Positions 1 through 52,056 of a stretch of 52,056 nucleotides of DNA are shown piece after piece (positions within the stretch are counted from its first letter, which is position 1; each line of letters starts with the position of its first letter). The position numbers and the translations under genes are program-made. The notes under the pieces were generated by a model, which did not search any database, was not told the origin of the DNA, and was given only the letters and a program-made list of their open reading frames with translations. Source of the DNA: an uncultured Bacillales bacterium (GTDB lineage: Bacteria > Bacillota_I > Bacilli_A > RF39 > UBA660); contig CAMVAN010000002.1 of assembly GCA_947165475.1 (NCBI GenBank), positions 1 to 52,056 of the forward strand. The letters run 5' to 3'.

Positions 1-140
1 AACAAACTATTAAAATTTTCAAATTTTCTATTGACTTCTAATAGTTAGTCACCCTATCTTAATCGTACATTACAAATATATCATAAATGAAATATTTAAC
101 TAGTAATTAAGACAAAATTTTACATTATATTTTTTCTATT

Positions 141-171
141 TTACAATAATAAAACATCTCATTTGAGATGC
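141..171 (-). terminator. Rho-independent terminator downstream of the phosphohexomutase gene
   Basis: Inverted repeat CATCTC(155-160)/GAGATG(165-170) with a 4-nt loop. On the minus-strand transcript it is followed by TTTTATTATT. Confidence 0.6.
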
Positions 172-186
172 TCTATAGATTTTATA

Positions 187-1572
187 TTATATGTTTTCTA
201 GATTCATTTTTAAGATATTTGTAAACTCATTTTGAATCTCTTGGAGTCTTTCTTCTGTTTTAGCTTCAAATCTTACTGTTATATTTGGACCTGTATTGGA
301 ACATCTTATTAGTGCCCATCCGTCTTCAAATTCTACTCTAGCGCCATCTATATCATTATACTTATAGCCTTTTTCTTTTATGTAGTCTATTACTTTATCT
401 ACTATTTGAAATTTAGTATCATCTGTTGCTTTAAACTTTATTTCTTCTGTTGAATAGTAATGATTGATTCCTTCTAATAGTTCTTCTATATTTTTATCTG
501 TATTAGAAAGAATTTCAAGTAATCTTGCTCCAGCATACATTCCACTATCAAATCCTGGCCATTTATCTCTAAAATACACGTGTCCACTTAGTTCTCCGCC
601 AAATGGCAAGTTTTCTTCTCTTACTTTTGCTTTAGTATAAGAATTACCTGTTCGATAGCAAATTCCTTTTGCTCCTAGTTTTTCTATTTCGTCACTTAGT
701 GCTTTTGAACATTTTACATCATATAAGAATTCTTTTTTTTCTACTTTATTTACTAAATCTCTAATAATTAAAATCATATATATGTCTGTTGGAATAAATT
801 TTCCTTTTTGGGTTACTACTCCTAGTCTATCTCCATCTCCATCAAATGATATTCCAACATCTGCGTGAGTTTCTATTACTCTTTTTTTTAGTTGCTCTAA
901 ATTGCTTTCTACACATGGATCTGGATGATGATTTGGGAAAGAACCATCACTTTCTTCATTTATGATATCTAATTCAATTGGAAACTTTTCATATATTCTT
1001 CTGCAAAATGGTGATGTTGTTCCATTAGCTGGGTCTATAACAACTTTTAGTTTTTTTGAACCAAAATCTAAACTTTTTTCAAATAATTTTTCATATTCTT
1101 CTTGAATACTATATGTAGTTACTTTTCCTTCTCCTTTTAAGAAATTCCCTTCTAATATTTCTTCTAAAAAATCTTGTATTTCTTTTCCTTTACAATTCCC
1201 TGACTCGTCGAATGCAAATTTCATACCGTTATCATCTTTTGGATTATGTGATGCTGTTACCATTACTCCACTTGGTGTTTTTAAATATATGCATGCATAG
1301 TAATACATTGGAGTTGTACATAGCCCAAGTGATATGATATCTACTCCAGTTTCTGTTATTCCTTTTATTAGAGCTTCATATAATGCTGGAGAAGATAATC
1401 TATTGTCATGACCAACTATACATTTATTATATCCATTTTTTTTAATATGAGTTCCAAATCCTAGCCCAAATGTATAAGCAGTATCACAATCTAATTCTGT
1501 TGGATATATTCCTCTTACATCGTATCCTCTAAATATATTTTTATTTATATTTTGTTTAATTTTATAATCCAT
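187..1572 (-). CDS. Phosphomannomutase/phosphoglucomutase (alpha-D-phosphohexomutase family)
   Basis: N-terminal FRGYDVRG. Active-site serine loop TASHNP. Metal loop DGDGDR. Sugar loop GELSGH. The 461-aa length is typical of the family. Confidence 0.9.
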   Translation of the reverse strand: MDYKIKQNINKNIFRGYDVRGIYPTELDCDTAYTFGLGFGTHIKKNGYNKCIVGHDNRLSSPALYEALIKGITETGVDIISLGLCTTPMYYYACIYLKTPSGVMVTASHNPKDDNGMKFAFDESGNCKGKEIQDFLEEILEGNFLKGEGKVTTYSIQEEYEKLFEKSLDFGSKKLKVVIDPANGTTSPFCRRIYEKFPIELDIINEESDGSFPNHHPDPCVESNLEQLKKRVIETHADVGISFDGDGDRLGVVTQKGKFIPTDIYMILIIRDLVNKVEKKEFLYDVKCSKALSDEIEKLGAKGICYRTGNSYTKAKVREENLPFGGELSGHVYFRDKWPGFDSGMYAGARLLEILSNTDKNIEELLEGINHYYSTEEIKFKATDDTKFQIVDKVIDYIKEKGYKYNDIDGARVEFEDGWALIRCSNTGPNITVRFEAKTEERLQEIQNEFTNILKMNLENI

Positions 1573-1630
1573 TTTATACCTCCTATTTTTTTAATAATAG
1601 CATATTTTCTATTAAAAAAAAAGAAGCCTG

Positions 1631-2347
1631 TTACTTCTTTCTATTCCATAGTCTCTTTTTTTTCTTTTTATTAATTATAAAGTCTTCTACTTTTATATAA
1701 TTTTTATAATTTAAAAAATTAGGAAATGCATAGAATAGTCTTCTATAAAATAAACTATATTTTTGTAATTGTGCTATTACTTCTTTTCTAACAATAGCAG
1801 TTGAGTCTTTTGATGTATATTTTTTTGTATTAATTTTTAATTTTGAAATAGTATAGGTTGATATTATAAAGTCTGATAATAAAATTATAAATAATATTAT
1901 TCCTATTACTATTATTTGTTTTTTTGTTAGAAAACTTAGTAAATATACTAAAAATGGTTGAATGAAACATACAATTATTATTCCAAATATTCCAAAGGCT
2001 ACTCCTGTTTCTAAAGATATTCTTCCATTTAAATTCATTTTCCTTTTAGAATAATCCCACCATCTTAGTTTAAATATTTTTTCTAGTACTAAGCTTGTTA
2101 TATACTCTAATGTACAGGAATAAGCTACACTTAATACAAATAAATTTACAATATCATTTTTATATTTTGAAAGAAATAGGGCACCACCAAGCCCCCCGCA
2201 TCCAAATATTGGAAGATAGGGTCCTATTAAATATCCTCTGCTCAATGTTAATTTTTTTTCGGTTATGGATACTGATATAATTTCAATTAAATATCCCATT
2301 ACAGAGTATATAAAAAATAATATTACGTTATAGAAAAACTCTGTCAT
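1631..2347 (-). CDS. Multi-pass membrane protein resembling the 'putative ABC-transporter type IV' family (PF06541-like)
   Basis: The N-terminus FFIYSVMGYLIEI...GPYLPIFGCGG is typical of that family. Several predicted TM helices and a basic C-tail. Confidence 0.55.
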   Translation of the reverse strand: MTEFFYNVILFFIYSVMGYLIEIISVSITEKKLTLSRGYLIGPYLPIFGCGGLGGALFLSKYKNDIVNLFVLSVAYSCTLEYITSLVLEKIFKLRWWDYSKRKMNLNGRISLETGVAFGIFGIIIVCFIQPFLVYLLSFLTKKQIIVIGIILFIILLSDFIISTYTISKLKINTKKYTSKDSTAIVRKEVIAQLQKYSLFYRRLFYAFPNFLNYKNYIKVEDFIINKKKKKRLWNRKK

Positions 2348-2359
2348 ATAATTCTCCTT

Positions 2360-2872
2360 TTATATAAAAATTTTTAAAAAGCCAAAGGATATTAACATCA
2401 TTATAATACTTGCTATTAATACTCCTAAAATGGCCGCAATAAAAGCTTTTTTTCTATTCATTTCTAGGACTGCTGCGATTAGACAACCTGTCCATGCACC
2501 TGTTCCTGGAAGCGGAATTCCTACAAATAGAACTAGTCCCCAAAAACCATATTTTTCTATTTGATCTTTGTGTTTTATTACTTTTTTATCTAGCCATTTT
2601 ACTATTTTTTCTAATTTTTTCTTTTTTCTCATCCAATTTAATATATTATTTATAAACCATAGTATAAATGGAATGGGAATTATGTTTCCTATTACAGCAA
2701 TTATATAACTTTCTAATGGATTTAAATTAAGAAGTGATGCGGCTAAAAGGCCTCCTCTTAACTCAAGTATTGGCATTAGTGATATGATAAATACTATTAG
2801 TTCTTTTCCAAATGGAATTACTTTTAAACTACTAAATAATGATAAAATAAATGCAACTATTTTTTCTACCAT
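2360..2872 (-). CDS. Small multidrug-export-like membrane protein (COG2426/PF06695-like)
   Basis: LELRGGL motif near the N-terminus and GIPLPGTGAWTG loop. About 4 TM helices in 170 aa. Confidence 0.6.
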   Translation of the reverse strand: MVEKIVAFILSLFSSLKVIPFGKELIVFIISLMPILELRGGLLAASLLNLNPLESYIIAVIGNIIPIPFILWFINNILNWMRKKKKLEKIVKWLDKKVIKHKDQIEKYGFWGLVLFVGIPLPGTGAWTGCLIAAVLEMNRKKAFIAAILGVLIASIIMMLISFGFLKIFI

Positions 2873-2879
2873 ATGACAC

Positions 2880-4496
2880 CTAACTTTCTAATATTTCCAT
2901 GATAACTGGAACAACATGCTTTTTTCTTGATATGCAGTTTTCTATGAAGTCTCCTTCTTGAATATTTTCATTATATGCTAATTTTATGATGTTTTCTCCT
3001 TTTTTATTATATATTACATAACTTCCGTTTTTTATAATATCTGTTACATATAGTGCTACTAAAACAAAATTATTTGCTTCGGCTACTTTATTTAATACTT
3101 CTATATATGAGTCTATGTCTTTTGCTATTTCATCAAAGTTCATTGTAAAGAATTGTCCTATTGCAAAATTTTTATCATTCACTGTAAATATTTTATAATC
3201 ATTATATAATACATCTTCTTTTGTCATACCTTCTAGAGATGTTCCTGATTTTAACAGATTCATTCCATAGTCTTGATAATCCACTTCAGCTATTTCTGAT
3301 AAGTATTTTACTGCTTCTTTGTCTTTTTCTGTTGTTGTTGGACTTTTTAATACTAAAGTATCTGAAAGAATTCCTGATAATAGAACTCCTGCTATTTGTT
3401 TTGGGATGGTTATTTGTCTTTCTAAATATAATAAGTATATAATTGTACAAGTAGAACCTACGGACATATTTCTAAAATTTATTGGATTATTTGTTGTAAT
3501 ACTTCCTAAATTATGATGATCAATTATTTCTACAATTTCTGCTTCTTCTAATCCTTCTACACTTTGTAATTTTTCATTGTGGTCTACTAATATTACTTTT
3601 TTAGGTGTCTTGGAACTTAAATCTGTTACTTTTAATAAACCTAAACATTTATTATTTTTATCTATAACTGGATAATTTGTATGTTTTAGTCTATTATTTA
3701 AATCTATTACATCTGATACAAAATCTGTTTCTAAAAAATAATTTGGTTTTACTATTCTTATCATTGTTTTTATATAATTACTTAAACTTATTAATCTAGA
3801 TACATGGTAAGTATCATATGGAGTTCTTATTATATTTACATGGTTCATTTTAGCAAGTTCTATATGTTCATTTTTTATATATGAGTCTCCTGATAATATA
3901 ATTAATTTTACTGATGAATTAATAGCGTACTCTATTACACTATGTCTATCTCCTACTATTACTATATCGTTTGGAGATAATTCTACATTGTCAATAAATG
4001 TAGTGCTTCTAAATGCTACTACAAGTAATTTTCCTATTATTTCTTCATCTGATTGATTTATAATTTCTCCTTTTAATACATGAAGTATATTATTAAATGA
4101 TGTATATAAATTTTCTATATTTTCATTTACTAATATTTGACTTAAGTCTTTTAATGTTATCAACCCTGAAAAAATATTATTATCTTTTGTAATTGGTAAG
4201 GCTGTTAGTTCTTCTTTTAACATATATTGATATCCATCATAAATACTTGCTGTTTCTTTTATATAAAAATTTTTATGATAATCTACATCTTTTACTTGTA
4301 ATTTTACATCATTTAGGTATTTTGGTTGTTTTATATGAAAATAATTTAATGCATATTGTGATTCTTTATTTATTGTTCCTAGTACTCTAGCCTCTGTATT
4401 ATCCCCTAATTGATTCTTTAAAAAAGAAAGGCCTATTGCGGACATTACTGAGTCTGAGTCTGGCTTTTTATGACCAAATATATATGTTTTTTTCAT
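2880..4496 (-). CDS. CBS-domain-containing family II (DHH/DHHA2) inorganic pyrophosphatase
   Basis: DHH N-terminus GHKKPDSDS, an internal CBS/DRTGG-like insert, DHN and DHHNLGS motifs, and a DHHA2-like C-terminus. The 538-aa length matches CBS-PPases. Confidence 0.85.
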   Translation of the reverse strand: MKKTYIFGHKKPDSDSVMSAIGLSFLKNQLGDNTEARVLGTINKESQYALNYFHIKQPKYLNDVKLQVKDVDYHKNFYIKETASIYDGYQYMLKEELTALPITKDNNIFSGLITLKDLSQILVNENIENLYTSFNNILHVLKGEIINQSDEEIIGKLLVVAFRSTTFIDNVELSPNDIVIVGDRHSVIEYAINSSVKLIILSGDSYIKNEHIELAKMNHVNIIRTPYDTYHVSRLISLSNYIKTMIRIVKPNYFLETDFVSDVIDLNNRLKHTNYPVIDKNNKCLGLLKVTDLSSKTPKKVILVDHNEKLQSVEGLEEAEIVEIIDHHNLGSITTNNPINFRNMSVGSTCTIIYLLYLERQITIPKQIAGVLLSGILSDTLVLKSPTTTEKDKEAVKYLSEIAEVDYQDYGMNLLKSGTSLEGMTKEDVLYNDYKIFTVNDKNFAIGQFFTMNFDEIAKDIDSYIEVLNKVAEANNFVLVALYVTDIIKNGSYVIYNKKGENIIKLAYNENIQEGDFIENCISRKKHVVPVIMEILES

Positions 4497-4587
4497 TTTG
4501 TTCCCTCTTTCTTTTTGTTAAGTATAACATAAAAAACATATTATTAAAAGAGTATAAGAATACTCTTGTTATTATTAAAATAGCTAT

Positions 4588-4926
4588 TTATTTTTTATTA
4601 TTATTTATATATAACAATAATTCATATATAAATAGACAATTAATACCAATTAATATAATATAAAAGCCAATTTTTAAGTTTTCAATATATTTTATAATAG
4701 ATAATGTTCTAAATAAATACAATAATAAACTCATAATTACTGGTATTATTGAAAATTTTTCTTTTTTTATTATTATTAAAATCATTGATATTATTAGAAG
4801 ACCTGATAATAAGAATCCTTCTCCTTTAATATATGAATAATTTATTCCTAATATTGATATAAATGGTAGAAAACATCCTATTATACCTAATATGCATCCT
4901 ATTATACCTATATATTTTTTATTCAT
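4588..4926 (-). CDS. Small hypothetical integral membrane protein
   Basis: 112 aa with about 4 hydrophobic segments and no recognisable motif. Same strand as its neighbours. Confidence 0.45.
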   Translation of the reverse strand: MNKKYIGIIGCILGIIGCFLPFISILGINYSYIKGEGFLLSGLLIISMILIIIKKEKFSIIPVIMSLLLYLFRTLSIIKYIENLKIGFYIILIGINCLFIYELLLYINNNKK

Positions 4927-4951
4927 AATCTACCTCCATTAATTAATTGTA

Positions 4952-6259
4952 TTATACTAATTCTTTTAAGATATTATCAAGTTCTTCTTTATCGGCATCT
5001 GATATTTCTTCAAGTTGTTGCTCTTTATTTAACCATGCTGGTTGAGGAGATTCTTTTTTATTTGATATTTTTGTATTTTCTTTTTCGGATTTGTTATTAA
5101 TTTTATTTAATTTTTTATGTTCTTTTTCTGTGTATTTCATTGCTTCTTCTACAGTTTCAATATTTAATCTTTTCCATTGACCGGCTAGTGTTTCTACATA
5201 AGATTTTGTTAATTTTTCATTATTTATTTTTAAAACATAACTTATTAGTACATTTACTACTCCTGGTGACAATTTTTGATCAATTAGTAAGTTTTCAATT
5301 AGTCTTTTATCATGATCTGTTGGTTCTGCTCCTTTATATTTTGCTTTTAATAATTGATATGGAGTTATGGTTTCAAAGGTATATACCATTTTTGCCCATT
5401 TAGAATTATCTCCTTTTGGTTTTTTTAAATATTCTGGTTGTCTATTATAAATTAAAGTTGGAAGATTTCCAAAGTTTTCAAATTGATAAAAGTTTCTACA
5501 GTTTTTTCTTAATAGAGTTTTATCTATTAGCCCTTTTTCATTTATTGAGTTTCTTACTATACCTTGCATATCCAGTGAATCAAGATTATATATAAAACTT
5601 AAACTATTAATAAGATCTTTTATTTCATTAGTAAAACACTTTTCATGAATACTATTAGCTGGAAAGCTTGATTGTATTAAATTAAAGTCTATTGATTTGT
5701 TTAGTTGAATATTATTATAGTCTTGTCTTGTGATATCTTTATTTTCTTCTAGAACTGTTCCTCTTACTGAGGTGAATATTTCATCGAATGTTGCTGTGAC
5801 ATCTGTAAAATCTTTTAGGTTTACTCTTGGAGTTTTATAATAGTTTAATACTTTTTCATATTCTTTTTTTCCTAAGTTATTATATAGAACAATATTTAGT
5901 ATAGGATGGTTAAAAAAGTCATGTGCTGATAATGGAGAATATATTAAATATACATATTGGTTAATATTATCTTTTTTATAGTATGTTTTTAGTAATCCTA
6001 CTGCTTCTAATTTTTCTCGTGCTATTACGATATCTTCTAATCTTAGTTGCATTATTGCCATTAAATGGTGATGAGTCTGTTCTGTGCTCATAACTTCTTG
6101 TTTATCTAAATCATCTAAAAAAGTATAAAATAGACTAACAGCGGTATATCCTATGATTGGTTGGTATAACATTGTAATCATTTTTTTATCTTTATCTGTT
6201 ATTACAGTTTTATTAACTACTGTATATGTATCTGCTGGTAAAATTGTTATATTTTTCAT
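4952..6259 (-). CDS. dnaB: Replication initiation and membrane attachment protein (Bacillus-type DnaB, DnaD-domain family)
   Basis: The N-terminal region LYQPIIGYTAVSLFYTFL...EKLEAVGLLKTY closely resembles B. subtilis DnaB. Start moved to the ATG at 6259 (MKNITILPADTY), which follows AGGTGAG. The ORF-track start at 6337 has no RBS. Confidence 0.8.
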   Translation of the reverse strand: MKNITILPADTYTVVNKTVITDKDKKMITMLYQPIIGYTAVSLFYTFLDDLDKQEVMSTEQTHHHLMAIMQLRLEDIVIAREKLEAVGLLKTYYKKDNINQYVYLIYSPLSAHDFFNHPILNIVLYNNLGKKEYEKVLNYYKTPRVNLKDFTDVTATFDEIFTSVRGTVLEENKDITRQDYNNIQLNKSIDFNLIQSSFPANSIHEKCFTNEIKDLINSLSFIYNLDSLDMQGIVRNSINEKGLIDKTLLRKNCRNFYQFENFGNLPTLIYNRQPEYLKKPKGDNSKWAKMVYTFETITPYQLLKAKYKGAEPTDHDKRLIENLLIDQKLSPGVVNVLISYVLKINNEKLTKSYVETLAGQWKRLNIETVEEAMKYTEKEHKKLNKINNKSEKENTKISNKKESPQPAWLNKEQQLEEISDADKEELDNILKELV

Positions 6260-6365
6260 ATAGTACTCACCTACATATTTTATTTTAATACTTTCAAACA
6301 AAAAAGAAAAGTAAATATTAATTACTTTTCTTAGCATTATTAAAGTGAGTATTGTTATTTATACT

Positions 6366-7130
6366 TTATATTTGCAATAGTTTTAATATGATCTCTGGTG
6401 TTATCTTTGTAAAATATAATATGGCACTTCCTATTATCAGAAATGGACCAAATGGTATTAAATTTTGATTCTTTTTCCATAATAGTATTATTGATATAGG
6501 TAGAGCAAGCAAACTACTCAAGAATATACTGAATATTCCGATTATTGGATGAAGTACGAGGCCAAAGACAAACATCATTTTAATATCTCCTCCACCTAGT
6601 GTTTCTTTTTTAAATATAAAATTTCCAAATAACATAATAATATACATTACAGAAAATAGTAAGAAGCCAGATAATATACTCCATAATGCTGTTATTACTC
6701 CATTATTTAATGCTATTATGATTAAAAAATAACCTGTAAAAAAAATTAATAACTCATCTGGTATTATGAAGTATGTTATATCAGATACTGATACTATTAT
6801 TAGTAAAGTAACTATTCCTAATGCGATTAATAAATTATAAGATAATCCAAATACATAATAGCTACAGGCAAATAAAACTCCTGTAAATAATTCCATATAT
6901 GTTGATAAATTTGAAATTTTTGTATGACAATATCTACATTTTCCTTTTAAAAATAAATATGAAATAATTGGAATCATATCTAAAAATGATAATTTATGTT
7001 TACATATATCACAATGACTTCTATTTATTAAAAATGGTTCATGATTTGGTAAATGTTGGCCAACTACAGTATAGAATGATCCCATAAATAATCCGAAAAA
7101 AAAGAAGATAATTATATTTATGTTTATGAT
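6366..7130 (-). CDS. pilD: Prepilin peptidase (A24 family, PilD/ComC type)
   Basis: Zn-finger-like CDICKHKL...CRYC box and GGGDIKM aspartyl motif. TM1 (IINIIIFFFFGLFMGSF) lies upstream of the first ATG (7085). That region is open back to the pilC stop and follows GGAGGA (7137-7142), so a non-ATG start (ATC 7128-7130 or ATA 7125-7127) is inferred. Confidence 0.8.
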   Translation of the reverse strand: MININIIIFFFFGLFMGSFYTVVGQHLPNHEPFLINRSHCDICKHKLSFLDMIPIISYLFLKGKCRYCHTKISNLSTYMELFTGVLFACSYYVFGLSYNLLIALGIVTLLIIVSVSDITYFIIPDELLIFFTGYFLIIIALNNGVITALWSILSGFLLFSVMYIIMLFGNFIFKKETLGGGDIKMMFVFGLVLHPIIGIFSIFLSSLLALPISIILLWKKNQNLIPFGPFLIIGSAILYFTKITPEIILKLLQI

Positions 7131-7145
7131 AGTAATTCCTCCTTT

Positions 7146-8480
7146 TTATTTAATTTGACTATATATTGAAAACATAGGTTGAATAATTGATAATAATATT
7201 ATTCCAACAACTATTGCTAGAAAGCATATTAAAAATGGTTCTACTAAACTTTTCATTTGATCTATAACATTTTTATGTAACATTTGAAAGTGTGTAGCAA
7301 CTTTTTCCATCATTTGTCCTAATTGTCCTGTTGTTTCTCCTGTTACAATCATTTCGTAGGCAACTACTGGAATGGCCCATTCTCCTCTAAATGCAGAGGA
7401 AATTGTATCTCCTTTTCCTAGGTTTTCTAAGGTATTCCCAATTATCCTCTTCATTACTTCGTTGTTTGTTATTTTTGATAGTATTTCCATACTATCTGTT
7501 ATAAATACACCATGATTTAATAATGAGGCAAATGTTTTTGTAAAGTTTGCTATCTCATTATATATTATGATATCTTTTATTACTGGTAAATGCATAAGAA
7601 TTGTTTGTATTGTTTCTCTAAATTTTTGATTTTTTTTAAATATTTGTACAAATATAAATACTAAAGCAACTATACCTATTATTAATAAGTACCAATAGGA
7701 TTTAATAAAGTTACTGATTCCTATTATTGCAAGTGTTAATGCTGGTAATTGTGCTCCGTTTTCTTCAAACATAGATGAAAATTGTGGTACTAAATAGGTT
7801 AACATGAATATTAAAACACCAAATGCAATTGTTAAGACTACTATTGGATAAGTCATTGCTGATTTCATTTGTTTACGTGTTTGATCCATTGATGTATAAT
7901 ATTCTGCCATGTCATCTAATATTGATGGTAAATCTCCTGTCATTTCGGCTGTTTTTACCATATTTATTAATAGTTTTGGATAGACTTTTCCTTGCATATT
8001 CATTGCGTCTGATAGGTTTTCACCTTTTAGTAATTGGTATACTAGTTGAAAAAAACTTTTTTTAATTCCTGGCTTTTTACTTTGTTTTGCTAAAATTCTT
8101 ACCGAGTCTGCTAAGGGAATTCCTGCTTTTAAGTAAGTTGATAATTGAGTGAGTGAAAATGATAAATCACTGGCATTAAATTTACTTGTTCCAATGTCTA
8201 TATCCATTTTGGAACGTTCTTTTACTTCTAATATTTGATAGTCTAGTGATGTTAAAAATGCTCGTACTTCGTCTGCACTTTCTGCATCAAATGTACCTGT
8301 TTCTTTTTTTCCTACTCCGTTAATTATAGTATATCGATACGGAGTTAATGGCCTTGTTATTTTTTTATCATTATTTTTTCTTGGGATTGTTGTTACTTCT
8401 TGTTGAGGTGTTAGTTGTTGAGTTGGTTGTTGATTTGATATTGGTTGATTTTTTTGTTCTTTTTTCTTTCCTCCAAACAT
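7146..8480 (-). CDS. pilC: Type IV pilus / type II secretion platform protein (GspF/PilC/ComGB family)
   Basis: Two GspF-type repeats with the typical layout (…LSxxLxAGIPLxxSVRIL… and …LLNHGVFITDSMEIL…) and 3 TM segments. Unusual Q/T/P-rich N-terminal extension of about 45 aa. Confidence 0.85.
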   Translation of the reverse strand: MFGGKKKEQKNQPISNQQPTQQLTPQQEVTTIPRKNNDKKITRPLTPYRYTIINGVGKKETGTFDAESADEVRAFLTSLDYQILEVKERSKMDIDIGTSKFNASDLSFSLTQLSTYLKAGIPLADSVRILAKQSKKPGIKKSFFQLVYQLLKGENLSDAMNMQGKVYPKLLINMVKTAEMTGDLPSILDDMAEYYTSMDQTRKQMKSAMTYPIVVLTIAFGVLIFMLTYLVPQFSSMFEENGAQLPALTLAIIGISNFIKSYWYLLIIGIVALVFIFVQIFKKNQKFRETIQTILMHLPVIKDIIIYNEIANFTKTFASLLNHGVFITDSMEILSKITNNEVMKRIIGNTLENLGKGDTISSAFRGEWAIPVVAYEMIVTGETTGQLGQMMEKVATHFQMLHKNVIDQMKSLVEPFLICFLAIVVGIILLSIIQPMFSIYSQIK

Positions 8481-8592
8481 AATGTTTCTCCCTCCATCCT
8501 ACTATATTGATTTTAGCATAATTTATAAAAAAGTTAAATATAAAAGTAACATTTTCTTTTTTTTTCATAAACTATATTAAAGAGGTGAATCT

Positions 8593-9994
<1,402 letters not shown>

Positions 9995-10013
9995 CTACTT
10001 TCTAAATAATAGT

Positions 10014-11033
10014 TTAGCTATTTAATTTTTTATAAGTTTTTGGAGGATCTATTTCTTCATAATCTTTATTATATACTTTTAATATTTTTCCTGTATATAT
10101 TTTTTCATCTGCACTTTTATAAGCAAATTTATCTCCAGCTTTCTTACCATATAGAGCTTTTCCTAAATTTGAATTATATTCTACATATTGGCATGGATAT
10201 TCTGTAGTATATGCTCTAGCTATAAATTCTAGGGAATAGAAATAACCATTGTTTAGTGAAAAATCTACAATAGAACCTATTCCAATTGTACTATCATTTG
10301 GTGTATCATTAATTTGCATTTTTAACATCTTATTGAAAAAAGATATTTTTCTTCTTATTTTTCTTTTTTCTTTAATATTATCTATATTGTCTATATTGTC
10401 TTTTAATTTTTTTAGTTCATTTTTTATTAATCTTATTTGACTTTCTGTTATTAATAGATTATTCTTAGAGTTGTCTGTATTATTTTTAATTGTTTTTTCT
10501 ATATTAGTTATTTCTTCTTCTTTATAATTGGAAGAAATAAGTTGAATATAATCGTCCTTTTTTTTACTTATTTTTATTATTTGTATTAATTGTACTGAAC
10601 TGTTATCTAATAGCTTTATTTTTATTATGTCTCCTTCTTTTGCTCCTATTATGCTTTTTCCGATAGGACTCTCTATGGAAATAAATTTATTATCAATTGT
10701 GGATAATGGATTTTGTTCAACTAAATATGCACTCTCTATTTCATCTTCATCTATCCATTTATAATAAAAATATGTTCCAATATCAATACTATCTAAGTTT
10801 CTTTTTTCTATAATATGGGATACCGATATTATTCTTTCTAGTTCTTTTACTCTATTTTTTAAAATATTATATATTTCTTGTGATGGGTTATTTTTTTGTG
10901 CTGACATGTTAGTGTTTTCAAAACCACTTATTTCTTTGCCATTAATCATATCTTCATAATAAATCGGCATTCTTTTATTTGTTTCAACTATTACTTTCTT
11001 TATTTCATATATTTGTTCTGGTATTAATAACAT
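10014..11033 (-). CDS. Protein with two tandem GreA/GreB C-terminal-like modules
   Basis: Two copies of a coiled-coil segment followed by a Gre C-domain signature: SIESPIGKSIIGAKEGDIIKIKL, and NSNLGKALYGKKAGDKFAYKS...GKILKV. Confidence 0.55.
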   Translation of the reverse strand: MLLIPEQIYEIKKVIVETNKRMPIYYEDMINGKEISGFENTNMSAQKNNPSQEIYNILKNRVKELERIISVSHIIEKRNLDSIDIGTYFYYKWIDEDEIESAYLVEQNPLSTIDNKFISIESPIGKSIIGAKEGDIIKIKLLDNSSVQLIQIIKISKKKDDYIQLISSNYKEEEITNIEKTIKNNTDNSKNNLLITESQIRLIKNELKKLKDNIDNIDNIKEKRKIRRKISFFNKMLKMQINDTPNDSTIGIGSIVDFSLNNGYFYSLEFIARAYTTEYPCQYVEYNSNLGKALYGKKAGDKFAYKSADEKIYTGKILKVYNKDYEEIDPPKTYKKLNS

Positions 11034-11050
11034 AAAAATTACTCCTTTTT

Positions 11051-12076
11051 TTAGTATATAAACATTGCATCTCCAAATGAGAAGAATCGATAATTATTAT
11101 CTACTGCTATTTTATAAGCATTTAATATATTTTCTCTTCCTGCTAAGGCACTAACTAACATTACTAGTGTTGATTTTGGTAAGTGAAAATTAGTGATTAG
11201 ACAGTCGATTGCTTTAAATTGAAAGCCTGGATAGATAAATATATCAGTCCATCCTGAGCATTCTTTAAAGCTTTTTTCTTTTAATAGTATAGTTTCTAAT
11301 GTTCTTGTTGTTGTTGTTCCAACTGCTATTATTCTTCCTCCGTTTTCTTTTGTTTTATTGAGAATACTTGCTGTTTGTTGGGACATACTATAAAATTCAC
11401 TATGCATTTTATGATCTTCTATATTTTTAACGGATACTGGTCGAAATGTTCCTAGTCCTACATGAAGAGTAATATAACAAATATTTACACCTTTTTTTTC
11501 TATCTTCTTTAATAAATCTTTTGTAAAGTGTAGGCCTGCTGTTGGTGCCGCAGCACTTCCTATTTCTTTAGCATAGACAGTTTGATAGCGTGACTGATCT
11601 TTTAATTTTTCATGTATATATGGAGGCAGTGGCATGGTTCCTAGTTTATCTAGAATTTCCATTAATATTCCATTATAAATAAGTTTATAATGTCTTATTC
11701 CTTCCTCCGCTTCTTTTATACACTCTGCTTTTAATAGACCATTTCCAAAAGTAATAATTGTTCCTATTTTAATTCTTCTTGCTGGTTTTGTTAAGCATTC
11801 CCAAATATCATCTTTTATATTTTTTAAAAGTAAAATCTCTATTATTGCTTTTGTATCTTCTTTTTCTCCTATTAATCTAGCTGGTAAAACTTTTGTATCA
11901 TTTAATACTAAGGTATCTCCTTTATTTAGATAATCTATTATATCTGTAAATATTTTATGTTCTATTTTACCATTTTGTTTATTTAGAGTTAGTAGTCTAG
12001 ATGAGTCTCTTTTTTCTAATGGTGTTTGTGCAATTAATTCTTCTTTTAAATCATAATCAAAATCTTCTGTGGTCAT
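11051..12076 (-). CDS. queA: S-adenosylmethionine:tRNA ribosyltransferase-isomerase
   Basis: [25 protein letters not shown]-terminus, [33 protein letters not shown]. Confidence 0.95.
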
Positions 12077-12130
12077 ATTACACCTCTTTTACTGAAAAAA
12101 ACTGCCTTTACCAGCGCTTTTCATATTATA

Positions 12131-13147
12131 CTATTTATTTCCTTTTTTGGCAATTCCTAATGCTTCATATGCTAAATCTGTTGCTACTCTACCACGAGCT
12201 GTCCTTTTTAATAGACCTTGCTGAAGCAAATAAGGTTCATATACATCTTCTATTGTTGTTACTTCTTCTCCGATTGAACTACTTAGTGCTTCTACGCCTA
12301 CTGGACCTCCGTTAAAACGATTAATAATTGCATATAATAAGTCTCTATCTGTATTATCTAATCCCATTTTGTCAACTTTTAGTCTATTTAAAGCTTCTTC
12401 TGTTATTTCTAAATTTACAATTCCATTCCCTTTTACCATGGCAAAATCTCTTACTCTTTTAAATAATCTATTGGCAATTCTTGGAGTTCCACGGGATCTT
12501 TTTGCTAGTTCTACTGCAGCATCATCTTTTATTTCTACATTTAATACTCTAGCTGTTCTTTTTATAATATCGGTTAATTCTTCTACTGTATAAAATTGCA
12601 ATTTATTGATTATTCCAAACCTATCTCTTAAAGGAGCACTTAAATCTCCTGCTCTTGTTGTTGCTCCTACAAGGGTAAATGGAGGTAAGTCAATTTTTAT
12701 ATTTCTACTATTTCCTTCACTTCCAACGATTATGTCTAGTGAAAAGTCTTCCATAGCTGGGTACAATATTTCTTCAATATATCTTGGCATTCTATGTATT
12801 TCATCAATGAATAATACATCTCCTTTTTCAAGAGAAGATAGTATTGCGGCTAAATCCCCACTTTTTTCTATACTTGGGCCACTTGCTGTTTTTATATTTG
12901 TTCCTAACTCATGGGCTATAATAAAAGCTAGGGTTGTTTTTCCAAGACCCGGAGGCCCATATAATAAAACATGATCAAGAGATTCATTTCTCATTTTTGC
13001 GGCTTCAACAAATATTTTAATATTTTCTTTTACATCATTCTGACCAATATATTCTTCTATTGTTTCAGGACGTATTGTGTTATCTAATGTATTATCATCA
13101 AATAATTCATAATTATGAATGATATTCTCCTCTTTCAAATTTATCAT
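12131..13147 (-). CDS. ruvB: Holliday junction branch migration ATPase RuvB
   Basis: [11 protein letters not shown], Walker [10 protein letters not shown], Walker B FIDEIHR, sensor [17 protein letters not shown]. The start is uncertain by a few codons (ATG 13147 or TTG 13138). Confidence 0.95.
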
Positions 13148-13508
13148 ACTCCTTTTTTATTAATCTACAAATTTTTTTAGTTTCTGTAGGATTTATTTCA
13201 GTAGGCGAATTTAGTAATAAAAATAGTTTTAAATAATTTAATAAACTATTAATTTCCATTGATTCCATTTCGTTATTTATTATTTTATAGTAATATTCTT
13301 CAAAAAAATCTTTAATAGTTTTATTGTATTCATATATTATTTTTTTTTCTTCATAGTAATCGTATATTTTTTCTAATATTATTCTTATATGAATAGTTGA
13401 TAAACAAACATCTTTGAAATAGTCTTCTACTAATGTGTCAATCATTTCTTCAACATCTTCAAGATTTTTTTCAAGGTAATAATTTTTTATTGATAACTCT
13501 TTATTCAT
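13113..13508 (-). CDS. Hypothetical 131-aa acidic/Tyr-rich protein inserted between ruvA and ruvB
   Basis: The ORF starts 1 nt after the ruvA stop (TAAtATG) and overlaps the ruvB start by 35 nt. No recognisable motif. Confidence 0.5.
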
Positions 13509-13509
13509 A

Positions 13510-14073
13510 TTATTTTAATAAAAGTTTTAAAGCATCTTTTACTTGTTCTTCTATTGATAGAGAAGTGTTTACTCGAGCAAGCACTGGCTTTATTTCTTTT
13601 TCTTTATATCCTAATCCTATTAATACTTCTTTTAATTCATTTTCTGTTTCTACTTGATCATCTGAAATTCCTACTCCAATAAATTCTAATTTTCCTTTTA
13701 AGTCTAATACTATTTGTTTTGCTAATTTGTCTCCTATTTTAGGGAATTTTTTTAAGTATAGAATATTTTCTCTTTCAATTGCGTCCATTATCCCATTAAT
13801 TGACCCTACTGCTAATATTGGTAAAGCCATTTTACAACCTAGACCTTTTACACTTATTAGTTTTAAAAATAAATCTTTTTCTTCTACTGTTTTAAATCCA
13901 TATAGTAAATGTTCATCTTCTTGTATTTGTTGATATACAAATACTTTATAGTCTTTCCCTATTTCAAATGAATATGGGTTAGATACATGTATTAAGTACC
14001 CTATTCCATTGTTGTCTAGTACTATTGAATTATTTTTAATAGTAGTAATTGTTCCTTTAATATAATCGTACAT
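13510..14073 (-). CDS. ruvA: Holliday junction DNA helicase subunit RuvA
   Basis: MYDYIKGTI...GIGYLIHVS OB-fold N-terminus, HhH region LISVKGLGCKMAL and FPKIGDKLAKQI, and a domain III tail. Confidence 0.92.
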   Translation of the reverse strand: MYDYIKGTITTIKNNSIVLDNNGIGYLIHVSNPYSFEIGKDYKVFVYQQIQEDEHLLYGFKTVEEKDLFLKLISVKGLGCKMALPILAVGSINGIMDAIERENILYLKKFPKIGDKLAKQIVLDLKGKLEFIGVGISDDQVETENELKEVLIGLGYKEKEIKPVLARVNTSLSIEEQVKDALKLLLK

Positions 14074-14090
14074 ATTATCACTCCAATATA

Positions 14091-14119
14091 ATTATACTTG
14101 TTTTTTTTACTTGAATCAA
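14091..14119 (-). promoter_or_regulatory. Sigma-A-type promoter for the ruvA operon
   Basis: On the minus strand: TTGATT (14114-14119), a 17-nt spacer, then TATAAT (14091-14096), about 18 nt upstream of the ruvA ATG region. Confidence 0.6.
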
Positions 14120-14153
14120 TTATTCCTATGAAATTCTTATTATTTATATTACG

Positions 14154-14179
14154 TTAAAAAAATCTCTTGCCAGAGATTT
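14154..14179 (-). terminator. Rho-independent terminator after the 181-aa membrane protein gene
   Basis: AAATCTCT(14160-14167)/AGAGATTT(14172-14179) stem with a 4-nt loop. A T-run follows on the minus transcript. The stem overlaps the stop codon. Confidence 0.65.
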
Positions 14180-14723
14180 ATTTTTTTTTCTTTCTTGTTT
14201 TAAAATATATTTTTGCTTGCTGAAATCTATTATCTAAATTTTCTCTTAGATTCGGAAATAATCTTGGTACAATAATAAATACTAGCCAAAAGCAGTCAAT
14301 ATATTTTCCTGTTATAAATGCATGAATTGATAAAAGAATAATTATTAAATAAAATAATAAAATACAGATTACTACTATTAGATTAGTAATATTATTTAAA
14401 TTTCTTTTACCATCAAAGTTTATATCTTTTCTTTTTATTAATTTATCAGCTTTTTCTTTAAATTTTTCATATCTTTCTTCAATCTCTTCAAAAGATTTAA
14501 TGTTATCTTTTGAATGGTAAGTATCTTCTCTATATGTGAATGAATAATCTTCATTGATAGTTAGATCTACATTTTGGTAATTATCTATATCTAAGTCTAC
14601 AGAAAATTCTTCTGAGAATATTTTTAATAGTTGATTTCTACATTTATTAGATATGAAACTGGATTCATTTATATATATTTTTAATTCATTATTAATTTTA
14701 TTTCTTTTTTCTTCTATCTTCAT
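14178..14723 (-). CDS. Hypothetical protein with a C-terminal double TM anchor
   Basis: 181 aa. Charged N-terminal part, then two hydrophobic helices (LIVVICILLFYLIIILLSI and CFWLVFIIVPRLF). No known motif. Confidence 0.45.
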   Translation of the reverse strand: MKIEEKRNKINNELKIYINESSFISNKCRNQLLKIFSEEFSVDLDIDNYQNVDLTINEDYSFTYREDTYHSKDNIKSFEEIEERYEKFKEKADKLIKRKDINFDGKRNLNNITNLIVVICILLFYLIIILLSIHAFITGKYIDCFWLVFIIVPRLFPNLRENLDNRFQQAKIYFKTRKKKK

Positions 14724-14733
14724 AGAATCACCT

Positions 14734-15456
14734 TTATTCTTCTTTTAAATTATAATAAACGTCTTGAACATCATCTAAATCTTCTAAGGCATCAATTAGT
14801 TTCATTACTTTTTCTTGTCCTTCTTCATCTTGTAATATTTCCATATTTGGAACGTATGTTAATTCACATTCTAAGAATTCTTTTACTCCTGCGTTTTCTA
14901 GTGCATCACGAACTGATGTGAATGAGTTTTGATCTGTTGTGATTAAGTAGTTGTTTTCTTGTTTTTCAAAGTCTATTGCTCCAGCATCAAGAGATGTCAT
15001 CATCATCTCATCTTCATCATATTCGCCGGGTATTACAATTGATCCTCTTCTTTCAAATATATAACTTACGGATCCATCTGTTCCTAGGTTTCCACCGTAT
15101 TTTGTAAATGTACTTCTAACCTGTGAAGCTGTACGATTTCTATTGTCTGTTAGGCAGTCAACCATTATAGCAACTCCACCGTGACCGTATCCTTCGTAGC
15201 GTACATTTTCATAGTTTGCTCCATCAGAAGAACCTGTTGCTTTTTCTATAGCCTTTTGTATATTATCCTTTGGCATATTTTGAGCTTTTGCTTTATCTAC
15301 AGCTAATCTTAGTGCTGCATTTTGATTAGGATCTGGAGAACCACCTTTTGCTGCTACCATAATTTCTTTTGCTAATTTTTGAAATATTTTTCCTCTTTGT
15401 TGGTCTAATAGTCCTTTTTTTCTATGAATGGTTGCCCATTTTGAATGTCCACTCAT
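14734..15456 (-). CDS. yebC: YebC/PmpR family DNA-binding transcriptional regulator
   Basis: MSGHSKWATIHRKKG...NMPKDNI...YEGYGHGGVAIMV are family hallmarks. Confidence 0.93.
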   Translation of the reverse strand: MSGHSKWATIHRKKGLLDQQRGKIFQKLAKEIMVAAKGGSPDPNQNAALRLAVDKAKAQNMPKDNIQKAIEKATGSSDGANYENVRYEGYGHGGVAIMVDCLTDNRNRTASQVRSTFTKYGGNLGTDGSVSYIFERRGSIVIPGEYDEDEMMMTSLDAGAIDFEKQENNYLITTDQNSFTSVRDALENAGVKEFLECELTYVPNMEILQDEEGQEKVMKLIDALEDLDDVQDVYYNLKEE

Positions 15457-15539
15457 AGTACACCTCCTTTTCTTTCTTTATTATGATATCATAAAAATGA
15501 ATTGAAATATAGCTTTTTTTTGAAACTATGTTAAAATAA

Positions 15540-15881
15540 ATGAAAGGAATGATTATTATGCTAATAAAATTAAGAGGGAAGAAAATTAACATTATTGAGA
15601 TGAAAAGTCTTAAAGATAAAATTAAGTCTTTTAAATTTGTACTAGAACCTATTGATTATGGTATTGTTTTTTATAATAAAAAAATAATTAATACTTACTT
15701 TTTCTGTCAGAGAGTTGATATTTGTTGTTGTGATAAAAATCATAAAATTATCAAATTATATGAAGACTTTCCTAGTGAAAAAATTAGATTTATTAAAAAT
15801 TGCTATTCTATTTATTATCTTCCTCTGAATACTTGTAAGTATTATGATGTAGGTGAAATTTTTAAAGTAAAAGAGCAATAA
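15540..15881 (+). CDS. DUF192-like small protein
   Basis: The pattern FKFVLEPIDYGIVF...INTYFFCQRVDICCCDKNHKIIKLYEDFP matches the DUF192 layout (GLlf..c..iHt.fM.f.iDvvflD...kV). The real start is more likely the ATG at 15558, 9 nt after AAAGGA. Confidence 0.45.
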   Translation: MKGMIIMLIKLRGKKINIIEMKSLKDKIKSFKFVLEPIDYGIVFYNKKIINTYFFCQRVDICCCDKNHKIIKLYEDFPSEKIRFIKNCYSIYYLPLNTCKYYDVGEIFKVKEQ

Positions 15882-15883
15882 TT

Positions 15884-16696
15884 CTATTGTTCTTTATTCA
15901 TTTCTTTATATATTAATGTCTTTTCTATTACCATTTTTACACTATTATCATTAAAAGGTTTTTCAAGCATATCTACTATATCATATGTAAATGCTTTATC
16001 AATTGTTTCTTTCGAAGAGTCTCCTGATATGATTGATACAGGCATTTTATGAAATAGTTTATTTTCTCTCATAAAATCTAGTACAGCAAAACCATCAACT
16101 TTTGGCATATTTAAGTCTAATAGTATTGTTTCAATATAATTATTATTTAAGTTTGCTTTAATAATATTTATTGCTTCTTCTCCGTTTTCTGCTGTTCCTA
16201 CATTATACTTTTCACTAAATATTCTTTTTACAAAGTTTCTTATGATATTTGAATCATCAACAACAAGTATCGTTTTTTGTGTATATTGTTCTATGCTATT
16301 TGTATCTGTTGTTTTTTCATTTTGCTCAGAATTATTGTCATCTTTCATATATTCTTGTATTAATAAAATTGCTTTGTTTGTTTCTTGTATTAAATCATTA
16401 ATGTGACTTGCTATATAAGAGTAATCTCCTGCTTTACTTTTCATTTCGTGCTCATACGCCATATCTCCTAATGTTGTAAAGCCAAAGTATCTTGCGTCAC
16501 TTTTCATTGAATGTACTGTTATTGCATAATTTGCTAAATCTCTTTCTTTCATGAATTTGATTAATTGGTTGATTTTTGTATGAATTCCTACTAATAATTC
16601 TCCTATCGTTTCATTATATGTTGTACTATCACCAAATAATTCTAAGCTTTTATCTACATCTACACCATTTTCTTTTAAAAAATTTAAACTTTTCAT
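15884..16696 (-). CDS. Hpt domain - response regulator receiver fusion protein with no output domain
   Basis: N-terminal Hpt with the phosphorylatable His motif HSMKSDARYFGF. C-terminal REC with VVDDS, LLDLNMPKVDG and a conserved Lys region. Confidence 0.8.
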   Translation of the reverse strand: MKSLNFLKENGVDVDKSLELFGDSTTYNETIGELLVGIHTKINQLIKFMKERDLANYAITVHSMKSDARYFGFTTLGDMAYEHEMKSKAGDYSYIASHINDLIQETNKAILLIQEYMKDDNNSEQNEKTTDTNSIEQYTQKTILVVDDSNIIRNFVKRIFSEKYNVGTAENGEEAINIIKANLNNNYIETILLDLNMPKVDGFAVLDFMRENKLFHKMPVSIISGDSSKETIDKAFTYDIVDMLEKPFNDNSVKMVIEKTLIYKEMNKEQ

Positions 16697-16713
16697 ATCA
16701 CACCTCTATTTTT

Positions 16714-17460
16714 TTAATTATACCTTATATTTTTTGGAAAGGCAATTATATTATTCGGTTTTTTTCTTATATAAGTCTTATTAATGAGAACAGGATATGA
16801 GGAATGGTATTTATATAGATATTCTATAATTAATGGTGGTCTATTTGCTTTTTTTAATTTATTATTTGTATTTAATATTATGGCATGTATCCATTCTTCT
16901 GGGCAGGTATAAAAGTCAAATTCATCACCATGTAACCCTCCATCACATAGAGCTACTATGAAGTCTAGATTGTTATTTATGGCATATTCTATAGCAATCT
17001 CTGCTGCTTTTTTTGCCATAAAACTTATTATTAAATTATAATCTTTAATGTTTTCTTTTTGTTTAAATAATTTTCTTTTTATTTTTAGTTTTTTATTCTT
17101 TTTAATATTTTTATAAATTAAAGGATCATAAACAGTTATTGTTCCTGAAGTTAATTTTTTTGATATTCTTATAGCGAGTCTTGGATTGAATCCTTCTCCT
17201 ATTTCAAGTATTTTTTTTTCTTTGTAGTTCATTTTTTCTAATAGTTTTATATATTCATTATAAATATTATTATTCTCTGAGATGATTTCACATTCATCAT
17301 ATATTTGTTGGATTTCTAATGGAAGAAAGATATTTTTATTTTTTTTATAGTACTTTAGAAAATCGAATATATATTTTTCTTCATTTTCTGTAAAACAATG
17401 CGAATATTTATTTAAATATTTTTCTATTTTTTCTTTATCTGTCATTTTTTCTCCTTCCAT
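16714..17460 (-). CDS. Hypothetical protein, possibly Rossmann-like (weak UPF0146-like resemblance)
   Basis: KILEIGEGFNPRLAIRISKK...ITVYDP resembles a nucleotide/SAM-binding strand-loop. Otherwise unrecognised. Overlaps the upstream EEP gene by 19 nt. Confidence 0.3.
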   Translation of the reverse strand: MEGEKMTDKEKIEKYLNKYSHCFTENEEKYIFDFLKYYKKNKNIFLPLEIQQIYDECEIISENNNIYNEYIKLLEKMNYKEKKILEIGEGFNPRLAIRISKKLTSGTITVYDPLIYKNIKKNKKLKIKRKLFKQKENIKDYNLIISFMAKKAAEIAIEYAINNNLDFIVALCDGGLHGDEFDFYTCPEEWIHAIILNTNNKLKKANRPPLIIEYLYKYHSSYPVLINKTYIRKKPNNIIAFPKNIRYN

Positions 17461-18146
17461 TTTATTTTTATTAGGACAGGATAATGGTCACTAATTGGTA
17501 TTTCTGTTATTAATTTTTTTTCTATTAATTTAAATTCACTAGAAATAAATATATGATCTATTGCTCGATGATATTTTGAATTTTTCCATGTTTTTTCTTT
17601 AATATCATAGTGTATTATCCCTTTTTCTTTTAATTTGCTTTTAAATTCTTTAAAGGGTGTATGTATATTTTTTAAATTAAAATCTCCTGTTAATATGCTT
17701 GGATTTTTATCTTTTGATATAATTTTTAATATTTTTTTTAATTGACGGCGTTTAGCTATTTCTGATAAGTAGTCAATATGAGTATTATAGATTGATACTT
17801 CTTTTCCTTCTATTATTACTATTTCTTTTGTTAATACTCTTCTTAATAATGATGGCAGAAATGGCAAATTATATGTTTTCTTTTTTATTACTTGATATTT
17901 TGTTATTATTGGGCACCTTTCATTTATTTTTTTAAATATTAATGGTATATGGAATCGATATTTTCCATAATTATTATAATTAATATTATTTAATTGATTT
18001 ATAAGAGATTTATCTATGTATTTTGATAATTCCTGTAAATTTAAGATATCTATATTATATTTATTTATAAAATTTAATATAGAGTTAATTTTTTCTTCTG
18101 AATATATTCTATCATTTTGTATGTTAAATGTTGCTACTACAATCAT
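17442..18146 (-). CDS. Endonuclease/exonuclease/phosphatase (EEP) family protein
   Basis: TFNIQN N-terminus, LQEL, TGDFN, DHIFIS and SDHYPV motifs. The start ATG overlaps the obg stop (TAATG). Confidence 0.8.
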   Translation of the reverse strand: MIVVATFNIQNDRIYSEEKINSILNFINKYNIDILNLQELSKYIDKSLINQLNNINYNNYGKYRFHIPLIFKKINERCPIITKYQVIKKKTYNLPFLPSLLRRVLTKEIVIIEGKEVSIYNTHIDYLSEIAKRRQLKKILKIISKDKNPSILTGDFNLKNIHTPFKEFKSKLKEKGIIHYDIKEKTWKNSKYHRAIDHIFISSEFKLIEKKLITEIPISDHYPVLIKIKWKEKK

Positions 18147-19432
18147 TAATCTTTAAAATCAAAGTAAAAATCTAATATTCTTACTTGATCTCCTTCTTTT
18201 GCTCCTAATTCTCTAAGCTTATCATCTATGCCCATTTTTCTTAATTTTTTGGCAAAACGATAGATTGCTTCATCTGATGTAAATTTTGTTCTTTTAAATA
18301 TTTTTTCTATCTCATTTCCATATATATGCCATAATCCTTCTTCTTCTTTTTCTATTTTGTATGGTTCTTCTTTTTTAAATTTGTATAATATGTGTGATTC
18401 TACTTGCGATTCGTCATATAATGGATTAAATGGTATTTTTTCTAACATTTCTGATAAATGGTCCACTACTTTTTGCAATCCTGTATTTGATAAGGCACTT
18501 ACTTCAAATATATCTATATTTTTTACTTTTTTCTTAAATTCTTTTAGATTTTCACTTGCACCTTCTATGTCCATTTTATTTGCTATTATGATTTGTGGTT
18601 TATCTAATAATTTTGAATTAAATTCTTCTAGTTCTTTATTTATTAAGATATAGTCTTCGTATGGATTTCTTCCTTCAAATCCACTCATATCTATAACATG
18701 GGCTATTACTCTTGTTCTTTCGATATGCTTTAAAAATTTATCTCCTAATCCTTCTCCTTTTGAGGCGTTTTCTATTAATCCTGGGAGATCTGCCATTACA
18801 AAGCTTTTTCCGAATGAAGATTTAACGACTCCTAGGTTGGGATTTAATGTTGTAAAATGATAGGCTGCAATTTTTGGCTTTGATGCAGAAACGCAGGAAA
18901 TTATTGTACTTTTTCCGACACTTGGAAGGCCAACTAGGCCAACATCAGCTAATAGTTTTAGTTCTACTTTTAATGTTTTAGACTCTCCTTCTTCTCCGTT
19001 TTCTGAATAGTTTGGAGCTGGATTATTTTGTGTTTTGAATGCTGTGTTTCCTCTTCCCCCTCGACCTCCTCTAGCAATTATTTCTTCTTGATTTTTTTGG
19101 GATAAATCTGCTATAACTAATCCTGTTTCTGCATCTGTTACTACTGTTCCTTGTGGGACTTTTATAATTAATGGCTCGGCACCTTTTCCATGTTGATTTT
19201 TTCCTCTACCGTTTTCTCCGTTTTTGGCTTTTATTAGTTTTTGATATCTTAAATCTAATAAAGTGTGAAGACCTTCATCTACTTTAAAAAGAATATCTGC
19301 TCCATGGCCTCCGTTACCTCCGTATGGTCCACCCATTTCAATGTATTTTTCTCTTCTAAAGGCGCAGCAACCATCTCCACCTTTTCCTGCTTCTACTTTT
19401 ATTATTACTTCATCTACAAACATATTATCCAC
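18146..19432 (-). CDS. obg: GTPase Obg/CgtA
   Basis: FVDEV...GGDGC glycine-rich Obg fold, G1 GLPSVGKST, G3 DLPGLIE, G4 NKMD, and a C-terminal OCT domain. Confidence 0.95.
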   Translation of the reverse strand: MDNMFVDEVIIKVEAGKGGDGCCAFRREKYIEMGGPYGGNGGHGADILFKVDEGLHTLLDLRYQKLIKAKNGENGRGKNQHGKGAEPLIIKVPQGTVVTDAETGLVIADLSQKNQEEIIARGGRGGRGNTAFKTQNNPAPNYSENGEEGESKTLKVELKLLADVGLVGLPSVGKSTIISCVSASKPKIAAYHFTTLNPNLGVVKSSFGKSFVMADLPGLIENASKGEGLGDKFLKHIERTRVIAHVIDMSGFEGRNPYEDYILINKELEEFNSKLLDKPQIIIANKMDIEGASENLKEFKKKVKNIDIFEVSALSNTGLQKVVDHLSEMLEKIPFNPLYDESQVESHILYKFKKEEPYKIEKEEEGLWHIYGNEIEKIFKRTKFTSDEAIYRFAKKLRKMGIDDKLRELGAKEGDQVRILDFYFDFKD

Positions 19433-19446
19433 CTCTTTTTTCTTAT

Positions 19447-19482
19447 ATTAAAAAAATAAAACAGGTATTATAATTAACCTGC
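19447..19482 (-). terminator. Rho-independent terminator/attenuator between rpmA and obg
   Basis: CAGGT(19462-19466)/ACCTG(19477-19481) stem, followed on the minus transcript by TTTTATTTTTTT. Confidence 0.55.
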
Positions 19483-19488
19483 TCTATA

Positions 19489-19779
19489 TTATTCTCCAAC
19501 TGGATATACACAAGCTTGTTTTTTGTCTCTTCCTAGTCTTTCATATTTTACTATACCATCAATTACTGAGAATATTGTATCATCATTTCCACGTCTAGTA
19601 TTTTTCCCTGGAAATATTTTTGTTCCTCTTTGACGATATATAATAGAACCGGCTGTTACAAATTCACCATCACTTGCTTTGGCTCCTAGTCTACGTCCTG
19701 CTGAATCTCTACCATTAGATGTAGAACCTTGTCCTTTATGATGGGCAAATAACTGTATATCTAATTTTAAAAATTTCAT
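19489..19779 (-). CDS. rpmA: 50S ribosomal protein L27 with an N-terminal Prp-cleavable propeptide
   Basis: [11 protein letters not shown]|[15 protein letters not shown]: a canonical L27 core preceded by the Firmicute-type extension. Confidence 0.95.
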
Positions 19780-19790
19780 AGTTATCCTCC

Positions 19791-20093
19791 TTACTTTACT
19801 TCAATGTTATTGGGATAATTCCCTGATAGTTCTTTTAATAGCTTTATCATATTTTTTATAAGTAATTGTGTTGTTCTATCTTCTGATTTAACATCAATAG
19901 TCATTCCTTTTTTACTTACCATGTAACTAATATTATTATTATCTATTGAAAGAATACCATTTACAGTAGTTGTTATAATACTACTACATGCACTACAAAC
20001 AATATCTTTTCCATAATCGTCATACATTGCATGTCCGATAATTTTTATTTTTTTATATTTTGCATTCTCTTTTTCTATTCTTACTTGAATCAT
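19791..20093 (-). CDS. prp: Ribosomal-processing cysteine protease Prp (YsxB family)
   Basis: 100 aa lying between rplU and rpmA. Carries the conserved GHA...D..VCSACS His/Cys dyad region. Confidence 0.85.
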
Positions 20094-20095
20094 AT

Positions 20096-20398
20096 TTATC
20101 CATTAATTTTTGTAATCTTTACTTTAGTATATGGTTGTCTGTGTCCATGAGTAACACGATTTGATCTATCTTTACTCTTGTATTTAAATACTCTTATTTT
20201 TTTACTCTTACCTTGTTTTATAACTTCTCCAGTAACGGTAACATTAGTAAGATAAGGATTTCCAACTTTTGAATCAAGCATTAATACTTGATTAAAAGTA
20301 ACAGTATCACCTGCTTCACAATTTATTTTTTCAACATAAATTTCAGTGCCTTCTGTAACGTGATATTGTTTTCCCCCAACTTTAATTACAGCGTTCAT
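20096..20398 (-). CDS. rplU: 50S ribosomal protein L21
   Basis: MNAVIKVGGKQYHVTEG...GHRQPYTKVKI. Confidence 0.95.
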   Translation of the reverse strand: MNAVIKVGGKQYHVTEGTEIYVEKINCEAGDTVTFNQVLMLDSKVGNPYLTNVTVTGEVIKQGKSKKIRVFKYKSKDRSNRVTHGHRQPYTKVKITKING

Positions 20399-20488
20399 AT
20401 TTTACCTCCTTTTTTTAACTTAAGACTCGCTCTTAAGGTACATAAGTGTTTTTACCTTTTCAATGCGGTTTGAGCATGAGGCTTCAAA
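20399..20488 (-). promoter_or_regulatory. Structured 5' leader of rplU (probable L21 ribosomal-protein leader)
   Basis: A leader of about 90 nt between a consensus promoter and the rplU RBS. It is relatively GC-rich for this genome and has hairpins GGTA...TACC and CTTAAG-agcgagt-CTTAAG just before AAGGAGG. Confidence 0.4.
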
Positions 20489-20495
20489 CAGTATG

Positions 20496-20525
20496 ATTAT
20501 ACCATATTCTTTTTATTATTGTCAA
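20496..20525 (-). promoter_or_regulatory. Consensus sigma-A promoter of the rplU-prp-rpmA operon
   Basis: On the minus strand: TTGACA (20520-20525), an 18-nt spacer ending in TGG, then TATAAT (20496-20501), i.e. an extended -10. Confidence 0.8.
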
Positions 20526-20630
20526 TTATTCTTTTTTTAACTTTTGCTTTATCGTTATTATTATTTAATATATAGGTTTCTAGATCCTTTTTACTCTTCT
20601 AAGTTTTAATTATTATTTTATTTTTAATCT

Positions 20631-22346
20631 TTATTTTCTTTTTATGTTTTTATTAAGTGCACTTTTTATTCTTTGTATTTCTTCTTCAGTTAAAACTGTA
20701 TTATGAATAATTGCTTGGAACAAAGCTTCTATTTTATCTTCGCTGTTTCTATTATAATATCTTTTTACTCTATTTTTAGATATTAATAGTCCATCTATTA
20801 TATATACTCTACTATTACCTTCTGAATATTCTATTAACTCTGGTATTTCACTATTATCATTTTGTTTTTCACATTCTTTTTGAATATACATTGTATAATT
20901 AAAAATATATTTATCTATTTCATTATCAGGTATTTCAAATTTATTTTTTTCTAGTATTTCATATATATCTTTTATTCTATATGGAATTGTACCAATATTT
21001 TTTATTAATATTAGTCTTTTTAGATGTTCATTATTTAATATTTCTAAATTTTTTTCTAGTTCGTTTTCTAATCCTATTTCTAATGATATATCTATTTTTT
21101 CTGCTAGTTTAGGATTTCTTAAGTAATTTAAATTAGTTCCATTCTTCATATAATTTATTAAATTATATTGTTTTAATATCTTAAGATTTTCTTTTAAAAA
21201 GTCGTTGTTTATAATTGCTTCTGGCGAATTAATAAACATCATTGGATTAATACCTATAAATGTTAAATGTCGATAGTTTTTCATTAATGATTTATGTTCT
21301 TTACTATTTTCATCTAAAACTTCTGGATAATTTATTAATACTTGTTTTTCTATAATACCATTTTTTAGTAAATTTATTATCATATTAAATGATTCTATAC
21401 TTGATATATTTTCTATACATTTTACTATTATTTCTTTATTATCAAAAAAAATTGTAAGTTGATTTAATATATTTTGTATTGATTCATATGATATTTTTAT
21501 TATTTTTTCAAGGTTAACTTCTTTAGCTTCAATATTATATTTTGATAATAATGCGATATAACTATTTTTTGAGTTTTCTTTCTTTAAATAATTATATTTA
21601 TTATCTTGCTCAATTTGTATTCTTATATTATGGTTATATATGTATAATAGTATTTGTCTTTTTATTTTTTCATTACTTATATTTTTAATTGATGATTCTA
21701 TTTTAATGATTTCTTTTTGGTTTTTATATTTTTGAATATCTTTTTTTGAATCTTCATATTGTTTTATTTGTTTTTTTAAATCATTAATATCATGCTTTAG
21801 TGTACGAATTACACAATTGATATTTCTTTCTATATTTTTTATTTCTTGACTATGAATTAAAATCCTAGATTTTATTTCATTATTCTTTATTGTAGTAAAT
21901 AAGTAAATTGCATAAATAAATATATTTTTATTTTTAACTAAGTATTTTTTCATTATTTTTATAACTTCTTCTATATCTTGAATTTTTTTATTATTTAGTT
22001 TTCTTAAAAAAATATTTATTTCTTTTGCTACTTCTTTTTCTTTATTTATATTTTTATACATAGTTTCTAATATTTTGACTAGGTTATAATAGTTTTTTTC
22101 ATCAATTTTATCTAATAAGGGTTTTAATATTTTCATGTCATTTTCTATATTATTGAAATATCTAATATCATCACCTACAAGTGTTATTGTTATGTATTCT
22201 GTTGGTGATAGGTCTTGAATTTTTGTTTTTGTTTTTAGTGATTCACTTGCTGTTTGATAGAGGTCTAGGATTTTTTGCTTTTCTTCTATTCTATTTTTTT
22301 GTAATTGAATTTCTGCGTTAATATCTTCTATAATTTCTTCTATCAT
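20631..22346 (-). CDS. Hypothetical 571-aa alpha-helical repeat protein; third gene of the 25083->20631 operon
   Basis: The start overlaps the upstream stop by 4 nt (ATGA). The N-terminal half is coiled-coil-like. The C-terminal half has repeated units of about 30-35 aa with a conserved Pro (INYPEVL, INSPEAI, LRNPKL). Confidence 0.5.
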   Translation of the reverse strand: MIEEIIEDINAEIQLQKNRIEEKQKILDLYQTASESLKTKTKIQDLSPTEYITITLVGDDIRYFNNIENDMKILKPLLDKIDEKNYYNLVKILETMYKNINKEKEVAKEINIFLRKLNNKKIQDIEEVIKIMKKYLVKNKNIFIYAIYLFTTIKNNEIKSRILIHSQEIKNIERNINCVIRTLKHDINDLKKQIKQYEDSKKDIQKYKNQKEIIKIESSIKNISNEKIKRQILLYIYNHNIRIQIEQDNKYNYLKKENSKNSYIALLSKYNIEAKEVNLEKIIKISYESIQNILNQLTIFFDNKEIIVKCIENISSIESFNMIINLLKNGIIEKQVLINYPEVLDENSKEHKSLMKNYRHLTFIGINPMMFINSPEAIINNDFLKENLKILKQYNLINYMKNGTNLNYLRNPKLAEKIDISLEIGLENELEKNLEILNNEHLKRLILIKNIGTIPYRIKDIYEILEKNKFEIPDNEIDKYIFNYTMYIQKECEKQNDNSEIPELIEYSEGNSRVYIIDGLLISKNRVKRYYNRNSEDKIEALFQAIIHNTVLTEEEIQRIKSALNKNIKRK

Positions 22347-23299
22347 TTTTTTGCGTACCCCCTTTCTAGTAATTCAAATAATTTTGTATCTATATCTAAA
22401 TTTTCTTCTATATATTCAGGATTCGTACATATTTTTTTGATTTTATCTTTATTTTTTTTATAATAGCTTATTTTTGATTCTAGATATTGACGGTAGGCTC
22501 TATCACTATTAGATTTCTTTGTAAAAATGGAAATAATTACATACTGATTAGATGAAATTCTTTCAAAAACTACTCTTACTTGATAACCTTTTACTTCTGG
22601 GATTCCTTTTACTTTATCATTTTCAGTTAATCTTTTTACGTTTTTAAATGTACCATCTTTTATGGAGTTTAGTAATTCTGCTATTCTTTCATAAAATGAT
22701 GTGTCTATACTTTTTATTTCTTCTATTGCTTGAATATTACCTGCATCTGTTTTTAGAAATAACAACTGATTTTCTATATTTTCAGTTTCTTGATCTTCAT
22801 CTTCATCATCTTTTTGGTAGAATGCATCTATTAATAATCTTCTTCTAGTATAAATATCATTAATCTCTTCTCTTGCTGCTTTATATTCCTCTTTTTTTAG
22901 TTCTAACTCTTGTATACATTCATACCAATCTTTTAATATTAAGTTTAGTTGAAGCAATATTATATTAATAATATCGCAATAGCGTTCATTTTTTATTGAT
23001 GGTAAAGTGCTTAGATATTCAGTTTTTAATTCATTTAATTCTAGGCCCATAAATTCGTTATAGTAATATTGTATTTCTTCATCTACTATTATTTTTGTTT
23101 CATCTTTTCTTGATAGTATATTTTTTATTTCTTTATTATTACTTGACTTTAATATTGAATTTTGTTCTTTTTTAGCTGCCTCTAATAATAATTTATATTC
23201 TTTTTTTTTTCTATCATAAGTAGTGTTATTACTGTTAATAATAGATTCTAAGTCTTTGATTGATATTGATTCTGTTTCATCTATTAGTATATAATCCAT
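22343..23299 (-). CDS. Hypothetical 318-aa protein with a RelE/ParE(Gp49/HigB)-like C-terminal domain
   Basis: The C-terminal ~130 aa reads ...KRLTENDKVKGIPEVKGYQVRVVFERISSNQYVIISIFTKKSNSD..., matching the G-[YS]-R-[IV]-[IV]-[FY]...[IL][IL].I[FY].KK toxin-fold signature. The N-terminal ~180 aa are coiled-coil and acidic. Confidence 0.45.
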   Translation of the reverse strand: MDYILIDETESISIKDLESIINSNNTTYDRKKKEYKLLLEAAKKEQNSILKSSNNKEIKNILSRKDETKIIVDEEIQYYYNEFMGLELNELKTEYLSTLPSIKNERYCDIINIILLQLNLILKDWYECIQELELKKEEYKAAREEINDIYTRRRLLIDAFYQKDDEDEDQETENIENQLLFLKTDAGNIQAIEEIKSIDTSFYERIAELLNSIKDGTFKNVKRLTENDKVKGIPEVKGYQVRVVFERISSNQYVIISIFTKKSNSDRAYRQYLESKISYYKKNKDKIKKICTNPEYIEENLDIDTKLFELLERGYAKK

Positions 23300-23305
23300 T
23301 ATTTA

Positions 23306-25024
23306 TCACCTCTTTTTTGTCTTTATTTTATGTCTTATTTTACCTATTCCTATTGTTGCTAAACCTATTATTCCTATTCCACTGATTCCTATAGGTATTT
23401 TTGATTCGATTTTGTTAAACTCTTTAATTTCATATAATTTTAAACTTTCTTCCGTAATTATTGGATTTTCAAAATCTTCTAAGGAATAATCTATAGCTAA
23501 ATGGCCTTCACTATTTTTTGCTCCAGCGTTTATACAACTATCAGTTACTTGATTTAAAGTTGCTTGAGTGATTTCAATTTCATCGAAGGCAGGATTTACT
23601 TCTGATATATCTATATCTTTTTTATCTTCTGTATATTGAGATCCACCTGCTATCCATAGTTCAAAATTATCAGGAACTGTATTATCTATATTTATTATTT
23701 TTTGTGTTAATGATTGGTTTGCATAAATTCCAGAAATATAACCATTCTCATTCATTTTGTCTTTCCATGCATTTAAACTTGCAATTAAAGTTTCATCTGT
23801 AAAATTATCAAGTGTTTCTAAGTCAAAGAATACTGGATACTTTATTTTACTATCTTTTATTGTATTTAGAGTTGTTTCTATTTGCTCATTAAACCTTTTC
23901 ATAAATTCTTCTTTAGATTCATTTTTTTTGGGATATACTTCATTCGTACAATATACTCCTATTGGTATATTATTTTCTTCACATGCTGCTTCATTATATT
24001 TAAAGCATTCATCTTCTGTATTTCCGTGATTACTTCGAATAATAATAAAATCAAAATCCATATTATTCCAATCCGTATCTTTTCCTTGCATCTCACTTAT
24101 ATCACAACCCATTAAAGGTTCTTCTAGTGTTACATAAGAATCTTTTCCGTATAATATTCTTTCTTGTTTAGTTGGTAATTTTATTGTTATTTTATTATCT
24201 TTATTTAATTGATGCTTTACTAATAACTCAAATAATTCATTATATTTTAATAATGATTCTATACTTATATTGTTTTTGTAAGCTAGTTCTTCTAGTTCTT
24301 CCCATGACTTAATACTAACTTTTTTATCTTTCATAAAATTAGATGGTTTATTTAATCCTTTTTCTTTTATATATACTGCTATATCTTTTGTTGCGTGTAT
24401 TCTTCCTTTTTCGTCTTTATATACATTATAATTACCTTCATAATCTTGATTATTATCCATTATTACGTATACATCTGACTCTTTTATATCTAAGTATTTT
24501 TCTGCTTTTTGTAGCAAATCATCTTTTCCTGCTATTCCTACATATATACCATTAGATGAACATTTATCTATAAATATATTTATTAAGTTTTGTTTTTCTG
24601 TATTACTTAGTCTTTTGTTTTCCATTATTTCTTTAATATTTATATATACTGGACAATTAACATTATATTTTAAAATTAAATTTTTTACATATTCAATATC
24701 ATTATATATTTCATAATCTTTTTCTGCTGTACTATTAATAATAAGACCACAAGCTATTCCTTTTTCATTACAGTATTTTATTTTTTGATCAAATAAAAGG
24801 GTTGCTAAATTTTTACTAGAACCTGCATCTAGTAATACAAAATCAGAACTTTTAACATTAAAGTTTAAGTATGGTATTATATCTTCATGCCCTATTTCAT
24901 GTGGTACTAAGTCTCCACTTACTAATTTTTCTTGATTTAAATGAAATGCAAGCCCAGCACCTGCTGATGCTGTTATTAGTATTGCTAGTGGAATTGCTGG
25001 ATTTATTTTAAATTTATTTATCAT
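23306..25024 (-). CDS. Membrane-anchored protein with tandem GH25-like muramidase domains and a LysM-like linker
   Basis: N-terminal TM (PAIPLAILITASAGAGLAF). Degenerate GH25-like repeat 1 (GIACGLIINS...CPVYINIKE...GIYVGIAG). LysM-like segment (VSIKSWEELEELAYKNNISIESLLKYNEL...ITIKLP). Better-conserved GH25-like repeat 2 (GCDISEMQGKDTDWNNMDFDFIIIRSNHG...IPIGVYC...YPVFFDLE...SGIYAN). C-terminal TM plus basic tail (IGISGIGIIGLATIGIGKIRHKIKTKKR). Confidence 0.6.
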   Translation of the reverse strand: MINKFKINPAIPLAILITASAGAGLAFHLNQEKLVSGDLVPHEIGHEDIIPYLNFNVKSSDFVLLDAGSSKNLATLLFDQKIKYCNEKGIACGLIINSTAEKDYEIYNDIEYVKNLILKYNVNCPVYINIKEIMENKRLSNTEKQNLINIFIDKCSSNGIYVGIAGKDDLLQKAEKYLDIKESDVYVIMDNNQDYEGNYNVYKDEKGRIHATKDIAVYIKEKGLNKPSNFMKDKKVSIKSWEELEELAYKNNISIESLLKYNELFELLVKHQLNKDNKITIKLPTKQERILYGKDSYVTLEEPLMGCDISEMQGKDTDWNNMDFDFIIIRSNHGNTEDECFKYNEAACEENNIPIGVYCTNEVYPKKNESKEEFMKRFNEQIETTLNTIKDSKIKYPVFFDLETLDNFTDETLIASLNAWKDKMNENGYISGIYANQSLTQKIINIDNTVPDNFELWIAGGSQYTEDKKDIDISEVNPAFDEIEITQATLNQVTDSCINAGAKNSEGHLAIDYSLEDFENPIITEESLKLYEIKEFNKIESKIPIGISGIGIIGLATIGIGKIRHKIKTKKR

Positions 25025-25054
25025 ATAATACCCCCCATTCTTTTACTGTTTCAC

Positions 25055-25083
25055 ATTATACCACATATGTAGGTCTTTGTCAA
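25055..25083 (-). promoter_or_regulatory. Consensus sigma-A promoter of the three-gene operon 25024->20631
   Basis: On the minus strand: TTGACA (25078-25083), a 17-nt spacer ending in TGG, then TATAAT (25055-25060). A G-rich RBS precedes the ATG at 25024. Confidence 0.8.
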
Positions 25084-25118
25084 TTTTTTTCTTTTCCCAA
25101 AAAAAATCTGTAAAGAAT

Positions 25119-27065
25119 TTATTCCTTTATAGATTTTTTCTTTATTTTTATTGTTGGATATATTGCATTTAATAAAATACTATTTTCTGAATATTTTTTT
25201 AATTGTTTTTCTACTGCATTTTCTCCTTCTGTGACAATCAAATTATTAATATCTTTTTTAAATTGATTATATTCTTCTAGATTGTTTGTTGATAAATTAT
25301 ATGAATTATTATCGTTTGTTTTATATTCTGCTATATATAAATAATTTGTATCTATATATGGTTCTATCAATTTACCATTTTCATAATAATAGTATTTATT
25401 ATTTATTTTATATATTGGCTTATTTATTTTTTTATTTATTTCTGTTTGATATTCTATTTCACATTCATTTGGTAGTCTTAATATTAGCTGACCTATATAA
25501 TTATATATTTCTGTTTCATTTTCATTTTTGCATATGAAAATATCATCTAGAAAGTCTATTTTAGTATAATTATTATCATTAATCATTTTTATTTCTGATT
25601 TATAATTATTTTGGCAAGCTATTTTATAATAATCCTTTTCTTTTAAGGCTAGAAATAAGTAATTATAAATATTTTGTTTGCTGTCAAATCCTATTTTTAT
25701 TTCATTGTATTTTATTGGTAGAATTATTTTATCTTTTTGTGCTAAACCTAATAAATTTTTTTGTTTAATTATGTTTATGTCATTTATTAATTTTTCTATA
25801 CTATCATATTTTGCGGGTAATAATATATTATCCTCTTCAAAATATTTTGATGGGTAAAATAATCCTACTTTGTTATCTTTTTTAAAAGTATAACTATTAA
25901 AATAAGTGTTATGGTCAATTATATTACAATTTTCAATCAGTGGGGTAATTTTCCATTGATTATTTTCGTATTCCATTGTACATATTGTACTTATTCCATT
26001 ATTATTAAGAATTATACTATATATTCCTATTTGTTCTATTGAATCATATCTTGGCTCTATTGGATTATCATTATAGTTTAGACCTATTGATAAGCCAAGT
26101 TTATTATTATTAATTAATACAAAGTTTTCATCTTTTATTTTTATTTTATCATAGTTTATTTTAACAATTTTCACTATTTTTGGCATATTTTCTTTATTAT
26201 CCCAATAGTTTATTGTTACTTTTATTATTCCGTGTTTATTATTTTTTACTACATCAAAATAATGATCATATTTTCTGTAACCTATTTCTTTCTTATATAG
26301 TAAATTTATATCATCGTATTCTTCACTAGAAATTATTTTTCTTAAAGTTCTACTATATAGTATTTCAATTGTTTTATTATTTTTACATTTAAGCAAAAAT
26401 CCTTCTATTTTTTCTATTTTATTATATTTTTCTGTTTCTTTGATTTTCCCATCTACTTCTTTTTTAGCATATTGTTGTTTATCTTTAGTAAAAATTAATA
26501 GGCCATAATCATTTTCTATATTATCGAATTCTAATGGTTCTTCTATTTCTAATAATTTATTTTCTACATTTATTTTTATTATTCCTTTTTTTTGTTTTGT
26601 TACTATAAAACTCTTATTTGACATTCCTTCAATATATTCTACTTTTTCAAAACCTTCATTTATAATATCATTTTTATTTCTTGCTGTATAACAATTAAAT
26701 ATATGATATTTATTTGTATTAGTATTTTTTAATATTAATAATTCCATATTGTCGTAATATAATGAAAAAATATTGTGTTTTTCTATTAATTCATAATTCT
26801 TAATAAACATACTTTTATTTTTCACATCATATATATTTATTGTATTATTTCCTTCGCTATTTTTATCTTTACTTATTAAGTATATAAATTTATTATCTTT
26901 ATCATTAATTATATCATATTTTCCTTTTTCTATTATTAATTGTTTTGATTTTATGTTATATAGTACGACATATCCATTATCTAATTTTACTATAGCTATA
27001 TCATCAATAATTTCTAGATTGTTGTAAAATACTTTTTCTTTTATTGTTTTATTTTCTATTTCCAT
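25119..27065 (-). CDS. Large cytoplasmic repeat protein with degenerate WG/KWG-like beta repeats
   Basis: Recurrent units of the type ..NK.G(I/L)(I/F)....(I/L)(L/E)P.(K/R)YD(S/E)IE.., for example NKHGIIKV, NKLGLSIG...PRYDSIEQIG, NKVGLFYP...PAKYDSIEKL and LLGLAQKDKIILPIKYNEI. No signal peptide. Confidence 0.5.
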   Translation of the reverse strand: MEIENKTIKEKVFYNNLEIIDDIAIVKLDNGYVVLYNIKSKQLIIEKGKYDIINDKDNKFIYLISKDKNSEGNNTINIYDVKNKSMFIKNYELIEKHNIFSLYYDNMELLILKNTNTNKYHIFNCYTARNKNDIINEGFEKVEYIEGMSNKSFIVTKQKKGIIKINVENKLLEIEEPLEFDNIENDYGLLIFTKDKQQYAKKEVDGKIKETEKYNKIEKIEGFLLKCKNNKTIEILYSRTLRKIISSEEYDDINLLYKKEIGYRKYDHYFDVVKNNKHGIIKVTINYWDNKENMPKIVKIVKINYDKIKIKDENFVLINNNKLGLSIGLNYNDNPIEPRYDSIEQIGIYSIILNNNGISTICTMEYENNQWKITPLIENCNIIDHNTYFNSYTFKKDNKVGLFYPSKYFEEDNILLPAKYDSIEKLINDINIIKQKNLLGLAQKDKIILPIKYNEIKIGFDSKQNIYNYLFLALKEKDYYKIACQNNYKSEIKMINDNNYTKIDFLDDIFICKNENETEIYNYIGQLILRLPNECEIEYQTEINKKINKPIYKINNKYYYYENGKLIEPYIDTNYLYIAEYKTNDNNSYNLSTNNLEEYNQFKKDINNLIVTEGENAVEKQLKKYSENSILLNAIYPTIKIKKKSIKE

Positions 27066-27068
27066 AGA

Positions 27069-27335
27069 TTACTCCTTGTTATATAATTTTTTTATTTTAA
27101 CGCTAGGATTACTATTTTTTGCACTTTGGCTAAGTATACTTTCTAAGTATTCTTCTACCTCATTTTCATTATTATCCCCTATAAATTCTATTAATTTTTT
27201 ATAATCATCTTTATTGTATGTTGTTATTGTATATATTTGTTCATTTATTTTTAATTTTACACTGTAATTCTTTCTAACTTCTATATAAGTTGGATATAAT
27301 TTTCCATTTTCATAATAATAGTAATCTCCTTTTAT
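27069..27335 (-). pseudogene. Remnant of the C-terminal 88 codons of a paralog of the 648-aa repeat protein
   Basis: Open frame with no start codon. It translates to IKGDYYYYENGKLYPTYI...PSVKIKKLYNKE*, collinear with the end of the downstream protein (NKYYYYENGKLIEPYI...PTIKIKKKSIKE*). The DNA at 27300-27325 nearly matches 25370-25395. Confidence 0.7.
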
Positions 27336-27380
27336 TTAATAATAAATTACTATACTTATATTTTTTTTAAAAGTCAACTT

Positions 27381-27424
27381 TATAATACAAAAAAACAAGT
27401 TTTATAATACAAAAAAACAAGTTT
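27381..27424. repeat. Perfect 22-bp tandem direct duplication (2 copies)
   Basis: TATAATACAAAAAAACAAGTTT occurs at 27381-27402 and again at 27403-27424. The second copy forms the left arm of the kinase terminator. Confidence 0.95.
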
Positions 27425-27436
27425 TTACTTGTTTTT
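27403..27436 (-). terminator. Rho-independent terminator of the hybrid histidine kinase gene
   Basis: 10-bp stem AAAAACAAGT(27413-27422)/ACTTGTTTTT(27427-27436) with a 4-nt loop. A T-run follows on the minus transcript. Confidence 0.75.
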
Positions 27437-27440
27437 AGTT

Positions 27441-29774
27441 TTATTCATTTATTTGATTTTGAGATACGTAATTTCTCACTATTTCTATTATTCTATTATA
27501 TTCATTTTGCAATTCTTGAAAATGTTCTTGTACAAAGGTTGAATCATTTTCTTTGCTTTTTAGCTCATGTTGATAACTAATATCTGCTAAATTCATAAAT
27601 CCTAAATATTTACAGTCACTTTTTAAGGAGTGAACTAATATTGCATATTCTGGCATATTATTTTCATTTTTGTATTTTATAATATTATTCCATTTTTCAT
27701 CTATTTCTTTTGAAAAGTCTTGTATGGTCATATTATACATTTCCATGTCTCCTAATAATTCTAGAGCGTGATTGATATCTACTCCATTATTTATTAGATA
27801 ATCTTTATCATAGTTTTCATTATTAATTGTTTCTAATGGTACTACTGGTATGGTCTCTATTTCATTGTTTAAGATTTCTATTGGTTCTATATGATCTATT
27901 TTTATTGGCGTTAAAGTGTTTAAATCTTTTTCTTCAATATTTTGTTTTGTTTCATATTGAATAGCGTTTTCTTTGATTGCCCTATTCATTACTTCAATTA
28001 ATTGTTCTTTTTCAATTGGTTTTGCTAGATAGTCACTAAAACCATCTTTTATATATTTTTCTCTCATTCCACTAATTGCGTTTGCAGTTAAAGCTATAAC
28101 AGGTGTATTAAAATTATCTATTTCTTTTAGTCTTTTTAATGTTTCTACTCCGCTCATTTTTGGCATCATGTCATCTAAAAGAATTATATCAAACTTATCT
28201 TTATTTTTTATTTTTGAGATACATTCAAATCCACTTTCACATGTTGTAATCATGTTGGCATTATATTTTTCTAGTAATTTTGTTGTTACTTTTAAGTTTA
28301 ATGGATTATCATCTATTATTAATATTTTAATATTATATAGATCTAACGTATTTTGGTTAAATTCATTAACTTCTTTTTCTTCAATCTCTATTCCTTGATT
28401 TATTACAACTGTAAATTTACTTCCTTCACCATATACTGTATGAACTATTATTTTTCCACCCATTAATTCTATTAATTGTTTTGTTATCGCTAATCCTAAC
28501 CCAGTTCCTTCAATTGTTGTATTTTTGTCTTCATCTAATCTTTGGAATTTAGTAAACATTTTATCAATGTTTTCTTTTTTTATGCCTCTTCCAGAGTCTT
28601 CTACAGTTATTATTAATTTGGTTGCCTTTTCTGAATTAACACAATTGACTTCATAATGTACATAACCTTTTTCTGTATATTTGCATGCATTGCTTAGTAA
28701 GTTTGTTACTACTTTTTTTAAATTCGCATGATCTCCATAAAGTGTTTTTGGTATATCATCTGCTATTTTATAGGTAAATTCTAATCCTTTATCTCGAGCT
28801 TTTATTTCTATCATTTTTGCTAGACTTTCAAATAATTTTTTTGCATTATATTTTGAGTCAATTATTTCAATCTTTCCAGCTTCTATTTTTGATATATCTA
28901 AAATTCCGTTTACTATTTCCAATAATGTATCTGAAGCATTTATGATATCTTTAGCGTTTTCTTTTGCTTCTTCTAGTGTTTTTGCATCCATTATACAATC
29001 ACTAAAACCTACTATTGCATTTAGAGGTGTTCTTATTTCATGAGACATACTTGATAGAAAATCTGTTTTAGCACGACTTGCTTTTTCTGCTTTTTCTTTT
29101 GCTAGTTCTAGTTGCTGAATCATTTTCATATCTGGATTTTCTATTGTAAAGAACATTATATAATTTATAAACGTTAATGAAATAGAAATAATAATTAAAT
29201 ATGGATTAAAACGAGATATGATTATTAATAATATTATACTTACTATAACAGAAATCAACGGAATATAACGCTTATCTATTTTTTTTGGATTTAGAATCAT
29301 TACTGTTAAGGATATCATTATATAAAATGATATTGCTAAAATAAGAAATTTTATAGATGAACCTTCTACACTAAAATGTCCATTACTGCTTATTACGGAT
29401 ATATTTCCTAAAAGTATGAATATTGAAAATATAATATCAACTATTGTAACATATTGAAAAATTTGTTCTGAGTTATCTCTTATTTTTTGATAAGTTATAA
29501 TTGCTATATATAAAAATAAGGAACTCATATATATTACTAATAAGATAAAATCAAATTTATTTAGTATTTGTATAATTATATCTATCGTTGGAGTAATATT
29601 AAAAAGTGAAAATGATTGCAATATTGTTACTAGTATTGAATCAATTAATACTACTATTATCATTATTGTGTACATATTATTTTCAAGTAGTGGCATCCTC
29701 TTTTTTAAGAAAAAAATCATACATAATAATATTGAAAAAAATATTGAACATATAGGCAATATCATTCCTTGCAT
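27441..29774 (-). CDS. Hybrid sensor histidine kinase (multi-TM sensor, HisKA, HATPase_c, REC, Hpt)
   Basis: About 6-7 N-terminal TM helices. H-box SHEIRTPLN. N/G boxes (LLSNACKYT, DSGRGI, GTGLGL). REC (IIDDNPLN...LLDDMMPKMSG...LTANA). C-terminal Hpt (HSLKSDCKYLGF). Confidence 0.88.
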   Translation of the reverse strand: MQGMILPICSIFFSILLCMIFFLKKRMPLLENNMYTIMIIVVLIDSILVTILQSFSLFNITPTIDIIIQILNKFDFILLVIYMSSLFLYIAIITYQKIRDNSEQIFQYVTIVDIIFSIFILLGNISVISSNGHFSVEGSSIKFLILAISFYIMISLTVMILNPKKIDKRYIPLISVIVSIILLIIISRFNPYLIIISISLTFINYIMFFTIENPDMKMIQQLELAKEKAEKASRAKTDFLSSMSHEIRTPLNAIVGFSDCIMDAKTLEEAKENAKDIINASDTLLEIVNGILDISKIEAGKIEIIDSKYNAKKLFESLAKMIEIKARDKGLEFTYKIADDIPKTLYGDHANLKKVVTNLLSNACKYTEKGYVHYEVNCVNSEKATKLIITVEDSGRGIKKENIDKMFTKFQRLDEDKNTTIEGTGLGLAITKQLIELMGGKIIVHTVYGEGSKFTVVINQGIEIEEKEVNEFNQNTLDLYNIKILIIDDNPLNLKVTTKLLEKYNANMITTCESGFECISKIKNKDKFDIILLDDMMPKMSGVETLKRLKEIDNFNTPVIALTANAISGMREKYIKDGFSDYLAKPIEKEQLIEVMNRAIKENAIQYETKQNIEEKDLNTLTPIKIDHIEPIEILNNEIETIPVVPLETINNENYDKDYLINNGVDINHALELLGDMEMYNMTIQDFSKEIDEKWNNIIKYKNENNMPEYAILVHSLKSDCKYLGFMNLADISYQHELKSKENDSTFVQEHFQELQNEYNRIIEIVRNYVSQNQINE

Positions 29775-29817
29775 TTTAACACCTTCCTATTATATTTATA
29801 TTATATATTAATTTAGG

Positions 29818-29848
29818 AAAATAAAAAAGAAGAAATTAATATCTTCTT
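29818..29848 (-). terminator. Rho-independent terminator after the acyltransferase gene
   Basis: AGAAGA(29828-29833)/TCTTCT(29842-29847) stem spanning the stop codon. TTTTTTAT follows on the minus transcript. Confidence 0.55.
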
Positions 29849-30963
29849 TGAAAATTATTTCTAATTATTTTTCTTGCCATTACTATACTGTGCGCGTTCT
29901 TAGGTGTTATGTTTTTAATTTTAGCTATATCTTGTAAAGCTTTATAATATTCCATTTCTTTTTTTGTTTGATAGTCTGCAGTTGTTTCTATTTCAGGGTC
30001 ATAGTAATCAACTGTTTTTATTCTTTCTTTTAATTGTTCTTCCCACGCTTCTACTGAATAGTAGTGATATTTTAATAATTCATCTCTTGTAGTTTTGCCA
30101 TATTTTTGCATCATTAAATATGTCCAATAAGCCATTTTATCTCTTAAATAAGTTAATGCTTCTTTTTCATTATATTTTGTTAAGTCAATTGGATCATCTA
30201 CAACTGTATGAATAATATCATTTTTATGTAAGTCTTTTTTGTAGTGTATTACAGGTACTACTCTTACATTTGTTTCTTTAGCAATTTTATATATTCCTGG
30301 CCACAAGTGTAATAAAAGTTTATCTGTGCATTTGTTCCATACTCCTTCTGGATATATTATAATGTCTTTTCCCATTTTTAATACTGTGATACATTTTTTT
30401 ATGCTTGATTCTCTTGATGATGCAACTTTTCTGTTAACTAAGATTACTCCATTTATCCATGATATTATACCATCTATTGTATTATAAAATTGTGGCAAAC
30501 TGCCAAACAAAATATATGCATTTTTATTTGCTGATAGGACAGTTGCTAAAGCATCGTCTTTGAAACCATGGTTTGCTATCCAAATATATATTTCGTCTTT
30601 TTTTAAATTAGCTCCTTCATCTTTTTCTAATATATTTTTGTCTAAAACAACATTCTCTCCTAATTTTATTTGTTCTTGATAGTCATAGTATTTTAATTCA
30701 TTTCTATCTTCAAATACTTGTTTACTTTTTAAAAATGAATGCCCATATTTTTTTATTATTTTATTTATTTTTTCTCTTCTTTTCATAATTGTTTCAGAGA
30801 ATAATTTGTTTTCATCATTATCTAATAAATAATAAAAATGATTTGCTAAATAATAAAATAGTAATGATGGTTTTTTGTTTCCTATTAAGTCCTTTATAGT
30901 TATTATTTTATCTTGATATTTCTTTTCTATTTTTTTTAATATCTTTTCTTTTAATTTTGACAA
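29836..30963 (-). CDS. Lysophospholipid/glycerol-phosphate acyltransferase family protein (PlsC-like)
   Basis: HX4D motif (NHGFKDD) and a downstream YPEG block. The TTG start at 30963 lies 9 nt after AGGGGGA. Confidence 0.6.
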   Translation of the reverse strand: MSKLKEKILKKIEKKYQDKIITIKDLIGNKKPSLLFYYLANHFYYLLDNDENKLFSETIMKRREKINKIIKKYGHSFLKSKQVFEDRNELKYYDYQEQIKLGENVVLDKNILEKDEGANLKKDEIYIWIANHGFKDDALATVLSANKNAYILFGSLPQFYNTIDGIISWINGVILVNRKVASSRESSIKKCITVLKMGKDIIIYPEGVWNKCTDKLLLHLWPGIYKIAKETNVRVVPVIHYKKDLHKNDIIHTVVDDPIDLTKYNEKEALTYLRDKMAYWTYLMMQKYGKTTRDELLKYHYYSVEAWEEQLKERIKTVDYYDPEIETTADYQTKKEMEYYKALQDIAKIKNITPKNAHSIVMARKIIRNNFQRRY

Positions 30964-31174
30964 GTCCCCTTATCCCCCTTTTTTTTCGTATTATACTACT
31001 GTTTTTATTATCTTTCAATTCTCTACAGTTATGTTTTAGTTCCACTGGTGCAATTATTCTTTTATCATTATATGAGGAAACTGTTCCATACATAGAAAAA
31101 GTCATAATAAAAACAAGTACAAAACATAATATTAATTCTATGGTTGTTATTCCTAACTTATTTAGCTTTTTTAT
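30908..31174 (-). pseudogene. Cryptic prepilin-like ORF without a canonical start (possible decayed or non-ATG-initiated minor pilin)
   Basis: The minus-strand frame reads GAGG-ATG-TAA-TAT-ATA..., translating to M*YIKKLNKLG|ITTIELILCFVLVFIMTFSMYG... This is a class III signal-peptide-like motif (G, then Glu at +5, then a hydrophobic helix). The only ATG is followed immediately by TAA. ATA (31172-31174) lies 9 nt after GAGG. The tail overlaps the acyltransferase start. Confidence 0.3.
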
Positions 31175-31224
31175 ATATTACATCCTCTATTTTTTATCTT
31201 TTATAATTGTATAATATCATATTT

Positions 31225-31256
31225 TTCTAAAAAAAAAGAAGATTTATTCTTCTTCT
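31225..31256 (-). terminator. Rho-independent terminator of rpmF
   Basis: AAGAAGA(31236-31242)/TCTTCTT(31248-31254) stem overlapping the stop codon. TTTTTTTAG follows on the minus transcript. Confidence 0.6.
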
Positions 31257-31450
31257 TTTGATATTTCTACTTTTCCTTTATAACTTCCACATTTTGGACA
31301 TACTCTATGAGATTTAATCATTTCTCCACAACTAGGACATTTAGTCATTCCTGGAATATCCATTGCATTATGACTTCTTCTCATTCTTTTTCTAGTTTTT
31401 GAAACTTTACGGAAAGGAACCGCAAACAATTGAATATCTAATTTCATCAT
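31244..31450 (-). CDS. rpmF: 50S ribosomal protein L32 with an L27-type N-terminal extension
   Basis: The core [18 protein letters not shown]...CPSCGE...CPKCG is canonical Zn-ribbon L32. The start is assigned to ATGATG at 31450, 6 nt after AAGGAGG, giving MMKLDIQLF|AVPFRK. The longer ORF-track start at 31495 would place the RBS inside the coding sequence. Confidence 0.9.
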
Positions 31451-31501
31451 ATTATCCCTCCTTTTCACTATCTTTACTATCATCACGATTATCAATCTAT
31501 T

Positions 31502-31906
31502 TTATAAATCTTCTTCGCGAATTAATCTCCATCCATCTCCTTGTATTTTACTAAAATCTTTTACTTCTGTAAAGTACGTGGGGACCTCTAGTACAATATT
31601 TTCCCATAAAAACGACAAAATATCAAGACTATTTTCGTTTTTTATATAAATTTTATCTAAATTCTCATCTATTTCTATGTTTATTGGATAATCAATTATC
31701 TCTAATGTAATACTATCTTGTATCTTTATTGTGGTTTTTATAGTACAGTTGATATGAACTGTTTGATAATCATTATTTATAATATTCCCTTTTACTTCTA
31801 CTGGAAACGTTTGAATAATTTCTGGATATTTAAACGTTTTATTAAAATAATAGATACCACTAATATCTATTATTTTGTCATTTATTAATATTGTATTATT
31901 CTTCAT
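31502..31906 (-). CDS. yceD: YceD/DUF177 family protein (large-subunit rRNA accumulation protein)
   Basis: Lies directly upstream of rpmF, the conserved position for this family. The C-terminal motif SLDILSFLWENIVLEVP fits DUF177. The family Cys motif is absent. Confidence 0.55.
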   Translation of the reverse strand: MKNNTILINDKIIDISGIYYFNKTFKYPEIIQTFPVEVKGNIINNDYQTVHINCTIKTTIKIQDSITLEIIDYPINIEIDENLDKIYIKNENSLDILSFLWENIVLEVPTYFTEVKDFSKIQGDGWRLIREEDL

Positions 31907-32498
31907 CTTTTTTATCCTCTAGATTATTTATTATGGAGTTATCTTCTATTACTTTCATTATACCATGATAATGCATTTTTGCTCCTAAAGGTAGCTCACT
32001 TTCTTGACTTACCCATACTCTTATTGAAATCGTTGTTTTATCTAATGCTTCCATTATATTTTCAGTCAGTACTCCATTTTCTAATTCTTCTAAAGTGTAT
32101 ATTTCTGTTTTATTCTTTCCAACTTTTACAGATATTCTTATATCTGATTTTGATATTAGTTTTTCTTCACAATTGTCTTTTGAAATTGTTTCTAAGTCTT
32201 CTTCTATTTTTATTCTATAACCTACTTTTTCTGTTAAGTTGTTTTTAATGTTTATTATGTAATTTTTTGAACTAAGACCTACAGAGTCTGTAACAGGAGT
32301 AACTTTTGTTATACTTATTTTATCTCCTGTTTTTTCTAGATAGGTAACATCTAGGTTTTCTGAGTTTGATTCAATACTTCTATCATCTTGAAATTTATAA
32401 TAGATAAAATATGTTGGGATAATTGCTATAAGTAGTATAAAACTTATATATATTGTATTTTTTATTAATTCTTTTTTTCTCATTTCTTTATATAGCAT
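31896..32498 (-). CDS. Hypothetical N-terminally anchored extracytoplasmic protein
   Basis: One N-terminal TM (IYISFILLIAIIPTYFIYY) followed by a beta-rich soluble domain. The ATG at 32498 is preferred, 8 nt after GAGGTG. Overlaps the yceD start by 11 nt. Confidence 0.45.
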   Translation of the reverse strand: MLYKEMRKKELIKNTIYISFILLIAIIPTYFIYYKFQDDRSIESNSENLDVTYLEKTGDKISITKVTPVTDSVGLSSKNYIINIKNNLTEKVGYRIKIEEDLETISKDNCEEKLISKSDIRISVKVGKNKTEIYTLEELENGVLTENIMEALDKTTISIRVWVSQESELPLGAKMHYHGIMKVIEDNSIINNLEDKKDEE

Positions 32499-32577
32499 AA
32501 ATATCACACCTCTTAGCTCAATGTTATTTTATCAAATTATTATTAATAATGAAATATCTATACTTGTTGTTTTACAA

Positions 32578-33480
32578 CTATTGACACATTTCAATAACTT
32601 TTAAAACAACATTATAATCTTTACAATTTACTATAAATCTGCCAGAATGACAAAATCGTAATCCTTTTATATTAGATATTTTTTCTAATTCTTCATTTTC
32701 TAAACCTGCCCAAGACTCTGGAAATGCTTTTCTTGGATTATGATCTTGAAAAGATATTGGAACTGTTTTTATAGCAAATCCTCCTCTATTTGATGGAAAT
32801 GCTACAAACTCTATTTTATTATATTTTTCATCTTTTAATAATGTTTCTTCGTATGGAAGATATTCATCTAGTATAAAATAATTACTTGTTCCATCATATT
32901 TATTTAGATACTCTAGTACTTTTTTTTCTGCCAAAATTTTTCCTTTTATATAAGATAGTTCTTCTTTTAATATCATTTCTGCAAGTTTTACGGCTTTTAA
33001 AAATTGATCACTTTCGTTTTCTGCACTTTCAAAGCTTGGATTAAACATTTTTATTATACTAGGTATTGTTTTTACTTTAAATGTACTTTCTATTTTTGGA
33101 AATACTCCATTGTCATCGGCGTCTATTCCTTCTATTAGGTCTTTATCTACTGCTAGATAAATTGCTTCTACTTCTGGAAAATTATTTTTTTCTAAATAAT
33201 CTTTTCCAAAGTCTTTCCATAAGAGTCCAATCGAACTATAAGGAATTTGATTTTCTCTTTTCTCTGAATCTAACTGGTGATGATCATATTTTCCTCTTCC
33301 TATATCATATATTATACAATCTTGTTGATTATCATCTTTTTTTATGCTATTTGTTCGATACACTTTTATATTTTTTTTATATAAATGAAGGAATGCTGTT
33401 GCAAAAACCTCATCTGCGTGCATGGTTCCACTATGAGTTATACAATTTGCCTCTTCTATATTATGTACTATTTGTATCAT
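32578..33480 (-). CDS. MYG1/UPF0160 family metal-dependent hydrolase
   Basis: THSGTMHADEVFA and DIGRGKYDHHQ motifs. 300 aa. Confidence 0.85.
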   Translation of the reverse strand: MIQIVHNIEEANCITHSGTMHADEVFATAFLHLYKKNIKVYRTNSIKKDDNQQDCIIYDIGRGKYDHHQLDSEKRENQIPYSSIGLLWKDFGKDYLEKNNFPEVEAIYLAVDKDLIEGIDADDNGVFPKIESTFKVKTIPSIIKMFNPSFESAENESDQFLKAVKLAEMILKEELSYIKGKILAEKKVLEYLNKYDGTSNYFILDEYLPYEETLLKDEKYNKIEFVAFPSNRGGFAIKTVPISFQDHNPRKAFPESWAGLENEELEKISNIKGLRFCHSGRFIVNCKDYNVVLKVIEMCQ

Positions 33481-33483
33481 TTT

Positions 33484-34155
33484 TTACCTTCTTTCATCAC
33501 TTCTTGCTATTAAAATTAATCTAAATATTTCTATTAAAGATGTAGCTACACCTGCTACATATGTTAGGGCAGCTGCTGTAAGCATTCCTCTACATTCCTT
33601 TTTTTCGTTTTTATCAATTATTTTTAATTTTTCTATTTGTTTTAGAGCTCTATTTGATGCGTTAAATTCTACTGGTAAAGTAATAATTTGAAACAATAAG
33701 ATAATTAATTCTGTTAATATACCTATCCATAGTAGTTTAAATATTGATGTTATGATACTTATCAATATTATTATATAACCTATTTTAGATGCAAAATTTA
33801 CTAGTGGAACTATAGAACTTCTTATTCTTAAAAACAAATATCCATTCTTATCTTGTATTGCATGTCCACATTCATGAGAAGCTACACTTATTGCGGCTAT
33901 TGTTTTACTATTATAAATGTCACTAGAAAGATTAACTACTTTATTTTGTGGGTCGTAGTGATCACTAAGAGTTCCAGTTACTTCTTTTATTTTCACGTTT
34001 TTTAATCCGTTTTTATCTAATATTATTCTTGCTACTTCTTTACCTGTATATTGATTAGCATTTTGTATTTTATTTGTTTTATTATATTTTGTATTTATGT
34101 AGAGCTGTGATACAATCGTTATCATTAATGATAGAAATAATAATATTGTGTACAT
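33484..34155 (-). CDS. Membrane zinc metallopeptidase (PF04298-like)
   Basis: N-terminal TM, HECGHAIQD (HExxH) and C-terminal TM helices. The layout is typical of this family. Confidence 0.8.
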   Translation of the reverse strand: MYTILLFLSLMITIVSQLYINTKYNKTNKIQNANQYTGKEVARIILDKNGLKNVKIKEVTGTLSDHYDPQNKVVNLSSDIYNSKTIAAISVASHECGHAIQDKNGYLFLRIRSSIVPLVNFASKIGYIIILISIITSIFKLLWIGILTELIILLFQIITLPVEFNASNRALKQIEKLKIIDKNEKKECRGMLTAAALTYVAGVATSLIEIFRLILIARSDERR

Positions 34156-34165
34156 ATTTCCTCCT

Positions 34166-34591
34166 TTATTTTTGGCAAGTATCGTTTTTTATTGGGGTAT
34201 CTTTTCCATTATTTGGGAATGTATAATTGTAATTTATACAACATAATACTACTGTATAATTTTCGTCTGGTAGATTGCTAGATTCTCCTCCTGCTCCAGT
34301 TGTTGTTCTTGTAACTTTTCCGTCACATATATTCTCGGAAGATGACGGATCAGTTGGCCTCTCTAGATAATCTTTTTCATATAAATCATTAATTGTTACT
34401 GTTGTTGCGGTTGGATGATCTACAATATATTCTTCCATTGCAGAAATACTTGATTGTACTAACGTTTCATATGCTTTTTTTCTTGTACCATTTATATATC
34501 TAGAATAAGCAGTGATTGCTAATCCCATTAATATGCCCATTATTGTTATAGTTCCTAATAATTCTACTAATGAAAATCCTTTTTTATTCAT
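34166..34591 (-). CDS. Type IV pilin / pseudopilin with an N-terminal cleavage-methylation motif
   Basis: MNKKG|FSLVELLGTITIMGILMGLAITAY. Glu at +5. Cys residues in the C-terminal part (C..C, CC) may form a disulfide loop. Confidence 0.85.
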   Translation of the reverse strand: MNKKGFSLVELLGTITIMGILMGLAITAYSRYINGTRKKAYETLVQSSISAMEEYIVDHPTATTVTINDLYEKDYLERPTDPSSSENICDGKVTRTTTGAGGESSNLPDENYTVVLCCINYNYTFPNNGKDTPIKNDTCQK

Positions 34592-34593
34592 TT

Positions 34594-36354
34594 TTACACC
34601 TCTTTTAAATATTCTTGTAATTTTTTTCCTACTTCTTTTCCGACTATTTCAGATAATTCGTCAAGTGATGCTTCTTTCATTTTTTTTAAAGAACCAAATT
34701 TTTTTAATAGTTCTTTTTTTCTTACGTCACCAATTCCTGGTACAACATCTAATACACTTGAAAGAGCCCCTTTTGCTTTTATATTTCTGTGATAAGCAAT
34801 GGCATATCTATGTACTTCTTCTTGTATTCTTGTTAGAAATAAGAATAATTTTGAATCTTTATTTACTGGTAGTATATCATAATTTTGATTCATTATATAG
34901 CTTGTTCTATGATTTTTATCTTTTACTAATCCTATTATTGGTATTTTTAATCCTAACGAGTCTAATATTTCTTTACAGACATTTATTTGCAGTTGCCCTC
35001 CATCCATAACTATTAAATCAGGGGCTTCTATTTCTCCCATTAATGTTTTGAAATATCTTCTATACAATACTTCTTTCATAGCGCCTAAATCATCTTTTAC
35101 ATCTGTTGAAATTTTATACTTTCTATATAAATTTTTATTTGGAATGAAATCATCAAATACTACCATTCCTCCTACATAAAAAGTTCCAAATAAATGAGAG
35201 TTATCGAATGATTCCATCCTTCTTACAGAGTTAAGATTTAGTAATTTTTTTAATTCTTCTAGGGCTTTTTTTCTTTCTTCATCATCTCTTTTTAATGTTT
35301 CTTCTTTTAATTCCATCTGCTCTTTTGCATTTTCATAAGCTAAATCTAGAAGACTTTTTAATTTTCCTTTTTGTGGTGTATATACTTTTATATTGAAATA
35401 ATTTGAGACTAGGTCTTTATCAATTTCTTGTGGTATGTATAACTCATGTGGTAAAAGTGTTTTTTCATAAAATTTTATAAGATATTCTAATATTTCTGAT
35501 TCTATATCACCTAGAGATGAAATAATTTCATTGTGTCTTCCAAATAATAGACCATCTCTTATAAAAAATATTTCTATACTTAGATAATTATTATCATAAT
35601 AATAGTTTATTAAATCAAAATTAAAATTCTTATTTAGATCAATTTTTTGTTTTTTTAGTGTAGTATCAATATCATCTAGCATGTTTTTTAGTTCAAGTGC
35701 TTTTTCATAATTCATATTTTCACTTGCTTTATTCATTTCTTGTTTTATTCTATTTTTAATTTCATCACTATCTCCTTTTAAGAAACTAATAATTTCTTTA
35801 TTCATTGATTCTATTTCTGATTTATCTACTTTTTTACAACAATACCCTAAACATTCGTGTATATGGTAATATAAACATAATTCTTTCTTTAGGTGGTCAC
35901 ATTTTCTTAGAGGATATATTCTATTTATCATATTTACTGTTTTTCTTGCTGCTGTTACATTTGGATATGGCCCATATAGATGATTTTTATTACGCTTTCT
36001 TTTTACATTTCGTATTATTTTTAACGTTGGATATTCCTCGTTTGTTAATTCAATATAAGGATATGATTTATCATCTCGAAGGAGGATATTATATTTTGGG
36101 TCATATTTTTTTATTAAAGTTATTTCTAGTATTAAGCTTTCTAGTTCAGATGATGTAACTATATATTCAAAATCATCAATATCTTCTACTAACATTTTTG
36201 TTTTGCCTGTTAAAGTTCTTGTAAAATAACTTCTTAATCTTCTTTGCAAGTTTTTTGCTTTTCCGACGTATATTACAACGCCATCTTTATTTTTCATTTG
36301 ATAACTACCTGGTTTTGTTGGGACTAGGCTTAATTTTTCTTTGAAATCTTTCAT
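34594..36354 (-). CDS. uvrC: Excinuclease ABC subunit C
   Basis: GIY-YIG N-terminus (PGSYQMKN...VIYVGKAKNL), UvrBC domain, an RNase H-like endonuclease region, and a C-terminal (HhH)2 (VPGIGDVRKKELLKKFGS). Confidence 0.95.
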   Translation of the reverse strand: MKDFKEKLSLVPTKPGSYQMKNKDGVVIYVGKAKNLQRRLRSYFTRTLTGKTKMLVEDIDDFEYIVTSSELESLILEITLIKKYDPKYNILLRDDKSYPYIELTNEEYPTLKIIRNVKRKRNKNHLYGPYPNVTAARKTVNMINRIYPLRKCDHLKKELCLYYHIHECLGYCCKKVDKSEIESMNKEIISFLKGDSDEIKNRIKQEMNKASENMNYEKALELKNMLDDIDTTLKKQKIDLNKNFNFDLINYYYDNNYLSIEIFFIRDGLLFGRHNEIISSLGDIESEILEYLIKFYEKTLLPHELYIPQEIDKDLVSNYFNIKVYTPQKGKLKSLLDLAYENAKEQMELKEETLKRDDEERKKALEELKKLLNLNSVRRMESFDNSHLFGTFYVGGMVVFDDFIPNKNLYRKYKISTDVKDDLGAMKEVLYRRYFKTLMGEIEAPDLIVMDGGQLQINVCKEILDSLGLKIPIIGLVKDKNHRTSYIMNQNYDILPVNKDSKLFLFLTRIQEEVHRYAIAYHRNIKAKGALSSVLDVVPGIGDVRKKELLKKFGSLKKMKEASLDELSEIVGKEVGKKLQEYLKEV

Positions 36355-36434
36355 ATGTTCTCCTTCTGATATTATTATAAGCTATTTTTTACATGATTTC
36401 TATTGTAAAATAGAATAAAATGTTAGATGATTTA

Positions 36435-36463
36435 TTGTACAAATAACTCTAAAATGATATATT
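36435..36463 (+). promoter_or_regulatory. Candidate sigma-A promoter of paralog A1
   Basis: TTGTAC (36435-36440), a 17-nt spacer ending in TGA, then TATATT (36458-36463). RBS GAGG at 36469-36472 and ATG at 36482. Confidence 0.5.
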
Positions 36464-36481
36464 AATGTTGAGGTATTTATT

Positions 36482-37468
36482 ATGTTTTTAGAAATTTCAA
36501 ATACTTGTAGTAATTCAATGCTATTTACATTTTTATCTATTGTTAAAACTTTTTTTAATGTTTTACATATAATCGTACCATTACTACTTATAATATCTCT
36601 TACTATTTCTCTTACTAAATTAGTTCAAGATCCTGATGAGAAAAAGGCTCCTAAAAAAATATTAAATTCTGTTTTAGCTGCTGTTATTGTTTTTTTTCTT
36701 CCTACTATGATTAATGTTGTTATTAATTTGGTAGCAGGTGAAGGTGATTTTAGTAGTTGTTGGGAAAATGCATCTATTCGTTCTAATTTATCTCATAAAT
36801 ATCAAGAGATAAATGGTAATAATAAACAAAGTATTAATATTAATGGTTATGAGCCTGGAAATAATAATGGTAATAGTTCCGGAAGCAATACTACTTCTAC
36901 TGTAAATGGAGTTACTCTTCCTTTTGATTTAGAACATGCTATTAAGGTTGGTGAAAGTATTCATACTTCTCGGAATGGTAATTTAAAATGGCAAGGCAAA
37001 ACTATTCATACTGTTGGTGGAACAATTGGAGCTTATGAAGAAGTTATTAATATTTTTAATGGAACAGACTATCATATTTATGAGATATATGATATTTTAG
37101 TAAAAGCTCATCCAAATTTAGTTTATAAACATATTGAACCTTATGAATGCGAGGATATTAATAACAAGTTTGGGTTTACAAAATCTAGAGCTTCTGCTAA
37201 TATCAATGAAGTAGATAAAGCTCTTAATCAAGGAAAGTTAGTTCAATTAATGGTTGGTACTAATAAATGGAGAAATGATAAAGGTAAATTAGTTAATTGG
37301 CCTGGTGGTCATACAGGATTAATATTCTATTTTGATGGTAAGTATTATCATATGAAAGCTGCTGGTAAAATCAATCAAAAAAATGCTATTTATACTAGAC
37401 AACAATTAATTGATTGGATTGGTAATACTAGAAAAAGATTGGTAATATATACAAAAAATAAGCAATGA
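36482..37468 (+). CDS. Paralog family member A1: two-Cys membrane hairpin, N/G/S-rich linker and an unrecognised conserved C-terminal domain
   Basis: 328 aa, collinear with 38411-39379 over its full length and with 41405-41812 over the first ~125 aa. Conserved C9 and C93 flank TM1, the loop DPDEKKAPKK and TM2. The C-domain has FDLEHAIKV, IGAY, NGTDY, KWRNDKG and HTGLIFYFDG..YHMK. Confidence 0.75.
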   Translation: MFLEISNTCSNSMLFTFLSIVKTFFNVLHIIVPLLLIISLTISLTKLVQDPDEKKAPKKILNSVLAAVIVFFLPTMINVVINLVAGEGDFSSCWENASIRSNLSHKYQEINGNNKQSININGYEPGNNNGNSSGSNTTSTVNGVTLPFDLEHAIKVGESIHTSRNGNLKWQGKTIHTVGGTIGAYEEVINIFNGTDYHIYEIYDILVKAHPNLVYKHIEPYECEDINNKFGFTKSRASANINEVDKALNQGKLVQLMVGTNKWRNDKGKLVNWPGGHTGLIFYFDGKYYHMKAAGKINQKNAIYTRQQLIDWIGNTRKRLVIYTKNKQ

Positions 37469-37470
37469 AA

Positions 37471-37680
37471 TTATTGATATTTTTCCATCGCTTTCATCAT
37501 TTGATTTATCTGTTTTTGATTTGGTTTTCTTCCCATTTGCATCATAAGAGCTTTTATCATATCTTCATTAATTGGAGGATTCTTTTTTAAATAACTTTTC
37601 ATAAATGTTCTTGCTCCAAAAAAACCAATAACTGCTCCTATTACTATACCTACAATTAATATTAATATGTCATGTAACAT
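37471..37680 (-). CDS. yneF: UPF0154/YneF family small membrane protein
   Basis: [53 protein letters not shown] is the family hallmark. The ATG at 37680 follows GAGGAGGGA. Confidence 0.85.
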
Positions 37681-37720
37681 AATTTCCCTCCTCTTAAATA
37701 TTTTACATAAAATTATGCTT

Positions 37721-38149
37721 TTAGACAAGTGATTTTCTACAATAATCATCTAAAAAGAAAAAATCTGTTTTTTGAAAAGAACATGCAAATAAATTTGGAT
37801 TTTCTTTTAATAATTCAAAAAATGTTGAAAAGTTCTGTTCACATTCTATCTTCATAAAATAATGATTAATTATTAATCTACTTATTTCATTTCTATATAG
37901 ATTATTGATAATATGAATATCATTTCTTTTGGAATATGGGATTGATTGATGGTATTTTATAAATAAGTTTTTATCTAATTCTTTTTTATTAAAAGGGGAT
38001 ACTAATTGTCTAAATAAATGGTACCCATAATCTACTTCTGTTTTATCTAAATAGTATATGTTTTTTAACATTAGAAATAAAGTACTTGGACTATCTTTAT
38101 ATAGAGAAACAAATTCGTCTTTTAATTGAAAAATATAATATACTTTCAT
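37721..38149 (-). CDS. sirA: SirA (YneE)-like protein, a possible sporulation inhibitor of replication
   Basis: About 140 aa. The N-terminus [14 protein letters not shown] and the C-terminal [16 protein letters not shown] resemble B. subtilis SirA as I remember it. The position directly upstream of yneF and near tkt mirrors the Bacillus tkt-yneE-yneF arrangement. Confidence 0.5.
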
Positions 38150-38410
38150 TTTATCACCATTTATAATATATCATTTATAATTGTCAAATATTGTTGATTT
38201 AGGAGGATTTTTATGAAATGTAAATATTATAATATTATAATTAATAAGAGTAAGTAGTGCCCAAATTGTGATAAAGTTACTGACCAAGGTAAAAACTATT
38301 TGGCTTTGGCATCTATTTTATCTTTAGTTTTTAGAAATTCTTACTGTTATTTTATTTATATATTTAATTATTAATGGAAATTTCTAATAATTATTATAGG
38401 AGGTTTTAAA

Positions 38411-39379
38411 ATGATATTAGATATTAGTAATACTTGTAATAATTCCATTCTCTTTACTTTTTTATCTATTGTAAAAACAATTTTAAATTTATTGCATATA
38501 GTTGTCCCATTATTGCTTATATTGTCTCTTACTATTACACTTACTAAGTTGGCTCAAAATCCTGATGAGAAAAAAGCACCTAAGAAGATTATTAATAGTC
38601 TTATAGCGACAGTAATTATTTTCTTTCTTCCAACTATTATAAATGTAGTTATTGATTTAGTTGCTGGAGAAAGTGATTTTAGTAATTGTTGGGAAAATGC
38701 TTCTATTCATTCTAATTTATCACATAATTATCAGGAAATTAATGGTACTAACAAACAAAAAATTAATACTAGTGGTTATGAGCCTGGTAATAAGCAAGTT
38801 AATGATGGTGGTAATCAAACTTCATCTAATGGTTCTTTTGATTTGGAACATGCTATTAAGGTTACTTCTGATCCTCATAATAGTAAACATGAGAATCTTC
38901 CATGGCATGGGTCAACAGTCGGCAAACATGCTGGAATGATTGGTGCTTACGTTGAAGCTATTAATATATTAAATGGAACGGATTATACTTTGCTTGAAAT
39001 TTATAATAAGATTATTTCATTGCATCCTGAACAAAAATCCAAAAATGTACCTGTATATGAGAATGATGATGTTAATAAACTATATAATATCAAGGTGGAA
39101 CGGGCCTCTCCTAATATGAATGAAATTAAAAAGGCTCTTTCTGAAGGAAAGCTTGTTGCTGAAATTGTTGATACTACTAAATGGAGAAATGATAAAGGCA
39201 ATTTATTTGGCAAAACTGGTAGACACACTGGACTTATTTTCTATTTTGACGGAACTCATTATCATATGAAGACTTCTGTTCAGCCTAATGGAATCTATAC
39301 GGAGTCTCAATTAAGCGACTGGTTAGGCAATGCATCTACTAAACTTGTAATATATTCTTATTGCAATAACTGTAATTAA
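38411..39379 (+). CDS. Paralog family member A2 (same architecture as A1)
   Basis: 322 aa. AGGAGG RBS at 38398-38403. The N-terminal 125 aa are close to identical in pattern to A1 (…ISNTCNNSILFTFLSIVKT…DPDEKKAPKK…SNCWENAS…YQEING…GYEPGN). The C-domain is conserved with A1. Confidence 0.75.
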   Translation: MILDISNTCNNSILFTFLSIVKTILNLLHIVVPLLLILSLTITLTKLAQNPDEKKAPKKIINSLIATVIIFFLPTIINVVIDLVAGESDFSNCWENASIHSNLSHNYQEINGTNKQKINTSGYEPGNKQVNDGGNQTSSNGSFDLEHAIKVTSDPHNSKHENLPWHGSTVGKHAGMIGAYVEAINILNGTDYTLLEIYNKIISLHPEQKSKNVPVYENDDVNKLYNIKVERASPNMNEIKKALSEGKLVAEIVDTTKWRNDKGNLFGKTGRHTGLIFYFDGTHYHMKTSVQPNGIYTESQLSDWLGNASTKLVIYSYCNNCN

Positions 39380-39418
39380 TAGATTTAGGATTGTTTTCTA
39401 TAAGGATTATAATCTTTT

Positions 39419-40291
39419 TTATTTTATATATAAATTAATTTTATTGTCCTTATATGATTTATATATTTTATTCCATATTTCACTTTCTACATATCTTGCT
39501 TTTTTGGGATGCATTAAATATCGTACAGTTAATTCTATATAATTATCTACAATTCTAGTGTAAATAACTGGATCAAATTTATTATAATAAATTCTATTTG
39601 TTGAATTAATATAGTTTATTTGATTTTTCATTTTAGGTGGAATATTTTTTATTATTTCATTGTTATTAATTATCTTATATATTTCCTTTTTATTTTTTTG
39701 TAAATCACCTTTTAAATCTATTTTTATTATTATTTCATCCCATATATATTTAAATCCTTTTGTTATATTTTTTATAGGTTTTGTTAATACAATTGATGAT
39801 GGGAATGTTACAATTATTCCAGTTGATTGACCATGGAGTTCATTTGCTGATACTTCTACTATTTCAAATGATAATGCAAAAATATTGGTAACGTCTCCTT
39901 TAATTCCATCTATTTCTATTCTATCTTCTACCTTAAATGGTTTTTTTATGTTTATATATAGCCCACAAAAAAAGTTTAGGATTAATTCTCTTAATGCAAT
40001 TGTCATTGCTGCTGTAATAACACTGATTAAAGTCATTAAATTTTTTATAAAATTATTCCATATTATAATAAAAGATAAACATTCTAATATATTTAATAAT
40101 ATCTGTAAAGTATGATTTATAAAGTATTCTTTTCTACCCTCCATTTTTTTATAAATTATATGATGAATTAGTTTTCTTAAAATGCCATAAAATATAAATA
40201 TAAAGGTAGATTCTAATAATAATGATAATAAATTATAATTTGTTGTACTAATAATATTTATTTTTTTTATTATCTCATTAAATATTTGCAT
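39419..40291 (-). CDS. Small-conductance mechanosensitive channel (MscS family)
   Basis: 3 N-terminal TMs followed by the MscS core …FFCGLYINIKKPFKVEDRIEIDGIKGDVTNI…. Confidence 0.75.
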   Translation of the reverse strand: MQIFNEIIKKINIISTTNYNLLSLLLESTFIFIFYGILRKLIHHIIYKKMEGRKEYFINHTLQILLNILECLSFIIIWNNFIKNLMTLISVITAAMTIALRELILNFFCGLYINIKKPFKVEDRIEIDGIKGDVTNIFALSFEIVEVSANELHGQSTGIIVTFPSSIVLTKPIKNITKGFKYIWDEIIIKIDLKGDLQKNKKEIYKIINNNEIIKNIPPKMKNQINYINSTNRIYYNKFDPVIYTRIVDNYIELTVRYLMHPKKARYVESEIWNKIYKSYKDNKINLYIK

Positions 40292-40411
40292 CTAGTTTCA
40301 CCCCGCGAAAGATGATTATATCATATATTATTCTTTTTTATTAACAAATTATTCTTACTTTACATAATTTTACAAAAAAAGCATAGATTTCTCTATACTT
40401 TTTTATAATTA

Positions 40412-40867
40412 TTATTTTTTATATGTTTTTTGTATATCGTCATAATCTATTATTCTATTTGAACCAAATCCATCTGAATCTATATGAAGCATCTCATAAA
40501 CATATTGTTTGGCTTTATCGTGAGCGTTTCCATATTCATCTGTATAAAAAGGTCTAACTACATTTGATTTTGAAATTGGAAATGTTTCACCATTTATATC
40601 AATAATATATTGGTTAGCTTTATTTGCACAATTATCACAATCATATATAATATAATTACCATTATCTAGTACTAATAGTACTGTTGATTCATTATTTTCA
40701 TCTGAATAATTTTTTGTTTCTAAGTTCAATGTGTTTTCTTCATTTACAGTTTGTTCATTATCTTGATTATTTGCATTTTGCCCAGCACATCCTGGTAATA
40801 ATGTTGTTGTTCCAATCATTGATGCTAGTATTAAATAGTTTTTAAATTTTATTAATTTATTTTTCAT
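40412..40867 (-). CDS. Lipoprotein of unknown function
   Basis: The ATG at 40867 follows AGAGAGGGAAA. Signal peptide with lipobox: MKNKLIKFKNYLILASMIGTTTLLPG|C. Confidence 0.7.
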   Translation of the reverse strand: MKNKLIKFKNYLILASMIGTTTLLPGCAGQNANNQDNEQTVNEENTLNLETKNYSDENNESTVLLVLDNGNYIIYDCDNCANKANQYIIDINGETFPISKSNVVRPFYTDEYGNAHDKAKQYVYEMLHIDSDGFGSNRIIDYDDIQKTYKK

Positions 40868-40883
40868 ATTTATTTCCCTCTCT

Positions 40884-41258
40884 TTAATTACATTTATTTT
40901 TTGTGAACTCTTTATTATTAGGCTTTTCTTTAGATTCTTCGTTTTTATTTTCTTCATCGATTATTTTTAGCAAATCGTTTAATGAGTTAATGTCATAATA
41001 CTCATGCGTAACAGCATTGAATCCTGCAATTTTTTTGCCTTGTTTCTTTTCATCTTTTATAGATAATATATAAATAGTTGTTTTATTTACATTTAGTGTT
41101 GCTATCACATCACCTTCAAGTAATTGTTGTTTTATTAGATTAAATAATCTTTGGTTTTTGAGAACTATTATTTTGGGTTTTCTATCTGTTTCATAGCTAT
41201 TTTCCCATGTTTCATAAGTACTTCCGTAATTATTATATTTGTTGTTTTCTCCATACAT
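40884..41258 (-). CDS. Hypothetical 124-aa protein
   Basis: ORF with an N/Y-rich N-terminus and a K/E-rich tail, directly upstream of the lipoprotein gene. No motif recognised. Confidence 0.4.
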   Translation of the reverse strand: MYGENNKYNNYGSTYETWENSYETDRKPKIIVLKNQRLFNLIKQQLLEGDVIATLNVNKTTIYILSIKDEKKQGKKIAGFNAVTHEYYDINSLNDLLKIIDEENKNEESKEKPNNKEFTKNKCN

Positions 41259-41404
41259 ATTTTTATCTCCTTATGACATTTTATTCTAGCATTATCGAAA
41301 TTTTTTGTAAATAGTTTTTTCTTTTTTGTTTAATTATATGTATTTTTAATTAATTGTTGTTTTAAAATATTATTAATGTTAAAATACTTTTTGAGGTTTT
41401 TATT

Positions 41405-41812
41405 ATGATTATAAATATTACAAGTACATGTTCAGATTCTATTTTAATACCATTTTTATCTATATTAAAAAATTTTTTAAATATTATTCACATTGTTGTA
41501 CCTTTATTATTAATATTATCTGTTACATTAACTATTACAAAACTTATGCAAGATCCTGATGATAAGAAAGCTCCTAAAAAAATTATAAATAGTGTTATTG
41601 CTATTGTGATAATCTTCTTTTTACCGGTTTTTTTAGACATTGTTATTAATTTAACTGGAGAAGATGAAAGTATTTCAAATTGCTTTAATCTAAATCAATC
41701 TCAAGACAGGATATCTTCATCTTATCAAGAAATTAATGAAGGTGAAAAGAAAAAAATTGTTAGTGGGTCTTATGAAGATGGAAATCAAGAGAGTGATATT
41801 AATTCCAAATAA
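41405..41812 (+). CDS. Paralog family member A3: truncated form with the membrane hairpin and linker only
   Basis: 135 aa. It keeps C9, TM1, DPDDKKAPKK, TM2, C93 and the YQEIN linker but stops before the C-domain. The 5' UTR (TTAATGTT…TGAGGTTTTTATTATG) is homologous to that of A1. Confidence 0.7.
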   Translation: MIINITSTCSDSILIPFLSILKNFLNIIHIVVPLLLILSVTLTITKLMQDPDDKKAPKKIINSVIAIVIIFFLPVFLDIVINLTGEDESISNCFNLNQSQDRISSSYQEINEGEKKKIVSGSYEDGNQESDINSK

Positions 41813-41839
41813 AAAGAAAATGAAATTCATTTTCTTTTT
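41812..41839. terminator. Bidirectional hairpin terminator between A3 and tkt
   Basis: GAAAATGA(41816-41823)/TCATTTTC(41827-41834), flanked by an A-run on the left and a T-run on the right. Confidence 0.6.
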
Positions 41840-43817
41840 ATTTTAGTAAATTTTCAATTCTTTCTTCTAAACTGTCTACATCAAATCCAAATTTTTTGTA
41901 TATATCCTCTTTTTTGCCACTTGCACCAAACTCATCTAAGCATATTAAATATTTTGTATTATAGATTAATTGGTTCCATGAAAGAGATGATGCAGCTTCT
42001 ACCACAATTTTTCTTACTTCTACTGGTAATATATTTTCTCTATATTCAAAGTCTTGTTTTAAGAATCTTCCCAAGTTTGGCATAGATACTACTCTAATTT
42101 CTATTCCTTTTGTTTTTAAGCGTTTTGCAACTTCTAACACAAGATGTAATTCTTCTCCACAAGTCATTATAATAGCATCTGGCTTTTTCATAGTATCTAA
42201 GACTATGTATCCACCTTTTTCTACTTCATTTACTTTTGTTTCTTCTAATATTGGAGTTTTATTTCTTGATAAGCTTATTGCTGAAGGACCTTGTTCTTTA
42301 GCAAAAATAGCTTTGTATGCTCCAATTACTTCATTAGCATCTGCTGGACGAAATACATCTAATCCTGGTATACTTCTTAACATTAATAATTGTTCAACCG
42401 GTTGATGAGTTGGGCCGTCTTCCCCTACACTTATTGAATCATGGGTAAAAATATATATGCCAGATAAGTTCATCATACATGAAAGACGAAGTGATGGCTT
42501 TAAATAATCACTGAATGATAAGAAAGTTGACCCATATGAACGAAAACCACATAAGCTTAAACCATTCATAATTGCTGCCATTGCATTTTCTCTTACTCCA
42601 AAAAATATGTTTTTTCCTAAATAATTAGTACATGAGAAGTCTCCACCATCTTTTATATATGTTTTATTTGATGCAAATAAGTCAGCACTTCCTCCTATCA
42701 TGAAAGGGGTATTTTTTACTACGGAATTAAGTATTTTTGATGAAGAGTCTCTTGTTGACTCTAACTTTTCATCTGGAGTTTCATAATATAAATTATTTGT
42801 TGAGATTGACTTATTACTTCCTCTGAAGAAGTCTAGTTCTTTTTGAATGCTTTCATCTTGAGACTCTAAATTCTTTATGAATTTTTCTTGAAGACTTCCA
42901 CATCTGTTATTAATTATATAAGAAAAATCTTCTAAAACATTTTTACTTATTGCAAACGGAATATCTCTTATTCCTAGTTTTTCTTTTATTTTTGATATAT
43001 CTTCTTCCTCTAGTGGGGTACCATGCACTTTATTTGTTCCTTCATTTATAGAGTGTTTTCCTATTGTTGTTTTTACTTCTATTATTGTTGGTTTTTCAAT
43101 ACTGTTTTTTGCTTCTTCTATTGCTTTATCGATTGATTCATAGTTGTCACCATTTTCGACAATTATAACATTCCAGCCCATTGATTGAAATCTCATTGGT
43201 ATATTGTCTGTAAATATGTTTTCTGTTTTCCCATCTAAACATATTTTATTAGAATCATACAATACAATTAAATTATTTAATTTATATGTTCCCGCCAATG
43301 ATGCAGCTTCATAACTAATTCCTTCCATTAGGTCTCCGTCACTGCATAATACATACGTTTTAAAATTAATTAAATCTTTATATCTTTCTCTTAAATTTGC
43401 TTCTGCCATAGCCATCCCTACCGCTGTCGCAAATCCTTCTCCTAGTGGGCCAGTTGTACAATCAACTCCAGGTGTTAGCCCATATTCAGGATGACCGGGA
43501 GTAATTGAATCAATCTGCCTGAACTTTTTCAAATCTTCTAAATCTATGGGAAATCCAGCTAAATATAGAGTAGCATATAATAAAGCGGAACCATGCCCTG
43601 AACTCATAACGAAACGATCTCTATTAAAATAGTTAGGATATTTTGGATCTATATTTAAATGATGAGCATATAAACTGTACATTATTGGAGCAGCTCCTAA
43701 CGATATTCCAGGATGTCCACTATTTGCCTCATGAATCATGTCGATAGATAATGTTCTAATTGTATCTACTATTTTTTGCTCATTTATTTCATCCAAAGTT
43801 TCTATTTCGTTTACCAC
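41838..43817 (-). CDS. tkt: Transketolase
   Basis: SGHPGISLG, GDGDLMEG (ThDP motif), PTHQP and other canonical blocks. 659 aa. Confidence 0.95.
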   Translation of the reverse strand: MVNEIETLDEINEQKIVDTIRTLSIDMIHEANSGHPGISLGAAPIMYSLYAHHLNIDPKYPNYFNRDRFVMSSGHGSALLYATLYLAGFPIDLEDLKKFRQIDSITPGHPEYGLTPGVDCTTGPLGEGFATAVGMAMAEANLRERYKDLINFKTYVLCSDGDLMEGISYEAASLAGTYKLNNLIVLYDSNKICLDGKTENIFTDNIPMRFQSMGWNVIIVENGDNYESIDKAIEEAKNSIEKPTIIEVKTTIGKHSINEGTNKVHGTPLEEEDISKIKEKLGIRDIPFAISKNVLEDFSYIINNRCGSLQEKFIKNLESQDESIQKELDFFRGSNKSISTNNLYYETPDEKLESTRDSSSKILNSVVKNTPFMIGGSADLFASNKTYIKDGGDFSCTNYLGKNIFFGVRENAMAAIMNGLSLCGFRSYGSTFLSFSDYLKPSLRLSCMMNLSGIYIFTHDSISVGEDGPTHQPVEQLLMLRSIPGLDVFRPADANEVIGAYKAIFAKEQGPSAISLSRNKTPILEETKVNEVEKGGYIVLDTMKKPDAIIMTCGEELHLVLEVAKRLKTKGIEIRVVSMPNLGRFLKQDFEYRENILPVEVRKIVVEAASSLSWNQLIYNTKYLICLDEFGASGKKEDIYKKFGFDVDSLEERIENLLK

Positions 43818-43861
43818 TAATATTCCTCCTTCATTTGTATATGTTATTATATCATGTTTCT

Positions 43862-46486
43862 TTACTTTTTAAATTTTATTTTTTTATATGTTTCCATTAT
43901 AATTATCATAATAATACCAAATAATAGTAATATTGATAAATCCATTATAGGAATAGGCTTTGTTTTAAATACTGATGTTATAGCAGGGATTTTTAATACA
44001 ATAAGTCCTAATACAATACTAAATAATATACCTATTCCAAAGATTGGATTACTTTTTAAAGAAATATCTAGAGTACTTTTCTTTTCACTTCTACAATTAA
44101 AAGCATGCATATTTTGAAGTATTATCATTAAAGCCATTACGTATCCTCTTGCCATTTGGATATCTACATTTTTTATCTTAATTAAATATACCCATAGTCC
44201 AAAAACAAAAGAACCTATTATTATTCCGGAGAATAATATTTCATCAATTAATACTTTATCAAAGAAACCTTCTTTTGGACTTCTTGGTGGTTCTTGCATA
44301 ATATCTTTTTCTTTTTTCTCAAATGATAATGCAATATCTTGTATTCCATCTGTTACCACATTTAACCATAATAATTGTATAGCAACTAATGGCATTGGCA
44401 TATTACATAGTATTGATAGTACAAAAAATAATACTTCTGCTATTCCACATGATAATAAGAAATAAGCAATTTTCCTAATATTTGCATAGGCTACTCTTCC
44501 TTCTTGTACTCCATTTACAATTGAATGAAGTCTGTCATCTAATACAATCATGTTTGCTGTTTCTTTAGCAAGGTCAGTACCACTTCCCATGGCTATACCA
44601 ATATTAGAAGCCTTTATTGCTGGTGCATCATTAACTCCATCTCCTGTTACAGCAACAAATTCCCCTTGTCTTTTTAATGACTCAATTATTTTTAATTTTT
44701 GTATTGGAGTTACTCTACTAAATACTTTTTTAGTTAGAATAAATTTATCAAATGTTTTTTCATCTTTTTTTAACATATCATCAATATCTTTATCAGTCGC
44801 TACATCATCATATGAGATAGTTAGTTTTAAATCTTTTGCTATTTTAAATGCTGTTAATGGATGGTCTCCTGTTATCATTAGTACTTTTATTCCTGCTCTT
44901 TTACATTTTTTTATTGCTTCTTTGGCATCTTTTCTTATTGGATCTATAAAACCTACTAGTCCCATAAAAGTAAGTGGAGGTATATCTTTTTCAACATAAT
45001 GATCTTTTTTTTCTACTTTTCCATTTGCTAATGATATTACTCGATAACCATCTTTTGATAAAGCTTCATTTTGTTCTTCTATTTTTTTTAGATTATTCGT
45101 TTTTAAAAAATTTACTTTATTACAAAATTTAGATACTTTTTCTAATGATCCTTTTATTGTACAGTATGTTTCCCCATTTTTTTCGTAGAATACCGCTGAA
45201 TATTGTTTTTCAGACTCATATGGAATACTATCAATAATTTTTATATCTTTTTCGTTTACATTACATTTTTTCCCAAGTACTAAAAATGCTAAATCTATTG
45301 AATCTCCAATACAATCTTCTTTTGTAAATACTGCTTCATTATTAATTGTCCCGAGTAATGCTATTTCTTTTGCATATTCTATTTTTTCTCCTGTTATTGT
45401 TCCATCTATGTTGTATCCAGAACCTGTTATAATATATTCTAAATCATTTGGTAATACTATTTTCTTTGCTGTTTGTTCATTGACAGTTAATGTACCTGTT
45501 TTATCACTTGCTATTATACTACAGCTTCCTAAAGCTTCTACTGAAGACAATTTTTTTGTTAGGACTTTATGCTTCATCATTTTATTCGAAGCAATTGTTA
45601 GAGCCATTGTTAATGCTAGAGGAAGCCCTTCAGGCATTGCTGATACACTTAAGGCAATAATTGATACAAATATTTCGTTAAAAGATATGCCTTTTATATA
45701 CAATATAATTCCTAAAATAATAGAGAAAATTATTAATATTTTACTAATATCTTGAGAAAACTTTTCAATTCTTATTGTTAATGGGGATTTTTCTTGTTTT
45801 ACTTCATGAATAGAATCAGCTATTTTACCTATTTCAGTTTCTTTTGATATTCTACTAACTATTCCTATTGCTCTTCCTGTAATTACTCCAGTACCTGCAA
45901 ATACCATATTTTTTTGAGCTGTAATTGGAAGGCTTGCCCCACGATATTTTTTATTGTCTTTTACAACAGAAATACTTTCACCAGTTAAAATTGATTCATC
46001 TACTGTAAAATTATGATATTCAATTATTCTTATATCAGCAGGTATTTTATCTCCAGATGAGAGACAAACAATATCTCCTAATGTTAGAAATTTTGATTCA
46101 ACTTCAATTTCTTTTCCATCTCTTATTACTTTTACTTTTTTAGGAACAAAATTTTTTAATGCTTCTATTGTTTTTGTAGATTTATATTCTTGAACTGTCC
46201 CTATTATTAAATCTGTTAGAACTATTAAAAGAATTACAATCGCATCTATTATTTCTCCTATCATAATAGACGCTATTATCATTATTGCTAGAAGAAATAC
46301 AATTGGATCTTTTAGTTCTTGGAATATTATTGTACTTATATGTATTTTTTCTTTTTCTTTTAACTTGTTATATCCATATTTCTCTATTCTTTTTGATGCT
46401 TCTTTAGTTGTTAATCCTTCCTTATATGTATGAAGTTTTTGAAATACTTCCTCTACGCTCATATTATAAAAATTATCATTATTCAT
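43862..46486 (-). CDS. P-type cation-transporting ATPase, Ca2+ (type IIA) like
   Basis: Cation_ATPase_N (LTTKEASKRIEKYGYNKL), TGES, the TM4 motif PEGLP, DKTGTLT, TGDHP and GDGVNDAP. 874 aa. Confidence 0.9.
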   Translation of the reverse strand: MNNDNFYNMSVEEVFQKLHTYKEGLTTKEASKRIEKYGYNKLKEKEKIHISTIIFQELKDPIVFLLAIMIIASIMIGEIIDAIVILLIVLTDLIIGTVQEYKSTKTIEALKNFVPKKVKVIRDGKEIEVESKFLTLGDIVCLSSGDKIPADIRIIEYHNFTVDESILTGESISVVKDNKKYRGASLPITAQKNMVFAGTGVITGRAIGIVSRISKETEIGKIADSIHEVKQEKSPLTIRIEKFSQDISKILIIFSIILGIILYIKGISFNEIFVSIIALSVSAMPEGLPLALTMALTIASNKMMKHKVLTKKLSSVEALGSCSIIASDKTGTLTVNEQTAKKIVLPNDLEYIITGSGYNIDGTITGEKIEYAKEIALLGTINNEAVFTKEDCIGDSIDLAFLVLGKKCNVNEKDIKIIDSIPYESEKQYSAVFYEKNGETYCTIKGSLEKVSKFCNKVNFLKTNNLKKIEEQNEALSKDGYRVISLANGKVEKKDHYVEKDIPPLTFMGLVGFIDPIRKDAKEAIKKCKRAGIKVLMITGDHPLTAFKIAKDLKLTISYDDVATDKDIDDMLKKDEKTFDKFILTKKVFSRVTPIQKLKIIESLKRQGEFVAVTGDGVNDAPAIKASNIGIAMGSGTDLAKETANMIVLDDRLHSIVNGVQEGRVAYANIRKIAYFLLSCGIAEVLFFVLSILCNMPMPLVAIQLLWLNVVTDGIQDIALSFEKKEKDIMQEPPRSPKEGFFDKVLIDEILFSGIIIGSFVFGLWVYLIKIKNVDIQMARGYVMALMIILQNMHAFNCRSEKKSTLDISLKSNPIFGIGILFSIVLGLIVLKIPAITSVFKTKPIPIMDLSILLLFGIIMIIIMETYKKIKFKK

Positions 46487-46632
46487 TCTATCATCCCTAT
46501 TCTATTATAAATTTTACTAAATTTTATATAAATTGTCTATATTATTATTTTTTTAATTTATAATCTACTAAAAGTAGAGTTTTTTTCATTAAAAGATACT
46601 TTTTTATAGTATAATTTATTTGGGGAGGAGTT

Positions 46633-47946
46633 ATGAAAAATATAGATTTTGGTAATTATTTATATAAGCTAAGAAAACAAAATCATTATACTCAAAAATA
46701 TGTTGCTTATGAGTTGGGCATAAGTGATAAAACTGTAAGTAAGTGGGAAACTGGGAATTCTAAGCCTGATTTAGATACTTTAAGACTACTTTCAGTATTG
46801 TATCATACTTCATTTGAAGAAATTATTTCTTGTTCTTCTAGTACTAACTTGCCTAATATTCATAAGATTGTTTTGACTGGGGGACCTTGTGCAGGGAAAA
46901 CTACTGCTTTAAATCATATTGAACAATATTTTTCTAAACGGGGGTATACTGTTTTACTTGTTTCTGAAACTGCTACTGAATTAACGTCTAGTGGCTTATT
47001 TCCTACTATTTGTAATTCTAATTATGATTATCAACGAACTCAAATAATGATGCAAAAGGAAAAAGAGAAAATTTATGAAGATGCTGCTAAACATTTAAAA
47101 AATACAAATATACTAATTGTATGTGATCGTGGTGTTATTGATAATAAAGCTTATATGAAGAATATTGAATTTAAGAGACTTTTAAGTGATTTAGGAACGA
47201 ATGAAGTTCTTGAAAGAGATTCATATGATGCAATCTTTCATTTGGTTAGTACTGCTAAGGGAAGAGAAAAAGAATATAATTTAAATCATGCTGTTCGTTC
47301 TGAGACTATCCAAGAAGCTAAAGACTTAGATGATAAAATTATTGCTGCTTGGACTGGTCATCCTTACTTTCGCATAATCGATAATAGCTTAGACTTTGAA
47401 AATAAATTAAAACAACTTTTATTAGAAATAAGTTCTTTTTTAGGTGAACCTGAACCATTTGAAATTGAAAGGAAATACATTATAAAATATCCTGATATTT
47501 CTTATTTAGAAAGTTTACCCTTTTGTAATAAAGTTAATATCATACAAACATATCTTAAATCTACTCATGATATAGAAAGAAGGATTCGATGTAGAGGAGT
47601 TGAAGATAATTTTGTTTATTATTTGACTGAGAAAAGGAAAATATCTAATTTAAAAAGAATTGAGGTAGAAAGAAGAATTTCAAAAGATGATTATTTATCT
47701 TTCTTATTAGAATCTGATAATAGTCTTCGCACTATTATTAAAACTCGATATTGTTTAATGATACATAATCAATATTATGAAATAGATATTTATCCAGAAT
47801 GGAGTAAGCAAGCTATATTAGAAGTTGAGCTTAGAGATGAGAATGAATCTATCTATTTTCCGGATTTTATTAATATTATTAAGGAAGTTACGGATGATGA
47901 TAGTTATAAAAATTATAATATGGCAAAATCTATGCCTAAAGAGTGA
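46633..47946 (+). CDS. XRE-type HTH, P-loop NTPase/kinase (AAA_28/NadR-RNK-like) and CYTH domain fusion protein
   Basis: HTH (LRKQNHYTQKYVAYELGISDKTVSKWETG). Walker A GGPCAGKTT and Walker B ILIVCDRG. C-terminal CYTH with EIERKY (ExExK), later basic residues, and AILEVEL. Confidence 0.8.
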   Translation: MKNIDFGNYLYKLRKQNHYTQKYVAYELGISDKTVSKWETGNSKPDLDTLRLLSVLYHTSFEEIISCSSSTNLPNIHKIVLTGGPCAGKTTALNHIEQYFSKRGYTVLLVSETATELTSSGLFPTICNSNYDYQRTQIMMQKEKEKIYEDAAKHLKNTNILIVCDRGVIDNKAYMKNIEFKRLLSDLGTNEVLERDSYDAIFHLVSTAKGREKEYNLNHAVRSETIQEAKDLDDKIIAAWTGHPYFRIIDNSLDFENKLKQLLLEISSFLGEPEPFEIERKYIIKYPDISYLESLPFCNKVNIIQTYLKSTHDIERRIRCRGVEDNFVYYLTEKRKISNLKRIEVERRISKDDYLSFLLESDNSLRTIIKTRYCLMIHNQYYEIDIYPEWSKQAILEVELRDENESIYFPDFINIIKEVTDDDSYKNYNMAKSMPKE

Positions 47947-47984
47947 TAAATGAAAGTTATAAGTATATAGATAGTTAAATCAAA

Positions 47985-48012
47985 AAAATTAAAAGACCAT
48001 TGGGTCTTTTAA
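47985..48012. terminator. Bidirectional hairpin terminator between the CYTH-fusion gene and the CDF gene
   Basis: AAAAGACC(47991-47998)/GGTCTTTT(48003-48010) with a 4-nt loop. An A-run precedes it and T's follow. Confidence 0.7.
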
Positions 48013-49118
48013 TCACTTATATCTAAATCAATTGTTATATTAAGAGAATACTCTTTGTATTTTCTTTTTATTTCTTCTTTTATTTTTTTTAAAATGAGAT
48101 TTGTATTTTTTGCTTTAAAATCTATGATTATATCAAATGTTATTTCTGATTCTTCTTCATCCAAATAAAATCCATGCATTTCTAATACTTCTTTATGGGA
48201 GAAGATAATATTATGTATTTCTCTTCGAATTTTTTTTACTTTTTCATCTGAGTTAACTGAGTATATTCCTATTGTATGAAGAATTACTCCATGTTTCTTT
48301 GAAATATCTTTTGTAATTTTTCTAGATAATTTATCTACATCTCTTACATTCATGGTATCTGATACTTCTATATGGACTGAACCCATATATTTATCTGGTC
48401 CATAATCATTTAATACTAAATCAAAGGCTCCTAAAACTTCATTTTCTTTACATATATCTCTTTTTATTGCGTGGGTTATTTTATTAGACGCTCTTACTCC
48501 AACAAGTTGGTTAATTGAGTCTTTTATTAATTCTATTCCTGATTTAATAATTAGTGTTGAAACGAGTGCTCCTACGTATGCTTCGACTTGAATATTAAAT
48601 AATAGAAAAATGATTGCTGATGAAAGGACTGATATGGATAATACTGCATCCATAAATGCGTCAGATCCACTTGCTACTAAGGAGTCTGAGTTAGCTTCTT
48701 TTCCTTTTCTTTTTACATATAACCCTAGTATAAACTTTACTAATATACCACTAATTAATATAATAAAACTGATTGTTGTATATTTTACCTCTTCTGGATG
48801 AATTATTTTTTTAATTGATTCAATAAAGGCTGTTAATCCAGCATATAAAACAATTATAGAAATAATAAGAGATGTCATATACTCTATTCTTCCATGACCG
48901 TAAGGATGTTCTTTATCAGGTGCACGTGCTGCTAATTTTGTTCCGACTATAGTAATAATACTTGATAGAGCATCACTTAAATTATTAATTGCGTCTGTTA
49001 CTATCGCAATAGAATTTGCTAGTATTCCTACAAATGCTTTAAACATTGCTAATACTATATTTGATATTATACTTATTATACTTGTTTTAATTACTATTTT
49101 TTCTCTTGTCTTCTTCAT
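48009..49118 (-). CDS. Cation diffusion facilitator (CDF) family metal efflux transporter
   Basis: 6 TM with DA.NNLSD (TM2) and H/D metal-site residues, plus a cytoplasmic ZT-dimer domain. Confidence 0.85.
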   Translation of the reverse strand: MKKTREKIVIKTSIISIISNIVLAMFKAFVGILANSIAIVTDAINNLSDALSSIITIVGTKLAARAPDKEHPYGHGRIEYMTSLIISIIVLYAGLTAFIESIKKIIHPEEVKYTTISFIILISGILVKFILGLYVKRKGKEANSDSLVASGSDAFMDAVLSISVLSSAIIFLLFNIQVEAYVGALVSTLIIKSGIELIKDSINQLVGVRASNKITHAIKRDICKENEVLGAFDLVLNDYGPDKYMGSVHIEVSDTMNVRDVDKLSRKITKDISKKHGVILHTIGIYSVNSDEKVKKIRREIHNIIFSHKEVLEMHGFYLDEEESEITFDIIIDFKAKNTNLILKKIKEEIKRKYKEYSLNITIDLDISD

Positions 49119-49452
49119 TTTCTTCTCCTATTACGTTTCTTATTAATATATTTCTAATATACCATATAAAAATATTATCAAATTTATCAAAACCATTCTT
49201 CTTATATGCATGATAAAATGCTTTTGTAATATCGATTACTAATCCTTTAGACTCATTAATTAGTTTATTTTTGTTTAGTTGAGAAAATAATACTTTAATA
49301 TATATATCTTCATCTTTTATAATTAATTTACCCTTTTTTATTAGAGTATCTTTATTCTCTTTATGAATAATCGTATATCCATCTTTTTCATATGACTCTA
49401 ATATATTTTTATATGTATATTCTTCTAAATTATGTAATAATAAATAACTCAT
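49087..49452 (-). CDS. Hypothetical 121-aa protein
   Basis: The ORF overlaps the CDF start by 32 nt. No motif recognised. Confidence 0.4.
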   Translation of the reverse strand: MSYLLLHNLEEYTYKNILESYEKDGYTIIHKENKDTLIKKGKLIIKDEDIYIKVLFSQLNKNKLINESKGLVIDITKAFYHAYKKNGFDKFDNIFIWYIRNILIRNVIGEENEEDKRKNSN

Positions 49453-49502
49453 CTTCTCACCTTGTAAAATAATATATCATTAATTATAAAAAAATACTAG
49501 AT

Positions 49503-49542
49503 AAAAAAACACACTACTTATTTGTTTTTTGTGTGTTTTTTT
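49503..49542 (-). terminator. Candidate terminator overlapping the end of the 240-aa ORF
   Basis: ACACAC/GTGTGT arms (49509-49514 and 49531-49536) with a 16-nt loop. TTTTTTTATC follows on the minus transcript. Confidence 0.4.
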
Positions 49543-50236
49543 CTTTATTATTTAATATAAATTGAATTGTCTTAATATTATAAACTGTTATTTCATAAAT
49601 AAAATTATATAGCGTTCTTAATATAGATTCATCTATTTCTTTTTCATCTTTCTCTTCAAATTCTATTAATCTTGTTGTAATGATTCCCATTATATATTCT
49701 TTATCTAATTCACAACTTATATTATTTATAATATAATCTCTATCACAATAAATACTATGTACTTTTTTTGATATATTGTTGGATAACTCTATTCTTTCTA
49801 TTTCTGTTATAGGTTTATTTTTAAGTATCTCATATATTGACGATTTATATGATTTTAATAGTTCTTCTCCTTTTAGTTTATCTATTATGTTTGAACAATT
49901 GCTTAGAAAAAAGACTTTACTAGATAAATAATTTAATATTTTCTCTTTTTGGATTTGTATACTTTCTTTTAATTGCTTTATATTTTCTTCTTTTATATCA
50001 TAATCTTCTAATTCTTCTAGTAATGTACTTATTTTTTCTTCGATTTCTGTTATTTTTCTTTCTAATAATGTTAAGACACAATAGTCTTTTATACTAGGAC
50101 TATTTTTTATGATTTTTTTTAAATATTTTAATGATGTTTCTTTTCCTATTCTTAATCCTTCATTATTTAAATAATAATTAATAAGGGACTCTTCTAAATT
50201 AGCATTACAATTATTTGTTATTTCTTTAGTTTCCAT
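49514..50236 (-). CDS. Hypothetical 240-aa helical protein
   Basis: Long ORF on the same strand as its neighbours. Coiled-coil-like and E/K/I-rich. No motif recognised. Confidence 0.45.
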   Translation of the reverse strand: METKEITNNCNANLEESLINYYLNNEGLRIGKETSLKYLKKIIKNSPSIKDYCVLTLLERKITEIEEKISTLLEELEDYDIKEENIKQLKESIQIQKEKILNYLSSKVFFLSNCSNIIDKLKGEELLKSYKSSIYEILKNKPITEIERIELSNNISKKVHSIYCDRDYIINNISCELDKEYIMGIITTRLIEFEEKDEKEIDESILRTLYNFIYEITVYNIKTIQFILNNKEKNTQKTNK

Positions 50237-50275
50237 GTTTTACTTATTTAAAGACATTTTTTAAATGTCTTTCGT

Positions 50276-51514
50276 TTATCTTCTCCTTCTACGTATTGCT
50301 GGTTGTCCTGTATATCCTACTGGGTCATCGTCGTTAAATCTATCACCCATAAATTCAGGATAATCAACTGCATTATCATTATAATATTTTTCATCATTAT
50401 AATATTCTTTATCATCAAAATAATCTTCGCCATCATCACAATATCCGTTATTATCTATATATTTTCTTAATATGGCTAAAATTGCATCATCCTTACTATA
50501 AACGATACCTTTAAAATCGGGTTTTCCATTTATTGCTTGGGCCTCTGCTAGTATATCTTCTGGTTCCATTCTTTCATCTATTTTTTCTTCAGTTATTTGC
50601 ATGAAGTCTAAAAGATCAAAATCTATTCCTGTATATCCTGTTATAAATAATGCATCTTCTGATCTCATTTCAATAGCAGTATCTTTTATATTTTTTACTA
50701 TTTTTTCTTTTAATTCTATTATACAGTCTACTATTTTCATTTCCTCTTCATTTTTACAATGTGTTCTTAGTTTTTCAAATTTTAAATCTTCTCTTATGAT
50801 TTCTGTTAGTTTTTCATCAACGTTTGTGTTTGTAAAGTTAGCCATAGATAATATTGTTTTTTCTTCTTCCTCTAATTCTTCAAATTTCTTTTTTGTAGCG
50901 TTTTCAAATATTTCGTTTATTATCGTTTTTACTTCTTCAATATTATCTTTTGGTGCACATAGATTTATTAACATATTATAGTTTCCTGAACCTACAGCAA
51001 TTGATATTAAATCTTCTATACAAAAAAATTCATTTTCGTTAAGTTTAACTTTAAGTTGATCAGACAATATATTACAAATATCTTTTATTATTTTTGATTG
51101 AACGCTTTTCCAATAAGCCTTAAATGTTTCTTCATAATTTGTTTTAAGTTTTTTTTCATATTTTCTTTTTAGTTCCTCTATTAGTTCTTTTGCATCAAAT
51201 TTTACTGTTTCTAATTCATCTCTTGTAATTTTTAAACTATCTAAGTCAGTATCTTGAATATTGTTTATTGCCTTGATAATTGTTGATAAAACTTCATATT
51301 TAATTAAATCATATTTAGTCATCTCTTGAAATATTAGTGCTTTTAAACAATTATTATAAAATTGCATATTTAATAATTTTAGATGTTTTTGTTTTTTTGG
51401 TTTGCTATAAACTTCATCCCAATAAATTCCAACAATATTTTGAACTAAACTATTTTCATCTAAAATTATGCCATCTCTTCCTTCTATTAATTGCTCATAT
51501 ATTTGTTTATTCAT
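50276..51514 (-). CDS. Hypothetical 412-aa acidic protein with a Tyr/Asp-rich C-terminal region and a terminal RRRRR
   Basis: The ORF is preceded by GAGGGAG and a consensus promoter. The C-terminus reads …GEDYFDDKEYYNDEKYYNDNAVDYPEF…PAIRRRRR. Confidence 0.5.
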   Translation of the reverse strand: MNKQIYEQLIEGRDGIILDENSLVQNIVGIYWDEVYSKPKKQKHLKLLNMQFYNNCLKALIFQEMTKYDLIKYEVLSTIIKAINNIQDTDLDSLKITRDELETVKFDAKELIEELKRKYEKKLKTNYEETFKAYWKSVQSKIIKDICNILSDQLKVKLNENEFFCIEDLISIAVGSGNYNMLINLCAPKDNIEEVKTIINEIFENATKKKFEELEEEEKTILSMANFTNTNVDEKLTEIIREDLKFEKLRTHCKNEEEMKIVDCIIELKEKIVKNIKDTAIEMRSEDALFITGYTGIDFDLLDFMQITEEKIDERMEPEDILAEAQAINGKPDFKGIVYSKDDAILAILRKYIDNNGYCDDGEDYFDDKEYYNDEKYYNDNAVDYPEFMGDRFNDDDPVGYTGQPAIRRRRR

Positions 51515-51548
51515 TTTATTTTTCTCCCTCTTTTTTTATACGGTCGTT

Positions 51549-51577
51549 ATTATACCACAATTGTTGTATTTTGTCTA
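51549..51577 (-). promoter_or_regulatory. Sigma-A promoter of the 412-aa gene cluster
   Basis: On the minus strand: TAGACA (51572-51577), a 17-nt spacer ending in TGG, then TATAAT (51549-51554). Confidence 0.7.
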
Positions 51578-51635
51578 CTCTCTTATTTTACCATCATATT
51601 AAATTTTATAAATATTATTTTTTAATTATTATTGT

Positions 51636-51660
51636 ATTAAAAAAGATGATATACATCTCT
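51636..51660 (-). terminator. Rho-independent terminator after the edge-truncated gene
   Basis: AGATG(51644-51648)/CATCT(51654-51658). TTTTTTAAT follows on the minus transcript. Confidence 0.5.
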
Positions 51661-51739
51661 TCTAATATTCGAATATTAATGCTTATTTCTGGACTATTCT
51701 TGTTTATTTAATTTTGGAGATTTGGTCTAACTTGATACT

Positions 51740-52056
51740 TTATCTTCTTAATACTTTTCCATTTAAAACACCTAAATTTCTTATTAGATTATGACTATTA
51801 TAATTTTCATTGTAATTTAATCCGTAGAAATCTTCTTCATATATATCTTCAAAATCATCATAAAAAGTATTATATTCTATATTTAAATAAATACTTAATA
51901 TTTCTATTAATTCTTTTGAACATTTATAAATAATGGAGTTAAATAAGTAGTCTCCATCACTTAATTCTAAGACATTTATAATTTCATCTGGCAATAGTTC
52001 TTTATTTCTTTTTTCATTAAATATTTTTACAAAATCTTGAATTTTTATATTTATCT
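51740..52056 (-). CDS. Hypothetical protein, 5'-truncated by the window edge
   Basis: The reading frame stays open from 51994 to the window end (…INIKIQDFVKIFNEKRNKELLPDEII…). The C-terminus is an acidic/Tyr-rich stretch ending in RR, similar in style to the 412-aa protein. Confidence 0.45.
   Translation of the reverse strand, partial: INIKIQDFVKIFNEKRNKELLPDEIINVLELSDGDYLFNSIIYKCSKELIEILSIYLNIEYNTFYDDFEDIYEEDFYGLNYNENYNSHNLIRNLGVLNGKVLRR

Follow-up and report, generated by a model that had tools for sequence, protein, structure and literature searches.

What could a bacterium do with three related membrane-hairpin proteins whose genes stand singly among housekeeping genes? The question is raised by a stretch of 52,056 nucleotides from an uncultured Bacillales bacterium, a Firmicute of the rumen (hereafter, the window), in which the original prediction had placed three homologous open reading frames (ORFs) on the plus strand. 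They are indeed present, each with a Shine-Dalgarno sequence that can be read upstream:

36482..37468, + strand: A1, ORF of 328 aa comprising the hairpin module (aa 1-~130), a linker and a C-terminal domain (C-domain, aa ~140-328)
36470..36473, + strand: Shine-Dalgarno GAGG of A1, 8 nt 5' of the ATG
38411..39379, + strand: A2, ORF of 322 aa, architecture as in A1
38399..38403, + strand: Shine-Dalgarno GGAGG of A2, 7 nt 5' of the ATG
41405..41812, + strand: A3, ORF of 135 aa comprising the hairpin module and junction motif, without globular domain
41393..41396, + strand: Shine-Dalgarno GAGG of A3, 8 nt 5' of the ATG

That the three genes are paralogs is borne out by their common N-terminal module of ~130 residues. 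Over codons 1-127, A1 and A2 share 79% identity in protein and 81% in DNA, while the identity of A3 to these two is 52-57% in protein and 62-64% in DNA. Furthermore, because a hairpin HMM run against the six-frame translation of the window picks exactly these three ORFs (E 1e-35 to 1e-37), their likeness is not due to chance. The hairpins of A1 and A2 have undergone concerted evolution. The reality of the genes is sustained by their orthologs: a related rumen MAG has all three in conserved synteny, and their dN/dS values (0.15 for A1, 0.08 for A2 and 0.26 for A3) point to purifying selection.

The genomic layout is also as had been described: nearly every other large ORF lies on the minus strand, and the genes run head-on into convergent housekeeping genes (UPF0154, an MscS-like gene and transketolase), ending 2, 39 or 25 nt from them. 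The GC skew is locally positive at 36-40 kb of the window. As for the promoter and ribosome-binding site attributed to each gene, the latter is evident, but promoter-like hexamers are not in excess (62 observed vs 53.8 +/- 7.8 in shuffled sequence). In the same way, the proposed homology of the 5' UTRs of A1 and A3 holds for only ~18 nt around the ribosome-binding site, in very AT-rich DNA, and not beyond. Judged by the gene layout, separate monocistronic transcription of A1, A2 and A3 is plausible.

The elements of the hairpin module, with A1 as the reference, are the following:

36506..36508, + strand: Cys9 codon, in the N-tail, predicted to be extracytoplasmic; invariant in 40 aligned hairpins
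36560..36733, + strand: TM1 (aa ~27-47), basic loop DPDEKKAPKK (aa 50-59) and TM2 (aa ~60-84), placed by alignment and helices
36758..36760, + strand: Cys93 codon, in S-x-C-W, just outside TM2, placed by alignments
36848..36862, + strand: YEPGN junction motif, where the conserved module gives way to a variable C-terminal portion

The AF2 model of A1 places helices at residues 12-49 and 56-84. Cys9, Cys93, the loop and the YQEIN...(G/S)YE(P/D)GN linker are shared by A1-A3, though the loop is not strictly invariant as had been claimed: its consensus is (D/N)PD(E/D)KKAPKK, the first residue being N in A2. Both ends of the module had been predicted to face outwards (N-out/C-out), and this is consistent with the family-wide content of K/R, on average 3.76 in the 12-aa loop vs 1.75 in the 27-aa N-tail. 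Independent support comes from the C-domain, which is extracytoplasmic by its contexts elsewhere, where it follows either a type II signal anchor or a signal peptide plus Big_2. A1-A3 begin 8 residues ahead of the conserved Cys, and in-frame stops occur 8-13 codons 5' of every ATG; there is therefore no space for a signal peptide, and ORF starts and upstream stops together reveal no cleavable (prepilin) one in A1-A3. Cysteines both before TM1 and after TM2 occur in 103 of 104 family representatives, and their sum over the two segments is even in 101, a conservation that backs the suggested disulfide. From it we infer a Cys9-Cys93 bond, with the reservation that it would have to form in a strict anaerobe. 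In T4SS-linked relatives, one Cys is kept after the signal peptide together with one C-terminal Cys.

The module had been left without a named domain, and its likeness to VirB2/TrbC had been taken as one of topology only; both views have to be revised. Against the gathering threshold of PF18895 (T4SS_pilin), 26.6 bits, A1, A2 and A3 score below, at 19.8, 21.6 and 24.1 bits (E 4e-5 to 8e-4), but their relatives P0174 (29.2), P0196 (31.1), P0198 (34.0) and P0167 (43.1 bits) pass, the last of them also matching TrbC. The profile is matched at E <= 1e-3 by 78 of 117 family representatives (best E 9e-10). In hhalign, the family aligns with the P0339 group of pilin-like proteins from T4SS loci at a probability of 98.9% (E 3e-17); the locus of this group is a monoderm T4SS with TraC-like, VirB4-like, M23+lysozyme and T4CP genes. 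The helix, short basic loop and helix of ~70 residues that characterize T4SS pilins are present in A1-A3. By these profile comparisons, the hairpin module is homologous to the VirB2-like pilin of monoderm conjugation systems, and it can be assigned to PF18895.

The resemblance to VirB2/TrbC pilins (PF18895, PF04956 TrbC and NCBIfam Mbov_0395) thus comprises two long hydrophobic helices, a short basic loop and profile-level similarity. It may extend to the tying of the ends, by cyclisation in T-pilin and TrbC and by the conserved Cys pair here. Unlike those pilins, A1-A3 have no cleavable signal peptide, stand single among housekeeping genes rather than by virB4, virB6 or T4CP, remain under Pfam and NCBIfam thresholds and, in two of the three window proteins, carry a globular C-terminal domain of ~185-190 aa. 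The combination of a hairpin with a long C-terminal extension is shared with pLS20_p028 / Mbov_0396, transmembrane proteins of conjugation systems and ICEs of 300-380 aa, whose NCBIfam models give weak matches over the hairpin (E 3e-4 to 1e-2, 15-20 bits vs cut-offs of 70-150); however, their C-terminal parts are unrelated and they are encoded in mobile elements.

The name membrane-hairpin proteins accordingly suits A3, but not A1 and A2, which bear in addition a papain-fold domain without catalytic Cys. The original prediction had overlooked this separate globular domain (residues ~140-328), as well as the very large size of the family. The relevant positions are:

36899..37465, + strand: A1 C-domain, predicted papain-like fold, from AF2, Foldseek and alignment with P0208
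37019-37021, + strand: Gly180 of A1, at the catalytic-Cys position in the alignment with P0208
37310-37312, + strand: His277 of A1, invariant
37349-37351, + strand: His290 of A1, invariant
38816-39376, + strand: A2 C-domain (aa ~136-322), 52-53% identical to the A1 C-domain

The C-domain is separate and mobile, and it follows a low-complexity linker rich in Asn, Ser and Gly. AF2 models it with pLDDT above 90 within full A1, and with pLDDT 89 and pTM 0.88 when alone. A Foldseek search with the model retrieves PeiR (E 4.5e-4, TMq 0.51) and 3erv (TMq 0.51), followed by staphopain, PCAT1 and ComA; these five best matches have probabilities of 0.96-1.0, TM ~0.4-0.5 and sequence identities of 10-16%. 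Against BFVD, AvrRpt2-like and "Peptidase" phage proteins are found. The models indicate that the A1/A2 C-domain is a papain-like (C39_2-like) fold. The window C-domains have no Pfam match, PF13529 (Peptidase_C39_2) included, in the profile search, whereas P0208, a distant member with the catalytic Cys, passes PF13529 at 27.9 bits (cut-off 24). Among the catalytic domains found in the lysins of phages that infect Gram-positive bacteria, Peptidase_C39_2 has been listed (PMC8223927).

With clan CA peptidases (the B. anthracis C39-like 3erv, the pseudomurein endoisopeptidase PeiR, staphopain and the C39 domains of PCAT1/ComA), A1 and A2 share the fold, a His on the central strand and the polar His290 on the next one; the difference lies in the nucleophile. 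The segment VGGTIGAY of A1 stands opposite RGCGLCAY of P0208, and Gly180 is placed by alignment to this single Cys-bearing relative and by helix position, rather than from model coordinates. The catalytic-Cys column holds Gly in 25 of 27 aligned C-domains, the exceptions being P0168 (Glu) and P0208 (Cys), and is at least 90% Gly in 36 homologs; the following residue varies (T, M, D, S, A, Y, P or G). On this alignment, the catalytic Cys has been lost in the A1/A2 C-domain, Gly taking its place. In turn, His277 and His290, at the starts of strands 277-284 and 289-293, are conserved in >=90% of homologs, and His152, His161, Glu187, His210, Asp225, Arg264, His277, Asp285, His290 and Lys292 are near-invariant in the 36.

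The hairpin family that surrounds A1-A3, so far undescribed, is large: clustering at 50% identity leaves more than 2000 representatives. Its hairpin is fused to NlpC/P60, M23, CHAP, C39_2, C70, S11 (DD-carboxypeptidase), VanY, YkuD, glucosaminidase and Amidase_6 domains, to others whose link with the wall is not obvious (ATLF, alpha/beta hydrolases, GDPD), or stands alone as in A3. The C-domain, for its part, is also found after dockerin and in fusions with NlpC/P60+Phage_lysozyme2, CHAP and ELLD.

Taking these data together, we hold with moderate confidence that A1-A3 would be chromosomal, T4SS-independent descendants of a VirB2-like pilin protein of monoderm conjugation systems, domesticated as a disulfide-clamped tether for wall-directed domains. 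The N-terminal module would enter the membrane as a helical hairpin, leaving the N-tail and C-terminus outside and the basic loop in the cytoplasm, and the Cys9-Cys93 disulfide would join both outside ends, playing the part that head-to-tail cyclisation has in T-pilin and TrbC. The Peptidase_C39_2-like domain of A1 and A2 would be held by the hairpin at the outer face of the membrane, by means of the flexible linker. Because this domain has Gly in place of Cys but keeps the His-His pair and surrounding residues invariant, its most likely role is to bind a peptide without cutting it, probably a stem peptide of the cell wall or else a partner hydrolase. It would then serve as a wall-targeting or regulatory pseudo-enzyme, and A3, as a bare hairpin, may co-assemble with A1 and A2. 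This reading builds on the homologies of the modules, the contexts of the C-domain, the loss of Cys, the purifying selection, the lack of nearby T4SS genes and the fusions with wall enzymes. Against it, the invariant His/Glu/Asp/Arg/Lys set would suit an enzyme with a non-Cys mechanism, the ATLF, alpha/beta hydrolase and GDPD partners are not obviously directed to the wall, and the position of Gly180 depends on alignment to P0208 and on helix position.

Degenerate peptidase folds serve as binders or regulators in the C39-like domain of HlyB and in the dLytM factors EnvC and NlpD. Such folds lack their nucleophile or metal ligands; likewise, A1/A2 would have lost the nucleophile and kept a conserved groove, beside true hydrolase domains. 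They differ in fold or compartment, since the domain of HlyB lies in the cytoplasm and dLytM has an M23 fold, and a regulatory role of A1/A2 would be putative. The VirB1-like hydrolases of Gram-positive T4SS (PrgK, TraG of pIP501, CwlT, TcpG) are membrane-anchored, and similarly carry peptidoglycan-hydrolase domains (NlpC/P60, CHAP, lysozyme, M23) behind an N-terminal anchor; the C-domain carriers P0148 and P0149 have exactly such domain sets. In contrast to the hairpin family, VirB1-like hydrolases have a single TM anchor, belong to conjugation loci and are catalytically active.

It appears unlikely to us that the proteins are polymorphic antibacterial effectors, with the hairpin as a trafficking module, YE(K/P)G as a recombination or cleavage junction and the C-domains as toxins released against rumen competitors. 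The architecture speaks in its favour, one constant N-module being followed by a conserved junction motif and by many variable, enzymatic C-terminal domains that include ATLF and typical effector folds. A Y-E-x-G-like motif lies near residue 123, at the module border, in 78 of 104 representatives, and among 27 short forms with the loop motif, 12 have the junction motif, 11 of which end 3-16 residues beyond it. Moreover, the phylogenies of the N- and C-modules are discordant, there are several paralogs per genome, and horizontal transfer is suggested by C-domains that are ~70% identical in a Bacilli MAG and in Lachnospiraceae. Nevertheless, 3' of A1-A3 there are convergent housekeeping genes instead of a co-directional immunity-like ORF, and no immunity gene lies 3' in locus L020 or at L017, which encodes a C-domain-only protein. 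The genes are stably syntenic and under purifying selection, secretion-system neighbours are absent from the window and four other loci, the A1/A2 domain has no nucleophile, and the S11, VanY and YkuD partners are ordinary wall-maturation enzymes.

Equally doubtful is that the hairpin plays the same role but carries an active hydrolase that works without cysteine, for instance with a water molecule activated by His or with a metal bound by the invariant His/Asp/Glu residues. Such an enzyme, tethered to the membrane, would be an autolysin or a peptidase that remodels the wall. The near-invariant residues listed above, the tandem arrangement with lytic domains, as in the catalytic domains of modular lysins, and a fold class shared with PeiR and C39-like peptidases would all agree with catalysis, but the Gly at the catalytic-Cys position and the variable residue after it do not. 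No papain-fold peptidase is known to us that can dispense with a nucleophile there.

A bolder and rather improbable proposal is that the hairpin keeps the self-assembly of VirB2 without the conjugation machine, so that A3 and enzyme-bearing subunits would co-polymerise into a membrane-rooted, lipid-associated scaffold. Subunits bearing NlpC/P60, M23, S11 or YkuD in other genomes would fit it; wall-active and wall-binding domains would be placed across the wall of low-GC Firmicutes, and the concerted evolution of the A1/A2 hairpins would mirror the need of subunits to fit together. More speculatively, the Cys-less PeiR-like domain might bind pseudomurein and tether rumen H2 producers to methanogens.

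That A1-A3 are genuine T4SS pilins, A3 being the major one and A1/A2 decorating a filament whose T4SS would be encoded in another part of the genome, is very unlikely. In its favour, besides the homology with pilin-like proteins of T4SS loci, the termini of VirB2-type pilins are exposed at the pilus surface. Several divergent paralogs per genome also recall the arrays of 2-11 divergent VirB2 paralogs in Patescibacteria (bioRxiv 10.1101/2025.01.22.634366). However, VirB4, VirB6, T4CP or other T4SS genes are absent from the 52-kb window, which holds core and housekeeping genes only, and from the surroundings (16-21 kb) of two further relatives with the hairpin; there, as at two loci of C-domain-only proteins, the neighbours are housekeeping genes. 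A1-A3 are scattered among such genes instead of being arrayed by virB4, and they have no signal peptide, which the T4SS-linked relative P0339 does have.

Finally, it is hardly credible that A3, the most divergent of the three and devoid of C-domain, is decaying after truncation, or that a family of more than 2000 representatives is a functionless lineage-specific oddity: A3 is a conserved short form and not a pseudogene, because its orthologs in more than 20 clusters are of near-constant length (mostly 127-144 aa, a few 89-202 aa), its dN/dS is 0.26 and about a quarter of family representatives are equally short, often ending near the junction motif.

Descriptions of conjugation in Gram-positive (monoderm) bacteria usually state that VirB2-type pilins are missing. 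A VirB2-like hairpin is found here in T4SS loci of Firmicutes, and it would have been domesticated at large scale as an N-terminal module for extracytoplasmic proteins, of which peptidoglycan-active enzymes are the easiest to recognise. For annotation, this means that a PF18895 "T4SS pilin" label in Firmicutes genomes is no proof of a T4SS. The family offers a handle on how wall enzymes are positioned in low-GC Firmicutes without sortase or LysM-type anchors, on the role of a disulfide-clamped pilin fold beyond secretion systems, and on the ligand of a rumen-enriched, horizontally mobile, Cys-less C39-like domain. This ligand would bear on cell-cell and cell-wall contacts in the rumen, because the domain occurs also on dockerin-bearing (cellulosome-type) and lysin-like proteins. 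If the co-polymerised scaffold were real, it would represent a new, pilin-based mode of cell-wall enzyme organisation.

Three plus-strand genes, here called A1, A2 and A3, are found in the window exactly where the original prediction had placed them:

36482-37468, plus strand: A1, an ORF of 328 aa
38411-39379, plus strand: A2, an ORF of 322 aa
41405-41812, plus strand: A3, an ORF of 135 aa

The common N-terminal module that had been proposed for them was borne out by their alignment. This hairpin, of about 130 residues, comprises Cys9, two long hydrophobic segments, the loop (D/N)PD(E/D)KKAPKK, Cys93 in S-x-C-(W/F), and the junction YQEIN...(G/S)YE(P/D)GN. Over codons 1-127, A1 and A2 share 79% protein and 81% DNA identity, and A3 shares 52-57% and 62-64%, respectively, with the other two. 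A hairpin HMM run on the six-frame translation of the window retrieved these three ORFs only (E 1e-35 to 1e-37).

The layout also agrees with what had been foreseen: nearly all other sizeable ORFs lie on the minus strand, each of the three genes ends 2-39 nt short of a convergent gene, and each has its own GAGG or GGAGG box 7-8 nt 5' of the ATG. The GC skew shows a local sign change around this region, whose only other sizeable plus-strand gene (46633-47946) encodes a protein with HTH_3 and AAA_28 domains, resembling a NadR-like or a transcriptional-regulator kinase. In-frame stops 8-13 codons upstream of each ATG limit the ORFs, which rules out any N-terminal extension or signal peptide in A1-A3. 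As for the homologous 5' UTRs claimed for A1 and A3, a similarity exists but is weak, covering some 18 nt around the ribosome-binding site. The promoter and terminator scan is uninformative in this 25% GC DNA, where the counts, those of promoter-like hexamers included, match shuffled sequence, and therefore we make no promoter claim for these genes. Rfam and tRNA scans of the window returned no matches.

Several profiles point to a kinship of the hairpin with type IV secretion (T4SS) pilins. The three proteins score just below the threshold of 26.6 bits of Pfam PF18895 (T4SS_pilin), at 19.8 (A1), 21.6 (A2) and 24.1 (A3), and weakly match the NCBIfam models of Mbov_0395 pilin-like and of pLS20_p028 and Mbov_0396 conjugation proteins. 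An exhaustive profile search collected 2158 representatives of the hairpin family at E <= 1e-3, of which 297 reach E <= 1e-10, and about 30 of these representatives carry the C-terminal domain of A1 and A2; a separate homolog search with the hairpin profile retrieved mostly short forms. Among 117 representatives, 78 match PF18895 (best E 9e-10), and conservation of at least 90% is seen at C8, P32, P50, K53, A65, F70, P73 and C92. VirB2-like pilin arrays of the PF18895 family, adjoining virB4, have been described in Patescibacteria (bioRxiv 10.1101/2025.01.22.634366); beyond that work we found no literature on PF18895, and none on this Firmicutes hairpin family. Sequence searches of the PDB with the family profile and with the distant member P0208 gave only spurious transmembrane-helix matches or nothing, and PHROGs gave nothing useful.

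A further comparison is with a group of more distant, hairpin-only relatives (the P0339 group), proteins of 117 aa with a signal peptide, a Cys just behind it and a C-terminal Cys. Their genes, two in tandem, belong to a bona fide monoderm T4SS locus (L025, 4766-15554), which also encodes, all after the pair, a 760-aa membrane protein, a TraC-like protein, a VirB4-like ATPase, an M23 plus lysozyme hydrolase and a coupling protein (T4CP). Profile-profile comparison matches the window's family to this group with a probability of 98.9% (E 2.8e-17), so that the VirB2/TrbC resemblance, which the original prediction had confined to the level of topology, holds but is one of homology. Gram-positive T4SS are usually said to have no VirB2 homologs; the pilin-like pair of L025 argues against this.

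The orientation of the hairpin in the membrane can be deduced from the C-domain, the C-terminal half (about 185 residues) that A1 and A2 possess and A3 lacks. In other proteins it lies behind a type II signal anchor and a low-complexity linker (P0018, P0060), a signal peptide and Big_2 domains (P0119, P0120), or a dockerin and Big_2 (P0155, P0157, P0170), which shows that it is extracytoplasmic; this places both the N-tail and the C-terminus of the second transmembrane segment outside the cell, and the basic loop in the cytoplasm. Family-wide, the 12-residue loop contains on average 3.76 Lys/Arg, versus 1.75 in the 27-residue N-tail. A Cys before the first transmembrane segment and another within 25 residues after the second are present in 103 of 104 representatives, and the Cys total of both outside segments is even in 101 of the 104 (1+1 in 90, 3+1 in 11). 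This is the pattern that a disulfide between the two ends of the hairpin would predict. T-pilin and TrbC are cyclised head to tail, and the proposed Cys clamp would be a functional analogue of that cyclisation. We also considered Cys93, in S-x-C-W, as a papain-like catalytic Cys for the C-domain; it was rejected, being absent from C-domain proteins with other N-termini and retained by hairpin-only proteins.

The C-domain itself (A1 residues ~140-328) has no Pfam, NCBIfam or PDB sequence match, and is found with about 70% identity in rumen Lachnospiraceae proteins with unrelated N-termini. AF2 models it with a pLDDT above 90 in the full-length protein, and with a pLDDT of 89.3 and pTM of 0.88 when taken alone. 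Foldseek assigns the model to the papain-like (clan CA) fold, with matches to PeiR, a pseudomurein endoisopeptidase (E 4.5e-4), and 3erv, a C39-like peptidase of B. anthracis, both at TMq 0.51, and also to staphopains and the C39 domains of PCAT1 and ComA; among viral models it finds AvrRpt2-like and "Peptidase" phage proteins and a phi29 gp13-like wall hydrolase. P0208 provides a bridge to a named family, as it matches the C-domain profile (E 7e-17) and passes Pfam Peptidase_C39_2 (27.9 bits, cut-off 24). In the alignment its RGCGLCAYTM pairs with the VGGTIGAYEE stretch of A1, and opposite Gly180 it has the Cys of the C39_2 "C-G" motif; this column holds Gly in 25 of 27 aligned C-domains, Glu in P0168 and Cys in P0208; the next residue is variable. 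His277 and His290 lie on consecutive strands, an arrangement resembling the His-His or His-Asp seen in NlpC/P60 and C39 enzymes; conservation is at least 90% for both, and equally for H152, H161, E187, H210, D225, R264, D285 and K292. Given the Gly in place of Cys, the conserved polar residues and the modelled fold, the C-domain is, as predicted from sequence and model, a papain fold in which the canonical nucleophile has been lost but a strongly constrained site kept.

The partners of both modules have the cell wall as their common denominator, to judge from their domain annotations. The C-domain is fused to NlpC/P60 and Phage_lysozyme2 (P0148, P0149), NlpC/P60 (P0166, P0169), CHAP (P0151) and ELLD (P0153), as well as to Big_2, dockerin and ricin-type lectin domains; in a single case, P0167, it accompanies a PF18895 hairpin and Big_2. 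Over the 117 representatives, the hairpin is joined to NlpC/P60 in eight, Peptidase_C39_2 in six, M23 in three, and CHAP, C70, S11 DD-carboxypeptidase, glucosaminidase, NAGPA and alpha/beta-hydrolase families in two each; VanY, Amidase_6, YkuD, GH114, GDPD, LRAT and ATLF occur once each, and about a quarter, short forms of the A3 kind, have no partner domain. Peptidase_C39_2 is listed as a catalytic domain in lysins from phages of Gram-positive bacteria (PMC8223927). At L021 (10001-12174), where CotE and YlbF point to a spore-former, the gene of a hairpin-only member (128 aa) precedes by 12 nt, in the same direction, that of a 591-aa protein with weak WG_beta_rep matches, a pair that may be a split version of the hairpin-plus-domain architecture.

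The window belongs to the core chromosome, with genes for phosphoglucomutase, a DHH phosphoesterase, DnaB_2, a T2SSF pilus platform protein, Tgt, QueA, RuvB, Obg, a hybrid histidine kinase, UvrC, transketolase, a P-type ATPase and a CDF transporter. The platform protein (7146-8480, minus strand) and an N_methyl pseudopilin (34166-34591, minus strand) are type IV pilus or competence pseudopilus components, belonging to T4P rather than T4SS and having no relation to the hairpin family. A run of four large minus-strand ORFs (20631-27065; 571, 318, 572 and 648 aa) includes three without a Pfam match; the 572-aa ORF has a GH25 muramidase domain and hydrophobic segments at both ends.

A related rumen MAG contig, also labelled "uncultured Bacillales bacterium" (L001/L005), carries an A1 ortholog of 84% protein identity within the same gene order: uvrC, A1, UPF0154, SirA, A2, MscS-like, small protein, A3, transketolase. 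Between orthologs, dN/dS is 0.15 for A1, 0.08 for A2 and 0.26 for A3. Synteny and these ratios mark all three as genuine, conserved genes. The SirA-A2 intergenic region, 96.5% identical to L001, was considered as a regulatory RNA and dropped, its neighbours being equally conserved (94-97%). The least conserved stretch, 40412-41404, from the MscS-like gene to A3, has 72-85% identity versus 94-97% in flanking genes; two overlapping ORFs lie in it, a lipoprotein-like one of 181 aa with an LLPGCAG motif and another of 124 aa, the called gene measuring 181 aa versus 164 aa in L001. In addition, related contigs (L001 7126-7236; L003 1928-2038) possess 5' of A2 an intact 36-aa, zinc-ribbon-like CxxC...CxxC ORF preceded by an AGGAG box of its own; the window's copy (38213-38257) has undergone a 3-nt insertion and several substitutions and stops at a TAG after 14 codons.

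The two modules have distinct histories. The C-domains form two clean clades, A1-type and A2-type, with 83-96% and 81-99% identity within and about 51% between them, whereas the N-modules do not track this split: the A1-type P0005 is 94% identical there to the A2-type P0009, and P0006 is 92% identical to P0012. The hairpins of the two types thus evolve in concert, as would result if the A1 and A2 paralogs, 2 kb apart (hairpin modules 36482-36871 and 38411-38800 in the window), underwent gene conversion or swapped modules; the A3 module stays apart (52-61% identity). At the module boundary, near residue 123, lies the conserved junction motif Y-E-x-G, and it is present in 12 of 27 short forms with the loop motif, 11 of which end 3-16 residues past it. 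The C-domain of the window's Bacilli-like MAG, of 25% GC, has counterparts of 65-71% identity in rumen Lachnospiraceae, Clostridia and Sarcina sp. DSM 11001 (L006-L010, L012, L013), and nearly all its genome matches are rumen or omasum MAGs; these sequences suggest a recent horizontal spread within the rumen.

A single N-module with many C-termini, a motif at its boundary, discordant phylogenies of the two modules and horizontal transfer of the C-domain would also be expected of polymorphic antibacterial effectors; but there is no immunity gene, the synteny is stable and the nucleophile is lost, and we hold this explanation to be unlikely. To the same degree we doubt that the C-domain is an active enzyme with a non-Cys mechanism, which its constrained polar site could accommodate, the canonical Cys being replaced by Gly. 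That A1-A3 are genuine T4SS pilins working with a T4SS encoded at a distance, as their homology would allow, is quite improbable: no VirB4, VirB6 or T4CP gene was found in the 52-kb window, and four further loci, hairpin-bearing (L020, L021) or with the C-domain only (L017, L018), have housekeeping neighbours only and no secretion genes. Finally, decay is contradicted and hardly deserves consideration; in particular, A3 was rejected as a truncated pseudogene, since its orthologs, mostly of 127-144 aa and in more than 20 clusters, its dN/dS and the share of short forms in the family indicate a maintained short form rather than a remnant.

Both the hairpin and the C-domain belong to known superfamilies. 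We found no literature descriptions of a T4SS-independent, signal-peptide-less, fusion-prone Firmicutes hairpin family, of its systematic link to wall enzymes, or of a Cys-less C39-like domain enriched in rumen genomes. For degenerate wall-enzyme folds that bind or regulate there are precedents in the dLytM factors EnvC and NlpD and in the C39-like domain of HlyB. The roles we give to A1-A3 and to the hairpin family are predictions, and the one we favour, at roughly even odds, is that of a domesticated VirB2-like hairpin, N-out/C-out and disulfide-clamped, which would tether wall-directed domains on the extracytoplasmic side of the membrane. The one carried by A1 and A2 would be a Cys-less C39_2-like module, most likely a binder of peptide ligands or a regulator of hydrolases, and A3 would be the bare hairpin.
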